Of a stretch of DNA of 64,000 nucleotides, positions 1 through 64,000 are shown in pieces. Origin of the DNA: Minutocellus sp. GHC0000111. Lineage: Eukaryota. Position 1 is the stretch's first letter; each line of letters begins with the position of its first letter. The notes beneath the pieces are model-generated. The model was not told where the DNA came from. It was given only the letters and a program-made list of their open reading frames with translations, and made no database searches. The translations under genes and the position numbers were made by a program. The stretch lies in assembly GCA_977018835.1 (NCBI GenBank), contig OZ361257.1, positions 4,774,001 to 4,838,000 on the forward strand. The letters run 5' to 3'.

Positions 1-977
1 GCCAAGATGCTGTTGGAGTCATAGTCATAGACGACCATTATGTGCTGGTGGCCAGAAATAGACGATACCAAGAAACGGCCGGGCTGATCTGAGAAGATCT
101 GGCCCGTTATGTCATGACAATCAGCAAAGACATAGTTGGTGCGCTGTTGGTGTTGTGCCGGGTGGAGATCCTGCTCGGTTTCGTCCACCCCAGGGAGAGA
201 TTTTGGCGTAGCCATCGACCGTTTGGGCTTGGTCGACCTGATGTTCTTGCGCTGCTGGTCTAAGTGACCTTTAATCATCGGCATCGACTGTGGCATGTGC
301 TTACGTACAAGCTTTGATGTGAGGCCTGGCCAAGATCTATAAAATCCCGCATCGATTGCTTTGCACCAGGTAGATAGCTGAGGACTGCCAGCGCACCAAT
401 GTAAAAAGGCTACACGTTCCGGAACCGTCTCCTGGGCAATTGCGGCGTTGGCAGCATGTTGGATGACGTTGGGGCCGGGGAGCGGCGACATGGTGGGCGA
501 GCAATTAAGATCTACCATCCACAATTTCGTTGAGGGGTCTCGTTTACCTTGCAAAATGACGGTGTTGTCCTTGGCGATGACTACCGAATCCTTATCGAAA
601 GTGGCAACACATCCATCGTCACACAGCTGCCCAATCGATAGGAGCGATGATGCCATATTGTTGAAAATATAGGCCTTGCTAGCCGATGGGGAAACCCCAG
701 GGAGGCGAAGCGTGGCCTCGTGGGTGTTCGTCATTGTGCTGTTATCCGGAAGGGTGACGCTGATAGGAATTGCTGTCTGTTGGACGCTGAAAATAGGGCC
801 ATCGTACGATAGGTATTGGGGCTTCTGGACAAAATGTCCCGTCGTTCCAGTATCTGCTGCGAGGACGATTGGCTCTTGAGTTGGAGGTTTGCTTTTTGAC
901 GTAAGAAAAGCTAACGAAGGCGGGGAGGAGGTGGATTCAGATATGCTATCCTCTGTTTTATACTGATTAATATCCAC
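1..977 (-). CDS. pol: Pol N-terminal part (protease and integrase start), copy A, cut by the window edge
   Basis: Nucleotides match 43378-44354; absent from the ORF track because no stop lies inside the window. Confidence 0.88.
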   Translation of the reverse strand, partial: MDINQYKTEDSISESTSSPPSLAFLTSKSKPPTQEPIVLAADTGTTGHFVQKPQYLSYDGPIFSVQQTAIPISVTLPDNSTMTNTHEATLRLPGVSPSASKAYIFNNMASSLLSIGQLCDDGCVATFDKDSVVIAKDNTVILQGKRDPSTKLWMVDLNCSPTMSPLPGPNVIQHAANAAIAQETVPERVAFLHWCAGSPQLSTWCKAIDAGFYRSWPGLTSKLVRKHMPQSMPMIKGHLDQQRKNIRSTKPKRSMATPKSLPGVDETEQDLHPAQHQQRTNYVFADCHDITGQIFSDQPGRFLVSSISGHQHIMVVYDYDSNSIL

Positions 978-989
978 CGTCCCTCCCGC

Positions 990-2270
990 TCAGTTACGAC
1001 GCGAGCTACCACCGCAAGGATTGTACTTGGTGGCGTTATCAACGTGGTTGGGCCCTTTGCAAGTGCATTCAAAGCTGGGGTGGTTGGACGAATAGCCGCA
1101 CGTGTGGCAATAATGGCCTCTGGGGAGGATCGACTGCAGTTCCCGCTTCTCCTGGTGGTTGAGGTTAGGACCTTGGCCTGGGAAGTGGCCGGCGCCGTTC
1201 TGCTGGCCACCGCCGCGGTAGCCTCCACTGCCACCAGTGTGGTTGCGTCCCTCACGCAGAACGCGGTTCTCGGCCTTGAGTGAAGCTATTTCTTGGCGAA
1301 GTTTGGCAATGGTGTCATCCTTCTCGTTGCTCTTTTTGGCGAGGTTCGCCATCATGGCTTGGTTGGTCTTGAGGGCTTCGGTGGTATCAGCCAAAAGGAG
1401 ATCGGCTCGAGAAAGAAATGGATCGTCCGAGGCCGATGAGGCCAAATTCGCGCCATGATATCCTGCCGCTTCGGTGGTGGTATTGGCCATCTTCTTATCA
1501 CACCAATCGCGGAAGTCCGACTGCATGTTGGCCCACGTGCGTTCGGCCTCCGGTCTGTCGTCCCAGTCCTCGCATGCCTTCTTTGCCAATGAGAACCTGC
1601 GCACGGAGCGGTAGAACTTGGAGACCTTTTGCTTGTTGGTGAAGGGTTCGCCGGCCGTTTCAAACGCCTTGAAGACTTTGTTGAATATGGCGATGTGGGT
1701 GTCGATGGGTCCCCCGTCGTGCTGCTTCTCGAGCTGCTTCTCTAATTCCTCCTTCTGAGTCTCGTTGAATTTCAAGTAGCGATCGGCAATGCTGTCGATG
1801 ATTTGGCGGATGGTGACTGGCTGGAAACCGAGCATGTCATCTTCGAGATGATTGATGTAGACGGCGTCGATCGAGTCGAGGAGGAGATTCTTGATCGCCG
1901 TGTTGACTTGCTCGTGCAAGTTGTAGTGGCCCTTTTCGATGTGATGTCCCCGGATTGCACGATCGCGTTGGTCTAGATTGGCCACGGCGGGAATGGTGGG
2001 GCTGGGGCCAGGATTTGCCGGAGGCACATGTGGTCGGCCGTTACTTTTGGTGGTGTGTTCGGCATCGCTGACGACGAGGCCCAAATGGCCGAGGTCATGG
2101 TCATTGTGCCCTGCTGGAATGCTGGCCGCCGCTTGTTGAAGTTCCTTGAGAGCTTTGGCAACACGCTCGCGTTGGGGAGGTTGTCCTGGGTCATTCATAC
2201 GTGTGATTAACTTGGTGGGGAGAATCGGCGCTGCGCCGAGAGGTTGGCCAAAAGCTGCGTTGGGATTCAC
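990..2270 (-). CDS. gag: Gag, copy A (no upstream LTR promoter)
   Basis: Translation matches copy B Gag. Confidence 0.85.
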   Translation of the reverse strand: MNPNAAFGQPLGAAPILPTKLITRMNDPGQPPQRERVAKALKELQQAAASIPAGHNDHDLGHLGLVVSDAEHTTKSNGRPHVPPANPGPSPTIPAVANLDQRDRAIRGHHIEKGHYNLHEQVNTAIKNLLLDSIDAVYINHLEDDMLGFQPVTIRQIIDSIADRYLKFNETQKEELEKQLEKQHDGGPIDTHIAIFNKVFKAFETAGEPFTNKQKVSKFYRSVRRFSLAKKACEDWDDRPEAERTWANMQSDFRDWCDKKMANTTTEAAGYHGANLASSASDDPFLSRADLLLADTTEALKTNQAMMANLAKKSNEKDDTIAKLRQEIASLKAENRVLREGRNHTGGSGGYRGGGQQNGAGHFPGQGPNLNHQEKRELQSILPRGHYCHTCGYSSNHPSFECTCKGPNHVDNATKYNPCGGSSRRN

Positions 2271-2490
2271 GCTGGTGTTTCAGTCAGCGAAGACAGTCAG
2301 CACGGCGGTGTTGCTGCGAGACGTGTGATCGACAGAAGGTTCGATCCAGAGAAGTGTGATCGATTGGATGGGTCGATCTGGTCAGGACTTCCGGGGAAAA
2401 GATTGGATCGTCGTTCCAATATTGTCGAAAGAAACGGTCGTTTTGGCCGATTGAAGATGTGTCGGTTTTTCTTGCGTGACGAGTGAGAAC

Positions 2491-4288
2491 CACACCACCC
2501 ACAAAGATGCGTGCTTTGGCTGCAGTGCAATCACAGGACACTGCTCAACACATGCATTCCTTGCTGCTCTCACATGGCAATGAATGGAACATAAGCTTTG
2601 GTAGAGATCAGGGTGCTCCTATTGTCAAATGTGAGTTGATCCAGTTAGGAGCGACCCCTAGCTTTCCCAACGCTGCTGGCGACACCCACACCACCCACAA
2701 AGATGCGTGCTTTGGCTGCAGTGCAATCACAGGACACTGCTCAACACATGCATTCCTTGCTGCTCTCACATGGCAATGAATGGAACATAAGCTTTGGTAG
2801 AGATCAGGGTGCTCCTATGGTCAAATGTGAGTTGCCCCAGTTAGGAGCGCCCTAGTTGTCCCAACGCTGCTGCTGGCGATGCCCACGCCACCCACATAGA
2901 TGAGTGCTTTGGCTGCAGTGCAATCACAGGACACTGCTCACCACATGCATTTCTTGCGAGGAGCGCCCTGGCTTTCCTAACGCTGCTGGCGACCCCACAC
3001 CACCCACAAAGATGCGTGCTTTGGCTGCAGTGCAATCACTGGACACTGCTCACCACATGCATTTCTTGCTGCTCTCACATTGTAATGAATGGAACATAAG
3101 CTTTGGTAGAGATCAGGGTGCTCCTATGGTCAAATGTGAGTTGCTCCAGTTAGGAGCGCCCTAGCTTTCCCAACGCTGCTGGCGACGCCCACACCACCCA
3201 CAAAGATGAGTGCTTTGGCTGCAGTGCAATCACAGGACACTGCTCACCACATGCATTCCTTGCTGCTCTCACATGGCAATGAATGGAACATAAGCTTTGG
3301 TAGAGATCAGGGTGCTCCTATGGTCAAATGTGAGTTGCTCCAGTTAGGAGCGCCCCCTAGCTTTCCCAACGCTGCTGGCGACACCCACACCACCCACAAA
3401 GATGCGTGCTTTGGCTGCAGTGCAATCACAGGACACTGCTCACCACATGCATTCCTTGCTGCTCTCACATGGCAATGAATGGAACATAAGCTTTGGTAGA
3501 GATCAGGGTGCTCCTATGGTCAAATGTGAGTTGCTCCAGTTAGGAGCGCCCCCTAGCTTTCCCAACGCTGCTGGCGACACCCACACCACCCACAAAGATG
3601 CGTGCTTTGGCTGCAGTGCAATCACAGGACACTGCTCACCACATGCATTTCTTGCTGCTCTCACATGGCAATGAATGGAACATAAGCTTTGGTAGAGATC
3701 AGGTTGCTGCTATGGTCAAATGTGAGTTGCTCCAGTAAGGAGCGCCCTAGTTGTCCCAACGCTGCTGCTGGCGATGCCCACGCCACCCACATAGATGAGT
3801 GCTTTGGCTGCAGTGCAATCACAGGACACTGCTCACCACATGAATTTCTTGCTGCTCTCACATTGTAATGAATGGAGCATAAGCTTTGGTAGAGATCAGG
3901 GTGCTCCTATGGCTAAACATGAGTTGCTCCAGTTAGGAGCGCCCTAGTTTTTCCAACGCTGCTGGCGACGCCCGCACCACCCACAAAGATGCGTGCTTTG
4001 GCTGCAGTGCAATCACAGGACACTGCTCACCACATGCATTTCTTGCTGCTCTCACATGGCAATGAATGGAACATAAGCTTTGGTAGAGATCAGGGTGCTC
4101 CTATTATTGATGTTAGTTGCTCCAGTTAGGAGCGCCCTGATTTTCCCAACGCTGCTGGCGACACCCACACCACCCACAAAGATGCGTGCTTTGGCTGCAG
4201 TGCAATCACAGGACACTGCTCACCACATGCATTCCTTGCTGCTCTCACATGGCAATGAATGGAACATAAGCTTTGGTAGAGATCAGGG
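2491..4288 (+). repeat. Sat-A ~194-bp satellite block (~9.5 monomers)
   Basis: Tandem units CCAACGCTGCTGGCGACGCCCACACCACCCACAAAGATG...AAGCTTTGGTAGAGATCAGGGTGCT...; collinear with 48153-49950. Confidence 0.95.
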
Positions 4289-4484
4289 TGCTAAGAGGTC
4301 CTAAAGCTAAGCTAGATAGATATAGCTAGTAGAGGTTAGTAGGACCTACGTAGATGAAAAATGGGCCATCGGAGATGTCGTTGGCCCATGGATCAATTGT
4401 CAGGAGAGGGCACTGAGTCAGTGGTCTGATCACCGTAAGTACTGTACGAATATATACGTACGTACGTATCCCACGGTGTCAACA
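4289..4484 (-). repeat. 3' LTR, copy D
   Basis: Same as the B/C 3' LTR except GAAAAATGGG vs GAAAATTGGG. Confidence 0.94.
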
Positions 4485-4543
4485 CCCCCTCGCAGATCAA
4501 TGACTAGTGCCATTGAATCTACATGTAGAGTCCTAATTGGAAT

Positions 4544-7390
4544 CTACATGTAAGTAGACTGGTCGCATGTCGTCATGGTAGCGGGCGGGATTGTGCTTTT
4601 TAAAATAATTTGCGCTCCTTTCCGCCAGCACACCTGGAATTGTCGTTGCTCCATGCGATCTTGGACCCAGTAGAATCTCATGTCCATAGCCTTAGACCGT
4701 CTTTGCTTGACGGTTTTATTGGCGATTCCAGATGCTGTAGAGTTGTCAACGACGACAGCAGTAGGGGGTTGCGGGTGACCCATTTCTTCTAGTGCTGCCC
4801 GGATTGGTGCTGCATCTTTCATGTTGAAAAATAGTCCTCCCAATTCGGCTTCAGCGGCTGAGGACATTGCATGCTTGATGATGTTGGCATTGACGAGGAT
4901 GGCTCCATTCATTGGTGGCATGGGATCACTTGAGTCAGGCTGGCGGTGCGGGTCCTTAGGTCGGGAGCTTAGGTAGAAGTGCCCTCTGAGCTTGCTTCTT
5001 GATTTCGGGGCTGATAAGTGGGAGGCGTCGCTATGTACATGTGGGATCATGTCTGACTTGACGTGTCGAATGACTGCGTCGGGATGGGTTGCAAGGTAAT
5101 CTAGAAGCTTCTTGGCATCTTGTCGAGTGCGCTCGGTAGCTTTGGATTGTTCCGCTGAGATGCTGTTGAGCGCCGGTAAAATTGTTGAATCAATTGCTCG
5201 ACCATAGCACAAGGAGCTGCCCACCACCTGTTGAATTTTGTTGATGCCTTTGGCGTCGAGTGGTGGTGAGTCGTCTTCCGGTTCTGGCAGCTGGGGTCCC
5301 GGGCCATACGTCGGATGATTCCATCGACATGGCGCATGCTCGGGCCGTGAGGGGCGGTCGTGTTGGAACTTGTGGCGCATCTCCTTGACGTAGTTAGGCA
5401 TAGATAGATCCACCCATTTGGCCTCGTAGTTCCACTCGAGTTGAACACCACAATAAAGTCGGCCTTCCCAATCGGTAGTGATCTTATACTTGGAGTTGAG
5501 GGCCTGAATGAGATGGTCTGCATGCTCTTTCCCGACATGCTTTGCTCCAAAATCGTCAACGGTTAGGCAAAAGGTAATTGGGCGGGTTTTGTGCCTCCAA
5601 AGGCCGGCAGTTCGCTTGCATGGGAAATAGCCATGGGGTTTGAGATGCTTGACAAGTTGATCGTAGGCTAGGCGCCCTGCCTGGGGTAATCCATGCATTC
5701 CGCCATCGATTCTGACCAATACTCGACCATTCTTTACTTTGTCGTGGAGGTCGTAGGCTTCCATGACTTTGTCGGGGATGAGAGCTACTGGCGCCCACAT
5801 CCATTCTGGCTCTGGCATGGTGCTATTGAGATAGAAGTCACTGATATCAATTCCCATGAAACGAGCGTTGTCTGTAGAGATGACGCTGTTGAAAAGTAAC
5901 TTTGCAGTCAACATTTCAGCGGTCGGGGTCGAGACTGTACCAGGGTAATGAATTTTGTCGCCTCCTGCAGTCCATCGAACTCGATTGGGATTTGGTTTAT
6001 GGGAGCGATAGTCGGCGACAATGCGGAGGTATGTGGCTTTTTTCCCCCGAGGCAGTTCGGACCAGTGGACGAAAGCCATTGTATTGGAGGGAATGCTAGC
6101 ACTGTTTCCAACTCGGCCGTCCGTTAGCCGTCCAATTTCATCGATGTTTGCTTGAATGAATTGGTCCCTCATGTTCGTTTTGAGGAGGTCGCGGTATTCA
6201 AGCATTGCACCAGTGTCGGGATGGACGACGGCGTTAGCAAAGTGTTGGAGGTTTGGTAAAGGCGAGAAAGCTGCCATGTTGGCCACGTGGTGGGTGCTAC
6301 GACGAGATGATGGCCGTGGGGGAGGGTTCCGATGTGGAATGTACCCTCGCTGACGGTATGATCGTCGTCGAGGTGGTTTGGCGGTCGATGGTTTGGACTT
6401 GCTTGTCGATTTTGCTGGAGCTGGTAATGTTGGAGTGGCATCGATCGTTGGAGACTTGCGTTTACGTTGCCGACGGGAGGTGGGGGCATTGGAACTTTGA
6501 TTGGATGTTACGACGGTTGCATCGTCGCCGTTGGGCTCGTCTACTGCAACCAAAGGATTGTAGCAGTTGGAAGAAACTGACGAGCGAGGTGGCGCGTTGG
6601 ATCGACGTGATCGACGGCTTTTAGTGGTGGCTGCATCATATGTGGAGGATTTTGCCACCCTCGGAGGTTGCTGGGGCTGAGGTAACGGAGCGTTGGGGTT
6701 GGAGACAAGGTGACGGCCTGCTTCAGTCTCGTTCATCTCTTCTACGTCGTCGTCCTCGTATTTGATTTTGTAGTGCTTATACTTCTTGTCAAATGCAACG
6801 ACTCTACCCTTGTAATTGCGATCTCCAAACACTTTGGCGACGATGGTACCGTGGCCGAATCGTTGGGAGTCGTCATCGTTCTCCAGCACCCTCGGAGCTG
6901 CGGTTGTCTGCATCGTCTCATCAGAGGCGGAGGTGGCAGATTCTGCTGGGGTCACTCTGTTGAAAATCTCGGAGAGCTTTTCTAAAGCTTGACGATGCTC
7001 GTCTCGAAGGGGAGCAAGGGGTGCCGCTGGATGTGGATTCTGTAGAGCGTGCAGGAGTTCATGAGCTGCGACTATTGCTGCATCGGCCGACGACGTTTTG
7101 GGTACCGGAATCATTTTGGGGAGCCAGACGAGTGTGTTACCAGTGCGTTCCGCCCGAGTTTCCTCAATCCAAACCTTGTAACACCGGTAGTGTTCCATGG
7201 CTGGACCGACATAGTACCCATCAACGCCATGCGGGGACCAAGAGCCGCGTGCCGAGGGCATCTCGTGAAAGATGACCTTGCATCCGAGGGGGCCGAGAGG
7301 CGTGCGATTGAAATCAAAGCCGCCATTGAGTTGCTCGTACGCTGATAGTCGAGGGTTGACTCGGGATGCTCTCAGGAAATTGAGGGTCAT
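4544..7390 (-). pseudogene. pol: 5'-truncated pol (integrase C-terminus, Tudor-like module, RT, RNase H), copy D
   Basis: 948 aa matching the C-terminal part of the 1375-aa Pol; protease and the integrase DDE triad are removed by the breakpoint. Confidence 0.9.
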
Positions 7391-7462
7391 TTTTCATCTA
7401 CGTAGGTCCTACTAACCTCTACTAGCTATATCTATCTAGCTTAGCTTTAGGACCTCTTAGCA
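7388..7462 (+). mobile_element. Inverted partial LTR (75 bp, R/U5 end)
   Basis: Reverse complement of 4289-4363, followed by CCCTG (the inverted TSD junction). Confidence 0.9.
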
Positions 7463-8365
7463 CCCTGATCTCTACCAAAGCTTATGTTCCATTCATTGCC
7501 ATGTGAGAGCAGCAAGGAATGCATGTGGTGAGCAGTGTCCTGTGATTGCACTGCAGCCAAAGCACGCATCTTTGTGGGTGGTGTGGGCGTCGCCAGCAGC
7601 GTTGGAAAAATCAGGGCGCTCCTAACTGGAGCAACTAACATCAATAATAGGAGCACCCTGATCTCTACCAAAGCTTATGTTCCATTCATTGCCATGTGAG
7701 AGCAGCAAGAAATGCATGTGGTGAGCAGTGTCCTGTGATTGCACTGCAGCCAAAGCACGCATCTTTGTGGGTGGTGCGGGCGTCGCCAGCAGCGTTGGAA
7801 AAACTAGGGCGCTCCTAACTGGAGCAACTCATGTTTGACCATAGGAGCACCCTGATCTCTACCAAAGCTTATGCTCCATTCATTACAATGTGAGAGCAGC
7901 AAGAAATTCATGTGGTGAGCAGTGTCCTGTGATTGCACTGCAGCCAAAGCACTCATCTATGTGGGTGGCGTGGGCATCGCCAGCAGCAGCGTTGGGACAA
8001 CTAGGGCGCTCCTTACTGGAGCAACTCACATTTGACCATAGCAGCAACCTGATCTCTACCAAAGCTTATGTTCCATTCATTGCCATGTGAGAGCAGCAAG
8101 AAATGCATGTGGTGAGCAGTGTCCTGTGATTGCACTGCAGCCAAAGCACGCATCTTTGTGGGTGGTGTGGGTGTCGCCAGCAGCGTTGGGAAAGCTAGGG
8201 GGCGCTCCTAACTGGAGCAACTCACATTTGACCATAGGAGCACCCTGATCTCTACCAAAGCTTATGTTCCATTCATTGCCATGTGAGAGCAGCAAGGAAT
8301 GCATGTGGTAAGCAGTGTCCTGTGATTGCACTGCAGCCAAAGCACGCATCTTTGTGGGTGGTGTG
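7463..8365 (-). repeat. Inverted Sat-A block (~4.6 monomers)
   Basis: Reverse complement of ~3386-4288 with a few substitutions. Confidence 0.93.
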
Positions 8366-8484
8366 GTTCTCACTCGTCACGCAAGAAAAACCGACACATC
8401 TTCAATCGGCCAAAACGACCGTTTCTTTCGACAATATTGGAACGACGATCCAATCTTTTCCCCGGAAGTCCTGACCAGATCGAC
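8365..8484 (+). mobile_element. Inverted 120-bp fragment of the element 5' UTR
   Basis: Reverse complement of 2372-2491, including the copy A deletion junction. Confidence 0.9.
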
Positions 8485-11400
8485 GCTGCTGGCGACACCC
8501 ACACCAGCCACAAAGATGCGTGCTTTGGCTGCAGTGCAATCACAGGACACTGCTCAACACATGCATTCCTTGCTGCTCTCACATGGCAATGAATGGAACA
8601 TAAGCTTTGGTAGAGATCAGGGTGCTCCTATGGTCAAATGTGAGTTGCCCCAGTTAGGAGCGCCCTAGTTGTCCCAACGCTGCTGCTGGCGATGCCCACG
8701 CCACCCACATAGATGAGTGCTTTGGCTGCAGTGCAATCACAGGACACTGCTCACCACATGCATTTCTTGCGAGGAGCGCCCTGGCTTTCCTAACGCTGCT
8801 GGCGACACCCACACCACCCACAAAGATGCGTGCTTTGGCTGCAGTGCAATCACTGGACACTGCTCACCACATGCATTCGTTGCTGCTCTCACATGGCAAT
8901 GAATGGAACACAAGCTTTGGTAGAGATAAGGGTGCTCCTATGGTCAAACATGGGTTGCTCCAGCAAGCAGCGCCCTGATTTTCCCAACGCTGCTGGCGAC
9001 GCCCACACCACCCACAAAGATGCGTGCTCTGGCTGCAGTGCAACCACAGGACACTGCTCACCACATGCATTCCTTGCTGCTCTCACATGGCAATGAATGG
9101 AACATAAGCTTTGGTAGAGATCAGGGTGCTGCTATGGTCAAATATGAGTTGCTCCAGTAAGGAGCGCCCTGCTTTTCCCAACGCTGCTGGCGACGCCCAC
9201 ACCACCCACAAAGATGAGTGCTTTGGCTGCAGTGCAATCACAGGACACTGCTCACCACATGCATTCCTTGCTGCTCTCACATGGCAATGAATGGAACATA
9301 AGCTTTGGTAGAGATCAGGGTGCTGCTATGGTCAAACATGAATTGCTCCAGTTAGGAGCGCAATAGTTTTCCCAACGATGCTGGCGACGCCCACACCACC
9401 CACAAAGATGAGTGCTTTGGCTGCAGTGCAATCACAGGACACTGCTCACCACATGCATTCGTTGCTGCTCTCACATGGCAATGAATGGAACACAAGCTTT
9501 GGTAGAGATAAGGGTGCTCCTATGGTCAAACATGGGTTGCTCCAGCAAGCAGCGCCCTGATTTTCCCAACGCTGCTGGCGACGCCCACACCACCCACAAA
9601 GATGAGTGCTTTGGCTGCAGTGCAATCACAGGACACTGCTCACCACATGCATTCCTTGCTGCTCTCACATGGCAATGAATGGAACATAAGCTTTGGTAGA
9701 GATCAGGGTGCTGCCATGGTCAAATATGAGTTGCTCCAGTTAGGAGCGCCCTAGCTTTCCCAACGCTGCTGGCGACGCCCACACCACCCACAAAGATGCG
9801 TGCTTTGGCTGCAGTGCAATCACTGGACACTGCTCACCACATGCATTCGTTGCTGCTCTCACATGGCAATGAATGGAACACAAGCTTTGGTAGAGATAAG
9901 GGTGCTCCTATGGTCAAACATGGGTTGCTCCAGCAAGCAGCGCCCTGATTTTCCCAACGCTGCTGGCGACGCCCACACCACCCACAAAGATGAGTGCTTT
10001 GGCTGCAGTGCAATCACAGGACACTGCTCAACACATGCATTCGTTGCTGATCTCACATGGCAATGAATGGAACATAAGCTTTGGAAGAGATCAGGGTGCT
10101 GCTATGGTCAAACATGAATTGCTCCAGTTAGGAGCGCCCTAGATAGTTTGTCCAACGCTGCTGGCGACGCCCACACCACCCACAAAGATGAGTGCTTTGG
10201 CTGCAGTGCAATCACAGGACACTGCTCACCACATGCATTCCTTGCTGCTCTCACATGGCAATGAATGGAACATAAGCTTTGGTAGAGATCAGGGTGCTGC
10301 TATGGTCAAACATGAATTGCTCCAGTTAGGAGCGCAATAGTTTTCCCAACGATGCTGGCGACGCCCACACCACCCACAAAGATGAGTGCTTTGGCTGCAG
10401 TGCAATCACAGGACACTGCTCACCACATGCATTCCTTGCTGCTCTCACATGGCAATGAATGGAACATAAGCTTTGGAAGAGATCAGGGTGCTGCTATGGT
10501 CAAACATGAATTGCTCCAGTTAGGAGCGCCCTAGATAGTTTGTCCAACGCTGCTGGAAACGCCCCCACCACCCACAAAGATGAGTGCTTTGGCTGCAGTG
10601 CAATCACAGGACACTGCTCAACACATGCATTCCTTGCTGCTCTCACATGGCAATTAATGGAACATAAGCTTTGGTAGAGATCAGGGTGCTTCTATGGTCA
10701 AATGTGAGTTGCTCCAGTTAGGAGCGCCCTGGCTTTCCCAACGCTGCTGGCGACGCCCACACCACCCACAAAGATGCGTGCTTTGGCTGCAGTGCAATCA
10801 CAGGACACTGCTCACCACATGCATTCCTTGCTGCTCTCACATGGCAATGAATGGAACATAAGCTTTGGTAGAGATCAGGGTGCTGCTATGGTCAAACATG
10901 AATTGCTCCAGTTAGGAGCGCAATAGTTTTCCCAACGATGCTGGCGACGCCCACACCACCCACAAAGATGAGTGCTTTGGCTGCAGTGCAATCACAGGAC
11001 ACTGCTCACCACATGCATTCCTTGCTGCTCTCACATGGCAATGAATGGAACATAAGCTTTGGTAGAGATCAGGGTGCTCCTATGGTCAAATGTGAGTTGA
11101 TCCAGTTAGGACAGCCCTAACTTTCCCAACGCTGCTGGCGACGCCCACACCACCCACAAAGATGCGTGCTTTGGCTGCAGTGCAATCACAGGACACTGCT
11201 CACCACATGCATTCCTTGCTGCTCTCACATGGCAATGAATGGAACATAAGCTTTGGTAGAGATCAGGGTGCTCCTATGGTCAAATGTGAGTTGCTCCAGT
11301 TAGGAGCGCCCTGGCTTTCCCAACGCTGCTGGCGACGCCCACACCACCCACAAAGATGCGTGCTTTGGCTGCAGTGCAATCACAGGACACTGCTCACCAC

Positions 11401-14400
11401 ATGCATTCCTTGCTGCTCTCACATGGCAATGAATGGAACATAAGCTTTGGTAGAGATCAGGGTGCTCCTATGGTCAAATGTGAGTTGATCCAGTTAGGAG
11501 CGCCCTAGCTTTCCCAACGCTGCTGGCGACGCCCACACCACCCACAAAGATGCGTGCTTTGGCTGCAGTGCAATCACAGGACACTGCTCACCACATGCAT
11601 TCCTTGCTGCTCTCACATGGCAATGAATGGAACATAAGCTTTGGAAGAGATCAGGGTGCTGCTATGGTCAAACATGAATTGCTCCAGTTAGGAGCGCCCT
11701 AGATAGTTTGTCCAACGCTGCTGGAAACGCCCCCACCACCCACAAAGATGAGTGCTTTGGCTGCAGTGCAATCACAGGACACTGCTCAACACATGCATTC
11801 CTTGCTGCTCTCACATGGCAATTAATGGAACATAAGCTTTGGTAGAGATCAGGGTGCTTCTATGGTCAAATGTGAGTTGCTCCAGTTAGGAGCGCCCTGG
11901 CTTTCCCAACGCTGCTGGCGACGCCCACACCACCCACTAAGATGCGTGCTTTGGCTGCAGTGCAATCACTGGACACTGCTCACCACATGCATTCCTTGCT
12001 GCTCTCACATGGCAATGAATGGAACCTAAGCTTTGGTAGAGATCAGGGTGCTGCCATGGTCAAATATGAGTTGCTCCAGTTAGGAGCGCCCTAGCTTTCC
12101 CAACGCTGCTGGCGACGCCCACACCACCCACAAAGATGCGTGCTTTGGCTGCAGTGCAATCACTGGACACTGCTCACCACATGCATTCGTTGCTGCTCTC
12201 ACATGGCAATGAATGGAACACAAGCTTTGGTAGAGATAAGGGTGCTCCTATGGTCAAACATGGGTTGCTCCAGCAAGCAGCGCCCTGATTTTCCCAACGC
12301 TGCTGGCGACGCCCACACCACCCACAAAGATGAGTGCTTTGGCTGCAGTGCAATCACTGGACACTGCTCACCACATGCATTCCTTGCTGCTCTCACATGG
12401 CAATGAATGGAACATAAGCTTTGGTAGATATCAGGGTGCTCCTATGGTCAAATGTGAGTTGCTCTAGTTAGGAGCGCCCTGCTTTTCCCAACGCTGCTGG
12501 CGACGCCCACACCACCCACAAAGATGAGTGCTTTGGCTGCAGTGCAATCACAGGACACTGCTCACCACATGCATTCCTTGCTGCTCTCACATGGCAATGA
12601 ATGGAACATAAGCTTTGGTAGAGATCAGGGTGCTGCCATGGTCAAATATGAGTTGCTCCAGTTAGGAGCGCCCTAGCTTTCCCAACGCTGCTGGCGACGC
12701 CCACACCACCCACAAAGATGCGTGCTTTGGCTGCAGTGCAATCACTGGACACTGCTCACCACATGCATTCGTTGCTGCTCTCACATGGCAATGAATGGAA
12801 CACAAGCTTTGGTAGAGATAAGGGTGCTCCTATGGTCAAACATGGGTTGCTCCAGCAAGCAGCGCCCTGATTTTCCCAACGCTGCTGGCGACGCCCACAC
12901 CACCCACAAAGATGAGTGCTTTGGCTGCAGTGCAATCACAGGACACTGCTCAACACATGCATTCGTTGCTGATCTCACATGGCAATGAATGGAACATAAG
13001 CTTTGGAAGAGATCAGGGTGCTGCTATGGTCAAACATGAATTGCTCCAGTTAGGAGCGCCCTAGATAGTTTGTCCAACGCTGCTGGCGACGCCCACACCA
13101 CCCACAAAGATGAGTGCTTTGGCTGCAGTGCAATCACAGGACACTGCTCACCACATGCATTCCTTGCTGCTCTCACATGGCAATGAATGGAACATAAGCT
13201 TTGGTAGAGATCAGGGTGCTGCTATGGTCAAACATGAATTGCTCCAGTTAGGAGCGCAATAGTTTTCCCAACGATGCTGGCGACGCCCACACCACCCACA
13301 AAGATGAGTGCTTTGGCTGCAGTGCAATCACAGGACACTGCTCACCACATGCATTCCTTGCTGCTCTCACATGGCAATGAATGGAACATAAGCTTTGGTA
13401 GAGATCAGGGTGCTCCTATGGTCAAATGTGAGTTGATCCAGTTAGGACAGCCCTAACTTTCCCAACGCTGCTGGCGACGCCCACACCACCCACAAAGATG
13501 CGTGCTTTGGCTGCAGTGCAATCACAGGACACTGCTCACCACATGCATTCCTTGCTGCTCTCACATGGCAATGAATGGAACATAAGCTTTGGTAGAGATC
13601 AGGGTGCTCCTATGGTCAAATGTGAGTTGCTCCAGTTAGGAGCGCCCTGGCTTTCCCAACGCTGCTGGCGACGCCCACACCACCCACAAAGATGCGTGCT
13701 TTGGCTGCAGTGCAATCACAGGACACTGCTCACCACATGCATTCCTTGCTGCTCTCACATGGCAATGAATGGAACATAAGCTTTGGAAGAGATCAGGGTG
13801 CTGCTATGGTCAAACATGAATTGCTCCAGTTAGGAGCGCCCTAGATAGTTTGTCCAACGCTGCTGGCGACGCCCCCACCACCCACAAAGATGAGTGCTTT
13901 GGCTGCAGTGCAATCACAGGACACTGCTCAACACATGCATTCCTTGCTGCTCTCACATGGCAATTAATGGAACATAAGCTTTGGTAGAGATCAGGGTGCT
14001 TCTATGGTCAAATGTGAGTTGCTCCAGTTAGGAGCGCCCTGGCTTTCCCAACGCTGCTGGCGACGCCCACACCACCCACAAAGATGCGTGCTTTGGCTGC
14101 AGTGCAATCACTGGACACTGCTCACCACATGCATTCCTTGCTGCTCTCACATGGCAATGAATGGAACATAAGCTTTGGTAGAGATCAGGGTGCTGCCATG
14201 GTCAAATATGAGTTGCTCCAGTTAGGAGCGCCCTAGCTTTCCCAACGCTGCTGGCGACGCCCACACCACCCACAAAGATGCGTGCTTTGGCTGCAGTGCA
14301 ATCACTGGACACTGCTCACCACATGCATTCGTTGCTGCTCTCACATGGCAATGAATGGAACACAAGCTTTGGTAGAGATAAGGGTGCTCCTATGGTCAAA

Positions 14401-17400
14401 CATGGGTTGCTCCAGCAAGCAGCGCCCTGATTTTCCCAACGCTGCTGGCGACGCCCACACCACCCACAAAGATGAGTGCTTTGGCTGCAGTGCAATCACT
14501 GGACACTGCTCACCACATGCATTCCTTGCTGCTCTCACATGGCAATGAATGGAACATAAGCTTTGGTAGATATCAGGGTGCTCCTATGGTCAAATGTGAG
14601 TTGCTCTAGTTAGGAGCGCCCTGCTTTTCCCAACGCTGCTGGCGACGCCCACACCACCCACAAAGATGAGTGCTTTGGCTGCAGTGCAATCACAGGACAC
14701 TGCTCACCACATGCATTCCTTGCTGCTCTCACATGGCAATGAATGGAACATAAGCTTTGGTAGAGATCAGGGTGCTGCTATGGTCAAACATGAATTGCTC
14801 CAGTTAGGAGCGCAATAGTTTTCCCAACGATGCTGGCGACGCCCACACCACCCACAAAGATGAGTGCTTTGGCTGCAGTGCAATCACAGGACACTGCTCA
14901 CCACATGCATTCCTTGCTGATCTCACATGGCAATGAATGGAACATAAGCTTTGGTAGAGATCAGGGTGCTCCTATGGTCAAACATGAATTGCTCCAGTTA
15001 GGAGCGCCCTAGATAGTTTGTCCAACGCTGCTGGCGACGCCCCCACCACCCACAAAGATGAGTGCTTTGGCTGCAGTGCAATCACAGGACACTGCTCAAC
15101 ACATGCATTCGTTGCTGATCTCACATGGCAATGAATGGAACATAAGCTTTGGAAGAGATCAGGGTGCTGCTATGGTCAAACATGAATTGCTCCAGTTAGG
15201 AGCGCCCTAGATAGTTTGTCCAACGCTGCTGGCGACGCCCACACCACCCACAAAGATGAGTGCTTTGGCTGCAGTGCAATCACAGGACACTGCTCAACAC
15301 ATGCATTCCTTGCTGCTCTCACATGGCAATGAATGGAACATAAGCTTTGGTAGAGATCAGGGTGCTCCTATGGTCAAATGTGAGTTGATCCAGTTAGGAC
15401 AGCCCTAACTTTCCCAACGCTGCTGGCGACGCCCACACCACCCACAAAGATGCGTGCTTTGGCTGCAGTGCAATCACAGGACACTGCTCACCACATGCAT
15501 TCCTTGCTGCTCTCACATGGCAATGAATGGAACATAAGCTTTGGTAGAGATCAGGGTGCTTCTATGGTCAAATGTGAGTTGCTCCAGTTAGGAGCGCCCT
15601 GGCTTTCCCAACGCTGCTGGCGACGCCCACACCACCCACAAAGATGCGTGCTTTGGCTGCAGTGCAATCACTGGACACTGCTCACCACATGCATTCCTTG
15701 CTGCTCTCACATGGCAATGAATGGAACATAAGCTTTGGTAGAGATCAGGGTGCTGCCATGGTCAAATATGAGTTGCTCCAGTTAGGAGCGCCCTAGCTTT
15801 CCCAACGCTGCTGGCGACGCCCACACCACCCACAAAGATGAGTGCTTTGGCTGCAGTGCAATCACTGGACACTGCTCACCACATGCATTCCTTGCTGCTC
15901 TCACATGGCAATGAATGGAACATAAGCTTTGGTAGATATCAGGGTGCTCCTATGGTCAAATGTGAGTTGCTCTAGTTAGGAGCGCCCTAGCTTTCCCAAC
16001 GCTGCTGGCGACGCCCACACCACCCACAAAGATACGTGCTTTGGCTGCAGTGCAATCACAAGACACTGCTCACCACATGCATTTCTTGCTGCTCTCACAT
16101 GGCAATGAATGGAACATAAGCTTTGGTAGAGATCAGGGTGCTGCTATGGTCAAACATGAGTTGCTCCAGTTAGGAGCGCCCTGGCTTTCCCAACGCTGCT
16201 GGCGACGCCCACACCACCCACAAAGATGCGTGCTTTGGCTGCAGTGCAATCACAAGACACTGCTCACCACATGCATTCCTTGCTGCTCTCACATGGCAAT
16301 GAATGGAACATAAGCTTTGGTAGAGATCAGGGTGCTGCTATGGTCAAATGTGAGTTGCTCCGGTTAGGAGCGCCCTAGCTTTCCCAACGCTGCTGGCGAC
16401 GCCCACACCACCCACAAAGATGAGTGCTTTGGCCGAAGTACAATCACTGGACACTGCTCACCACATGCATTCCTTGCTGCTCTCACATGGCAATGAATGG
16501 AACAGAAGCTTTGGTAGAGATCAGGGTGCTGCTATGGTCAAATATGAGTTGCTCCAGTTAGGACAGCCCTAACTTCCCCAACGCTGCTGGCGACACCCAC
16601 ACCACCCACAAAGATGCGTGCTTTGGCTGCAGTGCAATCACAGGACACTGCTCAACACATGCATTCCTTGCTGCTCTCACATGGCAATTAATGGAACGTA
16701 AGCTTTGGTAGAGATCAGGGTGCTCCTATGGTCAAATGTGAGTTGCTCCAGTTAGGAGCGCCCTGGCTTTCCCAACGCTGCTGGCGACGCCCCCACCACC
16801 CACAAAGATGAGTGCTTTGGCTGCGGTGCAATCACTGGACACTGCTCACCACATGCATTCCTTGCTGCTCTCACATGGCAATGAATGGAACATAAGCTTT
16901 GGTAGAGATCAGGGTGCTGCCATGGTCAAATATGAGTTGCTCCAGTTAGGAGCGCCCTAGCTTTCCCAACGCTGCTGGCGACGCCCACACCACCCACAAA
17001 GATGCGTGCTTTGGCTGCAGTGCAATCACTGGACACTGCTCACCACATGCATTCGTTGCTGCTCTCACATGGCAATGAATGGAACACAAGCTTTGGTAGA
17101 GATAAGGGTGCTCCTGTGGTCAAACATGGGTTGCTCCAGCAAGCAGCGCCCTGATTTTCCCAACGCTGCTGGCGACGCCCACACCACCCACAAAGATGAG
17201 TGCTTTGGCTGCAGTGCAATCACTGGACACTGCTCACCACATGCATTCCTTGCTGCTCTCACATGGCAATGAATGGAACATAAGCTTTGGTAGATATCAG
17301 GGTGCTCCTATGGTCAAATGTGAGTTGCTCTAGTTAGGAGCGCCCTAGCTTTCCCAACGCTGCTGCCGACGCCCACACCACCCACAAAGATGAGTGCTTT

Positions 17401-20400
17401 GGCTGCAGTGCAATCACAAGACACTGCTCACCACATGCATTTCTTGCTGCTCTCACATGGCAATGAATGGAACATAAGCTTTGGTAGAGATCAGGGTGCT
17501 GCTATGGTCAAATATGAGTTGCTCCAGTTAGGACAGCCCTAACTTCCCCAACGCTGCTGGCGACACCCACACCACCCACAAAGATGCGTGCTTTGGCTGC
17601 AGTGCAATCACAGGACACTGCTCAACACATGCATTCCTTGCTGCTCTCACATGGCAATTAATGGAACGTAAGCTTTGGTAGAGATCAGGGTGCTCCTATG
17701 GTCAAATGTGAGTTGCTCCAGTTAGGAGCGCCCTGGCTTTCCCAACGCTGCTGGCGACGCCCCCACCACCCACAAAGATGAGTGCTTTGGCTGCGGTGCA
17801 ATCACTGGACACTGCTCACCACATGCATTCCTTGCTGCTCTCACATGGCAATGAACGGAACATAAGCTTTGGTAGAGATCAGGGTGCTCCTAAGGTCAAA
17901 TGTGAGTTGCTCCTGTTAGGAGCGCCCTGATTTTCCCAACGCTGCTGGCGACGCCCACACCACCCACAAAGATGAGTGCTTTGGCTGCAGTGCAATCACA
18001 GGACACTGCTCACCACATGCATTCCTTGCTGCTCTCACATGGCAATGAATGGAACACAAGCTTTGGTAGAGATCAGGGTGCTCCTATGGTCAAATGTGAA
18101 TTGCCCCAGTTAGGAGCGCCCTAGTTGTCCAAACGCTTCTGCTGGCGATGCCCACGCCACCCAAAAAGATGAGTGCTTTGGCTGCAGTGCAATCACAGGA
18201 CACTGCTCACCACATGCATTTCTTGCTGCTCTCACATGGCAATGAATGGAACATAAGCTTTGGTAGAGATCAGGGTGCTCCTATGGTCAAATGTGAGTTG
18301 ATCCAGTTAGGACAGCCCTAACTTTCCCAACGCTGCTGGCGACGCCCACACCACCCACAAAGATGCGTGCTTTGGCTGCAGTGCAATCACAGGACACTGC
18401 TCACCACATGCATTCCTTGCTGCTCTCACATGGCAATGAATGGAACATAAGCTTTGGTAGAGATCAGGGTGCTCCTATGGTCAAATGTGAGTTGATCCAG
18501 TTAGGACAGCCCTAACTTTCCCAACGCTGCTGGCGACGCCCACACCACCCACAAAGATGCGTGCTTTGGCTGCAGTGCAATCACAGGACACTGCTCACCA
18601 CATGCATTCCTTGCTGCTCTCACATGGCAATGAATGGAACATAAGCTTTGGTAGAGATCAGGGTGCTCCTATTGTCAAATGTGAGTTGCTCCAGTTAGGA
18701 GCGACCCCTAGCTTTCCCAACGCTGCTGAAGACACCCACACCACCCACAAAGATGCGTGCTTTGGCTGCAGTGCAATCACAGGACACTGCTCACCACATG
18801 CATTCCTTGCTGCTCTCACATGGCAATGAATGGAACATAAGCTTTGGTAGAGATCAGGGTGCTCCTATGGTCAAATGTGAGTTGCCCCAGTTAGGAGCGC
18901 CCTAGTTGTCCCAACGCTTCTGCTGGCGATGCCCACGCCACCCACGAAGATGAGTGCTTTGGCTGCAGTGCAATCACAGGACACTGCTCACCACATGCAT
19001 TTCTTGCTGCTCTCACATGGCAATGAATGGAACATAAGCTTCCTGGCGACGCCAACACCACCCACAAAGATGCGTGCTTTGGCTGCAGTGCAATCACTGG
19101 ACACTGCTCACCACATGCATTCCTTGCTGCTCTCACATGGCAATGAATGGAACACAAGCTTTGGTAGAGATCAGGGTGCTCCTGTGGTCAAACATGGGTT
19201 GCTCCAGCAAGCAGCGCCCTGATTTTCCCAACGCTGCTGGCGACGCCCACACCACCCACAAAGATGCGTGCTTTGGCTGCAGTGCAACCACAGGACACTG
19301 CTCACCACATGCATTCCTTGCTGCTCTCACATGGCAATGAATGGAACATAAGCTTTGGTAGAGATCAGGGTGCTCCTATGGTCAAATGTGAGTTGCTCCA
19401 GTTAGGAGCGCCCTAGCTTTCCCAACGCTGCCGGTGACGCCCACACCACCCACAAAGATGCGTGCTTTGGCTGCAGTGCAATCACTGGACACTGCTCACC
19501 ACATGCATTCCTTGCTGCTCTCACATGGCAATGAATGGAACATAAGCTTTGGTAGAGATCAGGGTGCTCCTATGGTCAAATGTGAGTTGCTCTGGTTAGG
19601 AGCGCCCTAGCTTTCCCAACGCTGCTGGCGACACCCACACCACCCACAAAGATGCGTGCTTTGGCTGCAGTGCAATCACAGGACACTGCTCACCACATGC
19701 ATTTCTTGCTGCTCTCACATGGCAATGAATGGAACATAAGCTTTGGTAGAGATCAGGTTGCTGCTATTGTCAAATGTGAGTTGCTCCGGTTAGGAGCGCC
19801 CTAGTTGTCCCAACGCTGCTGCTGGCGATGCCCACGCCACCCACAAAGATGAGTGCTTTGGCTGCAGTGCAATCACAGGACACTGCTCACCACATGCATT
19901 TCTTGCTGCTCTCACATGGCAATGAATGGAACATAAGCTTTGGTAGAGATCAGGGCACTCCTATGGTCAAACATGAGTTGCTCCAGTTAGGAGCGCCCTA
20001 GTTTTCCCAACGCTGCTGGCGACGCCCACACCACCCACAAAGATGCGTGCTCTGGCTGCAGTGCAACCACAGGACACTGCTCACCACATGCATTCCTTGC
20101 TGCTCTCACATGGCAATGAATGGAACATAAGCTTTGGTAGAGATCAGGGTGCTGCTATGGTCAAATATGAGTTGCTCCAGTAAGGAGCGCCCTGCTTTTC
20201 CCAACGCTGCTGGCGACGCCCACACCACCCACAAAGATGAGTGCTTTGGCTGCAGTGCAATCACAGGACACTGCTCACCACATGCATTCCTTGCTGCTCT
20301 CACATGGCAATGAATGGAACATAAGCTTTGGTAGAGATCAGGGTGCTGCTATGGTCAAACATGAATTGCTCCAGTTAGGAGCGCAATAGTTTTCCCAACG

Positions 20401-23400
20401 ATGCTGGCGACGCCCACACCACCCACAAAGATGAGTGCTTTGGCTGCAGTGCAATCACAGGACACTGCTCACCACATGCATTCCTTGCTGCTCTCACATG
20501 GCAATGAATGGAACATAAGCTTTGGTAGAGATCAGGGTGCTCCTATGGTCAAATGTGAGTTGATCCAGTTAGGACAGCCCTAACTTTCCCAACGCTGCTG
20601 GCGACGCCCACACCACCCACAAAGATGCGTGCTTTGGCTGCAGTGCAATCACAGGACACTGCTCACCACATGCATTCCTTGCTGCTCTCACATGGCAATG
20701 AATGGAACATAAGCTTTGGTAGAGATCAGGGTGCTCCTATGGTCAAATGTGAGTTGCTCCAGTTAGGAGCGCCCTGGCTTTCCCAACGCTGCTGGCGACG
20801 CCCACACCACCCACAAAGATGCGTGCTTTGGCTGCAGTGCAATCACAGGACACTGCTCACCACATGCATTCCTTGCTGCTCTCACATGGCAATGAATGGA
20901 ACATAAGCTTTGGAAGAGATCAGGGTGCTGCTATGGTCAAACATGAATTGCTCCAGTTAGGAGCGCCCTAGATAGTTTGTCCAACGCTGCTGGCGACGCC
21001 CCCACCACCCACAAAGATGAGTGCTTTGGCTGCAGTGCAATCACAGGACACTGCTCAACACATGCATTCCTTGCTGCTCTCACATGGCAATTAATGGAAC
21101 ATAAGCTTTGGTAGAGATCAGGGTGCTTCTATGGTCAAATGTGAGTTGCTCCAGTTAGGAGCGCCCTGGCTTTCCCAACGCTGCTGGCGACGCCCACACC
21201 ACCCACAAAGATGCGTGCTTTGGCTGCAGTGCAATCACTGGACACTGCTCACCACATGCATTCCTTGCTGCTCTCACATGGCAATGAATGGAACATAAGC
21301 TTTGGTAGATATCAGGGTGCTCCTATGGTCAAATGTGAGTTGCTCTAGTTAGGAGCGCCCTGCTTTTCCCAACGCTGCTGGCGACGCCCACACCACCCAC
21401 AAAGATGCGTGCCTTGGCTGCAGTGCAATCACAGGACACTGCTCACCACATGCATTCCTTGCTGCTCTCACATGGCAATGAATGGAACATAAGCTTTGGT
21501 AGAGATCAGGGTGCTCCTATGGTCAAATGTGAGTTGCTCCAGTTAGGAGCGCCCTAGCTTTCCCAACGCTGCCGGTGACGCCCACACCACCCACAAAGAT
21601 GCGTGCTTTGGCTGCAGTGCAATCACTGGACACTGCTCACCACATGCATTCCTTGCTGCTCTCACATGGCAATGAATGGAACATAAGCTTTGGTAGAGAT
21701 CAGGGTGCTGCTATGGTCAAACATGAATTGCTCCAGTTAGGAGCGCAATAGTTTTCCCAACGATGCTGGCGACGCCCACACCACCCACAAAGATGAGTGC
21801 TTTGGCTGCAGTGCAATCACAGGACACTGCTCACCACATGCATTCCTTGCTGCTCTCACATGGCAATGAATTGAACATAAGCTTTGGTAGAGATCAGGGT
21901 GCTCCTATGGTCAAACATGAATTGCTCCAGTTAGGAGCGCCCTAGATAGTTTGTCCAACGCTGCTGGCGACGCCCCCACCACCCACAAAGATGAGTGCTT
22001 TGGCTGCAGTGCAATCACAGGACACTGCTCAACACATGCATTCGTTGCTGCTCTCACATGGCAATGAATGGAACATAAGCTTTGGAAGAGATCAGGGTGC
22101 TGCTATGGTCAAACATGAATTGCTCCAGTTAGGAGCGCCCAAGATAGTTTGTCCAACGCTGCTGGCGACGCCCCCACCACCCACAAAGATGAGTGCTTTG
22201 GCTGCAGTGCAATCACAGGACACTGCTCAACACATGCATTCCTTGCTGCTCTCACATGGCAATGAATGGAACATAAGCTTTGGTAGAGATCAGGGTGCTC
22301 CTATGGTCAAATGTGAGTTGATCCAGTTAGGACAGCCCTAACTTTCCCAACGCTGCTGGCGACGCCCACACCACCCACAAAGATGCGTGCTTTGGCTGCA
22401 GTGCAATCACAGGACACTGCTCACCACATGCATTCCTTGCTGCTCTCACATGGCAATGAATGGAACATAAGCTTTGGTAGAGATCAGGGTGCTGCCATGG
22501 TCAAATATGAGTTGCTCCAGTTAGGAGCGCCCTAGCTTTCCCAACGCTGCTGGCGACGCCCACACCACCCACAAAGATGCGTGCTTTGGCTGCAGTGCAA
22601 TCACTGGACACTGCTCACCACATGCATTCGTTGCTGCTCTCACATGGCAATGAATGGAACACAAGCTTTGGTAGAGATAAGGGTGCTCCTGTGGTCAAAC
22701 ATGGGTTGCTCCAGCAAGCAGCGCCCTGATTTTCCCAACGCTGCTGGCGACGCCCACACCACCCACAAAGATGAGTGCTTTGGCTGCAGTGCAATCACAG
22801 GACACTGCTCACCACATGCATTCCTTGCTGCTCTCACATGGCAATGAATGGAACACAAGCTTTGGTAGAGATCAGGGTGCTCCTATGGTCAAATGTGAAT
22901 TGCCCCAGTTAGGAGCGCCCTAGTTGTCCAAACGCTTCTGCTGGCGATGCCCACGCCACCCAAAAAGATGAGTGCTTTGGCTGCAGTGCAATCACAGGAC
23001 ACTGCTCACCACATGCATTTCTTGCTGCTCTCACATGGCAATGAATGGAACATAAGCTTTGGTAGAGATCAGGGTGCTCCTATGGTCAAATGTGAGTTGA
23101 TCCAGTTAGGACAGCCCTAACTTTCCCAACGCTGCTGGCGACGCCCACACCACCCACAAAGATGCGTGCTTTGGCTGCAGTGCAATCACAGGACACTGCT
23201 CACCACATGCATTCCTTGCTGCTCTCACATGGCAATGAATGGAACATAAGCTTTGGTAGAGATCAGGGTGCTCCTATGGTCAAATGTGAGTTGATCCAGT
23301 TAGGACAGCCCTAACTTTCCCAACGCTGCTGGCGACGCCCACACCACCCACAAAGATGCGTGCTTTGGCTGCAGTGCAATCACAGGACACTGCTCACCAC

Positions 23401-26400
23401 ATGCATTCCTTGCTGCTCTCACATGGCAATGAATGGAACATAAGCTTTGGTAGAGATCAGGGTGCTCCTATTGTCAAATGTGAGTTGCTCCAGTTAGGAG
23501 CGACCCCTAGCTTTCCCAACGCTGCTGAAGACACCCACACCACCCACAAAGATGCGTGCTTTGGCTGCAGTGCAATCACAGGACACTGCTCACCACATGC
23601 ATTCCTTGCTGCTCTCACATGGCAATGAATGGAACATAAGCTTTGGTAGAGATCAGGGTGCTCCTATGGTCAAATGTGAGTTGCCCCAGTTAGGAGCGCC
23701 CTAGTTGTCCCAACGCTTCTGCTGGCGATGCCCACGCCACCCACGAAGATGAGTGCTTTGGCTGCAGTGCAATCACAGGACACTGCTCACCACATGCATT
23801 CCTTGCTGCTCTCACATGGCAATGAATGGAACATAAGCTTCCTGGCGACGCCAACACCACCCACAAAGATGCGTGCTTTGGCTGCAGTGCAATCACTGGA
23901 CACTGCTCACCACATGCATTCCTTGCTGCTCTCACATGGCAATGAATGGAACACAAGCTTTGGTAGAGATCAGGGTGCTCCTGTGGTCAAACATGGGTTG
24001 CTCCAGCAAGCAGCGCCCTGATTTTCCCAACGCTGCTGGCGACGCCCACACCACCCACAAAGATGCGTGCTTTGGCTGCAGTGCAACCACAGGACACTGC
24101 TCACCACATGCATTCCTTGCTGCTCTCACATGGCAATGAATGGAACATAAGCTTTGGTAGATATCAGGGTGCTCCTATGGTCAAATGTGAGTTGCTCCAG
24201 TTAGGAGCGCCCTAGCTTTCCCAACGCTGCTGGTGACGCCCACACCACCCACAAAGATGCGTGCTTTGGCTGCAGTGCAATCACTGGACACTGCTCACCA
24301 CATGCATTCCTTGCTGCTCTCACATGGCAATGAATGGAACATAAGCTTTGGTAGAGATCAGGGTGCTGCTATTGTCAAATGTGAGTTGCTCCGGTTAGGA
24401 GCGCCCTAGCTTTCCCAACGCTGCTGGCGACACCCACACCACCCACAAAGATGCGTGCTTTGGCTGCAGTGCAATCACAGGACACTGCTCACCACATGCA
24501 TTTCTTGCTGCTCTCACATGGCAATGAATGGAACATAAGCTTTGGTAGAGATCAGGTTGCTGCTATTGTCAAATGTGAGTTGCTCCGGTTAGGAGCGCCC
24601 TAGTTGTCCCAACGCTGCTGCTGGCGATGCCCACGCCACCCACAAAGATGAGTGCTTTGGCTGCAGTGCAATCACAGGACACTGCTCACCACATGCATTT
24701 CTTGCTGCTCTCACATGGCAATGAATGGAACATAAGCTTTGGTAGAGATCAGGGCACTCCTATGGTCAAACATGAGTTGCTCCAGTTAGGAGCGCCCTAG
24801 TTTTCCCAACGCTGCTGGCGACGCCCACACCACCCACAAAGATGCGTGCTCTGGCTGCAGTGCAACCACAGGACACTGCTCACCACATGCATTCCTTGCT
24901 GCTCTCACATGGCAATGAATGGAACATAAGCTTTGGTAGAGATCAGGGTGCTGCTATGGTCAAATATGAGTTGCTCCAGTAAGGAGCGCCCTGCTTTTCC
25001 CAACGCTGCTGGCGACGCCCACACCACCCACAAAGATGAGTGCTTTGGCTGCAGTGCAATCACAGGACACTGCTCACCACATGCATTCCTTGCTGCTCTC
25101 ACATGGCAATGAATGGAACACAAGCTTTGGTAGAGATCAGGGTGCTCCTATGGTCAAATGTGAATTGCCCCAGTTAGGAGCGCCCTAGTTGTCCAAACGC
25201 TTCTGCTGGCGATGCCCACGCCACCCAAAAAGATGAGTGCTTTGGCTGCAGTGCAATCACAGGACACTGCTCACCACATGCATTTCTTGCTGCTCTCACA
25301 TGGCAATGAATGGAACATAAGCTTTGGTAGAGATCAGGGTGCTCCTATGGTCAAATGTGAGTTGATCCAGTTAGGACAGCCCTAACTTTCCCAACGCTGC
25401 TGGCGACGCCCACACCACCCACAAAGATGCGTGCTTTGGCTGCAGTGCAATCACAGGACACTGCTCACCACATGCATTCCTTGCTGCTCTCACATGGCAA
25501 TGAATGGAACATAAGCTTTGGTAGAGATCAGGGTGCTCCTATGGTCAAATGTGAGTTGCTCCAGTTAGGAGCGCCCTGGCTTTCCCAACGCTGCTGGCGA
25601 CGCCCACACCACCCACAAAGATGCGTGCTTTGGCTGCAGTGCAATCACAGGACACTGCTCACCACATGCATTCCTTGCTGCTCTCACATGGCAATGAATG
25701 GAACATAAGCTTTGGAAGAGATCAGGGTGCTGCTATGGTCAAACATGAATTGCTCCAGTTAGGAGCGCCCTAGATAGTTTGTCCAACGCTGCTGGCGACG
25801 CCCCCACCACCCACAAAGATGAGTGCTTTGGCTGCAGTGCAATCACAGGACACTGCTCAACACATGCATTCCTTGCTGCTCTCACATGGCAATTAATGGA
25901 ACATAAGCTTTGGTAGAGATCAGGGTGCTTCTATGGTCAAATGTGAGTTGCTCCAGTTAGGAGCGCCCTGGCTTTCCCAACGCTGCTGGCGACGCCCACA
26001 CCACCCACAAAGATGAGTGCTTTGGCTGCAGTGCAATCACTGGACACTGCTCACCACATGCATTCCTTGCTGCTCTCACATGGCAATGAATGGAACATAA
26101 GCTTTGGTAGATATCAGGGTGCTCCTATGGTCAAATGTGAGTTGCTCTAGTTAGGAGCGCCCTGGCTTTCCCAACGCTGCTGGCGACGCCCACACCACCC
26201 ACAAAGATGAGTGCTTTGGCTGCAGTGCAATCACAGGACACTGCTCACCACATGCATTCCTTGCTGCTCTCACATGGCAATGAATGGAACATAAGCTTTG
26301 GAAGAGATCAGGGTGCTGCTATGGTCAAACATGAATTGCTCCAGTTAGGAGCGCCCTAGATAGTTTGTCCAACGCTGCTGGCGACGCCCCCACCACCCAC

Positions 26401-29400
26401 AAAGATGAGTGCTTTGGCTGCAGTGCAATCACAGGACACTGCTCAACACATGCATTCCTTGCTGCTCTCACATGGCAATTAATGGAACATAAGCTTTGGT
26501 AGAGATCAGGGTGCTTCTATGGTCAAATGTGAGTTGCTCCAGTTAGGAGCGCCCTGGCTTTCCCAACGCTGCTGGCGACGCCCACACCACCCACAAAGAT
26601 GAGTGCTTTGGCTGCAGTGCAATCACTGGACACTGCTCACCACATGCATTCCTTGCTGCTCTCACATGGCAATGAATGGAACATAAGCTTTGGTAGATAT
26701 CAGGGTGCTCCTATGGTCAAATGTGAGTTGCTCTAGTTAGGAGCGCCCTGCTTTTCCCAACGCTGCTGGCGACGCCCACACCACCCACAAAGATGAGTGC
26801 TTTGGCTGCAGTGCAATCACAGGACACTGCTCACCACATGCATTCCTTGCTGCTCTCACATGGCAATGAATGGAACATAAGCTTTGGAAGAGATCAGGGT
26901 GCTGCTATGGTCAAACATGAATTGCTCCAGTTAGGAGCGCCCTAGATAGTTTGTCCAACGCTGCTGGCGACGCCCCCACCACCCACAAAGATGAGTGCTT
27001 TGGCTGCAGTGCAATCACAGGACACTGCTCAACACATGCATTCGTTGCTGCTCTCACATGGCAATGAATGGAACATAAGCTTTGGAAGAGATCAGGGTGC
27101 TGCTATGGTCAAACATGAATTGCTCCAGTTAGGAGCGCCCAAGATAGTTTGTCCAACGCTGCTGGCGACGCCCCCACCACCCACAAAGATGAGTGCTTTG
27201 GCTGCAGTGCAATCACAGGACACTGCTCAACACATGCATTCCTTGCTGCTCTCACATGGCAATGAATGGAACATAAGCTTTGGTAGAGATCAGGGTGCTC
27301 CTATGGTCAAATGTGAGTTGATCCAGTTAGGACAGCCCTAACTTTCCCAACGCTGCTGGCGACGCCCACACCACCCACAAAGATGCGTGCTTTGGCTGCA
27401 GTGCAATCACAGGACACTGCTCACCACATGCATTCCTTGCTGCTCTCACATGGCAATGAATGGAACATAAGCTTTGGTAGAGATCAGGGTGCTGCCATGG
27501 TCAAATATGAGTTGCTCCAGTTAGGAGCGCCCTAGCTTTCCCAACGCTGCTGGCGACGCCCACACCACCCACAAAGATGCGTGCTTTGGCTGCAGTGCAA
27601 TCACTGGACACTGCTCACCACATGCATTCGTTGCTGCTCTCACATGGCAATGAATGGAACACAAGCTTTGGTAGAGATAAGGGTGCTCCTGTGGTCAAAC
27701 ATGGGTTGCTCCAGCAAGCAGCGCCCTGATTTTCCCAACGCTGCTGGCGACGCCCACACCACCCACAAAGATGAGTGCTTCGGCTGCAGTGCAATCACTG
27801 GACACTGCTCACCACATGCATTCCTTGCTGCTCTCACATGGCAATGAATGGAACATAAGCTTTGGTAGATATCAGGGTGCTCCTATGGTCAAATGTGAGT
27901 TGCTCTAGTTAGGAGCGCCCTGCTTTTCCCAACGCTGCTGGCGACGCCCACACCACCCACAAAGATGAGTGCTTTGGCTGCAGTGCAATCACAGGACACT
28001 GCTCACCACATGCATTCGTTGCTGCTCTCACATGGCAATGAATGGAACATAAGCTTTGGAAGAGATCAGGGTGCTGCTATGGTCAAACATGAATTGCTCC
28101 AGTTAGGAGCGCCCTAGATAGTTTGTCCAACGCTGCTGGCGACGCCCCCACCACCCACAAAGATGAGTGCTTTGGCTGCAGTGCAATCACAGGACACTGC
28201 TCAACACATGCATTCCTTGCTGCTCTCACATGGCAATGAATGGAACATAAGCTTTGGTAGATATCAGGGTGCTCCTATGGTCAAATGTGAGTTGCTCTAG
28301 TTAGGAGCGCCCTGCTTTTCCCAACGCTGCTGGCGACGCCCACACCACCCACAAAGATGAGTGCTTTGGCTGCAGTGCAATCACAGGACACTGCTCACCA
28401 CATGCATTCCTTGCTGCTCTCACATGGCAATGAATGGAACATAAGCTTTGGTAGAGATCAGGGTGCTCCTATGGTCAAACATGAATTGCTCCAGTTAGGA
28501 GCGCAATAGTTTTCCCAACGATGCTGGCGACGCCCACACCACCCACAAAGATGAGTGCTTTGGCTGCAGTGCAATCACAGGACACTGCTCACCACATGCA
28601 TTCCTTGCTGCTCTCACATGGCAATGAATGGAACATAAGCTTTGGTAGAGATCAGGGTGCTCCTATGGTCAAACATGAATTGCTCCAGTTAGGAGCGCCC
28701 TAGATAGTTTGTCCAACGCTGCTGGCGACGCCCCCACCACCCACAAAGATGAGTGCTTTGGCTGCAGTGCAATCACAGGACACTGCTCAACACATGCATT
28801 CGTTGCTGATCTCACATGGCAATGAATGGAACATAAGCTTTGGAAGAGATCAGGGTGCTGCTATGGTCAAACATGAATTGCTCCAGTTAGGAGCGCCCTA
28901 GATAGTTTGTCCAACGCTGCTGGCGACGCCCACACCACCCACAAAGATGAGTGCTTTGGCTGCAGTGCAATCACAGGACACTGCTCAACACATGCATTCC
29001 TTGCTGCTCTCACATGGCAATGAATGGAACATAAGCTTTGGTAGAGATCAGGGTGCTCCTATGGTCAAATGTGAGTTGATCCAGTTAGGACAGCCCTAAC
29101 TTTCCCAACGCTGCTGGCGACGCGCACACCACCCACAAAGATGCGTGCTTTGGCTGCAGTGCAATCACAGGACACTGCTCACCACATGCATTCCTTGCTG
29201 CTCTCACATGGCAATGAATGGAACATAAGCTTTGGTAGAGATCAGGGTGCTTCTATGGTCAAATGTGAGTTGCTCCAGTTAGGAGCGCCCTGGCTTTCCC
29301 AACGCTGCTGGCGACGCCCACACCACCCACAAAGATGCGTGCTTTGGCTGCAGTGCAATCACTGGACACTGCTCACCACATGCATTCCTTGCTGCTCTCA

Positions 29401-32400
29401 CATGGCAATGAATGGAACATAAGCTTTGGTAGAGATCAGCGTGCTGCCATGGTCAAATATGAGTTGCTCCAGTTAGGAGCGCCCTAGCTTTCCCAACGCT
29501 GCTGGCGACGCCCACACCACCCACAAAGATGCGTGCTTTGGCTGCAGTGCAATCACTGGACACTGCTCACCACATGCATTCGTTGCTGCTCTCACATGGC
29601 AATGAATGGAACACAAGCTTTGGTAGAGATAAGGGTGCTCCTGTGGTCAAACATGGGTTGCTCCAGCAAGCAGCGCCCTGATTTTCCCAACGCTGCTGGC
29701 GACGCCCACACCACCCACAAAGATGAGTGCTTTGGCTGCAGTGCAATCACTGGACACTGCTCACCACATGCATTCCTTGCTGCTCTCACATGGCAATGAA
29801 TGGAACATAAGCTTTGGTAGATATCAGGGTGCTCCTATGGTCAAATGTGAGTTGCTCTAGTTAGGAGCGCCCTAGCTTTCCCAACGCTGCTGGTGACGCC
29901 CACACCACCCACAAAGATGAGTGCTTTGGCTGCAGTGCAATCACAAGACACTGCTCACCACATGCATTCCTTGCTGCTCTCACATGGCAATGAATGGAAC
30001 ATAAGCTTTGGTAGAGATCAGGGTGCTGCTATGGTCAAATGTGAGTTGCTCCGGTTAGGAGCGCCCTAGCTTTCCCAACGCTGCTGGCGACGCCCACACC
30101 ACCCACAAAGATGAGTGCTTTGGCCGAAGTACAATCACTGGACACTGCTCACCACATGCATTCCTTGCTGCTCTCACATGGCAATGAATGGAACAGAAGC
30201 TTTGGTAGAGATCAGGGTGCTGCCATGGTCAAATATGAGTTGCTCCAGTTAGGACAGCCCTAACTTCCCCAACGCTGCTGGCGACACCCACACCACCCAC
30301 AAAGATGCGTGCTTTGGCTGCAGTGCAATCACAGGACACTGCTCACCACATGCATTCCTTGCTGCTCTCACATGGCAATTAATGGAACGTAAGCTTTGGT
30401 AGAGATCAGGGTGCTCCTATGGTCAAATGTGAGTTGCTCCAGTTAGGAGCGCCATGGCTTTCCCAACGCTGCTGGCGACGCCCCCACCACCCACAAAGAT
30501 GAGTGCTTTGGCTGCGGTGCAATCACTGGACACTGCTCACCACATGCATTCCTTGCTGCTCTCACATGGCAATGAACGGAACATAAGCTTTGGTAGAGAT
30601 CAGGGTGCTCCTAAGGTCAAATGTGAGTTGCTCCAGTTAGGAGCGCCCTGATTTTCCCAACGCTGCTGGCGACGCCCACACCACCCACAAAGATGAGTGC
30701 TTTGGCTGCAGTGCAATCACAGGACACTGCTCACCACATGCATTCCTTGCTGCTCTCACATGGCAATGAATGGAACACAAGCTTTGGTAGAGATCAGGGT
30801 GCTCCTATGGTCAAATGTGAGTTGCCCCAGTTAGGAGCGCCCTAGTTGTCCCAACGCTTCTGCTGGCGATGCCCACGCCATCCAAAAAGATGAGTGCTTT
30901 GGCTGCAGTGCAATCACAGGACACTGCTCACCACATGCATTTCTTGCTGCTCTCACATGGCAATGAATGGAGCATAAGCTTTGGTAGAGATCAGGGCACT
31001 CCTATGGTCAAACATGAGTTGCTCCAGTTAGGAGCGCCCTAGTTTTCCCAACGCTGCTGGCGACACCCACACCACCCACAAAGATGCGTGCTTTGGCTGC
31101 AGTGCAATCACAGGACACTGCTCAACACATGCATTCCTTGCTGCTCTCACATGGCAATGAATGGAACATAAGCTTTGGTAGAGATCAGGGTGCTCCTATT
31201 ATTGATGTTAGTTGCTCCAGTTAGGAGCGCCCTGATTTTCCCAACGCTGCTGTTGACGCCCACACCACCCACAAAGATGAGTGCTTTGGCTGCAGTGCAA
31301 TCACAGGACACTGCTCACCACATGCATTCCTTGCTGCTCTCACATGGCAATGAATGGAACACAAGCTTTGGTAGAGATCAGGGTGCTCCTGTGGTCAAAC
31401 ATGGGTTGCTCCAGCAAGCAGCGCCCTGATTTTCCCAACGCTGCTGGCGACACCCACACCACCCACAAAGATGAGTGCTTTGGCTGCAGTGCAACCACAG
31501 GACACTGATCACCACATGCATTCCTTGCTGCTCTCACAAGGCAATGAATGGAACATAAGCTTTGGTAGAGATCAGGGTGCTCCTATGGTCAAATGTGAGT
31601 TGATCCAGTTAGGACAGCCCTAACTTTCCCAACGCTGCTGGCGACGCCCACACCACCCACAAAGATGCGTGCTTTGGCTGCAGTGCAATCACAGGACACT
31701 GCTCACCACATGCATTCCTTGCTGCTCTCACATGGCAATGAAGGAACATAAGCTTTGGTAGAGATCAGGGTGCTCCTATGGTCAAATGTGAGTTGCTCCA
31801 GTTAGGAGCGCCCTAGCTTTCCCAACGCTGCTGGCGACACCCACACCACCCACAAAGATGCGTGCTTTGGCTGCAGTGCAATCACTGGACACTGCTCACC
31901 ACATGCATTCCTTGCTGCTCTCACATGGCAATGAATGGAACATAAGCTTTGGTAGAGATCAGGGTGCTCCTATGGTCAAATGTGAGTTGCCCCAGTTAGG
32001 AGCGCCCTAGTTGTCCCAACGCTGCTGCTGGCGACAACCACGCCAAACACAAAGATGAGTGCTTTGGCTGCAGTGCAATCACAGGACACTGCTCACCACA
32101 TGCATTTCTTGCTGCTCTCACATTGTAATGAATGGAGCATAAGCTTTGGTAGAGATCAGGGTGCTCCTATGGTCAAACATGAGTTGCTCCAGTTAGGAGC
32201 GCCCTAGCTTTCCCAACGCTGCTGGTGACGCCCACATCCCCCCCACAAAGATGCGTGCTCTGGCTGCAGTGCAACCACAGGACACTGCTCACCACATGCA
32301 TTCCTTGCTGCTCTCACATGGCAATGAATGGAACATAAGCTTTGGTAGAGATCAGGGTGCTGCTATGGTCAAATATGAGTTGCTCCAGTAATTAGCGCCC

Positions 32401-35400
32401 TGCTTTTCCCAACGCTGCTGGCGACGCCCACACCACCCACAAAGATGAGTGCTTTGGCTGCAGTGCAATCACAGGACACTGCTCACCACATGCATTCCTT
32501 GCTGCTCTCACATGGCAATGAATGGAACATAAGCTTTGGTAGAGATCAGGGTGCTGCTATGGTCAAACATGAATTGCTCCAGTTAGGAGCGCCCTAGTTT
32601 TCCCAACGCTGCTGGCGACGCCCACACCACCCACAAAGATGCGTGCTTTGGCTGCAGTGCAATCACTGGACACTGCTCACCACATGCATTCCTTTCTGCT
32701 CTCACATGGCAATGAATGGAACATAAGCTTTGGTAGAGATCAGGGTGCTGCTATGGTCAAATGTGAGTTGCTCCAGTAAGGAGCGCCCTGCTTTTCCCAA
32801 CGCTGCTGGCGACGCCCACACCACCCACAAAGATGCGTGCTTTGGCTGCAGTGCAATCACAGGACACTGCTCACCACATGCATTCCTTGCTGCTCTCACA
32901 TGGCAATGAATGGAACATAAACTTTGGTAGAGATCAGGGTGCTCCTATGGTCAAATGTGAGTTGCTCCAGTTAGGAGCGCCCTGATTTTCCCAACGCTGC
33001 TGGCGACGCCCACACCACCCACAAAGATGCGTGCTTTGGCTGCAGTGCAATCACAGGACACTGCTCACCACATGCATTCCTTGCTGCTCTCACATGGCAA
33101 TGAATGGAACATAAGCTTTGGTAGAGATCAGGGTGCTCCTATTATTGATGTAAGTTGCTCCAGTTAGGAGCGCCCTAGTTTTCCCAACGCTGCTGGCGAC
33201 GCCCACACCACCCACAAAGATGCGTGCTTTGGCTGCAGTGCAATCACAGGACACTGCTCACCACATGCATTCCTTGCTGCTCTCACATGGCAATGAATGG
33301 AACATAAGCTTTGGTAGAGATCAGGGTGCTCCTATTATTGATGTGAGTTGCTCCAGTTAGGAGCGCCCTAGTTTTCCCAACGCTGCTGGCGCCGCCCACA
33401 CCACCCACAAAGATGCATGCCTTGGCTGCAGTGCAATCACAGGACACTGCTCACCACATGCATTCCTTGCTGCTCTCACATGGCAATGAATGGAACATAA
33501 GCTTTGGTAGAGATCAGGGTGCTGCTATGGTCAAATGTGAGTTGCTCCAGTTAGGAGAGCACTGATTTTCCCAACACTGCTGGCTGGCGACTAACCAACA
33601 ACCCACAAAGATGAGTGCTTTGGCTGCAGTGCAATCACAGGACACTGCTCACCACATGCATTCCTTGCTGCTCTCACATGGCAATGAATGGAACATAAGC
33701 TTTGGTAGAGATCAGGGTGCTCCTATGGTCAAATGTGAGTTGCTCCAGTTTGGAGAGCACTGATTTTCCCAACGCTGCTTGCTGGCGACTCCCCAACAAC
33801 CCACAAAGATGAGTGCTTTGGCTGCAGTGCAATCACAGGACACTGCTCACCACATGCATTCCTTGCTGCTCTCACATGGCAATGAATGGAACATAAGCTT
33901 TGGTAGAGATCAGGGTGCTCCTATTATTGATGTGAGTTGCTCCAGTTAGGAGCGCCCTAGTTTTCCCAACGCTGCTGGCGACGCCCACAAAGATGAGTGC
34001 TTTGGCTGCAGTGCAATCACAGGACACTGCTCACCACATGCATTCCTTGCTGCTCTCACATGGCAATGAAGGAACATAAGCTTTGGTAGAGATCAGGGTG
34101 CTCCTGTGGTGACAACTGAGTTGCTCCAGTTAGGAGCGCCCTAGTTTTCCCAATGCTGCTGGTGACGCCCACACCACCCACAAAGATGCATGCTTTGGCT
34201 GCAGTGCAATCACAGGACACTGCTCACCACATGCATTCCTTGCTGCTCTCACATGGCAATGAATGGAACATAAGCTTTGGTAGAGATCAGGGTGCTCCTA
34301 TGGTCAAACATGAGTTGCTCCAGTTAGGAGAGCACTGATTTTCCCAACGCTGCTGGCTGGCGACTCCCCAACCACCCACAAAGATGCATGCTTTGGCTGC
34401 AGTGCAATCACAGGACACTGCTCACCACATGCATTCCTTGCTGCTCTCACATGGCAATGAATGGAACACAAGCTTTGGCAGAGATCAGGGCACTCCTATG
34501 GTCAAATGTGAGTTGCTCCAGATAGTACAGCCCTAGTTTTCCCAACGCTGCTGGCGACACCCACACCACCCACAAAGATGCGTGCTTTGGCTGCAGTGCA
34601 ATCACAGGACACTGCTCACCACATGCATTCCTTGCTGCTCTCACATGGCAATGAATGGAACATAAGCTTTGGTAGAGATCAGGGTGCTGCTATGGTCAAA
34701 TGTGAGTTGCTCCAGTTAGGACAGCCCTAGCTTTCCCAACGCTGCTTTTGACGCCCACACCACCCACAAAGATGCGTGCTTTGGCTGCAGTGCAATCACA
34801 GGACACTGCTCACCACATGCATTCCTTGCTGCTCTCACATGGCAATGAATGGAACATAAGCTTTGGTAGAGATCAGGGTGCTGCTATGGTCAAATATGAG
34901 TTGCTCCAGTTAGGACAGCCCTAACTTTCCCAACGCTGCTGGTGACGCCCACACCACCCACAAAGATGCGTGCTTTGGCTGCAGTGCAATCACAGGACAC
35001 TGCTCAACACATGCATTCCTTGCTGCTCTCACATGGCAATGAATGGAACATAAGCTTTGGTAGAGATCAGGGTGCTCCTATTGTCAAATGTGAGTTGATC
35101 CAGTTAGGACAGCCCTAACTTTCCCAACGCTGCTGGCGACGCCCACACCACCCACAAAGATGCGTGCTTTGGCTGCAGTGCAATCACAGGACACTGCTCA
35201 ACACATGCATTCGTTGCTGCTCTCACATGGCAATGAATGGAACATAAGCTTTGGTAGAGATCAGGGTGCTCCTATTGTCAAATGTGAGTTGATCCAGTTA
35301 GGAGCGACCCCTAGCTTTCCCAACGCTGCTGGCGACACCCACACCAGCCACAAAGATGCGTGCTTTGGCTGCAGTGCAATCACAGGACACTGCTCAACAC

Positions 35401-38400
35401 ATGCATTCCTTGCTGCTCTCACATGGCAATGAATGGAACATAAGCTTTGGTAGAGATCAGGGTGCTCCTATGGTCAAATGTGAGTTGCCCCAGTTAGGAG
35501 CGCCCTAGTTGTCCCAACGCTGCTGCTGGCGATGCCCACGCCACCCACATAGATGAGTGCTTTGGCTGCAGTGCAATCACTGGACACTGCTCACCACATG
35601 CATTTCTTGCGAGGAGCGCCCTGGCTTTCCTAACGCTGCTGGCGACCCCACACCACCCACAAAGATGCGTGCTTTGGCTGCAGTGCAATCACTGGACACT
35701 GCTCACCACATGCATTTCTTGCTGCTCTCACATTGTAATGAATGGAACATAAGCTTTGGTAGAGATCAGGGTGCTCCTATGGTCAAATGTGAGTTGCTCC
35801 AGTTAGGAGCGCCATAGCTTTCCCAACGCTGCTGGCGACGCCCACACCACCCACAAAGATGAGTGCTTTGGCTGCAGTGCAATCACAGGACACTGCTCAC
35901 CACATGCATTCCTTGCTGCTCTCACATGGCAATGAATGGAACATAAGCTTTGGTAGAGATCAGGGTGCTCCTATGGTCAAATGTGAGTTGCTCCAGTTAG
36001 GAGCGCCCCCTAGCTTTCCCAACGCTGCTGGCGACACCCACACCACCCACAAAGATGCGTGCTTTGGCTGCAGTGCAATCACAGGACACTGCTCACCACA
36101 TGCATTCCTTGCTGCTCTCACATGGCAATGAATGGAACATAAGCTTTGGTAGAGATCAGGGTGCTCCTATGGTCAAATGTGAGTTGCTCCAGTTAGGAGC
36201 GCCCCCTAGCTTTCCCAACGCTGCTGGCGACACCCACACCACCCACAAAGATGCGTGCTTTGGCTGCAGTGCAATCACAGGACACTGCTCACCACATGCA
36301 TTTCTTGCTGCTCTCACATGGCAATGAATGGAACATAAGCTTTGGTAGAGATCAGGTTGCTGCTATGGTCAAATGTGAGTTGCTCCAGTAAGGAGCGCCC
36401 TAGTTGTCCCAACGCTGCTGCTGGCGATGCCCACGCCACCCACATAGATGAGTGCTTTGGCTGCAGTGCAATCACAGGACACTGCTCACCACATGAATTT
36501 CTTGCTGCTCTCACATTGTAATGAATGGAGCATAAGCTTTGGTAGAGATCAGGGTGCTCCTATGGTCAAACATGAGTTGCTCCAGTTAGGAGCGCCCTAG
36601 TTTTTCCAACGCTGCTGGCGACGCCCGCACCACCCACAAAGATGCGTGCTTTGGCTGCAGTGCAATCACAGGACACTGCTCACCACATGCATTTCTTGCT
36701 GCTCTCACATGGCAATGAATGGAACATAAGCTTTGGTAGAGATCAGGTTGCTGCTATGGTCAAATGTGAGTTGCTCCAGTAAGGAGCGCCCTAGTTGTCC
36801 CAACGCTGCTGCTGGCGATGCCCACGCCACCCACATAGATGAGTGCTTTTGCTGCAGTGCAATCACAGGACACTGCTCACCACATGCATTCCTTGCTGCT
36901 CTCACATGGCAATGAATGGAACATAAGCTTTGGTAGAGATCAGGGTGCTCCTATTATTGATGTGAGTTGCTCCAGTTAGGAGCGCCCTAGTTTTCCCAAC
37001 GCTGCTGGCGACGCCCACAAAGATGAGTGCTTTGGCTGCAGTGCAATCACAGGACACTGCTCACCACATGCATTCCTTGCTGCTCTCACATGGCAATGAA
37101 GGAACATAAGCTTTGGTAGAGATCAGGGTGCTCCTGTGGTGACAACTGAGTTGCTCCAGTTAGGAGCGCCCTAGTTTTCCCAATGCTGCTGGTGACGCCC
37201 ACACCACCCACAAAGATGCATGCTTTGGCTGCAGTGCAATCACAGGACACTGCTCACCACATGCATTCCTTGCTGCTCTCACATGGCAATGAATGGAACA
37301 TAAGCTTTGGTAGAGATCAGGGTGCTCCTATGGTCAAACATGAGTTGCTCCAGTTAGGAGAGCACTGATTTTCCCAACGCTGCTGGCTGGCGACTCCCCA
37401 ACCACCCACAAAGATGCATGCTTTGGCTGCAGTGCAATCACAGGACACTGCTCACCACATGCATTCCTTGCTGCTCTCACATGGCAATGAATGGAACACA
37501 AGCTTTGGCAGAGATCAGGGCACTCCTATGGTCAAATGTGAGTTGCTCCAGATAGTACAGCCCTAGTTTTCCCAACGCTGCTGGCGACACCCACACCACC
37601 CACAAAGATGCGTGCTTTGGCTGCAGTGCAATCACAGGACACTGCTCACCACATGCATTCCTTGCTGCTCTCACATGGCAATGAATGGAACATAAGCTTT
37701 GGTAGAGATCAGGGTGCTGCTATGGTCAAATGTGAGTTGCTCCAGTTAGGACAGCCCTAGCTTTCCCAACGCTGCTTTTGACGCCCACACCACCCACAAA
37801 GATGCGTGCTTTGGCTGCAGTGCAATCACAGGACACTGCTCACCACATGCATTCCTTGCTGCTCTCACATGGCAATGAATGGAACATAAGCTTTGGTAGA
37901 GATCAGGGTGCTGCTATGGTCAAATATGAGTTGCTCCAGTTAGGACAGCCCTAACTTTCCCAACGCTGCTGGTGACGCCCACACCACCCACAAAGATGCG
38001 TGCTTTGGCTGCAGTGCAATCACAGGACACTGCTCAACACATGCATTCCTTGCTGCTCTCACATGGCAATGAATGGAACATAAGCTTTGGTAGAGATCAG
38101 GGTGCTCCTATTGTCAAATGTGAGTTGATCCAGTTAGGACAGCCCTAACTTTCCCAACGCTGCTGGCGACGCCCACACCACCCACAAAGATGCGTGCTTT
38201 GGCTGCAGTGCAATCACAGGACACTGCTCAACACATGCATTCGTTGCTGCTCTCACATGGCAATGAATGGAACATAAGCTTTGGTAGAGATCAGGGTGCT
38301 CCTATTGTCAAATGTGAGTTGATCCAGTTAGGAGCGACCCCTAGCTTTCCCAACGCTGCTGGCGACACCCACACCAGCCACAAAGATGCGTGCTTTGGCT

Positions 38401-39971
38401 GCAGTGCAATCACAGGACACTGCTCAACACATGCATTCCTTGCTGCTCTCACATGGCAATGAATGGAACATAAGCTTTGGTAGAGATCAGGGTGCTCCTA
38501 TGGTCAAATGTGAGTTGCCCCAGTTAGGAGCGCCCTAGTTGTCCCAACGCTGCTGCTGGCGATGCCCACGCCACCCACATAGATGAGTGCTTTGGCTGCA
38601 GTGCAATCACTGGACACTGCTCACCACATGCATTTCTTGCGAGGAGCGCCCTGGCTTTCCTAACGCTGCTGGCGACCCCACACCACCCACAAAGATGCGT
38701 GCTTTGGCTGCAGTGCAATCACTGGACACTGCTCACCACATGCATTTCTTGCTGCTCTCACATTGTAATGAATGGAACATAAGCTTTGGTAGAGATCAGG
38801 GTGCTCCTATGGTCAAATGTGAGTTGCTCCAGTTAGGAGCGCCATAGCTTTCCCAACGCTGCTGGCGACGCCCACACCACCCACAAAGATGAGTGCTTTG
38901 GCTGCAGTGCAATCACAGGACACTGCTCACCACATGCATTCCTTGCTGCTCTCACATGGCAATGAATGGAACATAAGCTTTGGTAGAGATCAGGGTGCTC
39001 CTATGGTCAAATGTGAGTTGCTCCAGTTAGGAGCGCCCCCTAGCTTTCCCAACGCTGCTGGCGACACCCACACCACCCACAAAGATGCGTGCTTTGGCTG
39101 CAGTGCAATCACAGGACACTGCTCACCACATGCATTCCTTGCTGCTCTCACATGGCAATGAATGGAACATAAGCTTTGGTAGAGATCAGGGTGCTCCTAT
39201 GGTCAAATGTGAGTTGCTCCAGTTAGGAGCGCCCCCTAGCTTTCCCAACGCTGCTGGCGACACCCACACCACCCACAAAGATGCGTGCTTTGGCTGCAGT
39301 GCAATCACAGGACACTGCTCACCACATGCATTTCTTGCTGCTCTCACATGGCAATGAATGGAACATAAGCTTTGGTAGAGATCAGGTTGCTGCTATGGTC
39401 AAATGTGAGTTGCTCCAGTAAGGAGCGCCCTAGTTGTCCCAACGCTGCTGCTGGCGATGCCCACGCCACCCACATAGATGAGTGCTTTGGCTGCAGTGCA
39501 ATCACAGGACACTGCTCACCACATGAATTTCTTGCTGCTCTCACATTGTAATGAATGGAGCATAAGCTTTGGTAGAGATCAGGGTGCTCCTATGGTCAAA
39601 CATGAGTTGCTCCAGTTAGGAGCGCCCTAGTTTTTCCAACGCTGCTGGCGACGCCCGCACCACCCACAAAGATGCGTGCTTTGGCTGCAGTGCAATCACA
39701 GGACACTGCTCACCACATGCATTTCTTGCTGCTCTCACATGGCAATGAATGGAACATAAGCTTTGGTAGAGATCAGGGTGCTCCTATTATTGATGTTAGT
39801 TGCTCCAGTTAGGAGCGCCCTGATTTTCCCAACGCTGCTGGCGACGCCCACACCACCCACAAAGATGCGTGCTTTGGCTGCAGTGCAATCACAGGACACT
39901 GCTCACCACATGCATTCCTTGCTGCTCTCACATGGCAATGAATGGAACATAAGCTTTGGTAGAGATCAGGG
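8483..39971 (+). repeat. Main Sat-A array, ~160 monomers of ~194 bp (variants up to 198 bp, some deleted units) with higher-order duplications
   Basis: Period 194 (e.g. GATGCGTGCT at 11161 and 11355); nearly every unit carries CTGCAG, ATGCAT and AAGCTT. Confidence 0.97.
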
Positions 39972-40167
39972 TGCTAAGAGGTCCTAAAGCTAAGCTAGAT
40001 AGATATAGCTAGTAGAGGTTAGTAGGACCTACGTAGATGAAAATTGGGCCATCGGAGATGTCGTTGGCCCATGGATCAATTGTCAGGAGAGGGCACTGAG
40101 TCAGTGGTCTGATCACCGTAAGTACTGTACGAATATATACGTACGTACGTATCCCACGGTGTCAACA
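39972..40167 (-). repeat. 3' LTR, copy B (196 bp)
   Basis: TGCTAAGAGG...GTCAACA on +; abuts the PPT. Confidence 0.95.
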
Positions 40168-40178
40168 CCCCCTCGCAG
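40168..40178 (-). other. Polypurine tract (sense CTGCGAGGGGG); also 4485-4495 and 50147-50157
   Basis: G-rich run immediately 5' of the 3' LTR (TGTTGAC) on the element sense strand. Confidence 0.8.
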
Positions 40179-40226
40179 ATCAATGACTAGTGCCATTGAA
40201 TCTACATGTAGAGTCCTAATTGGAAT

Positions 40227-43200
40227 CTACATGTAAGTAGACTGGTCGCATGTCGTCATGGTAGCGGGCGGGATTGTGCTTTTTAAAATAATTTGCGCTC
40301 CTTTCCGCCAGCACACCTGGAATTGTCGTTGCTCCATGCGATCTTGGACCCAGTAGAATCTCATGTCCATAGCCTTAGACCGTCTTTGCTTGACGGTTTT
40401 ATTGGCGATTCCAGATGCTGTAGAGTTGTCAACGACGACAGCAGTAGGGGGTTGCGGGTGACCCATTTCTTCTAGTGCTGCCCGGATTGGTGCTGCATCT
40501 TTCATGTTGAAAAATAGTCCTCCCAATTCGGCTTCAGCGGCTGAGGACATTGCATGCTTGATGATGTTGGCATTGACGAGGATGGCTCCATTCATTGGTG
40601 GCATGGGATCACTTGAGTCAGGCTGGCGGTGCGGGTCCTTAGGTCGGGAGCTTAGGTAGAAGTGCCCTCTGAGCTTGCTTCTTGATTTCGGGGCTGATAA
40701 GTGGGAGGCGTCGCTATGTACATGTGGGATCATGTCTGACTTGACGTGTCGAATGACTGCGTCGGGATGGGTTGCAAGGTAATCTAGAAGCTTCTTGGCA
40801 TCTTGTCGAGTGCGCTCGGTAGCTTTGGATTGTTCCGCTGAGATGCTGTTGAGCGCCGGTAAAATTGTTGAATCAATTGCTCGACCATAGCACAAGGAGC
40901 TGCCCACCACCTGTTGAATTTTGTTGATGCCTTTGGCGTCGAGTGGTGGTGAGTCGTCTTCCGGTTCTGGCAGCTGGGGTCCCGGGCCATACGTCGGATG
41001 ATTCCATCGACATGGCGCATGCTCGGGCCGTGAGGGGCGGTCGTGTTGGAACTTGTGGCGCATCTCCTTGACGTAGTTAGGCATAGATAGATCCACCCAT
41101 TTGGCCTCGTAGTTCCACTCGAGTTGAACACCACAATAAAGTCGGCCTTCCCAATCGGTAGTGATCTTATACTTGGAGTTGAGGGCCTGAATGAGATGGT
41201 CTGCATGCTCTTTCCCGACATGCTTTGCTCCAAAATCGTCAACGGTTAGGCAAAAGGTAATTGGGCGGGTTTTGTGCCTCCAAAGGCCGGCAGTTCGCTT
41301 GCATGGGAAATAGCCATGGGGTTTGAGATGCTTGACAAGTTGATCGTAGGCTAGGCGCCCTGCCTGGGGTAATCCATGCATTCCGCCATCGATTCTGACC
41401 AATACTCGACCATTCTTTACTTTGTCGTGGAGGTCGTAGGCTTCCATGACTTTGTCGGGGATGAGAGCTACTGGCGCCCACATCCATTCTGGCTCTGGCA
41501 TGGTGCTATTGAGATAGAAGTCACTGATATCAATTCCCATGAAACGAGCGTTGTCTGTAGAGATGACGCTGTTGAAAAGTAACTTTGCAGTCAACATTTC
41601 AGCGGTCGGGGTCGAGACTGTACCAGGGTAATGAATTTTGTCGCCTCCTGCAGTCCATCGAACTCGATTGGGATTTGGTTTATGGGAGCGATAGTCGGCG
41701 ACAATGCGGAGGTATGTGGCTTTTTTCCCCCGAGGCAGTTCGGACCAGTGGACGAAAGCCATTGTATTGGAGGGAATGCTAGCACTGTTTCCAACTCGGC
41801 CGTCCGTTAGCCGTCCAATTTCATCGATGTTTGCTTGAATGAATTGGTCCCTCATGTTCGTTTTGAGGAGGTCGCGGTATTCAAGCATTGCACCAGTGTC
41901 GGGATGGACGACGGCGTTAGCAAAGTGTTGGAGGTTTGGTAAAGGCGAGAAAGCTGCCATGTTGGCCACGTGGTGGGTGCTACGACGAGATGATGGCCGT
42001 GGGGGAGGGTTCCGATGTGGAATGTACCCTCGCTGACGGTATGATCGTCGTCGAGGTGGTTTGGCGGTCGATGGTTTGGACTTGCTTGTCGATTTTGCTG
42101 GAGCTGGTAATGTTGGAGTGGCATCGATCGTTGGAGACTTGCGTTTACGTTGCCGACGGGAGGTGGGGGCATTGGAACTTTGATTGGATGTTACGACGGT
42201 TGCATCGTCGCCGTTGGGCTCGTCTACTGCAACCAAAGGATTGTAGCAGTTGGAAGAAACTGACGAGCGAGGTGGCGCGTTGGATCGACGTGATCGACGG
42301 CTTTTAGTGGTGGCTGCATCATATGTGGAGGATTTTGCCACCCTCGGAGGTTGCTGGGGCTGAGGTAACGGAGCGTTGGGGTTGGAGACAAGGTGACGGC
42401 CTGCTTCAGTCTCGTTCATCTCTTCTACGTCGTCGTCCTCGTATTTGATTTTGTAGTGCTTATACTTCTTGTCAAATGCAACGACTCTACCCTTGTAATT
42501 GCGATCTCCAAACACTTTGGCGACGATGGTACCGTGGCCGAATCGTTGGGAGTCGTCATCGTTCTCCAGCACCCTCGGAGCTGCGGTTGTCTGCATCGTC
42601 TCATCAGAGGCGGAGGTGGCAGATTCTGCTGGGGTCACTCTGTTGAAAATCTCGGAGAGCTTTTCTAAAGCTTGACGATGCTCGTCTCGAAGGGGAGCAA
42701 GGGGTGCCGCTGGATGTGGATTCTGTAGAGCGTGCAGGAGTTCATGAGCTGCGACTATTGCTGCATCGGCCGACGACGTTTTGGGTACCGGAATCATTTT
42801 GGGGAGCCAGACGAGTGTGTTACCAGTGCGTTCCGCCCGAGTTTCCTCAATCCAAACCTTGTAACACCGGTAGTGTTCCATGGCTGGACCGACATAGTAC
42901 CCATCAACGCCATGCGGGGACCAAGAGCCGCGTGCCGAGGGCATCTCGTGAAAGATGACCTTGCATCCGAGGGGGCCGAGAGGCGTGCGATTGAAATCAA
43001 AGCCGCCATTGAGTTGCTCGTACGCTGATAGTCGAGGGTTGACTCGGGATGCTCTCAGGAAATTGAGGGTCATTACCGCCTGCTCCAGCAATTTATCCCA
43101 CAAGATGAGGGGAAAGTCGGGATCGGTACCACAGAGAATCGCAATGAAATGATTCTTAAAGGTTCGAATGGCTCGTTCGGCCGCATTTCGGCGGTGGGAG

Positions 43201-44354
43201 TGCGTTGGGGTCAATTGAAAATCTACATCCTTTTCTTCCATGAACTCCTTCAGCTCTCGACTCACTTCATTATCCAATCGTTGCAATTTTGGGCGAAATC
43301 CTCGCTTGGAGAGGTATTCGAAAATAGTTTGGTACGCTCGGCGCATTTCCGTTCCCGATCGGCTTTTCATTGGTTCGGCCAAGATGCTGTTGGAGTCATA
43401 GTCATAGACGACCATTATGTGCTGGTGGCCAGAAATAGACGATACCAAGAAACGGCCGGGCTGATCTGAGAAGATCTGGCCCGTTATGTCATGACAATCA
43501 GCAAAGACATAGTTGGTGCGCTGTTGGTGTTGTGCCGGGTGGAGATCCTGCTCGGTTTCGTCCACCCCAGGGAGAGATTTTGGCGTAGCCATCGACCGTT
43601 TGGGCTTGGTCGACCTGATGTTCTTGCGCTGCTGGTCTAAGTGACCTTTAATCATCGGCATCGACTGTGGCATGTGCTTACGTACAAGCTTTGATGTGAG
43701 GCCTGGCCAAGATCTATAAAATCCCGCATCGATTGCTTTGCACCAGGTAGATAGCTGAGGACTGCCAGCGCACCAATGTAAAAAGGCTACACGTTCCGGA
43801 ACCGTCTCCTGGGCAATTGCGGCGTTGGCAGCATGTTGGATGACGTTGGGGCCGGGGAGCGGCGACATGGTGGGCGAGCAATTAAGATCTACCATCCACA
43901 ATTTCGTTGAGGGGTCTCGTTTACCTTGCAAAATGACGGTGTTGTCCTTGGCGATGACTACCGAATCCTTATCGAAAGTGGCAACACATCCATCGTCACA
44001 CAGCTGCCCAATCGATAGGAGCGATGATGCCATATTGTTGAAAATATAGGCCTTGCTAGCCGATGGGGAAACCCCAGGGAGGCGAAGCGTGGCCTCGTGG
44101 GTGTTCGTCATTGTGCTGTTATCCGGAAGGGTGACGCTGATAGGAATTGCTGTCTGTTGGACGCTGAAAATAGGGCCATCGTACGATAGGTATTGGGGCT
44201 TCTGGACAAAATGTCCCGTCGTTCCAGTATCTGCTGCGAGGACGATTGGCTCTTGAGTTGGAGGTTTGCTTTTTGACGTAAGAAAAGCTAACGAAGGCGG
44301 GGAGGAGGTGGATTCAGATATGCTATCCTCTGTTTTATACTGATTAATATCCAC
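40227..44354 (-). CDS. pol: Pol polyprotein, copy B (PR-IN-Tudor-like-RT-RNase H); probably inactivated
   Basis: Protease ADTGTTGHF; integrase SDQPG / RLDNE / NAAERAIRTFKNHF; RT IDISDFYL, GLPQAG, VDDFG; RNase H HSDAS, AEAE, VDN. Frameshift near the C-terminus (~40291-40297). Confidence 0.93.
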   Translation of the reverse strand: MDINQYKTEDSISESTSSPPSLAFLTSKSKPPTQEPIVLAADTGTTGHFVQKPQYLSYDGPIFSVQQTAIPISVTLPDNSTMTNTHEATLRLPGVSPSASKAYIFNNMASSLLSIGQLCDDGCVATFDKDSVVIAKDNTVILQGKRDPSTKLWMVDLNCSPTMSPLPGPNVIQHAANAAIAQETVPERVAFLHWCAGSPQLSTWCKAIDAGFYRSWPGLTSKLVRKHMPQSMPMIKGHLDQQRKNIRSTKPKRSMATPKSLPGVDETEQDLHPAQHQQRTNYVFADCHDITGQIFSDQPGRFLVSSISGHQHIMVVYDYDSNSILAEPMKSRSGTEMRRAYQTIFEYLSKRGFRPKLQRLDNEVSRELKEFMEEKDVDFQLTPTHSHRRNAAERAIRTFKNHFIAILCGTDPDFPLILWDKLLEQAVMTLNFLRASRVNPRLSAYEQLNGGFDFNRTPLGPLGCKVIFHEMPSARGSWSPHGVDGYYVGPAMEHYRCYKVWIEETRAERTGNTLVWLPKMIPVPKTSSADAAIVAAHELLHALQNPHPAAPLAPLRDEHRQALEKLSEIFNRVTPAESATSASDETMQTTAAPRVLENDDDSQRFGHGTIVAKVFGDRNYKGRVVAFDKKYKHYKIKYEDDDVEEMNETEAGRHLVSNPNAPLPQPQQPPRVAKSSTYDAATTKSRRSRRSNAPPRSSVSSNCYNPLVAVDEPNGDDATVVTSNQSSNAPTSRRQRKRKSPTIDATPTLPAPAKSTSKSKPSTAKPPRRRSYRQRGYIPHRNPPPRPSSRRSTHHVANMAAFSPLPNLQHFANAVVHPDTGAMLEYRDLLKTNMRDQFIQANIDEIGRLTDGRVGNSASIPSNTMAFVHWSELPRGKKATYLRIVADYRSHKPNPNRVRWTAGGDKIHYPGTVSTPTAEMLTAKLLFNSVISTDNARFMGIDISDFYLNSTMPEPEWMWAPVALIPDKVMEAYDLHDKVKNGRVLVRIDGGMHGLPQAGRLAYDQLVKHLKPHGYFPCKRTAGLWRHKTRPITFCLTVDDFGAKHVGKEHADHLIQALNSKYKITTDWEGRLYCGVQLEWNYEAKWVDLSMPNYVKEMRHKFQHDRPSRPEHAPCRWNHPTYGPGPQLPEPEDDSPPLDAKGINKIQQVVGSSLCYGRAIDSTILPALNSISAEQSKATERTRQDAKKLLDYLATHPDAVIRHVKSDMIPHVHSDASHLSAPKSRSKLRGHFYLSSRPKDPHRQPDSSDPMPPMNGAILVNANIIKHAMSSAAEAELGGLFFNMKDAAPIRAALEEMGHPQPPTAVVVDNSTASGIANKTVKQRRSKAMDMRFYWVQDRMEQRQFQVCWRKGAQIILKSTIPPATMTTCDQSTYM

Positions 44355-44366
44355 CGTCCCTCCCGC

Positions 44367-45647
44367 TCAGTTACGACGCGAGCTACCACCGCAAGGATTG
44401 TACTTGGTGGCGTTATCAACGTGGTTGGGCCCTTTGCAAGTGCATTCAAAGCTGGGGTGGTTGGACGAATAGCCGCACGTGTGGCAATAATGGCCTCTGG
44501 GGAGGATCGACTGCAGTTCCCGCTTCTCCTGGTGGTTGAGGTTAGGACCTTGGCCTGGGAAGTGGCCGGCGCCGTTCTGCTGGCCACCGCCGCGGTAGCC
44601 TCCACTGCCACCAGTGTGGTTGCGTCCCTCACGCAGAACGCGGTTCTCGGCCTTGAGTGAAGCTATTTCTTGGCGAAGTTTGGCAATGGTGTCATCCTTC
44701 TCGTTGCTCTTTTTGGCGAGGTTCGCCATCATGGCTTGGTTGGTCTTGAGGGCTTCGGTGGTATCAGCCAAAAGGAGATCGGCTCGAGAAAGAAATGGAT
44801 CGTCCGAGGCCGATGAGGCCAAATTCGCGCCATGATATCCTGCCGCTTCGGTGGTGGTATTGGCCATCTTCTTATCACACCAATCGCGGAAGTCCGACTG
44901 CATGTTGGCCCACGTGCGTTCGGCCTCCGGTCTGTCGTCCCAGTCCTCGCATGCCTTCTTTGCCAATGAGAACCTGCGCACGGAGCGGTAGAACTTGGAG
45001 ACCTTTTGCTTGTTGGTGAAGGGTTCGCCGGCCGTTTCAAACGCCTTGAAGACTTTGTTGAATATGGCGATGTGGGTGTCGATGGGTCCCCCGTCGTGCT
45101 GCTTCTCGAGCTGCTTCTCTAATTCCTCCTTCTGAGTCTCGTTGAATTTCAAGTAGCGATCGGCAATGCTGTCGATGATTTGGCGGATGGTGACTGGCTG
45201 GAAACCGAGCATGTCATCTTCGAGATGATTGATGTAGACGGCGTCGATCGAGTCGAGGAGGAGATTCTTGATCGCCGTGTTGACTTGCTCGTGCAAGTTG
45301 TAGTGGCCCTTTTCGATGTGATGTCCCCGGATTGCACGATCGCGTTGGTCTAGATTGGCCACGGCGGGAATGGTGGGGCTGGGGCCAGGATTTGCCGGAG
45401 GCACATGTGGTCGGCCGTTACTTTTGGTGGTGTGTTCGGCATCGCTGACGACGAGGCCCAAATGGCCGAGGTCATGGTCATTGTGCCCTGCTGGAATGCT
45501 GGCCGCCGCTTGTTGAAGTTCCTTGAGAGCTTTGGCAACACGCTCGCGTTGGGGAGGTTGTCCTGGGTCATTCATACGTGTGATTAACTTGGTGGGGAGA
45601 ATCGGCGCTGCGCCGAGAGGTTGGCCAAAAGCTGCGTTGGGATTCAC
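44367..45647 (-). CDS. gag: Gag, copy B (426 aa; ORF opens at GTG)
   Basis: N-terminal GHLGLV motif, coiled-coil segment, Gly-rich linker and C-terminal zinc knuckle YCHTCGYSSNHPSFEC...H; lies between the 5' LTR and pol. Confidence 0.88.
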   Translation of the reverse strand: MNPNAAFGQPLGAAPILPTKLITRMNDPGQPPQRERVAKALKELQQAAASIPAGHNDHDLGHLGLVVSDAEHTTKSNGRPHVPPANPGPSPTIPAVANLDQRDRAIRGHHIEKGHYNLHEQVNTAIKNLLLDSIDAVYINHLEDDMLGFQPVTIRQIIDSIADRYLKFNETQKEELEKQLEKQHDGGPIDTHIAIFNKVFKAFETAGEPFTNKQKVSKFYRSVRRFSLAKKACEDWDDRPEAERTWANMQSDFRDWCDKKMANTTTEAAGYHGANLASSASDDPFLSRADLLLADTTEALKTNQAMMANLAKKSNEKDDTIAKLRQEIASLKAENRVLREGRNHTGGSGGYRGGGQQNGAGHFPGQGPNLNHQEKRELQSILPRGHYCHTCGYSSNHPSFECTCKGPNHVDNATKYNPCGGSSRRN

Positions 45648-45925
45648 GCTGGTGTTTCAGTCAGCGAAGACAGTCAGCACGGCGGTGTTGCTGCGAGACG
45701 TGTGATCGACAGAAGGTTCGATCCAGAGAAGTGTGATCGATTGGATGGGTCGATCTGGTCAGGACTTCCGGGGAAAAGATTGGATCGTCGTTCCAATATT
45801 GTCGAAAGAAACGGTCGTTTTGGCCGATTGAAGATGTGTCGGTTTTTCTTGCGTGACGAGTGAGAACCCAAGACAAACCGGTGAGGTGCGAACCGAAATG
45901 GGGCGAGCACAGGTGGAAAAGATGT

Positions 45926-45937
45926 ATCACGTAGGTC
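45926..45937 (-). other. Primer-binding-site position, sense GACCTACGTGAT, complementary to an LTR segment; also 55905-55916
   Basis: Directly follows the 5' LTR terminal CA; lacks TGG; inverted repeat with 45992-46004. Confidence 0.6.
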
Positions 45938-46133
45938 TGCTAAGAGGTCCTAAAGCTAAGCTAGATAGATATAGCTAGTAGAGGTTAATAGGACCTACGT
46001 AGATGAAAAATGGGCCATCGGAGATGTCGTTGGGCCATGGATCAAGGGTCAGGAGAGGGCACTGAGTCAGTGGTCTGATCACCGTACGTACCGTACGTAT
46101 GTATACGTACGTAAGTATCCCACGGTATCAACA
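45938..46133 (-). repeat. 5' LTR, copy B (196 bp)
   Basis: Direct repeat of 39972-40167 with 11 substitutions (counted by eye). Confidence 0.95.
46060..46114. promoter_or_regulatory. Putative bZIP-type sites in U3 (CACTGAGTCAGTG and clustered TACGTA)
   Basis: AP-1/GCN4-type TGAGTCA core in a 13-bp dyad, plus repeated ACGT cores in the U3 part of the LTR; function inferred only. Confidence 0.35.
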
Positions 46134-49100
46134 CAGGGTGCTCCTGTGGTCGAATATGAGTTTCTCCAGTTAGGAGCGCCCTAACTTTCCCAACGATGCT
46201 GGCGATGCCAACACCACCCCCACAAAGATGCATGCTTTCGCTGCAGTGTAATCACAGGACACTGCTCACCACATGCATTCCTTGCTGCTCTCACATGGCA
46301 ATGAATGGAACATGAGCTTTGGTAGAGATCAGGGTGCTCCTATGGTCAAACATGAAATGCTCCAGTAAGGAGCGCCCTGGCTTTCCCAACGCTGCTGGTG
46401 ACGCCCACACCCCCCCCACAAAGATGAGTGCTTTGGCTGCAGTGCAATCACAGGACACTGCTCACCACATGCATTCCTTGCTGCTCTCACATGGCAATGA
46501 ATGGAACATAAGCTTTGGTAAAGAACAGGGTGCTCCTATGGTCAAACATGAGTTGCTCCAGTTTTAGGAGCGCCCAAATTTTCCCAACGCTGCTGGCGAC
46601 GCCCACACCCCCCACAAAGATGAGTGCTTTGGCTGCAGTGCAATCACAGGACACTGCTCACCACATGCATTCCTTGCTGCTCTCACATTGCAATGAATGG
46701 AACATGAGCTTTGGTAGAGATCAGGCAGGGTGCTCCTATGGTCAAACATGAAATGCTCCAGTAAGGAGCGCCCTGGCTTTCCCAACGCTGCTGGCGACGC
46801 CCACACCACCCACAAAGATGCGTGCTTTTGCTGCAGTGCAATCACAGGACACTGCTCACCACATGCATTCCTTGCTGCTCTCACATGGCAATGAATGGAA
46901 CATAAGCTTTGGTAGAGATCAGGGTGCTCCTATTATTGATGTGAGTTGCTCCAGTTAGGAGCGCCCTAGTTTTCCCAACGCTGCTGGCGACGCCCACAAA
47001 GATGAGTGCTTTGGCTGCAGTGCAATCACAGGACACTGCTCACCACATGCATTCCTTGCTGCTCTCACATGGCAATGAAGGAACATAAGCTTTGGTAGAG
47101 ATCAGGGTGCTCCTGTGGTGACAACTGAGTTGCTCCAGTTAGGAGCGCCCTAGTTTTCCCAATGCTGCTGGTGACGCCCACACCACCCACAAAGATGCAT
47201 GCTTTGGCTGCAGTGCAATCACAGGACACTGCTCACCACATGCATTCCTTGCTGCTCTCACATGGCAATGAATGGAACATAAGCTTTGGTAGAGATCAGG
47301 GTGCTCCTATGGTCAAACATGAGTTGCTCCAGTTAGGAGAGCACTGATTTTCCCAACGCTGCTGGCTGGCGACTCCCCAACCACCCACAAAGATGCATGC
47401 TTTGGCTGCAGTGCAATCACAGGACACTGCTCACCACATGCATTCCTTGCTGCTCTCACATGGCAATGAATGGAACACAAGCTTTGGCAGAGATCAGGGC
47501 ACTCCTATGGTCAAATGTGAGTTGCTCCAGATAGTACAGCCCTAGTTTTCCCAACGCTGCTGGCGACACCCACACCACCCACAAAGATGCGTGCTTTGGC
47601 TGCAGTGCAATCACAGGACACTGCTCACCACATGCATTCCTTGCTGCTCTCACATGGCAATGAATGGAACATAAGCTTTGGTAGAGATCAGGGTGCTGCT
47701 ATGGTCAAATGTGAGTTGCTCCAGTTAGGACAGCCCTAGCTTTCCCAACGCTGCTTTTGACGCCCACACCACCCACAAAGATGCGTGCTTTGGCTGCAGT
47801 GCAATCACAGGACACTGCTCACCACATGCATTCCTTGCTGCTCTCACATGGCAATGAATGGAACATAAGCTTTGGTAGAGATCAGGGTGCTGCTATGGTC
47901 AAATATGAGTTGCTCCAGTTAGGACAGCCCTAACTTTCCCAACGCTGCTGGTGACGCCCACACCACCCACAAAGATGCGTGCTTTGGCTGCAGTGCAATC
48001 ACAGGACACTGCTCAACACATGCATTCCTTGCTGCTCTCACATGGCAATGAATGGAACATAAGCTTTGGTAGAGATCAGGGTGCTCCTATTGTCAAATGT
48101 GAGTTGATCCAGTTAGGACAGCCCTAACTTTCCCAACGCTGCTGGCGACGCCCACACCACCCACAAAGATGCGTGCTTTGGCTGCAGTGCAATCACAGGA
48201 CACTGCTCAACACATGCATTCGTTGCTGCTCTCACATGGCAATGAATGGAACATAAGCTTTGGTAGAGATCAGGGTGCTCCTATTGTCAAATGTGAGTTG
48301 ATCCAGTTAGGAGCGACCCCTAGCTTTCCCAACGCTGCTGGCGACACCCACACCAGCCACAAAGATGCGTGCTTTGGCTGCAGTGCAATCACAGGACACT
48401 GCTCAACACATGCATTCCTTGCTGCTCTCACATGGCAATGAATGGAACATAAGCTTTGGTAGAGATCAGGGTGCTCCTATGGTCAAATGTGAGTTGCCCC
48501 AGTTAGGAGCGCCCTAGTTGTCCCAACGCTGCTGCTGGCGATGCCCACGCCACCCACATAGATGAGTGCTTTGGCTGCAGTGCAATCACTGGACACTGCT
48601 CACCACATGCATTTCTTGCGAGGAGCGCCCTGGCTTTCCTAACGCTGCTGGCGACCCCACACCACCCACAAAGATGCGTGCTTTGGCTGCAGTGCAATCA
48701 CTGGACACTGCTCACCACATGCATTTCTTGCTGCTCTCACATTGTAATGAATGGAACATAAGCTTTGGTAGAGATCAGGGTGCTCCTATGGTCAAATGTG
48801 AGTTGCTCCAGTTAGGAGCGCCATAGCTTTCCCAACGCTGCTGGCGACGCCCACACCACCCACAAAGATGAGTGCTTTGGCTGCAGTGCAATCACAGGAC
48901 ACTGCTCACCACATGCATTCCTTGCTGCTCTCACATGGCAATGAATGGAACATAAGCTTTGGTAGAGATCAGGGTGCTCCTATGGTCAAATGTGAGTTGC
49001 TCCAGTTAGGAGCGCCCCCTAGCTTTCCCAACGCTGCTGGCGACACCCACACCACCCACAAAGATGCGTGCTTTGGCTGCAGTGCAATCACAGGACACTG

Positions 49101-49950
49101 CTCACCACATGCATTCCTTGCTGCTCTCACATGGCAATGAATGGAACATAAGCTTTGGTAGAGATCAGGGTGCTCCTATGGTCAAATGTGAGTTGCTCCA
49201 GTTAGGAGCGCCCCCTAGCTTTCCCAACGCTGCTGGCGACACCCACACCACCCACAAAGATGCGTGCTTTGGCTGCAGTGCAATCACAGGACACTGCTCA
49301 CCACATGCATTTCTTGCTGCTCTCACATGGCAATGAATGGAACATAAGCTTTGGTAGAGATCAGGTTGCTGCTATGGTCAAATGTGAGTTGCTCCAGTAA
49401 GGAGCGCCCTAGTTGTCCCAACGCTGCTGCTGGCGATGCCCACGCCACCCACATAGATGAGTGCTTTGGCTGCAGTGCAATCACAGGACACTGCTCACCA
49501 CATGAATTTCTTGCTGCTCTCACATTGTAATGAATGGAGCATAAGCTTTGGTAGAGATCAGGGTGCTCCTATGGTCAAACATGAGTTGCTCCAGTTAGGA
49601 GCGCCCTAGTTTTTCCAACGCTGCTGGCGACGCCCGCACCACCCACAAAGATGCGTGCTTTGGCTGCAGTGCAATCACAGGACACTGCTCACCACATGCA
49701 TTTCTTGCTGCTCTCACATGGCAATGAATGGAACATAAGCTTTGGTAGAGATCAGGGTGCTCCTATTATTGATGTTAGTTGCTCCAGTTAGGAGCGCCCT
49801 GATTTTCCCAACGCTGCTGGCGACGCCCACACCACCCACAAAGATGCGTGCTTTGGCTGCAGTGCAATCACAGGACACTGCTCACCACATGCATTCCTTG
49901 CTGCTCTCACATGGCAATGAATGGAACATAAGCTTTGGTAGAGATCAGGG
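46134..49950 (+). repeat. Sat-A spacer between element copies B and C (~20 monomers)
   Basis: Same monomer; 46822-49950 duplicates 36843-39971. Confidence 0.95.
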
Positions 49951-50146
49951 TGCTAAGAGGTCCTAAAGCTAAGCTAGATAGATATAGCTAGTAGAGGTTA
50001 GTAGGACCTACGTAGATGAAAATTGGGCCATCGGAGATGTCGTTGGCCCATGGATCAATTGTCAGGAGAGGGCACTGAGTCAGTGGTCTGATCACCGTAA
50101 GTACTGTACGAATATATACGTACGTACGTATCCCACGGTGTCAACA
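49951..50146 (-). repeat. 3' LTR, copy C
   Basis: Same as the copy B 3' LTR. Confidence 0.95.
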
Positions 50147-50205
50147 CCCCCTCGCAGATCAATGACTAGTGCCATTGAATCTACATGTAGAGTCCTAATT
50201 GGAAT

Positions 50206-53200
50206 CTACATGTAAGTAGACTGGTCGCATGTCGTCATGGTAGCGGGCGGGATTGTGCTTTTTAAAATAATTTGCGCTCCTTTCCGCCAGCACACCTGGA
50301 ATTGTCGTTGCTCCATGCGATCTTGGACCCAGTAGAATCTCATGTCCATAGCCTTAGACCGTCTTTGCTTGACGGTTTTATTGGCGATTCCAGATGCTGT
50401 AGAGTTGTCAACGACGACAGCAGTAGGGGGTTGCGGGTGACCCATTTCTTCTAGTGCTGCCCGGATTGGTGCTGCATCTTTCATGTTGAAAAATAGTCCT
50501 CCCAATTCGGCTTCAGCGGCTGAGGACATTGCATGCTTGATGATGTTGGCATTGACGAGGATGGCTCCATTCATTGGTGGCATGGGATCACTTGAGTCAG
50601 GCTGGCGGTGCGGGTCCTTAGGTCGGGAGCTTAGGTAGAAGTGCCCTCTGAGCTTGCTTCTTGATTTCGGGGCTGATAAGTGGGAGGCGTCGCTATGTAC
50701 ATGTGGGATCATGTCTGACTTGACGTGTCGAATGACTGCGTCGGGATGGGTTGCAAGGTAATCTAGAAGCTTCTTGGCATCTTGTCGAGTGCGCTCGGTA
50801 GCTTTGGATTGTTCCGCTGAGATGCTGTTGAGCGCCGGTAAAATTGTTGAATCAATTGCTCGACCATAGCACAAGGAGCTGCCCACCACCTGTTGAATTT
50901 TGTTGATGCCTTTGGCGTCGAGTGGTGGTGAGTCGTCTTCCGGTTCTGGCAGCTGGGGTCCCGGGCCATACGTCGGATGATTCCATCGACATGGCGCATG
51001 CTCGGGCCGTGAGGGGCGGTCGTGTTGGAACTTGTGGCGCATCTCCTTGACGTAGTTAGGCATAGATAGATCCACCCATTTGGCCTCGTAGTTCCACTCG
51101 AGTTGAACACCACAATAAAGTCGGCCTTCCCAATCGGTAGTGATCTTATACTTGGAGTTGAGGGCCTGAATGAGATGGTCTGCATGCTCTTTCCCGACAT
51201 GCTTTGCTCCAAAATCGTCAACGGTTAGGCAAAAGGTAATTGGGCGGGTTTTGTGCCTCCAAAGGCCGGCAGTTCGCTTGCATGGGAAATAGCCATGGGG
51301 TTTGAGATGCTTGACAAGTTGATCGTAGGCTAGGCGCCCTGCCTGGGGTAATCCATGCATTCCGCCATCGATTCTGACCAATACTCGACCATTCTTTACT
51401 TTGTCGTGGAGGTCGTAGGCTTCCATGACTTTGTCGGGGATGAGAGCTACTGGCGCCCACATCCATTCTGGCTCTGGCATGGTGCTATTGAGATAGAAGT
51501 CACTGATATCAATTCCCATGAAACGAGCGTTGTCTGTAGAGATGACGCTGTTGAAAAGTAACTTTGCAGTCAACATTTCAGCGGTCGGGGTCGAGACTGT
51601 ACCAGGGTAATGAATTTTGTCGCCTCCTGCAGTCCATCGAACTCGATTGGGATTTGGTTTATGGGAGCGATAGTCGGCGACAATGCGGAGGTATGTGGCT
51701 TTTTTCCCCCGAGGCAGTTCGGACCAGTGGACGAAAGCCATTGTATTGGAGGGAATGCTAGCACTGTTTCCAACTCGGCCGTCCGTTAGCCGTCCAATTT
51801 CATCGATGTTTGCTTGAATGAATTGGTCCCTCATGTTCGTTTTGAGGAGGTCGCGGTATTCAAGCATTGCACCAGTGTCGGGATGGACGACGGCGTTAGC
51901 AAAGTGTTGGAGGTTTGGTAAAGGCGAGAAAGCTGCCATGTTGGCCACGTGGTGGGTGCTACGACGAGATGATGGCCGTGGGGGAGGGTTCCGATGTGGA
52001 ATGTACCCTCGCTGACGGTATGATCGTCGTCGAGGTGGTTTGGCGGTCGATGGTTTGGACTTGCTTGTCGATTTTGCTGGAGCTGGTAATGTTGGAGTGG
52101 CATCGATCGTTGGAGACTTGCGTTTACGTTGCCGACGGGAGGTGGGGGCATTGGAACTTTGATTGGATGTTACGACGGTTGCATCGTCGCCGTTGGGCTC
52201 GTCTACTGCAACCAAAGGATTGTAGCAGTTGGAAGAAACTGACGAGCGAGGTGGCGCGTTGGATCGACGTGATCGACGGCTTTTAGTGGTGGCTGCATCA
52301 TATGTGGAGGATTTTGCCACCCTCGGAGGTTGCTGGGGCTGAGGTAACGGAGCGTTGGGGTTGGAGACAAGGTGACGGCCTGCTTCAGTCTCGTTCATCT
52401 CTTCTACGTCGTCGTCCTCGTATTTGATTTTGTAGTGCTTATACTTCTTGTCAAATGCAACGACTCTACCCTTGTAATTGCGATCTCCAAACACTTTGGC
52501 GACGATGGTACCGTGGCCGAATCGTTGGGAGTCGTCATCGTTCTCCAGCACCCTCGGAGCTGCGGTTGTCTGCATCGTCTCATCAGAGGCGGAGGTGGCA
52601 GATTCTGCTGGGGTCACTCTGTTGAAAATCTCGGAGAGCTTTTCTAAAGCTTGACGATGCTCGTCTCGAAGGGGAGCAAGGGGTGCCGCTGGATGTGGAT
52701 TCTGTAGAGCGTGCAGGAGTTCATGAGCTGCGACTATTGCTGCATCGGCCGACGACGTTTTGGGTACCGGAATCATTTTGGGGAGCCAGACGAGTGTGTT
52801 ACCAGTGCGTTCCGCCCGAGTTTCCTCAATCCAAACCTTGTAACACCGGTAGTGTTCCATGGCTGGACCGACATAGTACCCATCAACGCCATGCGGGGAC
52901 CAAGAGCCGCGTGCCGAGGGCATCTCGTGAAAGATGACCTTGCATCCGAGGGGGCCGAGAGGCGTGCGATTGAAATCAAAGCCGCCATTGAGTTGCTCGT
53001 ACGCTGATAGTCGAGGGTTGACTCGGGATGCTCTCAGGAAATTGAGGGTCATTACCGCCTGCTCCAGCAATTTATCCCACAAGATGAGGGGAAAGTCGGG
53101 ATCGGTACCACAGAGAATCGCAATGAAATGATTCTTAAAGGTTCGAATGGCTCGTTCGGCCGCATTTCGGCGGTGGGAGTGCGTTGGGGTCAATTGAAAA

Positions 53201-54333
53201 TCTACATCCTTTTCTTCCATGAACTCCTTCAGCTCTCGACTCACTTCATTATCCAATCGTTGCAATTTTGGGCGAAATCCTCGCTTGGAGAGGTATTCGA
53301 AAATAGTTTGGTACGCTCGGCGCATTTCCGTTCCCGATCGGCTTTTCATTGGTTCGGCCAAGATGCTGTTGGAGTCATAGTCATAGACGACCATTATGTG
53401 CTGGTGGCCAGAAATAGACGATACCAAGAAACGGCCGGGCTGATCTGAGAAGATCTGGCCCGTTATGTCATGACAATCAGCAAAGACATAGTTGGTGCGC
53501 TGTTGGTGTTGTGCCGGGTGGAGATCCTGCTCGGTTTCGTCCACCCCAGGGAGAGATTTTGGCGTAGCCATCGACCGTTTGGGCTTGGTCGACCTGATGT
53601 TCTTGCGCTGCTGGTCTAAGTGACCTTTAATCATCGGCATCGACTGTGGCATGTGCTTACGTACAAGCTTTGATGTGAGGCCTGGCCAAGATCTATAAAA
53701 TCCCGCATCGATTGCTTTGCACCAGGTAGATAGCTGAGGACTGCCAGCGCACCAATGTAAAAAGGCTACACGTTCCGGAACCGTCTCCTGGGCAATTGCG
53801 GCGTTGGCAGCATGTTGGATGACGTTGGGGCCGGGGAGCGGCGACATGGTGGGCGAGCAATTAAGATCTACCATCCACAATTTCGTTGAGGGGTCTCGTT
53901 TACCTTGCAAAATGACGGTGTTGTCCTTGGCGATGACTACCGAATCCTTATCGAAAGTGGCAACACATCCATCGTCACACAGCTGCCCAATCGATAGGAG
54001 CGATGATGCCATATTGTTGAAAATATAGGCCTTGCTAGCCGATGGGGAAACCCCAGGGAGGCGAAGCGTGGCCTCGTGGGTGTTCGTCATTGTGCTGTTA
54101 TCCGGAAGGGTGACGCTGATAGGAATTGCTGTCTGTTGGACGCTGAAAATAGGGCCATCGTACGATAGGTATTGGGGCTTCTGGACAAAATGTCCCGTCG
54201 TTCCAGTATCTGCTGCGAGGACGATTGGCTCTTGAGTTGGAGGTTTGCTTTTTGACGTAAGAAAAGCTAACGAAGGCGGGGAGGAGGTGGATTCAGATAT
54301 GCTATCCTCTGTTTTATACTGATTAATATCCAC
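50206..54333 (-). CDS. pol: Pol polyprotein, copy C; probably inactivated
   Basis: Translation matches copy B Pol, including the C-terminal frameshift. Confidence 0.93.
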   Translation of the reverse strand: MDINQYKTEDSISESTSSPPSLAFLTSKSKPPTQEPIVLAADTGTTGHFVQKPQYLSYDGPIFSVQQTAIPISVTLPDNSTMTNTHEATLRLPGVSPSASKAYIFNNMASSLLSIGQLCDDGCVATFDKDSVVIAKDNTVILQGKRDPSTKLWMVDLNCSPTMSPLPGPNVIQHAANAAIAQETVPERVAFLHWCAGSPQLSTWCKAIDAGFYRSWPGLTSKLVRKHMPQSMPMIKGHLDQQRKNIRSTKPKRSMATPKSLPGVDETEQDLHPAQHQQRTNYVFADCHDITGQIFSDQPGRFLVSSISGHQHIMVVYDYDSNSILAEPMKSRSGTEMRRAYQTIFEYLSKRGFRPKLQRLDNEVSRELKEFMEEKDVDFQLTPTHSHRRNAAERAIRTFKNHFIAILCGTDPDFPLILWDKLLEQAVMTLNFLRASRVNPRLSAYEQLNGGFDFNRTPLGPLGCKVIFHEMPSARGSWSPHGVDGYYVGPAMEHYRCYKVWIEETRAERTGNTLVWLPKMIPVPKTSSADAAIVAAHELLHALQNPHPAAPLAPLRDEHRQALEKLSEIFNRVTPAESATSASDETMQTTAAPRVLENDDDSQRFGHGTIVAKVFGDRNYKGRVVAFDKKYKHYKIKYEDDDVEEMNETEAGRHLVSNPNAPLPQPQQPPRVAKSSTYDAATTKSRRSRRSNAPPRSSVSSNCYNPLVAVDEPNGDDATVVTSNQSSNAPTSRRQRKRKSPTIDATPTLPAPAKSTSKSKPSTAKPPRRRSYRQRGYIPHRNPPPRPSSRRSTHHVANMAAFSPLPNLQHFANAVVHPDTGAMLEYRDLLKTNMRDQFIQANIDEIGRLTDGRVGNSASIPSNTMAFVHWSELPRGKKATYLRIVADYRSHKPNPNRVRWTAGGDKIHYPGTVSTPTAEMLTAKLLFNSVISTDNARFMGIDISDFYLNSTMPEPEWMWAPVALIPDKVMEAYDLHDKVKNGRVLVRIDGGMHGLPQAGRLAYDQLVKHLKPHGYFPCKRTAGLWRHKTRPITFCLTVDDFGAKHVGKEHADHLIQALNSKYKITTDWEGRLYCGVQLEWNYEAKWVDLSMPNYVKEMRHKFQHDRPSRPEHAPCRWNHPTYGPGPQLPEPEDDSPPLDAKGINKIQQVVGSSLCYGRAIDSTILPALNSISAEQSKATERTRQDAKKLLDYLATHPDAVIRHVKSDMIPHVHSDASHLSAPKSRSKLRGHFYLSSRPKDPHRQPDSSDPMPPMNGAILVNANIIKHAMSSAAEAELGGLFFNMKDAAPIRAALEEMGHPQPPTAVVVDNSTASGIANKTVKQRRSKAMDMRFYWVQDRMEQRQFQVCWRKGAQIILKSTIPPATMTTCDQSTYM

Positions 54334-54345
54334 CGTCCCTCCCGC

Positions 54346-55626
54346 TCAGTTACGACGCGAGCTACCACCGCAAGGATTGTACTTGGTGGCGTTATCAACG
54401 TGGTTGGGCCCTTTGCAAGTGCATTCAAAGCTGGGGTGGTTGGACGAATAGCCGCACGTGTGGCAATAATGGCCTCTGGGGAGGATCGACTGCAGTTCCC
54501 GCTTCTCCTGGTGGTTGAGGTTAGGACCTTGGCCTGGGAAGTGGCCGGCGCCGTTCTGCTGGCCACCGCCGCGGTAGCCTCCACTGCCACCAGTGTGGTT
54601 GCGTCCCTCACGCAGAACGCGGTTCTCGGCCTTGAGTGAAGCTATTTCTTGGCGAAGTTTGGCAATGGTGTCATCCTTCTCGTTGCTCTTTTTGGCGAGG
54701 TTCGCCATCATGGCTTGGTTGGTCTTGAGGGCTTCGGTGGTATCAGCCAAAAGGAGATCGGCTCGAGAAAGAAATGGATCGTCCGAGGCCGATGAGGCCA
54801 AATTCGCGCCATGATATCCTGCCGCTTCGGTGGTGGTATTGGCCATCTTCTTATCACACCAATCGCGGAAGTCCGACTGCATGTTGGCCCACGTGCGTTC
54901 GGCCTCCGGTCTGTCGTCCCAGTCCTCGCATGCCTTCTTTGCCAATGAGAACCTGCGCACGGAGCGGTAGAACTTGGAGACCTTTTGCTTGTTGGTGAAG
55001 GGTTCGCCGGCCGTTTCAAACGCCTTGAAGACTTTGTTGAATATGGCGATGTGGGTGTCGATGGGTCCCCCGTCGTGCTGCTTCTCGAGCTGCTTCTCTA
55101 ATTCCTCCTTCTGAGTCTCGTTGAATTTCAAGTAGCGATCGGCAATGCTGTCGATGATTTGGCGGATGGTGACTGGCTGGAAACCGAGCATGTCATCTTC
55201 GAGATGATTGATGTAGACGGCGTCGATCGAGTCGAGGAGGAGATTCTTGATCGCCGTGTTGACTTGCTCGTGCAAGTTGTAGTGGCCCTTTTCGATGTGA
55301 TGTCCCCGGATTGCACGATCGCGTTGGTCTAGATTGGCCACGGCGGGAATGGTGGGGCTGGGGCCAGGATTTGCCGGAGGCACATGTGGTCGGCCGTTAC
55401 TTTTGGTGGTGTGTTCGGCATCGCTGACGACGAGGCCCAAATGGCCGAGGTCATGGTCATTGTGCCCTGCTGGAATGCTGGCCGCCGCTTGTTGAAGTTC
55501 CTTGAGAGCTTTGGCAACACGCTCGCGTTGGGGAGGTTGTCCTGGGTCATTCATACGTGTGATTAACTTGGTGGGGAGAATCGGCGCTGCGCCGAGAGGT
55601 TGGCCAAAAGCTGCGTTGGGATTCAC
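54346..55626 (-). CDS. gag: Gag, copy C
   Basis: Translation matches copy B Gag. Confidence 0.88.
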   Translation of the reverse strand: MNPNAAFGQPLGAAPILPTKLITRMNDPGQPPQRERVAKALKELQQAAASIPAGHNDHDLGHLGLVVSDAEHTTKSNGRPHVPPANPGPSPTIPAVANLDQRDRAIRGHHIEKGHYNLHEQVNTAIKNLLLDSIDAVYINHLEDDMLGFQPVTIRQIIDSIADRYLKFNETQKEELEKQLEKQHDGGPIDTHIAIFNKVFKAFETAGEPFTNKQKVSKFYRSVRRFSLAKKACEDWDDRPEAERTWANMQSDFRDWCDKKMANTTTEAAGYHGANLASSASDDPFLSRADLLLADTTEALKTNQAMMANLAKKSNEKDDTIAKLRQEIASLKAENRVLREGRNHTGGSGGYRGGGQQNGAGHFPGQGPNLNHQEKRELQSILPRGHYCHTCGYSSNHPSFECTCKGPNHVDNATKYNPCGGSSRRN

Positions 55627-55916
55627 GCTGGTGTTTCAGTCAGCGAAGACAGTCAGCACGGCGGTGTTGCTGCGAGACGTGTGATCGACAGAAGGTTCGA
55701 TCCAGAGAAGTGTGATCGATTGGATGGGTCGATCTGGTCAGGACTTCCGGGGAAAAGATTGGATCGTCGTTCCAATATTGTCGAAAGAAACGGTCGTTTT
55801 GGCCGATTGAAGATGTGTCGGTTTTTCTTGCGTGACGAGTGAGAACCCAAGACAAACCGGTGAGGTGCGAACCGAAATGGGGCGAGCACAGGTGGAAAAG
55901 ATGTATCACGTAGGTC

Positions 55917-56112
55917 TGCTAAGAGGTCCTAAAGCTAAGCTAGATAGATATAGCTAGTAGAGGTTAATAGGACCTACGTAGATGAAAAATGGGCCATCGG
56001 AGATGTCGTTGGGCCATGGATCAACGGTCAGGAGAGGGCACTGAGTCAGTGGTCTGATCACCGTACGTACCGTACGTATGTATACGTACGTAAGTATCCC
56101 ACGGTATCAACA
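55917..56112 (-). repeat. 5' LTR, copy C
   Basis: Same as the copy B 5' LTR except CAACGG vs CAAGGG. Confidence 0.95.
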
Positions 56113-59100
56113 CAGGGTGCTCCTGTGGTCGAATATGAGTTTCTCCAGTTAGGAGCGCCCTAACTTTCCCAACGATGCTGGCGATGCCAACACCACCCCC
56201 ACAAAGATGCATGCTTTCGCTGCAGTGTAATCACAGGACACTGCTCACCACATGCATTCCTTGCTGCTCTCACATGGCAATGAATGGAACATGAGCTTTG
56301 GTAGAGATCAGGGTGCTCCTATGGTCAAACATGAAATGCTCCAGTAAGGAGCGCCCTGGCTTTCCCAACGCTGCTGGTGACGCCCACACCCCCCCCACAA
56401 AGATGAGTGCTTTGGCTGCAGTGCAATCACAGGACACTGCTCACCACATGCATTCCTTGCTGCTCTCACATGGCAATGAATGGAACATAAGCTTTGGTAA
56501 AGAACAGGGTGCTCCTATGGTCAAACATGAGTTGCTCCAGTTTTAGGAGCGCCCAAATTTTCCCAACGCTGCTGGCGACGCCCACACCCCCCACAAAGAT
56601 GAGTGCTTTGGCTGCAGTGCAATCACAGGACACTGCTCACCACATGCATTCCTTGCTGCTCTCACATTGCAATGAATGGAACATAAGCTTTGGTAGAGAT
56701 CAGGGTGCTCCTATGGACAAATGTGATTTGCTCCAGTTAGGAGCGCCCTAGTTTTCCCAACACTGCTGGCGACGCCCACACCACCCACACAGACGAGTGC
56801 TTTGGCTGCAGTGCAATCACAGGACACTGCTCACCACATGCATTCCTTGCTGCTCTCACATGGCAATGAATGGAACATGAGCTTTGGTAGAGATCAGGGC
56901 ACTCCTATGGTCAAATATGAGTTGCTCCAGTTAGGAGCGCCCTAGTTGTCCCAACGCTGCTGGCGACGCCCACACCACCCACAAAGATGAGTGCTTTGGC
57001 TGCAGTGCAATCACAGGACACTGCTCACCACATGCATTCCTTGCTGCTCTCACATTGCAATGAATGGAACATGAGCTTTGGTAGAGATCAGGCAGGGTGC
57101 TCCTATGGTCAAACATGACTTGCTCCAGTTAGGAGCGCCCTAGCTTTCCCAACGCTGCTGGCGACGCCCACACCACCCACAAAGATGAGTGCTTTGGCTG
57201 CAGTGCAATCACAGGACACTGCTCACCACATGCATTCCTTGCTGCTCTCACATGGCAATGAATGGAACATGAGCTTTGGTAGAGATCAGGGTGCTCCTAT
57301 ATTGTCAAACATGAGTTGCTCTCCAGTTAGGAGCGCCCTAGCTTTCCCAACGCTGCTGTCGACGCCCACACCACCCACACAGACACGTGCTTTCGCTGCA
57401 GTGCAATCACAACAAGCTTTGGTAGAAATCAGGGTGTCTTGTTGTCAAATATGAGTTGTTCCAGTTAGGAGCGCCCTAGTTCTCCCAACGCTGCTGGCGA
57501 CGCCCACACCACCCACAAAGATGCGTGCTTTGGCTGCAGTGCAATCACAGGACACTGCTCACCACATGCATTCCTTGCTGCTCTCACATGGCAATGAATG
57601 GAACATGAGCTTTGGTAGAGATCAGAGCACTCCTATGGTCAAATATGAGTTGCTCCAGTTAGGAGCGCCCTAGTTGTCCCAACGCTGCTGGCGACGCCCA
57701 CACCACCCACAAAGATGAGTGCTTTGGCTGCAGTGCAATCACAGGACACTGCTCACCACATGCATTCCTTGCTGCTCTCACATTGCAATGAATGGAACAT
57801 GAGCTTTGGTAGAGATCAGGCAGGGTGCTCCTATGGTCAAACATGAGTTGCTCCAGTTAGGAGCCCTGTATTTTCTTTTCAACACTGCTGGCGACGCCCA
57901 CACAACCCACAAAGATGCATGCTTTGGCTGCAGTGCAATCAAAGGACACTGCTCACCACATGCATTCCTTGCTGCTCTCACATGGCAATGAATGGAACAT
58001 GAGCTTTGGTAGAGATCAGGGTGCTCCTGTGGTCAAACATGAGTTGCTCCAGTTAGGAGCGCCCTAGTTTTCCCAACGCTGCTGGCGACGCCCACACCAC
58101 CCACAAAGATGCGTGCTTTGGCTGCAGTGCAATCACAACAATCTTTGGTAGAGATCAGGGTGTCTTGTTGTCAAATATTAGTTGTTCCAGTTAGGAGCGC
58201 CCTAGTTTTCCCAACGCTGCTGGCGACGCCCACACCACCCACAAAGATGCGTGCTTTGGCTGCAGTGCAATCACAGGACACTGCTCACCACATGCATTCC
58301 TTGCTACTCTCACATGGCAATGAATGGAACATAAGCTTTGGTAGAGATCAGGGTGCTCCTATGGACAAATGTGATTTGCTCCAGTTAAGAGCGGCGCCCT
58401 AGTTTTCCCAACACTGCTGGCGACGCCCACACCACCCACACAGACGAGTGCTTTGGCTGCAGTGTAATCGCAGGACACTGCTCACCACATGCATTCCTTG
58501 CTGCTCTCACATGGCAATGAATGGAACATGAGCTTTGGTAGAGATCAGGGTGCTCCTGTGGTCAAACACGAGTTGCTCCAGTTAGGAGCGCCCTAGTTGT
58601 CCCAACGATGCTGGCGACGCCCACACCAACCAGACAGATGCGTGCTTAGGCTGCAGTGCAATCACAACAATCTTTGGTAGAGATCAGGGTGTCTTGTGGT
58701 CAAATATTAGTTGTTCCAGTTAGGAGCGCCCTAGTTTTCCCAACGCTGCTGGCGACGCCCACACCACCCACAAAGATGCGTGCTTTGGCTGCAGTGCAAT
58801 CACAGGACACTGCTCACCACATGCATTCCTTGCTACTCTCACATGGCAATGAATGGAACATAAGCTTTGGTAGAGATCAGGGTGCTCCTATGGACAAATG
58901 TGATTTGCTCCAGTTAAGAGCGGCGCCCTAGTTTTCCCAACACTGCTGGCGACGCCCACACCACCCACACAGACGAGTGCTTTGGCTGCAGTGTAATCGC
59001 AGGACACTGCTCACCACATGCATTCCTTGCTGCTCTCACATGGCAATGAATGGAACATGAGCTTTGGTAGAGATCAGAGCACTCCTATGGTCAAATGTGA

Positions 59101-59877
59101 TTTGCTCCAGTTAGGAGCGCCCTAGTTTTCCAAACGCTGCTGGCGACGCCCACACCACCCACAAAGATGAGTGCTTTGGCTGCAGTGCAATCACAGGACA
59201 CTGCTCACCACATGCATTCCTTGCTGCTCTCACATTGCAATGAATGGAACATGAGCTTTGGTAAAGGTCAGGGTGCTCCTGTCGTAAAACATGAGTTGCT
59301 CCAGTTAGGAGCCCTGTATTTTCTTTTCAACACTGCTGGCGACGCCCACACCACCCACAAAGATGCATGCTTTGGCTGCAGTGCAATCAAAGGACACTGC
59401 TCACCACATGCATTCCTTGCTGCTCTCACATGGCAATGAATGGAACATGAGCTTTGGTAGAGATCAGGGTGCTCCTGTGGTCAAACATGAGTTGCTCCAG
59501 TTAGGAGCGCCCTAGTTTTCCCAACGCTGCTGGCGACGCCCACACCACCCACAAAGATGAGTGCTTTGGCTGCAGTGCAATCACAGGACACTGCTCACCA
59601 CATGCATTCCTTGCTGCTCTCACATGGCAATGAAGGAACATAAGCTTTGGTAGAGATCAGGGTGCTCCTACCATTGATGTTTGTTGCTCCAGTTAGGAGC
59701 GCCCTAGTTTTCCCAACACTGCTGGTGACGCCCACACCACCCACATAGACGAGTGCTTTGGCTGCAGTGCAATCACAGGACACTGCTCACCACATGCATT
59801 CCTCGCTGCTCTCACATGTCAATGAATGGAACATAAGCTTTGGTAGAGATCAGGGTGCTCCTATGGTGACAAATGAG
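56113..59877 (+). repeat. Divergent Sat-A edge block
   Basis: Same monomer with more private variants (CATGAGC, CAGGCAGGG, ~50-bp deleted units near 57410, 58137 and 58666). Confidence 0.93.
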
Positions 59878-62800
59878 CAATGCGGTTGTTGGTGGTGTGG
59901 TTCTTAGCGGATTTTGAAGTGTCAAATAGGAGTCGATGTAGATCCACCGAGGAAGGGGATTTACCATCGCGAGTGCATTGATAGGGATATCGGATACGGA
60001 TGCCATGAGGTGGATGTGATGCTTTGGAGGAGTTTGGGATGTCGTTTAGGTGTAGATCTAGGCGATTTTCTGCGGTTGGTGGTGTGGTTTTCAGCGGATT
60101 TTGGAGTGTCAAACATGAATAGATGTAGATCCACCGAGGAATGGGATGCACCATCGCGAGTGCATTGATAGGGATGTCGGAAACGGATGCCATGAGGAGG
60201 AGATGATGCGTTGGAGGGGTTTGGGAGGTCGTTTAGGTGTAGGTCTAGGCAATTTCTGCGGTTGTTGGTGGTGTGGTTCTTAGCGGATTTTGAAGTGTCA
60301 AATAGGAGTCGATGTAGATCCACCGAGGAAGGGGATGCACCATCGCGAGTGCATTGATAGGGATATCGGATACGGATGCCATGAGGAGGATGTGATGCTT
60401 TGGAGGAGTTTGGGAGGTCGTTTAGGTGTAGATCTAGGCGATTTTCTGCGGTTGGTGGTGTGGTTTTCAGCGGATTTTGGAGTGTCAAATAGGAATAGAT
60501 GTAGATCCAGGGAGGAAGGGGATGCACCATCGCAAGTGCATTGATAGGGATATCGGATACGGATGCCATGAGGAGGATGTGATGCTTTTGAGGGGTTTGG
60601 GAGGTCGTTTAGGTGTAGATCTAGCTAGGCGATTTACTGCAGTTGGTGGCGGAATTTTTGGCAAACAATTTGGAGTGTCAAATAGGAATAGATGTAGATC
60701 CAGGGAGGAAGGGGATGCACCATCGCGAGTGCATTGATAGGGATATCGGATACGGATGCCATGAGGAGGATGTGATGCTTTGGAGGGGTTTGGGAGGTCG
60801 TTTAGGTGTAGATCTAGGCGATTTACTGTGGTTGGTGGCGGAATTTTCGGTAAAATTGGGAGTGTCAAACAGGAACAGATGTAGATCCACCGAGGAAGGG
60901 GATGCACCATCGCGAGTGCATTGACAGGGATGTCGGAAACGGATGCCATGAGGAGGAGGTGATGCTTTTGAGGGGTTTGGGAGGTCGTTTAGGTGTAGAT
61001 CTAGGCGATTTACTACTCCGGTTGGCTGTGTGGTTTTTAGCGGGGTTTTTGGAGTGTCAAACAGGAATAGATGTAGATCCACCGAGGAAGGGGATGCACC
61101 ATCGCGAGTGCATTGATAGGGATATCGGATACGGATGCCATGAGGAGGATGTGATGCGTTGGAGGGGTTTGGGAGGTCGTTTAGGTGTAGGTCTAGGCGA
61201 TTTACTGCGGTGGTTGGTGGCGGAATTTTCGGTAAAATTGGGAGTGTCAAACAGGAACAGATGTAGATCCACCGAGGAAGGGGATGCACCATCGCGAGTG
61301 CATTGATAGGGATGTCGGAAACGGATGCCATGAGGAGGATGTGATGCTTTGGAGGGGTTTGGGAGGTCGTTTAGGTGTAGATCTAGCTAGGCGATTTACT
61401 GCGGTTGGCTGCGGAATTTTTGGTAAAATTGGGAGTGTCAAATGGGAATAGATGTAGATCCACCGAGGAAGGGGATGCACCACCGAGAGTGCATTGATAG
61501 GGATATCGGCTGCGGATGCCATGAGGAGGATGTGATGCTTTGGAGGGGTTTGGGAGGTCGTTTAGGTGTAGATCTAGCTAGGCGATTTACTGCAGTTGGT
61601 GGCGGAATTTTCGGTTTAATTGGGAGTGTCAAATGGGAATAGATGTAGATCCACCGAGGAAGGGGATGCACCATCGCGAGTGCATTGATAGGGATGTCGG
61701 ATATGGATACCATGAGGAGGATGTGATGCTTTGGAGGGGTTTGGGAGGTCGTTTAGGTGTAGATCTAGGCGATTTACTACTCCGGTTGGCTGTGTGGTTT
61801 TTAGCGGGGTTTTTGGAGTGTCAAACAGGAATAGATGTAGATCCACCGAGGAAGGGGATGCACCATCGCGAGTGCATTGATAGGGATGTCGGAAACGGAT
61901 GCCATGAGGAGGAGATGATGCGTTGGAGGGGTTTGGGAGGTCGTTTAGGTGTAGGTCTAGGCAATTTCTGCGGTTGTTGGTGGTGTGGTTCTTAGCGGAT
62001 TTTGAAGTGTCAAATAGGAGTCGATGTAGATCCACCGAGGAAGGGGATGCACCATCGCGAGTGCATTGATAGGGATATCGGATACGGATGCCATGAGGAG
62101 GATGTGATGCTTTTGAGGGGTTTGGGAGGTCGTTTAGGTGTAGATCTAGCTAGGCGATTTACTGCAGTTGGTGGCGGAATTTTTGGCAAACAATTTGGAG
62201 TGTCAAATAGGAATAGATGTAGATCCAGGGAGGAAGGGGATGCACCATCGCGAGTGCATTGATAGGGATATCGGATACGGATGCCATGAGGAGGATGTGA
62301 TGCTTTGGAGGGGTTTGGGAGGTCGTTTAGGTGTAGATCTAGGCGATTTACTGCAGTTGGTGGCGGAATTTTCGGTAAAATTGGGAGTGTCAAACAGGAA
62401 CAGATGTAGATCCACCGAGGAAGGGGATGCACCATCGCGAGTGCATTGACAGGGATGTCGGAAACGGATGCCATGAGGAGGAGGTGATGCTTTTGAGGGG
62501 TTTGGGAGGTCGTTTAGGTGTAGATCTAGGCGATTTACTACTCCGGTTGGCTGTGTGGTTTTTAGCGGGTTTTTTGGAGTGTCAAACAGGAATAGATGTA
62601 GATCCACCGAGGAAGGGGATGCACCATCGCGAGTGCATTGATAGGGATATCGGATACGGATGCCATGAGGAGGATGTGATGCGTTGGAGGGGTTTGGGAG
62701 GTCGTTTAGGTGTAGGTCTAGGCGATTTACTGCGGTGGTTGGTGGCGGAATTTTCGGTAAAATTGGGAGTGTCAAACAGGAACAGATGTAGATCCACCGA

Positions 62801-64000
62801 GGAAGGGGATGCACCATCGCGAGTGCATTGATAGGGATGTCGGAAACGGATGCCATGAGGAGGATGTGATGCTTTGGAGGGGTTTGGGAGGTCGTTTAGG
62901 TGTAGATCTAGCTAGGCGATTTACTGCGGTTGGCTGCGGAATTTTTGGTAAAATTGGGAGTGTCAAATGGGAATAGATGTAGATCCACCGAGGAAGGGGA
63001 TGCACCACCGAGAGTGCATTGATAGGGATATCGGCTGCGGATGCCATGAGGAGGATGTGATGCTTTGGAGGGGTTTGGGAGGTCGTTTAGGTGTAGATCT
63101 AGCTAGGCGATTTACTGCAGTTGGTGGCGGAATTTTTGGCAAACAATTTGGAGTGTCAAATAGGAATAGATGTAGATCCAGGGAGGAAGGGGATGCACCA
63201 TCGCGAGTGCATTGATAGGGATATCGGCTGCGGATGCCATGAGGAGGATGTGATGCTTTGGAGGGGTTTGGGAGGTCGTTTAGGTGTAGATCTAGCTAGG
63301 CGATTTACTGCAGTTGGTGGCGGAATTTTCGGTAAAATTGGGAGTGTCAAACAGGAACAGATGTAGATCCACCGAGGAAGGGGATGCACCATCGCGAGTG
63401 CATTGATAGGGATGTCGGAAACGGATGCCATGAGGAGGATGTGATGCTTTGGAGGGGTTTGGGAGGTCGTTTAGGTGTAGATCTAGCTAGGCGATTTACT
63501 GCTGTTGGCTGCGGAATTTTTGGTAAAATTGGGAGTGTCAAATGGGAATAGATGTAGATCCACCGAGGAAGGGGATGCACCATCGAGAGTGCATTGATAG
63601 GGATGTCGGCTGCGGATGCCATGAGGAGGATGTGATGCTTTGGAGGAGTTTGGGAGGTCGTTTAGGTGTAGATCTAGCTAGGCGATTTGCTACTCCGGTT
63701 GGTGGCGGAATTTTCGGTAAAATTGGGAGTGTCAAACAGGAATAGATGTAGATCCAGGGAGGAAGGGGATGCACCATCGCGAGTGCATTGATAGGGATAT
63801 CGGCTGCGGATGCCATGAGGAGGATGTGATGCTTTGGAGGGGTTTGGGAGGTCGTTTAGGTGTAGATCTAGCTAGGCGATTTACTGCAGTTGGTGGCGGA
63901 ATTTTCGGTTTAATTGGGAGTGTCAAACAGGAACAGATGTAGATCCACCGAGGAAGGGGATGCACCATCGCGAGTGCATTGATAGGGATGTCGGATATGG
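59878..64000 (+). repeat. Sat-B satellite, ~187-194-bp monomer, with a 1525-bp (8-mer) higher-order duplication; continues beyond the window
   Basis: Unit GATGTAGATCCACCGAGGAAGGGGATGCACCATCGCGAGTGCATTGATAGGGA...GGAGGTCGTTTAGGTGTAGATCTAG; the GATCC anchor recurs at 59941, 60128, 60317, 60504 and 60697. Confidence 0.95.

Follow-up and report, generated by a model that had tools for sequence, protein, structure and literature searches.

A PTM/DIR17-type Tudor domain downstream of the integrase in a CoDi-like copia element residing in satellite DNA

Insertion-site choice is known for only a few copia retrotransposons. The 64-kb window (the whole stretch of DNA analysed here) contains a 6.2-kb copia element embedded in satellite DNA, and the first-pass annotation had proposed that a 51-residue segment of its Pol protein is a captured Royal-family reader which tethers integration to methylated-histone or centromeric chromatin. 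Two questions follow from this: is the segment a genuine Tudor domain that serves the element, and does it bring the element into the satellite?

The element has the gene order PR-IN-RT-RH, TG...CA LTRs, a 5-bp target-site duplication and a purine tract, as is characteristic of Ty1/copia, and is encoded on the reverse strand. The 196-bp 5' LTR lies at positions 45938-46133, and the 3' LTR of the same length, which differs from it at 11 positions and is adjoined upstream by the purine tract, at 39972-40167. The duplication CAGGG (46134-46138 and 39967-39971, forward strand) falls within a 194-bp satellite monomer. The gag ORF (44367-45656), with a Cys/His knuckle at its C-terminus, is terminated by a TGA in the pol frame; the stop-to-stop pol ORF (40227-44366; 1379 residues) encodes protease, integrase, the Tudor segment, reverse transcriptase and RNase H. 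Expression across the in-frame TGA probably involves stop read-through or an internal start. This TGA (44367-44369) and its flanking bases are unchanged at positions 1572-1574 of the relative L001, the DNA of which is 78% identical. Among the best 120 of 618 relatives, the nearest named ones in the integrase region were from Phaeodactylum (P0032 and P0034, 59%) and Fragilaria (P0108, 55%), and a fourth named row was labelled bacterial; given the two diatom names, we regard the element as a CoDi-like (diatom-type) copia.

A second full-length copy (49951-56112) with identical flanks differs by one base in 6160 and reflects a segmental duplication with a period of 9979 bp, and a 3' half copy (4289-7391), cut inside the integrase core, differs by one base in 3099; both are on the reverse strand. 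In addition, there is a 5' piece of the element (1-2491) and inverted scraps of it (7388-7462 and 8365-8484). Since every LTR-satellite junction in the window shows the same flank and the same CAGGG, and the copies differ by single bases, they represent one insertion spread by duplication of the array, as had been suspected from the outset. The array of 194-198-bp monomers extends from 8772 to 39971 and continues at 46134-49950 and 56113-59867; it duplicates and inverts blocks containing the element, and in positions 1-8484 the element pieces are rearranged, alongside inverted scraps of LTR, leader and satellite. A second satellite of 191 bp (59918-63997) has a strong GC skew (about 0.5) and is unrelated to the 194-bp satellite by BLAST. 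No telomere repeats were found in the 64-kb window.

The 51-residue peptide is the exact translation of 42390-42542 on the reverse strand and recurs unchanged, on the same strand, in the duplicated full-length copy (52369-52521) and in the truncated 3' half copy (6707-6859). It corresponds to Pol residues 609-659; the segment had been correctly delimited, but its numbering (about 605-655) was some four residues off. The whole Pol matched the Pfam family PF21743 (PTM_DIR17_Tudor) with E=7e-11 and 42.1 bits, which is 15 bits above the gathering cut-off of 27.2 bits, and the segment alone scored 49.4 bits. The match of Pol to LBR_tudor was weak, and thus of the two types to which the domain had been likened, PTM/DIR17 and LBR, it is the former that holds. 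When the segment was searched in the Atlas, the family of PF21743 came first (0.92), with a recognition value under the Atlas threshold. AlphaFold2 predicted four strands and a helix for the segment alone (mean pLDDT 77), and Tudors (PHF1, PHF20, LBR, MTF2 and RDM15) made up most of the top Foldseek and VIA rows for this model. The VIA values (Z 6-7, rmsd 2.2-3.3 over 51-59 residues) were in a Z range common to other SH3-like barrels, and Foldseek returned zero rows at E≤0.001 for the segment model. As these fold scores alone do not separate Tudor from other SH3-like barrels, the family assignment is based on the Pfam score. The single segment gave no matches against the PDB in phmmer; LBR and RDM15 were reached there with Tudor profiles only, and with a profile of 15 Tudors the best sequence match among solved structures was the LBR Tudor, the methyl-lysine binding of which is disputed. 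Judged by the Pfam score, the models and the alignment to RDM15 (PDB 7de9), the segment is a genuine PTM/DIR17-type Tudor of the Royal family with a predicted Tudor barrel.

A model of the integrase together with the Tudor (Pol 285-670; 47 sequences) reached a pLDDT of 83.5, and 83-94 in the individual Tudor blocks. Here the catalytic core (Pol ~297-453; 43008-43478, reverse strand as are all parts of Pol) is followed by the SH3-like C-terminal domain (CTD) of the integrase itself (~469-520; 42807-42962), a predicted helical hairpin (~532-577; 42636-42773) and a disordered linker that leads up to the Tudor. In Foldseek the integrase part resembled the PFV, RSV and MVV integrases (E from 7e-10 to 2e-7), and the SH3-like CTD was recognised by the strand pattern of the model and a weak Pfam match to SH3_retrovirus (465-510, E=0.033). 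The Tudor starts about 90 residues past this domain, on a disordered tether; with the SH3-like CTD forming a separate unit ahead of it in the model, the Tudor is an added second barrel and not the usual CTD of the integrase. Farther downstream, the reverse transcriptase core (Pol 911-1107; 41046-41636) matched RVT_2 with E=2.5e-5, under the Pfam cut-off. The domain therefore lies where it had been placed, past the integrase core and ahead of the reverse transcriptase, between an upstream linker modelled as disordered and a downstream linker of low complexity.

Four of the top 120 relatives, out of 618, carried the Tudor; the remaining 116 lacked it, with no Tudor score below E=23, and a profile search of 167 proteins found it in just the same four clusters. 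In a tree of all 121 rows, the Tudor-bearing ones formed one clade (support 0.999) nested within Tudor-less elements, which fits a single gain on the stem of this copia clade. When Pol-length proteins were screened with sequence words from just the Tudor, three of the five candidates carried it, all from the same clade. Among intact relatives the identity amounted to 67-80% in the Tudor, 24-38% in the upstream linker, 38-57% in the downstream linker and 73-90% in the reverse transcriptase. Between the window and L001, dN/dS came to 0.075 in the Tudor, close to the integrase value of 0.082, and to 0.58 in the upstream linker; dS was near saturation. These comparisons of sequences indicate that the Tudor is kept by strong purifying selection.

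The window copy itself has decayed and is carried along as a passenger of the satellite. Past residue 1358 (~40293) its Pol frame leaves that of all intact relatives and the RNase H end is lost, and 48 private amino-acid changes were counted in Pol at sites where three relatives agree. Two hydrophobic Tudor positions (Pol 611 and 655) are altered, but the pocket residues are intact despite this decay. TpA hypermutation was evident in the window at 40170-46133 and in the cluster members P0001 and P0121-P0134. Where, on the pyrimidine strand, the window has C and the other copies T, the next base was A at 14 of 15 sites (among the 40 of 83 sites listed), compared to a baseline of just 14% of the element's T preceding A. 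Tyrosine sites had turned into His or Cys at 13 of 54 positions in the window, at 14-80% across 15 genomic copies and at 0-1 of 56-57 in six relatives. This pattern agrees with the process described, in the accessible part of the report, in Bigelowiella (10.64898/2026.01.13.699255). Because of the hypermutation, the LTR divergence (11/196) is not usable as an age.

The predicted pocket is composed of F619, Y624, Y642, D644, D646 and E648, that is, three aromatics, a D-x-D motif and a glutamate. According to the available text on RDM15, this protein binds H3K4me1; W616, Y623 and Y641 surround the methyl group, D643 and D645 hold two protons, and E647 and Q654 contact H3R2 (PMC8184781). With the profile of 15 Tudors (E=1.6e-4), RDM15 Y623, Y641, D643, D645 and E647 aligned with Y624, Y642, D644, D646 and E648, respectively, and the structural ranges in VIA suggest that W616 corresponds to F619. 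A counterpart of Q654 was not found in the element Tudor, which has no Gln at that spacing, and E648 is present. The candidate aromatic cage noticed at first sight is thus predicted to be intact and in register with that of RDM15. Across about 300 domain matches the pocket residues were conserved to 92% (F), 92% (Y/F), 84% (Y), 96% (D), 87% (D) and 92% (E); being common to the whole family, they indicate a kept fold and pocket and not specificity. By sequence and by analogy, the RDM15-like pocket points to a mono-methyl-lysine pocket and not clearly to a heterochromatin mark. As this Tudor type goes to gene bodies in plants, as far as the accessible text tells (10.1101/2022.05.28.493846), heterochromatin reading is not favoured. 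For PTM/DIR17 itself we found no report of a ligand in the literature.

The same Tudor family was also encountered outside this clade. Among 1.84 billion representatives, a profile of the domain found 839 matches, 150 of them listed. PF21743 was found in all 79 scanned among the listed matches, and in many of these it stood in tandem or next to bromodomain, RCC1 or RdRP domains, an arrangement to be expected of host proteins. Five of the 150 resemble a CoDi-like Pol outside the Tudor: two belong to the window clade, and three are fragments (P0277, P0293 and P0301) with best matches to other elements. A further three of the 150 constitute a second copia lineage, otherwise unalignable to the first, in which the PF21743 Tudor occupies the same position between integrase and reverse transcriptase. 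The full Pol P0321 of this lineage has the order gag_pre-integrase, SH3_retrovirus, Tudor, RVT_2, and in P0318 the Tudor was the sole significant BLAST match to the window Pol (46% identity over 63 residues). The mobile-element Tudors did not form one clade in a tree of the 150 domains, in which, with about 60 columns, deep branching is unreliable.

Several other arrangements were seen in passing. Directly ahead of the Tudor, P0318 and P0321 share a conserved unannotated domain (~760-870), which we take to be PDZ-like. P0212 and P0325 are stand-alone rve integrases, presumably Polinton- or Ginger-like, with a C-terminal Tudor of the PF21743 family; a scan of viral contigs gave no match to the rve-Tudor protein. 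At L002 (2-6300), an ORF containing a Tudor-like stretch of 42% identity comes after Rep-like and PIF1-like helicase ORFs that look Helitron-like by eye. The same Tudor family occurs on a serine resolvase/recombinase (P0251) and, in P0180 and P0258, as a fusion with 5-hmdU DNA kinase helical domains, and the copia Pol P0040 has a CCCH zinc finger ahead of its integrase.

The reading that we favour, and hold to be rather probable, is that the Tudor influences where the element lands. The domain would be retained on the mature integrase once the protease cleaves Pol, and could then bind a methylated, predicted mono-methylated, histone lysine; the bound Tudor would tether the integration complex to chosen nucleosomes and so bias insertion. 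Its one-clade restriction, its conservation under selection, its RDM15-matching pocket and its occurrence in a second copia lineage are all consistent with such a role.

A function of the domain outside target choice is unlikely; it would then bind nucleic acid, or some non-histone protein carrying methyl groups, while particles assemble or enter the nucleus or when the element evades silencing. Selection shows that there is a function, not which one, and the fold neighbours at the same Z include methyl-arginine readers (SMN and TDRD3) as well as nucleic-acid-binding PWWP and KOW barrels; furthermore, the same domain sits on the Helitron-adjacent ORF and on the resolvase. Methyl-arginine Tudors have four aromatics and an Asn, however, while the pocket here, like that of RDM15, is built from three aromatics with two aspartates. 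In addition, the net charge of the Tudor is about +1, and its position agrees with that of known integrase targeting modules.

We consider it improbable that the Tudor guides the element into satellite or centromeric chromatin or into heterochromatin methylated at H3K9/H3K27, as the first-pass annotation had proposed. The window's insertion does lie in a satellite array, but it is one event, in a satellite that is only putatively centromeric, and in a family as large as this (113 cluster members) a single satellite insertion needs no targeting. Insertion joints were sought in seven different public runs, some from the same samples, with the element plus 66 bases of satellite (four runs) or the LTR plus one full monomer (four runs) as queries. 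Among the joints listed from the seven runs there was none between LTR and satellite, and satellite without the element was present in the runs among the listed matches; as contigs break in repeats and detection favours unique flanks, satellite insertions may be missed. In six of the seven runs, listed loose ends at the exact LTR ends led into non-satellite DNA, on at least 4+5 contigs in X4, 2+3 in X5, 1 in X17, 2+1 in X2, 3+3 in X3 and 3+4 in X6; several of the junction contigs represent diverged LTR variants. All three flank motifs tested were without a match in the 64-kb window, and the 15 listed cluster members lie on contigs of 12 different lengths. Depth ratios in the runs, which are not a copy number, hint at tens of copies. 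The flanks outside the satellite may nevertheless be heterochromatic, and a D-x-D pocket could equally read H3K9me1, H3K27me1 or H4K20me1; however, H3K4me1 is what the closest structure with a ligand reads, and in plants this mark is found on gene bodies according to the accessible text. Thus, targeting of satellite or centromere by the Tudor is not supported, and of the reader initially envisaged there remains a Tudor gained by one clade, under selection and with its cage intact, but not the satellite tether. The runs containing the element's words come from seven studies and are labelled as sponge metagenome, marine metagenome, metagenome and three coded organisms; by word matches, 9 of 20 holders are RNA runs. 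Since the element is of diatom type, a sponge-associated alga would be a plausible host.

Tudor and SH3 barrels do look alike and the fold scores are middling, but the notion that the domain is carried along neutrally, or that the ordinary SH3-like CTD of the integrase was misread as a Tudor, is very improbable and largely refuted by the dN/dS of 0.075 and the CTD modelled apart and upstream, together with the Pfam score over the cut-off and the absence of the domain from sister elements.

Sister families that carry or lack this small, independently folding reader on their copia integrase offer a natural comparison of insertion sites. Should the Tudor read a mono-methyl mark, transposon targeting would be widened beyond the model of the heterochromatin-seeking chromodomain, and the element would probe chromatin marks that are poorly mapped in diatom-like algae. 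More tentatively, and with doubt prevailing, one small Tudor family may have been captured repeatedly by marine-protist mobile elements as a mono-methyl-lysine tether, the captures counted being at least two deep copia lineages, the stand-alone rve integrase, a published Gypsy element and perhaps a Helitron. This would make it the Tudor counterpart of the chromovirus module, steering copia by a mark for which no transposon reader is yet known, and perhaps on chromatin associated with genes and not on silent chromatin.

Among the papers surveyed by title and abstract, none described a copia element with a Tudor; the tables of transposon-reader fusions in the supplements of a chromatin-evolution preprint may include cases, and in its accessible text such fusions are common and mostly involve PHD and chromo domains. 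The conserved-domain model cd20401 presumably describes PTM-like Tudors. It was to this model that the Tudor of Gypsy-10_Ec32 from Ectocarpus was aligned by its authors, who called it the first transposable element with a Tudor; together with a Tribonema homologue, it has the domain past the integrase of an LTR retrotransposon Pol (2025, PMC12477816). The window element shares with it the Tudor downstream of the integrase, the host there being a stramenopile; as far as the available description goes, Gypsy-10_Ec32 belongs, however, to Ty3/Gypsy and carries its Tudor at the C-terminus of Pol, whereas here the element is Ty1/copia and the Tudor internal. The CoDi-A integrases, also from diatom copia elements, have a Royal-family module at their C-terminus that is described in the accessible text as a putative chromodomain, proposed to have been captured independently (Llorens 2009, PMC2774666). 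Compared by description, that module differs from the window's, which scores as a Tudor, and its description in 2009 leaves incomplete the earlier view that copia targeting uses short peptides alone. The RDM15/PDS5C Tudor (7de9) shares the three-aromatic cage, two aspartates and the glutamate in register, but is a plant host protein with about 20-26% identity and a Q654 that has no counterpart in the element, the loop of which is two residues shorter. The window Pol gave no match to any chromodomain family in Pfam up to E=10, and this, along with the copia gene order, ruled out a chromovirus. Chromoviruses of the MAGGY type likewise have a histone-reader barrel appended to the integrase, but with Gypsy order, a chromodomain and experimentally shown targeting (to H3K9me regions in MAGGY, by the available text), which for the copia Tudor would be a predicted property. 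In the Arabidopsis ALE copia elements Tal1 and EVD, the C-terminal region of the integrase sets the choice of chromatin target (PMC11735389); the choice there depends on an R/K residue, the accessible text making no mention of a reader domain, and centromere targeting is proven. By analogy, the Tal1/EVD integrase C-terminus and the MAGGY chromodomain both lend support to a tethering of the integrase by the Tudor.

What the first reader, a model, noticed from the sequence alone, without database searches (positions are those of the whole stretch)
40227..45647. TpA-targeted substitution (TA->CA/TG), the reverse of RIP, across the coding region
Seen: many residues depart from the expected copia/CoDi motifs, and the codons I checked are one TpA transition away: GMHGL (CAT for TAT), DASHL (CAC), IRHV (CAC), MIPH (CCA for CTA), FGAKH (GCA, CAT), KHAMSS (GCA), WTAGG (GCA), QVCW (TGC), LCYG (TGC), APCRW (TGT), HQHIM (CAC). 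CpG remains plentiful, so this is neither CpG decay nor RIP. Such changes cannot create new stops, which may be why a dead element keeps long ORFs. Ancestral residues are inferred from remembered motifs. Inference: a repeat-directed A->G mutator at TpA acting on both strands (adenine modification/deamination or biased repair), possibly genome defence. Caveat: the LTRs keep many TpA.
Basis: partly seen in the sequence, partly recalled or inferred. Interest (0 to 1): 0.8.

Follow-up and report, generated by a model that had tools for sequence, protein, structure and literature searches.

The report
TpA hypermutation of diatom-type retrotransposon
A broken copia-type jumping gene and its sister copies have had many of their T-A steps changed to T-G or C-A, copy by copy and on both DNA strands, a rare mutation pattern that likely marks a host DNA-editing defence so far described in one unrelated alga.

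Summary
Against an intact 85-88% relative, 24 of 205 TpA bases changed versus 10 of 1134 other T-context bases (p=3e-13). In 33 sister Gag copies, 95 of 696 TpA copy-sites changed versus 33 of 8472, and one tyrosine codon reads His in some copies and Cys in others, so both DNA strands are hit, separately per copy. The target is narrower than TpA: the mutated A is mostly followed by C or T (22 of 23 read-level sites). The load is partial (55% of Gag tyrosines) and bulk TpA O/E misses it. The signature matches the TpA hypermutation reported in Bigelowiella natans (bioRxiv 2026); my searches found no report in diatoms. This scan noted it before on other DNA (94 notes, diatom genomes, context rule included). 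The nearest named relative is a diatom Gag (54%), but the runs holding the element are mostly sponge samples, so the host is open. Unexplained: the two LTRs keep their most mutable TpA steps. Sparing of host genes and the enzyme were not testable. Likely mechanism: a TadA/ADAT-like DNA adenine deaminase acting on silenced repeats.

The parts
45938..46133 (-). 5' LTR, 196 bp, TG..CA ends; keeps 23 TpA steps, 10 of them in the most mutable R-TA-Y context
44367..45656 (-). gag frame ending in an in-frame TGA directly before pol; 7 of 16 family tyrosine columns read His or Cys here; the codon at which sister copies start is not Met
40227..44366 (-). pol frame, order protease-integrase-RT-RNase H (motifs read from sequence; RVT_2 hit E 2.5e-5, below Pfam's cut-off); 26 TpA-type changes against P0001 (16 sense T>C, 10 sense A>G); frame breaks near the end of RNase H
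42405..42533 (-). Tudor domain (PF21743) between integrase and RT, shared with P0001, P0002, P0004
39972..40167 (-). 3' LTR, 11 differences from the 5' LTR (7 transversions, 2 TA/TG, 1 CG/TG, 1 other transition), preceded by a short purine run
39967..39971 (+). 5-bp target-site duplication, repeated at 46134-46138, inside a satellite unit
   Evidence: (read from sequence)
49951..56112 (-). second full copy, 1 difference from the first; part of a 9.9-kb duplication of array plus element, not an independent insertion
4289..7391 (-). 3' half copy (1 difference) carried with about 1.1 kb of the same satellite flank
1..2491 (-). 5' part copy, identical over 2491 bases
8483..39966 (+). about 194-bp satellite array that holds the insertion (continues 46139-49950, 56113-59875); its one A-TA-T column segregates TA 14, TG 56, CA 39, CG 0 among 110 distinct units

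Best explanation
Copies of this copia family carry A-to-G changes at T-A steps on both DNA strands, mostly where the A is followed by C or T, and different copies carry different changes; the likely cause is a host DNA adenine deaminase of the TadA/ADAT type that acts on silenced mobile DNA after insertion. Shown: the spectrum, the two-strand symmetry, the flank rule (R-TA-Y fastest, TA-R slow), copy-private accumulation and uneven load between copies. Inferred: A is deaminated to hypoxanthine in transiently unpaired DNA and fixed as G at replication; tyrosines and other TpA codons are lost, the proteins die, and no stops arise. Inferred, untested: restriction to repeats, a defensive role, and a diatom host.
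For: Window vs P0001: 24 of 205 vs 10 of 1134, p=2.6e-13. 33 of 33 sister Gag proteins aligned: 95 of 696 TpA copy-sites vs 33 of 8472 other T and 5 of 2671 CpG; distinct site-alleles 23 of 30 vs 22 of 361, p=7e-19. 16 tyrosine columns in 34 copies: Tyr 171, Cys 121, His 88, Arg 1, Phe 1; conserved Pro 0 of 338, Cys 0 of 136, Gly 4 of 542, Ala 1 of 600 changed. At R-TA-Y, where both strands offer T-A-Y, the strands are equal (72 vs 76); at Y-TA-Y they are 49 vs 12 (p=2.5e-5; by column p=0.007). Pol: 16/57, 6/48, 4/53, 0/14 for RTAY, YTAY, RTAR, YTAR. Read-level: 22 of 23 mutated A followed by a pyrimidine vs 185 of 346 background, p=3e-5. Sister P0124: 7 of 12 private changes are TpA-type. Load per copy runs from 0 of 9 to 9 of 10, overdispersed, p=2e-4. 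Same signature arises de novo on integrated viral DNA in B. natans, where an ADAT2-like candidate is proposed. TadA-derived editors give genome-wide A>G/T>C at TA sites (PMC13225742, passages) and favour UACG on RNA (PMC8052359, passages).
Against: No enzyme and no host gene could be examined. The LTR pair keeps 8 of 10 informative R-TA-Y steps unchanged in both LTRs, P=0.002 at the pol rate, and has more non-TpA differences (9) than a 0.5-1% copy divergence predicts (P 0.0002-0.02), so it gives no support for change after this particular insertion. The 6.1-kb copy duplicated within the window has no TpA difference. The satellite shows no significant TpA excess by site (6 of 10 vs 28 of 83, p=0.16). 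The sister-copy spectrum is read from proteins with the window's codons as context, and sisters may be related or be one locus in two assemblies. Intact relatives come from short contigs that may be collapsed assemblies. A purine before the T raises the rate, which the TadA passages I read do not address. CpG transitions are also mildly raised.
Confidence: 0.55

Rival explanations
1. A modified base is the intermediate: A or T in TpA steps of silenced chromatin is marked (6mA, or thymine oxidised to 5-hydroxymethyl/formyl-uracil) and the mark deaminates or mispairs, giving the same TA>TG/CA end product without a dedicated editor.
For: A palindromic target and a best context that is itself palindromic (R-TA-Y, hazard 1.61 vs 0.38 at Y-TA-Y, more than twice the single-strand rate) suit a double-strand-reading enzyme. 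Diatom CoDi elements are targets of DNA methylation (PMC9998398, passages). Mispairing of oxidised thymine is recalled knowledge.
Against: Known eukaryotic 6mA lies at ApT, not TpA (recalled). No modification data could be examined. The spectrum is almost purely transitions.
Confidence: 0.2
2. A genome-wide TpA>TpG/CpA mutation bias of the host, visible here only because dead copies are free of selection; no targeting, no defence.
For: No host gene was tested. A satellite column shows the same TA/TG/CA split, so the process is not confined to the retrotransposon.
Against: TpA-rich LTRs beside the coding region are little changed. 55% of tyrosine codons are hit while other conserved residues are mostly under 1-2%, a contrast far above ordinary context bias. 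Load differs strongly between copies. In B. natans the rest of the genome is AT-biased.
Confidence: 0.15
3. A-to-I editing of the element's RNA (ADAR type) or reverse-transcriptase error, fixed at retrotransposition.
For: ADAR favours U before the edited A (stated in the preprint). Spared or chimeric LTRs and an unchanged recent duplicate fit damage that is older than this insertion. RNA runs hold the element (DNA in those libraries not excluded).
Against: Editing of the genomic RNA gives sense A>G only; here sense T>C is as common at R-TA-Y (76 vs 72) and 16 vs 10 in pol. ADAR prefers G after the A (recalled); here TAG is slow. A non-retrotransposing satellite shows the same split.
Confidence: 0.07
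4. Misread polarity: the differences are CpG decay or GC-biased gene conversion.
For: CA versus TG at one site can arise from CG; CpG transitions are raised on the window's branch; satellite CpG O/E is 0.33.
Against: Four outgroup Gags have Tyr where copies have His or Cys, and Arg (CG) appears once in 382. Conversion would not spare TpC, TpG and TpT.
Confidence: 0.03

Closest known systems
TpA>TpG/CpA hypermutation of integrated NCLDV and virophage DNA in Bigelowiella natans (Mettrop et al., bioRxiv 10.64898/2026.01.13.699255; read parts 1-3 of 5, supplements not seen)
   Same: A>G and T>C transitions at TpA on both strands of foreign-derived DNA; uneven between lineages or copies; TpA-poor coding sequences there are enriched for transposon domains.
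   Different: Here the target is a multi-copy LTR retrotransposon, in a probable diatom (stramenopile) rather than a rhizarian; a flank rule (A followed by C/T, purine before T) is measurable and is not described in the text I read; the load is cumulative, not a measured rate; LTRs appear spared; a satellite column shows the same split.
Repeat-induced point mutation (RIP) of Neurospora and other ascomycetes (recalled; abstract start seen)
   Same: Dinucleotide-specific transitions on both strands that cripple transposon copies.
   Different: Opposite polarity (RIP: CpA>TpA, makes stops and lowers GC); here TpA is consumed, CpA>TpA is rare (6 of 1516 copy-sites) and no stops can arise.
TadA-derived adenine base editor off-target spectrum (PMC13225742, PMC8052359; passages)
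   Same: A>G/T>C at TA sites in DNA; UAC core on RNA fits fast TAC.
   Different: Engineered enzymes; no natural diatom counterpart is shown; TAT is as fast as TAC here and a purine 5' of T matters.
[quoted passage not shown] 2009, PMC2806351, passages)
   Same: Element length 6162 bp and LTR 196 bp within the reported ranges (5182-8062 bp; 153-844 bp), TG/CA ends, copia domain order; Gag 54% identical to a protein labelled from a Cymatosiraceae diatom transcriptome.
   Different: Carries a Tudor domain in pol; placement in CoDiI or CoDiII was not tested because no named CoDi RT was available.

Membership tests
B. natans-type TpA hypermutation | A>G/T>C transitions concentrated on TpA | tested here: met
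B. natans-type TpA hypermutation | Both strands hit (TpG and CpA products) | tested here: met
   72 vs 76 at R-TA-Y; 16 vs 10 in pol
B. natans-type TpA hypermutation | Target is foreign or mobile DNA | tested here: met
   LTR retrotransposon
B. natans-type TpA hypermutation | Rest of the genome is spared | not testable with these tools
   No host gene in the window and no genome held; LTRs are little changed
B. natans-type TpA hypermutation | About 1000-fold raised de novo rate, active in some lines only | not testable with these tools
   Needs mutation-accumulation lines; only overdispersion between copies seen
B. natans-type TpA hypermutation | ADAT2/3-like candidate enzyme in the host | not testable with these tools
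   Host proteome not held
RIP | C>T at CpA/TpG producing TpA | tested here: not met
   1 of 322 on the window's branch; 6 of 1516 in sisters
ADAR editing fixed by reverse transcription | A>G on the sense strand only | tested here: not met
Ty1/copia LTR retrotransposon | TG..CA LTRs, 5-bp target duplication, PR-IN-RT-RH order, RVT_2-type RT | tested here: met
   RVT_2 hit is below the gathering score but 120 listed homologues mostly carry PF07727
CoDiI/CoDiII lineages | RT clusters with named CoDi references | not testable with these tools
   No named CoDi RT returned; only a diatom-labelled Gag relative

The most novel reading that the evidence does not exclude
The host is the sponge itself, which took up a diatom-type copia, and a natural DNA adenine editor with a T-A-Y target erases TpA from its retrotransposon bodies and satellite DNA while leaving LTR promoters alone: the first animal with this defence and a natural counterpart of adenine base editors.
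Probability: 0.12. Interest if true: 0.9.

Novelty: new member of a known kind. Interest (0 to 1): 0.62.

Why it matters
Almost every known mutational defence against mobile DNA turns C into T. An A-to-G process on DNA is reported in one alga, on viral inserts. This family shows it on a retrotransposon in another lineage, half-way to saturation, so rates by flank and by strand can be read from many copies, which gives a fingerprint for finding the enzyme. It also warns that such dead elements keep long reading frames and a normal bulk TpA ratio, so they can be mistaken for active ones and escape RIP-style indices. A natural DNA adenine deaminase would be of interest for genome editing.

Tried and rejected
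No whole genome is held, so TE-versus-gene spectra were not computed. Bulk TpA O/E is uninformative: 0.63 against 0.42-0.85 in 80 related loci, and the R-TA-Y share is also ordinary (0.60 vs median 0.63 in 76 of 80 loci with enough sites). The 80 metagenome loci (about 50% identity; best 80 of 275) show no such load (at most 3 TpA-type departures each vs 6 here), but they were found with peptide patterns and are short-read contigs, so this says little about their hosts. The four copies in the window are near-identical duplicates and give no spectrum. The satellite test by site is not significant (p=0.16) and copies are not independent; the second tandem repeat was cut into too few units (4) to test. 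An unbiased read-level list for LTR versus RNase H was not obtained, so LTR sparing in other copies is open; none of the 40 shown places is an LTR TpA site, but 120 were not shown. The ESM Atlas gave no usable taxa; cluster look-ups of NCBI-sourced Pol relatives gave no names. Flanking ORFs of related loci were listed but not followed. Two base-editor papers gave nothing on adenine flanks. A 2025 diatom TE preprint has no mention of TpA, RIP, hypermutation or deaminase.
Full report
Anatomy. The finding covers gag and pol of a 6162-bp Ty1/copia element on the minus strand, 39972-46133, with 196-bp TG..CA LTRs and a 5-bp target duplication inside a 194-bp satellite unit. gag (44367-45656) ends in an in-frame TGA followed directly by pol. 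Pfam gives a Tudor domain (E 7e-11) and a sub-threshold RVT_2 hit. Three more pieces in the window (49951-56112, 4289-7391, 1-2491) differ by 1, 1 and 0 bases and came with their satellite flanks, so they are duplicates and not independent. The rest of the window is tandem repeat; there is no host gene and no genome is held.

Check of the motifs. A search with pol residues 830-1360 listed 120 homologues of 1789 found. Two are less clear family-wide (20 of 120 homologues share the Ala of WTAGG; His is commonest at APCRW). Over the whole Pol the window has His or Cys for a P0001 Tyr 13 times and the reverse never occurs.

Spectrum on the window's branch. Of 1372 aligned residues 1163 are identical; of the differences up to residue 1355, 101 were assigned to the window's branch, 48 to P0001's and 42 left unpolarised. 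TpA transitions explain 24 (plus 2 ambiguous) on the window's branch and 1 on P0001's. Per opportunity: 24 of 205 TpA bases against 10 of 1134 other T contexts (p=2.6e-13); CpG 12 of 320 against 14 of 1000 other C contexts (p=0.018). So CpG decay is present but minor. Among 81 sequences scored at up to 348 conserved columns the window ranks first for TpA-type departures (6, with 0 in other T contexts), yet its bulk TpA ratio is ordinary.

Sister copies. The Gag search and cluster look-up gave 33 sister proteins (82-98% identical; 15 of the 71 members of the largest cluster were listed), most on ENA contigs of 0.2-5.2 Mb. They form one clade with the window, with private branches, while four related families have short ones. 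With the window's codons as context, 95 of 696 TpA copy-sites changed against 33 of 8472 other T and 5 of 2671 CpG; 23 of 30 TpA sites vary against 22 of 361 (stretches under 70% local identity and columns with fewer than 5 sisters were dropped). At 16 tyrosine columns the 34 copies read Tyr 171, Cys 121, His 88, Arg 1, Phe 1, while conserved Pro, Cys, Gly and Ala changed in 0 of 338, 0 of 136, 4 of 542 and 1 of 600 cells. His and Cys at the same column are the two strands' products of one TpA, so the changes arose separately in different copies. Load runs from 0 of 9 to 9 of 10 per copy (p=2e-4 for overdispersion). The Pol sister P0124 has 7 TpA-type among 12 private changes. Caveats: proteins only, sisters may share history, and I cannot show that they lie in the window's own genome.

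DNA level. Contigs of four runs were laid on the element. Of the 40 places shown (of 160, best supported first) 32 are transitions and 23 of these are TA<->TG/CA; at 16 the window still has TA, and at three steps the window has CA or TG where other contigs have the opposite.

Flank rule. Read on the strand of the mutated A, 22 of those 23 are followed by C or T, against 185 of 346 background (p=3e-5). In Gag, R-TA-Y columns are 80% changed with equal strands (72 and 76), Y-TA-Y columns 31% with 49 against 12. In pol the order is RTAY 16 of 57, YTAY 6 of 48, RTAR 4 of 53, YTAR 0 of 14. I saw this pattern before looking it up; earlier scan notes report the same rule in diatom genomes.

Against a simple story. 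The LTR pair has 2 TpA differences against 9.9 expected (P=0.0013); 8 of 10 informative R-TA-Y steps are intact in both LTRs (P=0.002 at the pol rate), and 9 non-TpA differences are more than copy divergence predicts. The RNase H end, next to the 3' LTR, has the highest load (9 of 24 vs 17 of 148, p=0.003). Either LTRs are spared, or this pair is chimeric, or the damage came from a parent copy. No gene lies beside either LTR, so nearness to genes cannot explain it. The satellite is suggestive only: R-TA-Y steps are scarce (34 vs 260 Y-TA-R) and one A-TA-T column reads TA 14, TG 56, CA 39, CG 0 in 110 distinct units, but the test by site gives p=0.16.

Host. The nearest named relative is a Gag 54% identical, labelled from a Cymatosiraceae diatom transcriptome, and the element fits the size ranges of CoDi elements (PMC2806351, passages). 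The runs that hold it are labelled sponge metagenome, marine metagenome or coded organisms. A diatom living in or on sponges (recalled as common) is my reading at about 75%; a sponge host is not excluded. A CoDi sequence in a mollusc transcriptome was put down to contamination (PMC6238403, passage).

Mechanism. Shown: transitions at TpA, both strands, flank rule, copy-private and uneven load, no stop creation. Inferred: adenine deamination in DNA by a TadA/ADAT-like enzyme on silenced repeats. It is the hypothesis of the B. natans preprint, and TadA-derived editors leave A>G/T>C at TA sites with a UAC core on RNA. Rivals are a modified-base route, an untargeted host bias and RNA editing.

Prior art. 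Mettrop et al. (bioRxiv 10.64898/2026.01.13.699255; parts 1-3 of 5 read, supplements not seen) report the same signature de novo on viral inserts in B. natans; the text has no mention of diatoms or retrotransposons by those words. Five searches and a term look-up in a 2025 diatom TE preprint found no report for diatoms or sponges; subscription journals are largely outside this library. The scan's own notes hold 94 findings with these words on other genomes and none on this genome or sequence.

Verdict. Real, well above chance, and a new member of a kind described once in print. What this locus adds is a half-saturated family in which strand and flank rates can be read from many copies, a setting inside satellite DNA, unexplained LTR sparing and an open host. 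Interest 0.62.

Noticed in passing
window 42405-42533: Tudor domain (PF21743) inserted between integrase and RT in this copia family and its three closest families; could steer insertion to marked chromatin such as the satellite.
   Followed up: no
window 39972-40167 and 45938-46133: LTRs differ by 11 bases, 7 of them transversions, though the target duplication is perfect; the copy at 4289 has the 5'-LTR base at one of these places. Suggests a chimeric LTR pair or conversion.
   Followed up: partly
window 36806-56710: 9.9-kb tandem duplication of satellite plus element with one difference inside the element; very recent array expansion or an assembly duplicate.
   Followed up: partly
window 7388-8484: Inverted 984-bp satellite block with an LTR piece, and a 120-bp inverted fragment of the element's 5' leader, at the break of a truncated copy.
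   Followed up: no
window 8483-59875: 194-bp satellite with both CpG (O/E 0.33) and TpA (0.43) depleted and CpA/TpG at 1.77; higher-order blocks of about 4.8 kb.
   Followed up: partly
window 59876-64000: A second tandem repeat of about 190 bp with strong G skew (about 0.5) on the + strand, unrelated to the first.
   Followed up: no
window 44360-44372: gag and pol lie in one frame separated by a single TGA followed by a G-rich run; readthrough or separate initiation not examined.
   Followed up: no
L032 and L047: Two related copia loci with strong CpG depletion (O/E 0.22-0.23) but intact conserved residues, unlike the other loci.
   Followed up: no

Follow-up and report, generated by a model that had tools for sequence, protein, structure and literature searches.

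The Ty1/copia element described here has a long terminal repeat (LTR) that pairs with the element's own primer-binding site (PBS), and its reverse transcription is likely to begin from the 5' end of its own RNA and not from a tRNA. The first-pass annotation of the window (the whole stretch of 64,000 nucleotides analysed) had proposed such tRNA-independent, Tf1-like self-priming for a copia element, a reading that is now supported by the covariation of the two pairing partners across relatives. Self-priming itself is proven in Tf1 and already predicted for the TAR copia elements of plants.

The element is inserted on the minus strand of a 194-bp satellite that fills most of the window. Copy 1, complete in its parts although decayed, extends from 46133 to 39972 and carries 196-bp LTRs, the 5' LTR (TGTTG...TAGCA) at 45938..46133 and the 3' LTR at 39972..40167, all on the minus strand; 185 of 196 bases match between them. 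The 5-bp target duplication CCCTG flanks the copy on both sides and separates the 3' LTR from the satellite. Besides the 3' LTR match and the target duplication, the limits of the 5' LTR are marked by loose contig ends in public runs, which fall at 46133 in four of four runs and at 45938 in two of four among the rows shown. The public data were contigs in all 22 runs listed, and runs X18 and X20 contributed two and one small pieces only, too little to bear on habitat; sponge and marine metagenomes are among the runs containing DNA of the window. A polypurine tract (40168..40178, minus strand) abuts the 3' LTR, and similar tracts occur in the relatives. The features of copia membership, two TG...CA LTRs, a target-site duplication and a polypurine tract, are thus present.

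The gag ORF (44367..45575, minus strand) encodes 402 aa and is separated by an in-frame TGA from pol (40227..44366, minus strand). The order within pol is protease, integrase, reverse transcriptase (RT) and RNase H, with the integrase ahead of the RT as is typical of copia elements. Most close homologues carry PF07727, and the Pfam match to RVT_2 at pol aa 911-1107 (E 2.5e-5) lies below Pfam's cut-off. Pol contains the acidic motifs of the polymerase and of RNase H. Close to its C-terminus, where RNase H ends, pol is frameshifted, and residues that are otherwise conserved have been altered; for these reasons the copies in the window are probably dead. A Tudor domain (PF21743, E 7e-11) follows the integrase core, ahead of the RT, at pol aa 612-654 (about 42405-42533); among the 120 homologues listed, it was found in the three closest only. 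The domain may target insertion to particular chromatin, and the element itself sits in satellite DNA. Pol is open in frame after the gag stop in 31 of 34 loci (TGA 27, TAG 5, TAA 2; 44367-44369 in the window), and the stop is usually trailed by a G-rich run within about 5-10 bases, a pattern which suggests conserved stop-codon readthrough between the two genes. Among labelled Atlas clusters, gag is nearest to two eukaryotic ones in which Bacillariophyta is the commonest phylum, a label known for one or two members of each, and the host is probably a diatom.

The satellite array that holds the element occupies 8471..39971, and more arrays lie at 46134-49950 and 56113-59867. Between 8790 and 39971 the satellite shows a deficit of CpG (0.33) and of TpA (0.42) and an excess of CpA/TpG (1.77). 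Satellite DNA into which retrotransposons are targeted may be a sign of a centromere-like region. The 194-bp satellite gives way abruptly to a second, unrelated tandem array, which has a 191-bp unit and a strong GC skew of about 0.48 (59918-63997). A signature of TpA-to-CpA/TpG hypermutation was observed in pol (40227-44366) and in 44300-46135. The TpA type accounts for 20 of the 50 window-specific amino-acid changes in pol, compared with 3.6% of the possible non-synonymous changes and 12% of transitions, and many variants in the public runs belong to it. The LTR stays rich in TpA (observed/expected 1.68 vs 0.38-0.60 in gag and pol). The same signature is described in Bigelowiella natans (bioRxiv 10.64898/2026.01.13.699255).

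A second copy of the whole element lies on the minus strand at 49951..56112 (5' LTR 56112-55917, paired segment 55983-55971, PBS 55916-55905). The structure that the annotation had also reported at 55905-55983 is indeed present, but it was rejected as independent support: copy 2 is a segmental duplicate that differs from copy 1 at one of 6162 bases, and the block from about 36841 to 46725 is duplicated with a shift of 9979 bp. Rearranged pieces of the same element occupy 1..8484 (minus strand), namely a 5'-truncated piece (2491-1), pol with a 3' LTR (7391-4289), an inverted R-U5 (7388-7462) and an inverted leader (8365-8484). There is no PBS among these pieces.

The 12 bases that follow the 5' LTR (45937-45926, GACCTACGTGAT) contain no TGG, as had been noted before, and constitute a PBS (45926..45937, minus strand) complementary to the element's own LTR. 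LTR bases 46004-45992 (minus strand) pair with it through 9 bp, a one-base bulge and 3 bp, an arrangement that both the sequence and the predicted fold confirmed. The duplex begins directly after the LTR end, itself fixed by the 3' LTR and the target duplication. The paired segment, the predicted self-primer with its 3' end at 45992, is identical in all five full LTR copies. Folding gave a z of -2.69, with two of 200 shuffles equally stable; the helix is part of the minimum-energy fold, and the pair probabilities of its 9-bp portion are 0.96-1.0. Self-primed elements of the Tf1 type have a U5-IR-like stem-loop beside the duplex; here the fold adds three base pairs past a bulged CA. The window element falls short of 10 uninterrupted pairs. 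A complement of the first nine PBS bases, anchored at the LTR end, appeared in 3 of 20000 shuffled LTRs, and without the anchor a 9-bp stem formed somewhere in 450 nt in 5 of 30 shuffles. In run X1, one variant fell in the paired segment (46000, TpA type, creating a G-U pair), no PBS variant of at least 1% was listed, and none of the variants was a compensatory change in the paired segment or the PBS. An Rfam search of 45600-46200 gave no match, and an ARAGORN scan of the 64-kb window detected no tRNA gene. Taken from the window alone the pairing is suggestive and constitutes modest evidence; the relatives decide.

Relatives were sampled at 94 loci. Genome bins supplied 14 of these, and the others are the best 80 of 572 metagenome loci; identity over the best long stretch of pol is 37-62%. 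Although the retrotransposon is eukaryotic, its relatives L001-L013 sit in contigs of bacterial genome bins, a placement probably due to binning contamination. A conserved purine tract marks the LTR start. Of 86 junctions, 51, the window included, continue into gag and 14 into other DNA for at least 700 nt; the remaining 21, whose short length prevented classification, were left out of the blind scan. Five loci of the last class (L005, L026, L061, L074 and L085) have 12-14-bp stems after CA/TA. In the blind scan, 43 of the 51 LTR-gag junctions had their best duplex immediately behind CA/TA, compared with two of the 14 LTR-flank junctions that served as controls, one of which (L050) may carry a decayed PBS, and with a background of 17%. 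For the window element, L062 and L075, the three elements in which two LTRs define the boundary, pairing begins with the first base past the LTR. The final table held 50 loci, with 40 anchors from the scan and 10 placed by eye after the blind scan had missed them; L032, in which a 3' LTR is followed by non-gag DNA, was dropped from the 51. Three of the 43 blind matches sat at a site other than the final anchor. At least 10 perfect pairs were present in 35 of the 50 loci, while in seven the perfect run from the LTR end is 7 bp or shorter; one of the seven, L086, is weak throughout.

Covariation was assessed in 46 families, with L083, L078, L073 and L055 removed as near-duplicates. These families are diverse: for those pairs that gave a hit, the median identity of gag is 32%. 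Across the first 10 PBS positions, pairing with the family's own LTR averaged 9.57, whereas pairing across families averaged 4.54, and nine or more pairs were formed in 42 of 46 own combinations but in only 39 of 2070 crossed ones. The 46 families have 42 distinct PBS 10-mers, and all four pair types occur at PBS positions 3, 4, 7 and 8. Hence the pairing, rather than the letters, is conserved across a diverse lineage, and the LTR/PBS covariation that the first-pass annotation had named as a check in related elements proved to be strong.

A motif with the consensus CTCATAA was read as a putative initiator; in 47 of the 50 loci its A precedes the primer end by 15-17 nt. The window element is one of the three exceptions, and its motif candidates are 46004, at 13 nt, and 46011, at 20 nt. 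With a matrix built from 48 relatives, 46011 obtained the best score in the LTR (6.8) and 46004 was not among the top five; the score of 6.8 is below the training median of 10.8 and belongs to a site at an atypical distance. L034 and L040, the nearest loci in the RT-RNase H tree, have motif candidates 18 and 19 nt before the primer end, of which that of L040 scores poorly and lies outside its top five sites, and the PBS of L034 lies off the contig. L040 carries the duplex at the same place as the window element. Transcription had been expected to start at ~46004-46000 and to yield a primer of ~13 nt. The matrix scores and the candidates of the two nearest relatives make 46011, within the initiator-like motif at 46005..46014 (minus strand), the more likely start, and with the start placed there the primer would probably measure about 20 nt, its 7 unpaired 5' bases following the predicted +1. 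In most families the primer would be 15-17 nt long, against about 18-20 nt in the subclade of the window element, with a few 5' bases left unpaired.

Position 46019 was also considered as an RNA end, as RNA contigs of two studies stop there, but it was rejected: contigs of DNA runs stop at the same base, and the stop was therefore read as a graph branch. In the rearranged part of the window (2372-8484), an inverted copy comprising R-U5, satellite and leader is joined to pol via a 4-base microhomology over the predicted start. The inverted piece at 7388 meets pol at LTR positions 122-125, an interval that spans 46011 (position 123) and not 46004 (position 130). This junction is a weak, after-the-fact hint at a start at 46011, and it may equally reflect a template switch at the DNA level.

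The following course of priming is proposed. Transcription would start at the initiator-like CA, here probably 46011, and the 5' end of the RNA would fold back to the PBS, closing an R-U5 loop of 54 nt. A 3' OH would arise through a cut after 45992, and the reverse transcriptase would extend the freed primer into U5. During plus-strand synthesis the primer would later be copied, and the PBS would therefore be kept a strict Watson-Crick complement of the LTR. Given self-priming, the odds lean somewhat towards the element's own RNase H as the enzyme that makes the cut; this step, proposed by analogy with Tf1, is the weakest of the scheme.

The closest competitor replaces the cut by a separate short RNA from the element's 5' end, abortive or host-trimmed and derived from either LTR, which would act as primer in trans without cleavage by RNase H. 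It predicts the same complementarity, the same absence of G-U pairs and the same fixed distance to the initiator, and the paired segment is indeed the same in every LTR copy. Moreover, it is compatible with a loop that is not a conserved structure, and a conserved R-U5 loop structure, looked for in the 46 families, was not found (median z -0.24; 4 of 46 below -2). Such a primer would fit the sequence evidence almost as well as the cut of a folded RNA. Against it, the PBS-LTR helix forms in cis in the predicted minimum-energy fold of 42 of the 46 families, and in Tf1, the only case put to the test, it is RNase H that makes the cut (PMC7175516). We therefore regard a separate primer RNA as unlikely and retain the folded RNA as the preferred reading.

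It is more improbable still that the duplex serves RNA structure or regulation, in packaging, dimerisation or translation, while priming takes another route. In PBS positions 1-8 of the 46 families, 360 of 368 cells were Watson-Crick pairs, eight were mismatches and none was a G-U pair; positions 1-10 contained two G-U pairs in 460 cells, and positions 6-10 two in 230. Other predicted helices of the same RNAs contained 44 G-U pairs among 392. At positions 1-5 the G-U count is biased downwards by the scan, whose seed was five perfect pairs and whose scoring ranked G-U below Watson-Crick. Under the usual scheme of reverse transcription, a PBS regenerated from the primer would not tolerate G-U pairs. 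The near-absence of such pairs, unlike in an ordinary RNA helix, would therefore fit a PBS renewed in this way. The helix also ends exactly at the LTR boundary in three of three independently bounded elements. Another function of this kind has been suggested for the hairpin of the fungal GalEa copia elements, which have no PBS but two inverse complementary segments near the LTR end that form a conserved palindromic hairpin of unknown role (PMC5445492). Both GalEa arms, however, follow the LTR, keep their letters and have no complement in the LTR, as described there, whereas here one arm lies inside the LTR just past the initiator-like motif and the letters vary freely.

It is very improbable that a host tRNA, or half of one, primes here in the manner of Osser, Bryco and Bianca and that the LTR match is a secondary feature. 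Copia elements with half-tRNA primers, which do not require a TGG, are known (PMC6317226), and a G at PBS position 1 in 43 of 46 families as well as biased positions 5 and 9-11 could be taken as traces of a tRNA partner. Yet each of the 42 distinct PBS 10-mers is matched by its own LTR, whereas half-tRNA lineages share one tRNA type, and with 42 different sites no single tRNA or tRNA half can match all of them. A TGG occurs within the first seven PBS bases in just three of the 50 loci, where it is part of the self-paired stem. Chance pairing in this element, with only nine perfect pairs and the unanchored stems of the shuffles in its favour, is practically negligible and was ruled out by comparison with the relatives, given the rarity of the anchored match in shuffled LTRs, the pairing with different letters across the lineage and the duplex at the same place in L040.

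For the lineage as a whole, it is about as likely as not that a large aquatic, probably diatom, group of copia elements self-primes throughout and gained this ability independently of Tf1 and TAR. It would then have a geometry of its own, in which a capped primer of 15-20 nt starts at a conserved initiator, with its first bases left unpaired, and serves as template for the PBS so that both drift together; no journal paper would so far describe it. Experiments have shown self-priming in Tf1-type gypsy elements only, and its prediction concerns a single lineage of plant copia elements. If true, a further, diverse lineage within copia would mean that escape from the host tRNA arose repeatedly, and it would test the cutting of RNA duplexes as a general ability of retrotransposon RNase H. 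A PBS that drifts freely while pairing stays near-perfect amounts to a natural compensatory-mutation experiment and to a sequence signature of primer-templated PBS renewal. LTR annotation that demands a tRNA PBS will miss such elements, and silencing by PBS-directed tRNA fragments would presumably not apply to them.

Repbase entries of 2003 reportedly called some copia families of Thalassiosira pseudonana self-primed. Our literature search, with subscription journals and Repbase outside its coverage, retrieved no paper on self-priming in diatom copia elements. The main text of PMC2806351 on the diatom copia elements CoDi mentions neither tRNA nor priming, a term search of the available text of PMC8147415 likewise returned no mention of either, and in the accessible parts of PMC3601003 self-priming appears only as a hypothetical ancestral state. 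CoDi elements (CoDiI/CoDiII) have the copia order, and at most one stop separates their gag from pol (PMC2806351). They have been divided into clades A-D, of which clade A has a putative chromodomain after the integrase (PMC2774666). The present element resembles them in its copia order, its gag-pol stop arrangement and its Bacillariophyta-labelled gag neighbours, a likeness drawn from descriptions and not from a tree; its extra domain, however, scores as Tudor (PF21743) and not as the putative chromodomain of clade A (PMC2774666).

The element appears to work like Tf1 but stands outside the Tf1/sushi group. In Tf1 of S. pombe the RNA's first 11 bases pair with the PBS and RNase H cleaves between bases 11 and 12 (PMC7175516), and the same self-priming has been proposed for Tj1 of S. 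japonicus (PMC4600332). In Tf1/Tf2 and Tj1, Ty3/gypsy elements of the Tf1/sushi group, the PBS likewise complements a segment of the element's own 5' LTR (PMC7175516, PMC4600332). The window element differs from them in its gene order, with the integrase before the RT and not after RNase H as in Ty3/gypsy, and in its predicted primer, which has 15-20 nt with unpaired 5' bases where Tf1 pairs its first 11. Cleavage by RNase H, demonstrated in Tf1, is predicted here by analogy. The annotation had described copia elements as normally primed by tRNAs; self-priming within copia nevertheless has a predicted precedent in the plant TAR elements Houba and Osr-1, in which a complement of at least 10 bp starts 0-5 bp after the LTR (PMC6317226). 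TAR is a lineage of land plants that was compared with the present one by description only. The available text on TAR reports neither covariation nor a start-site analysis (PMC6317226).
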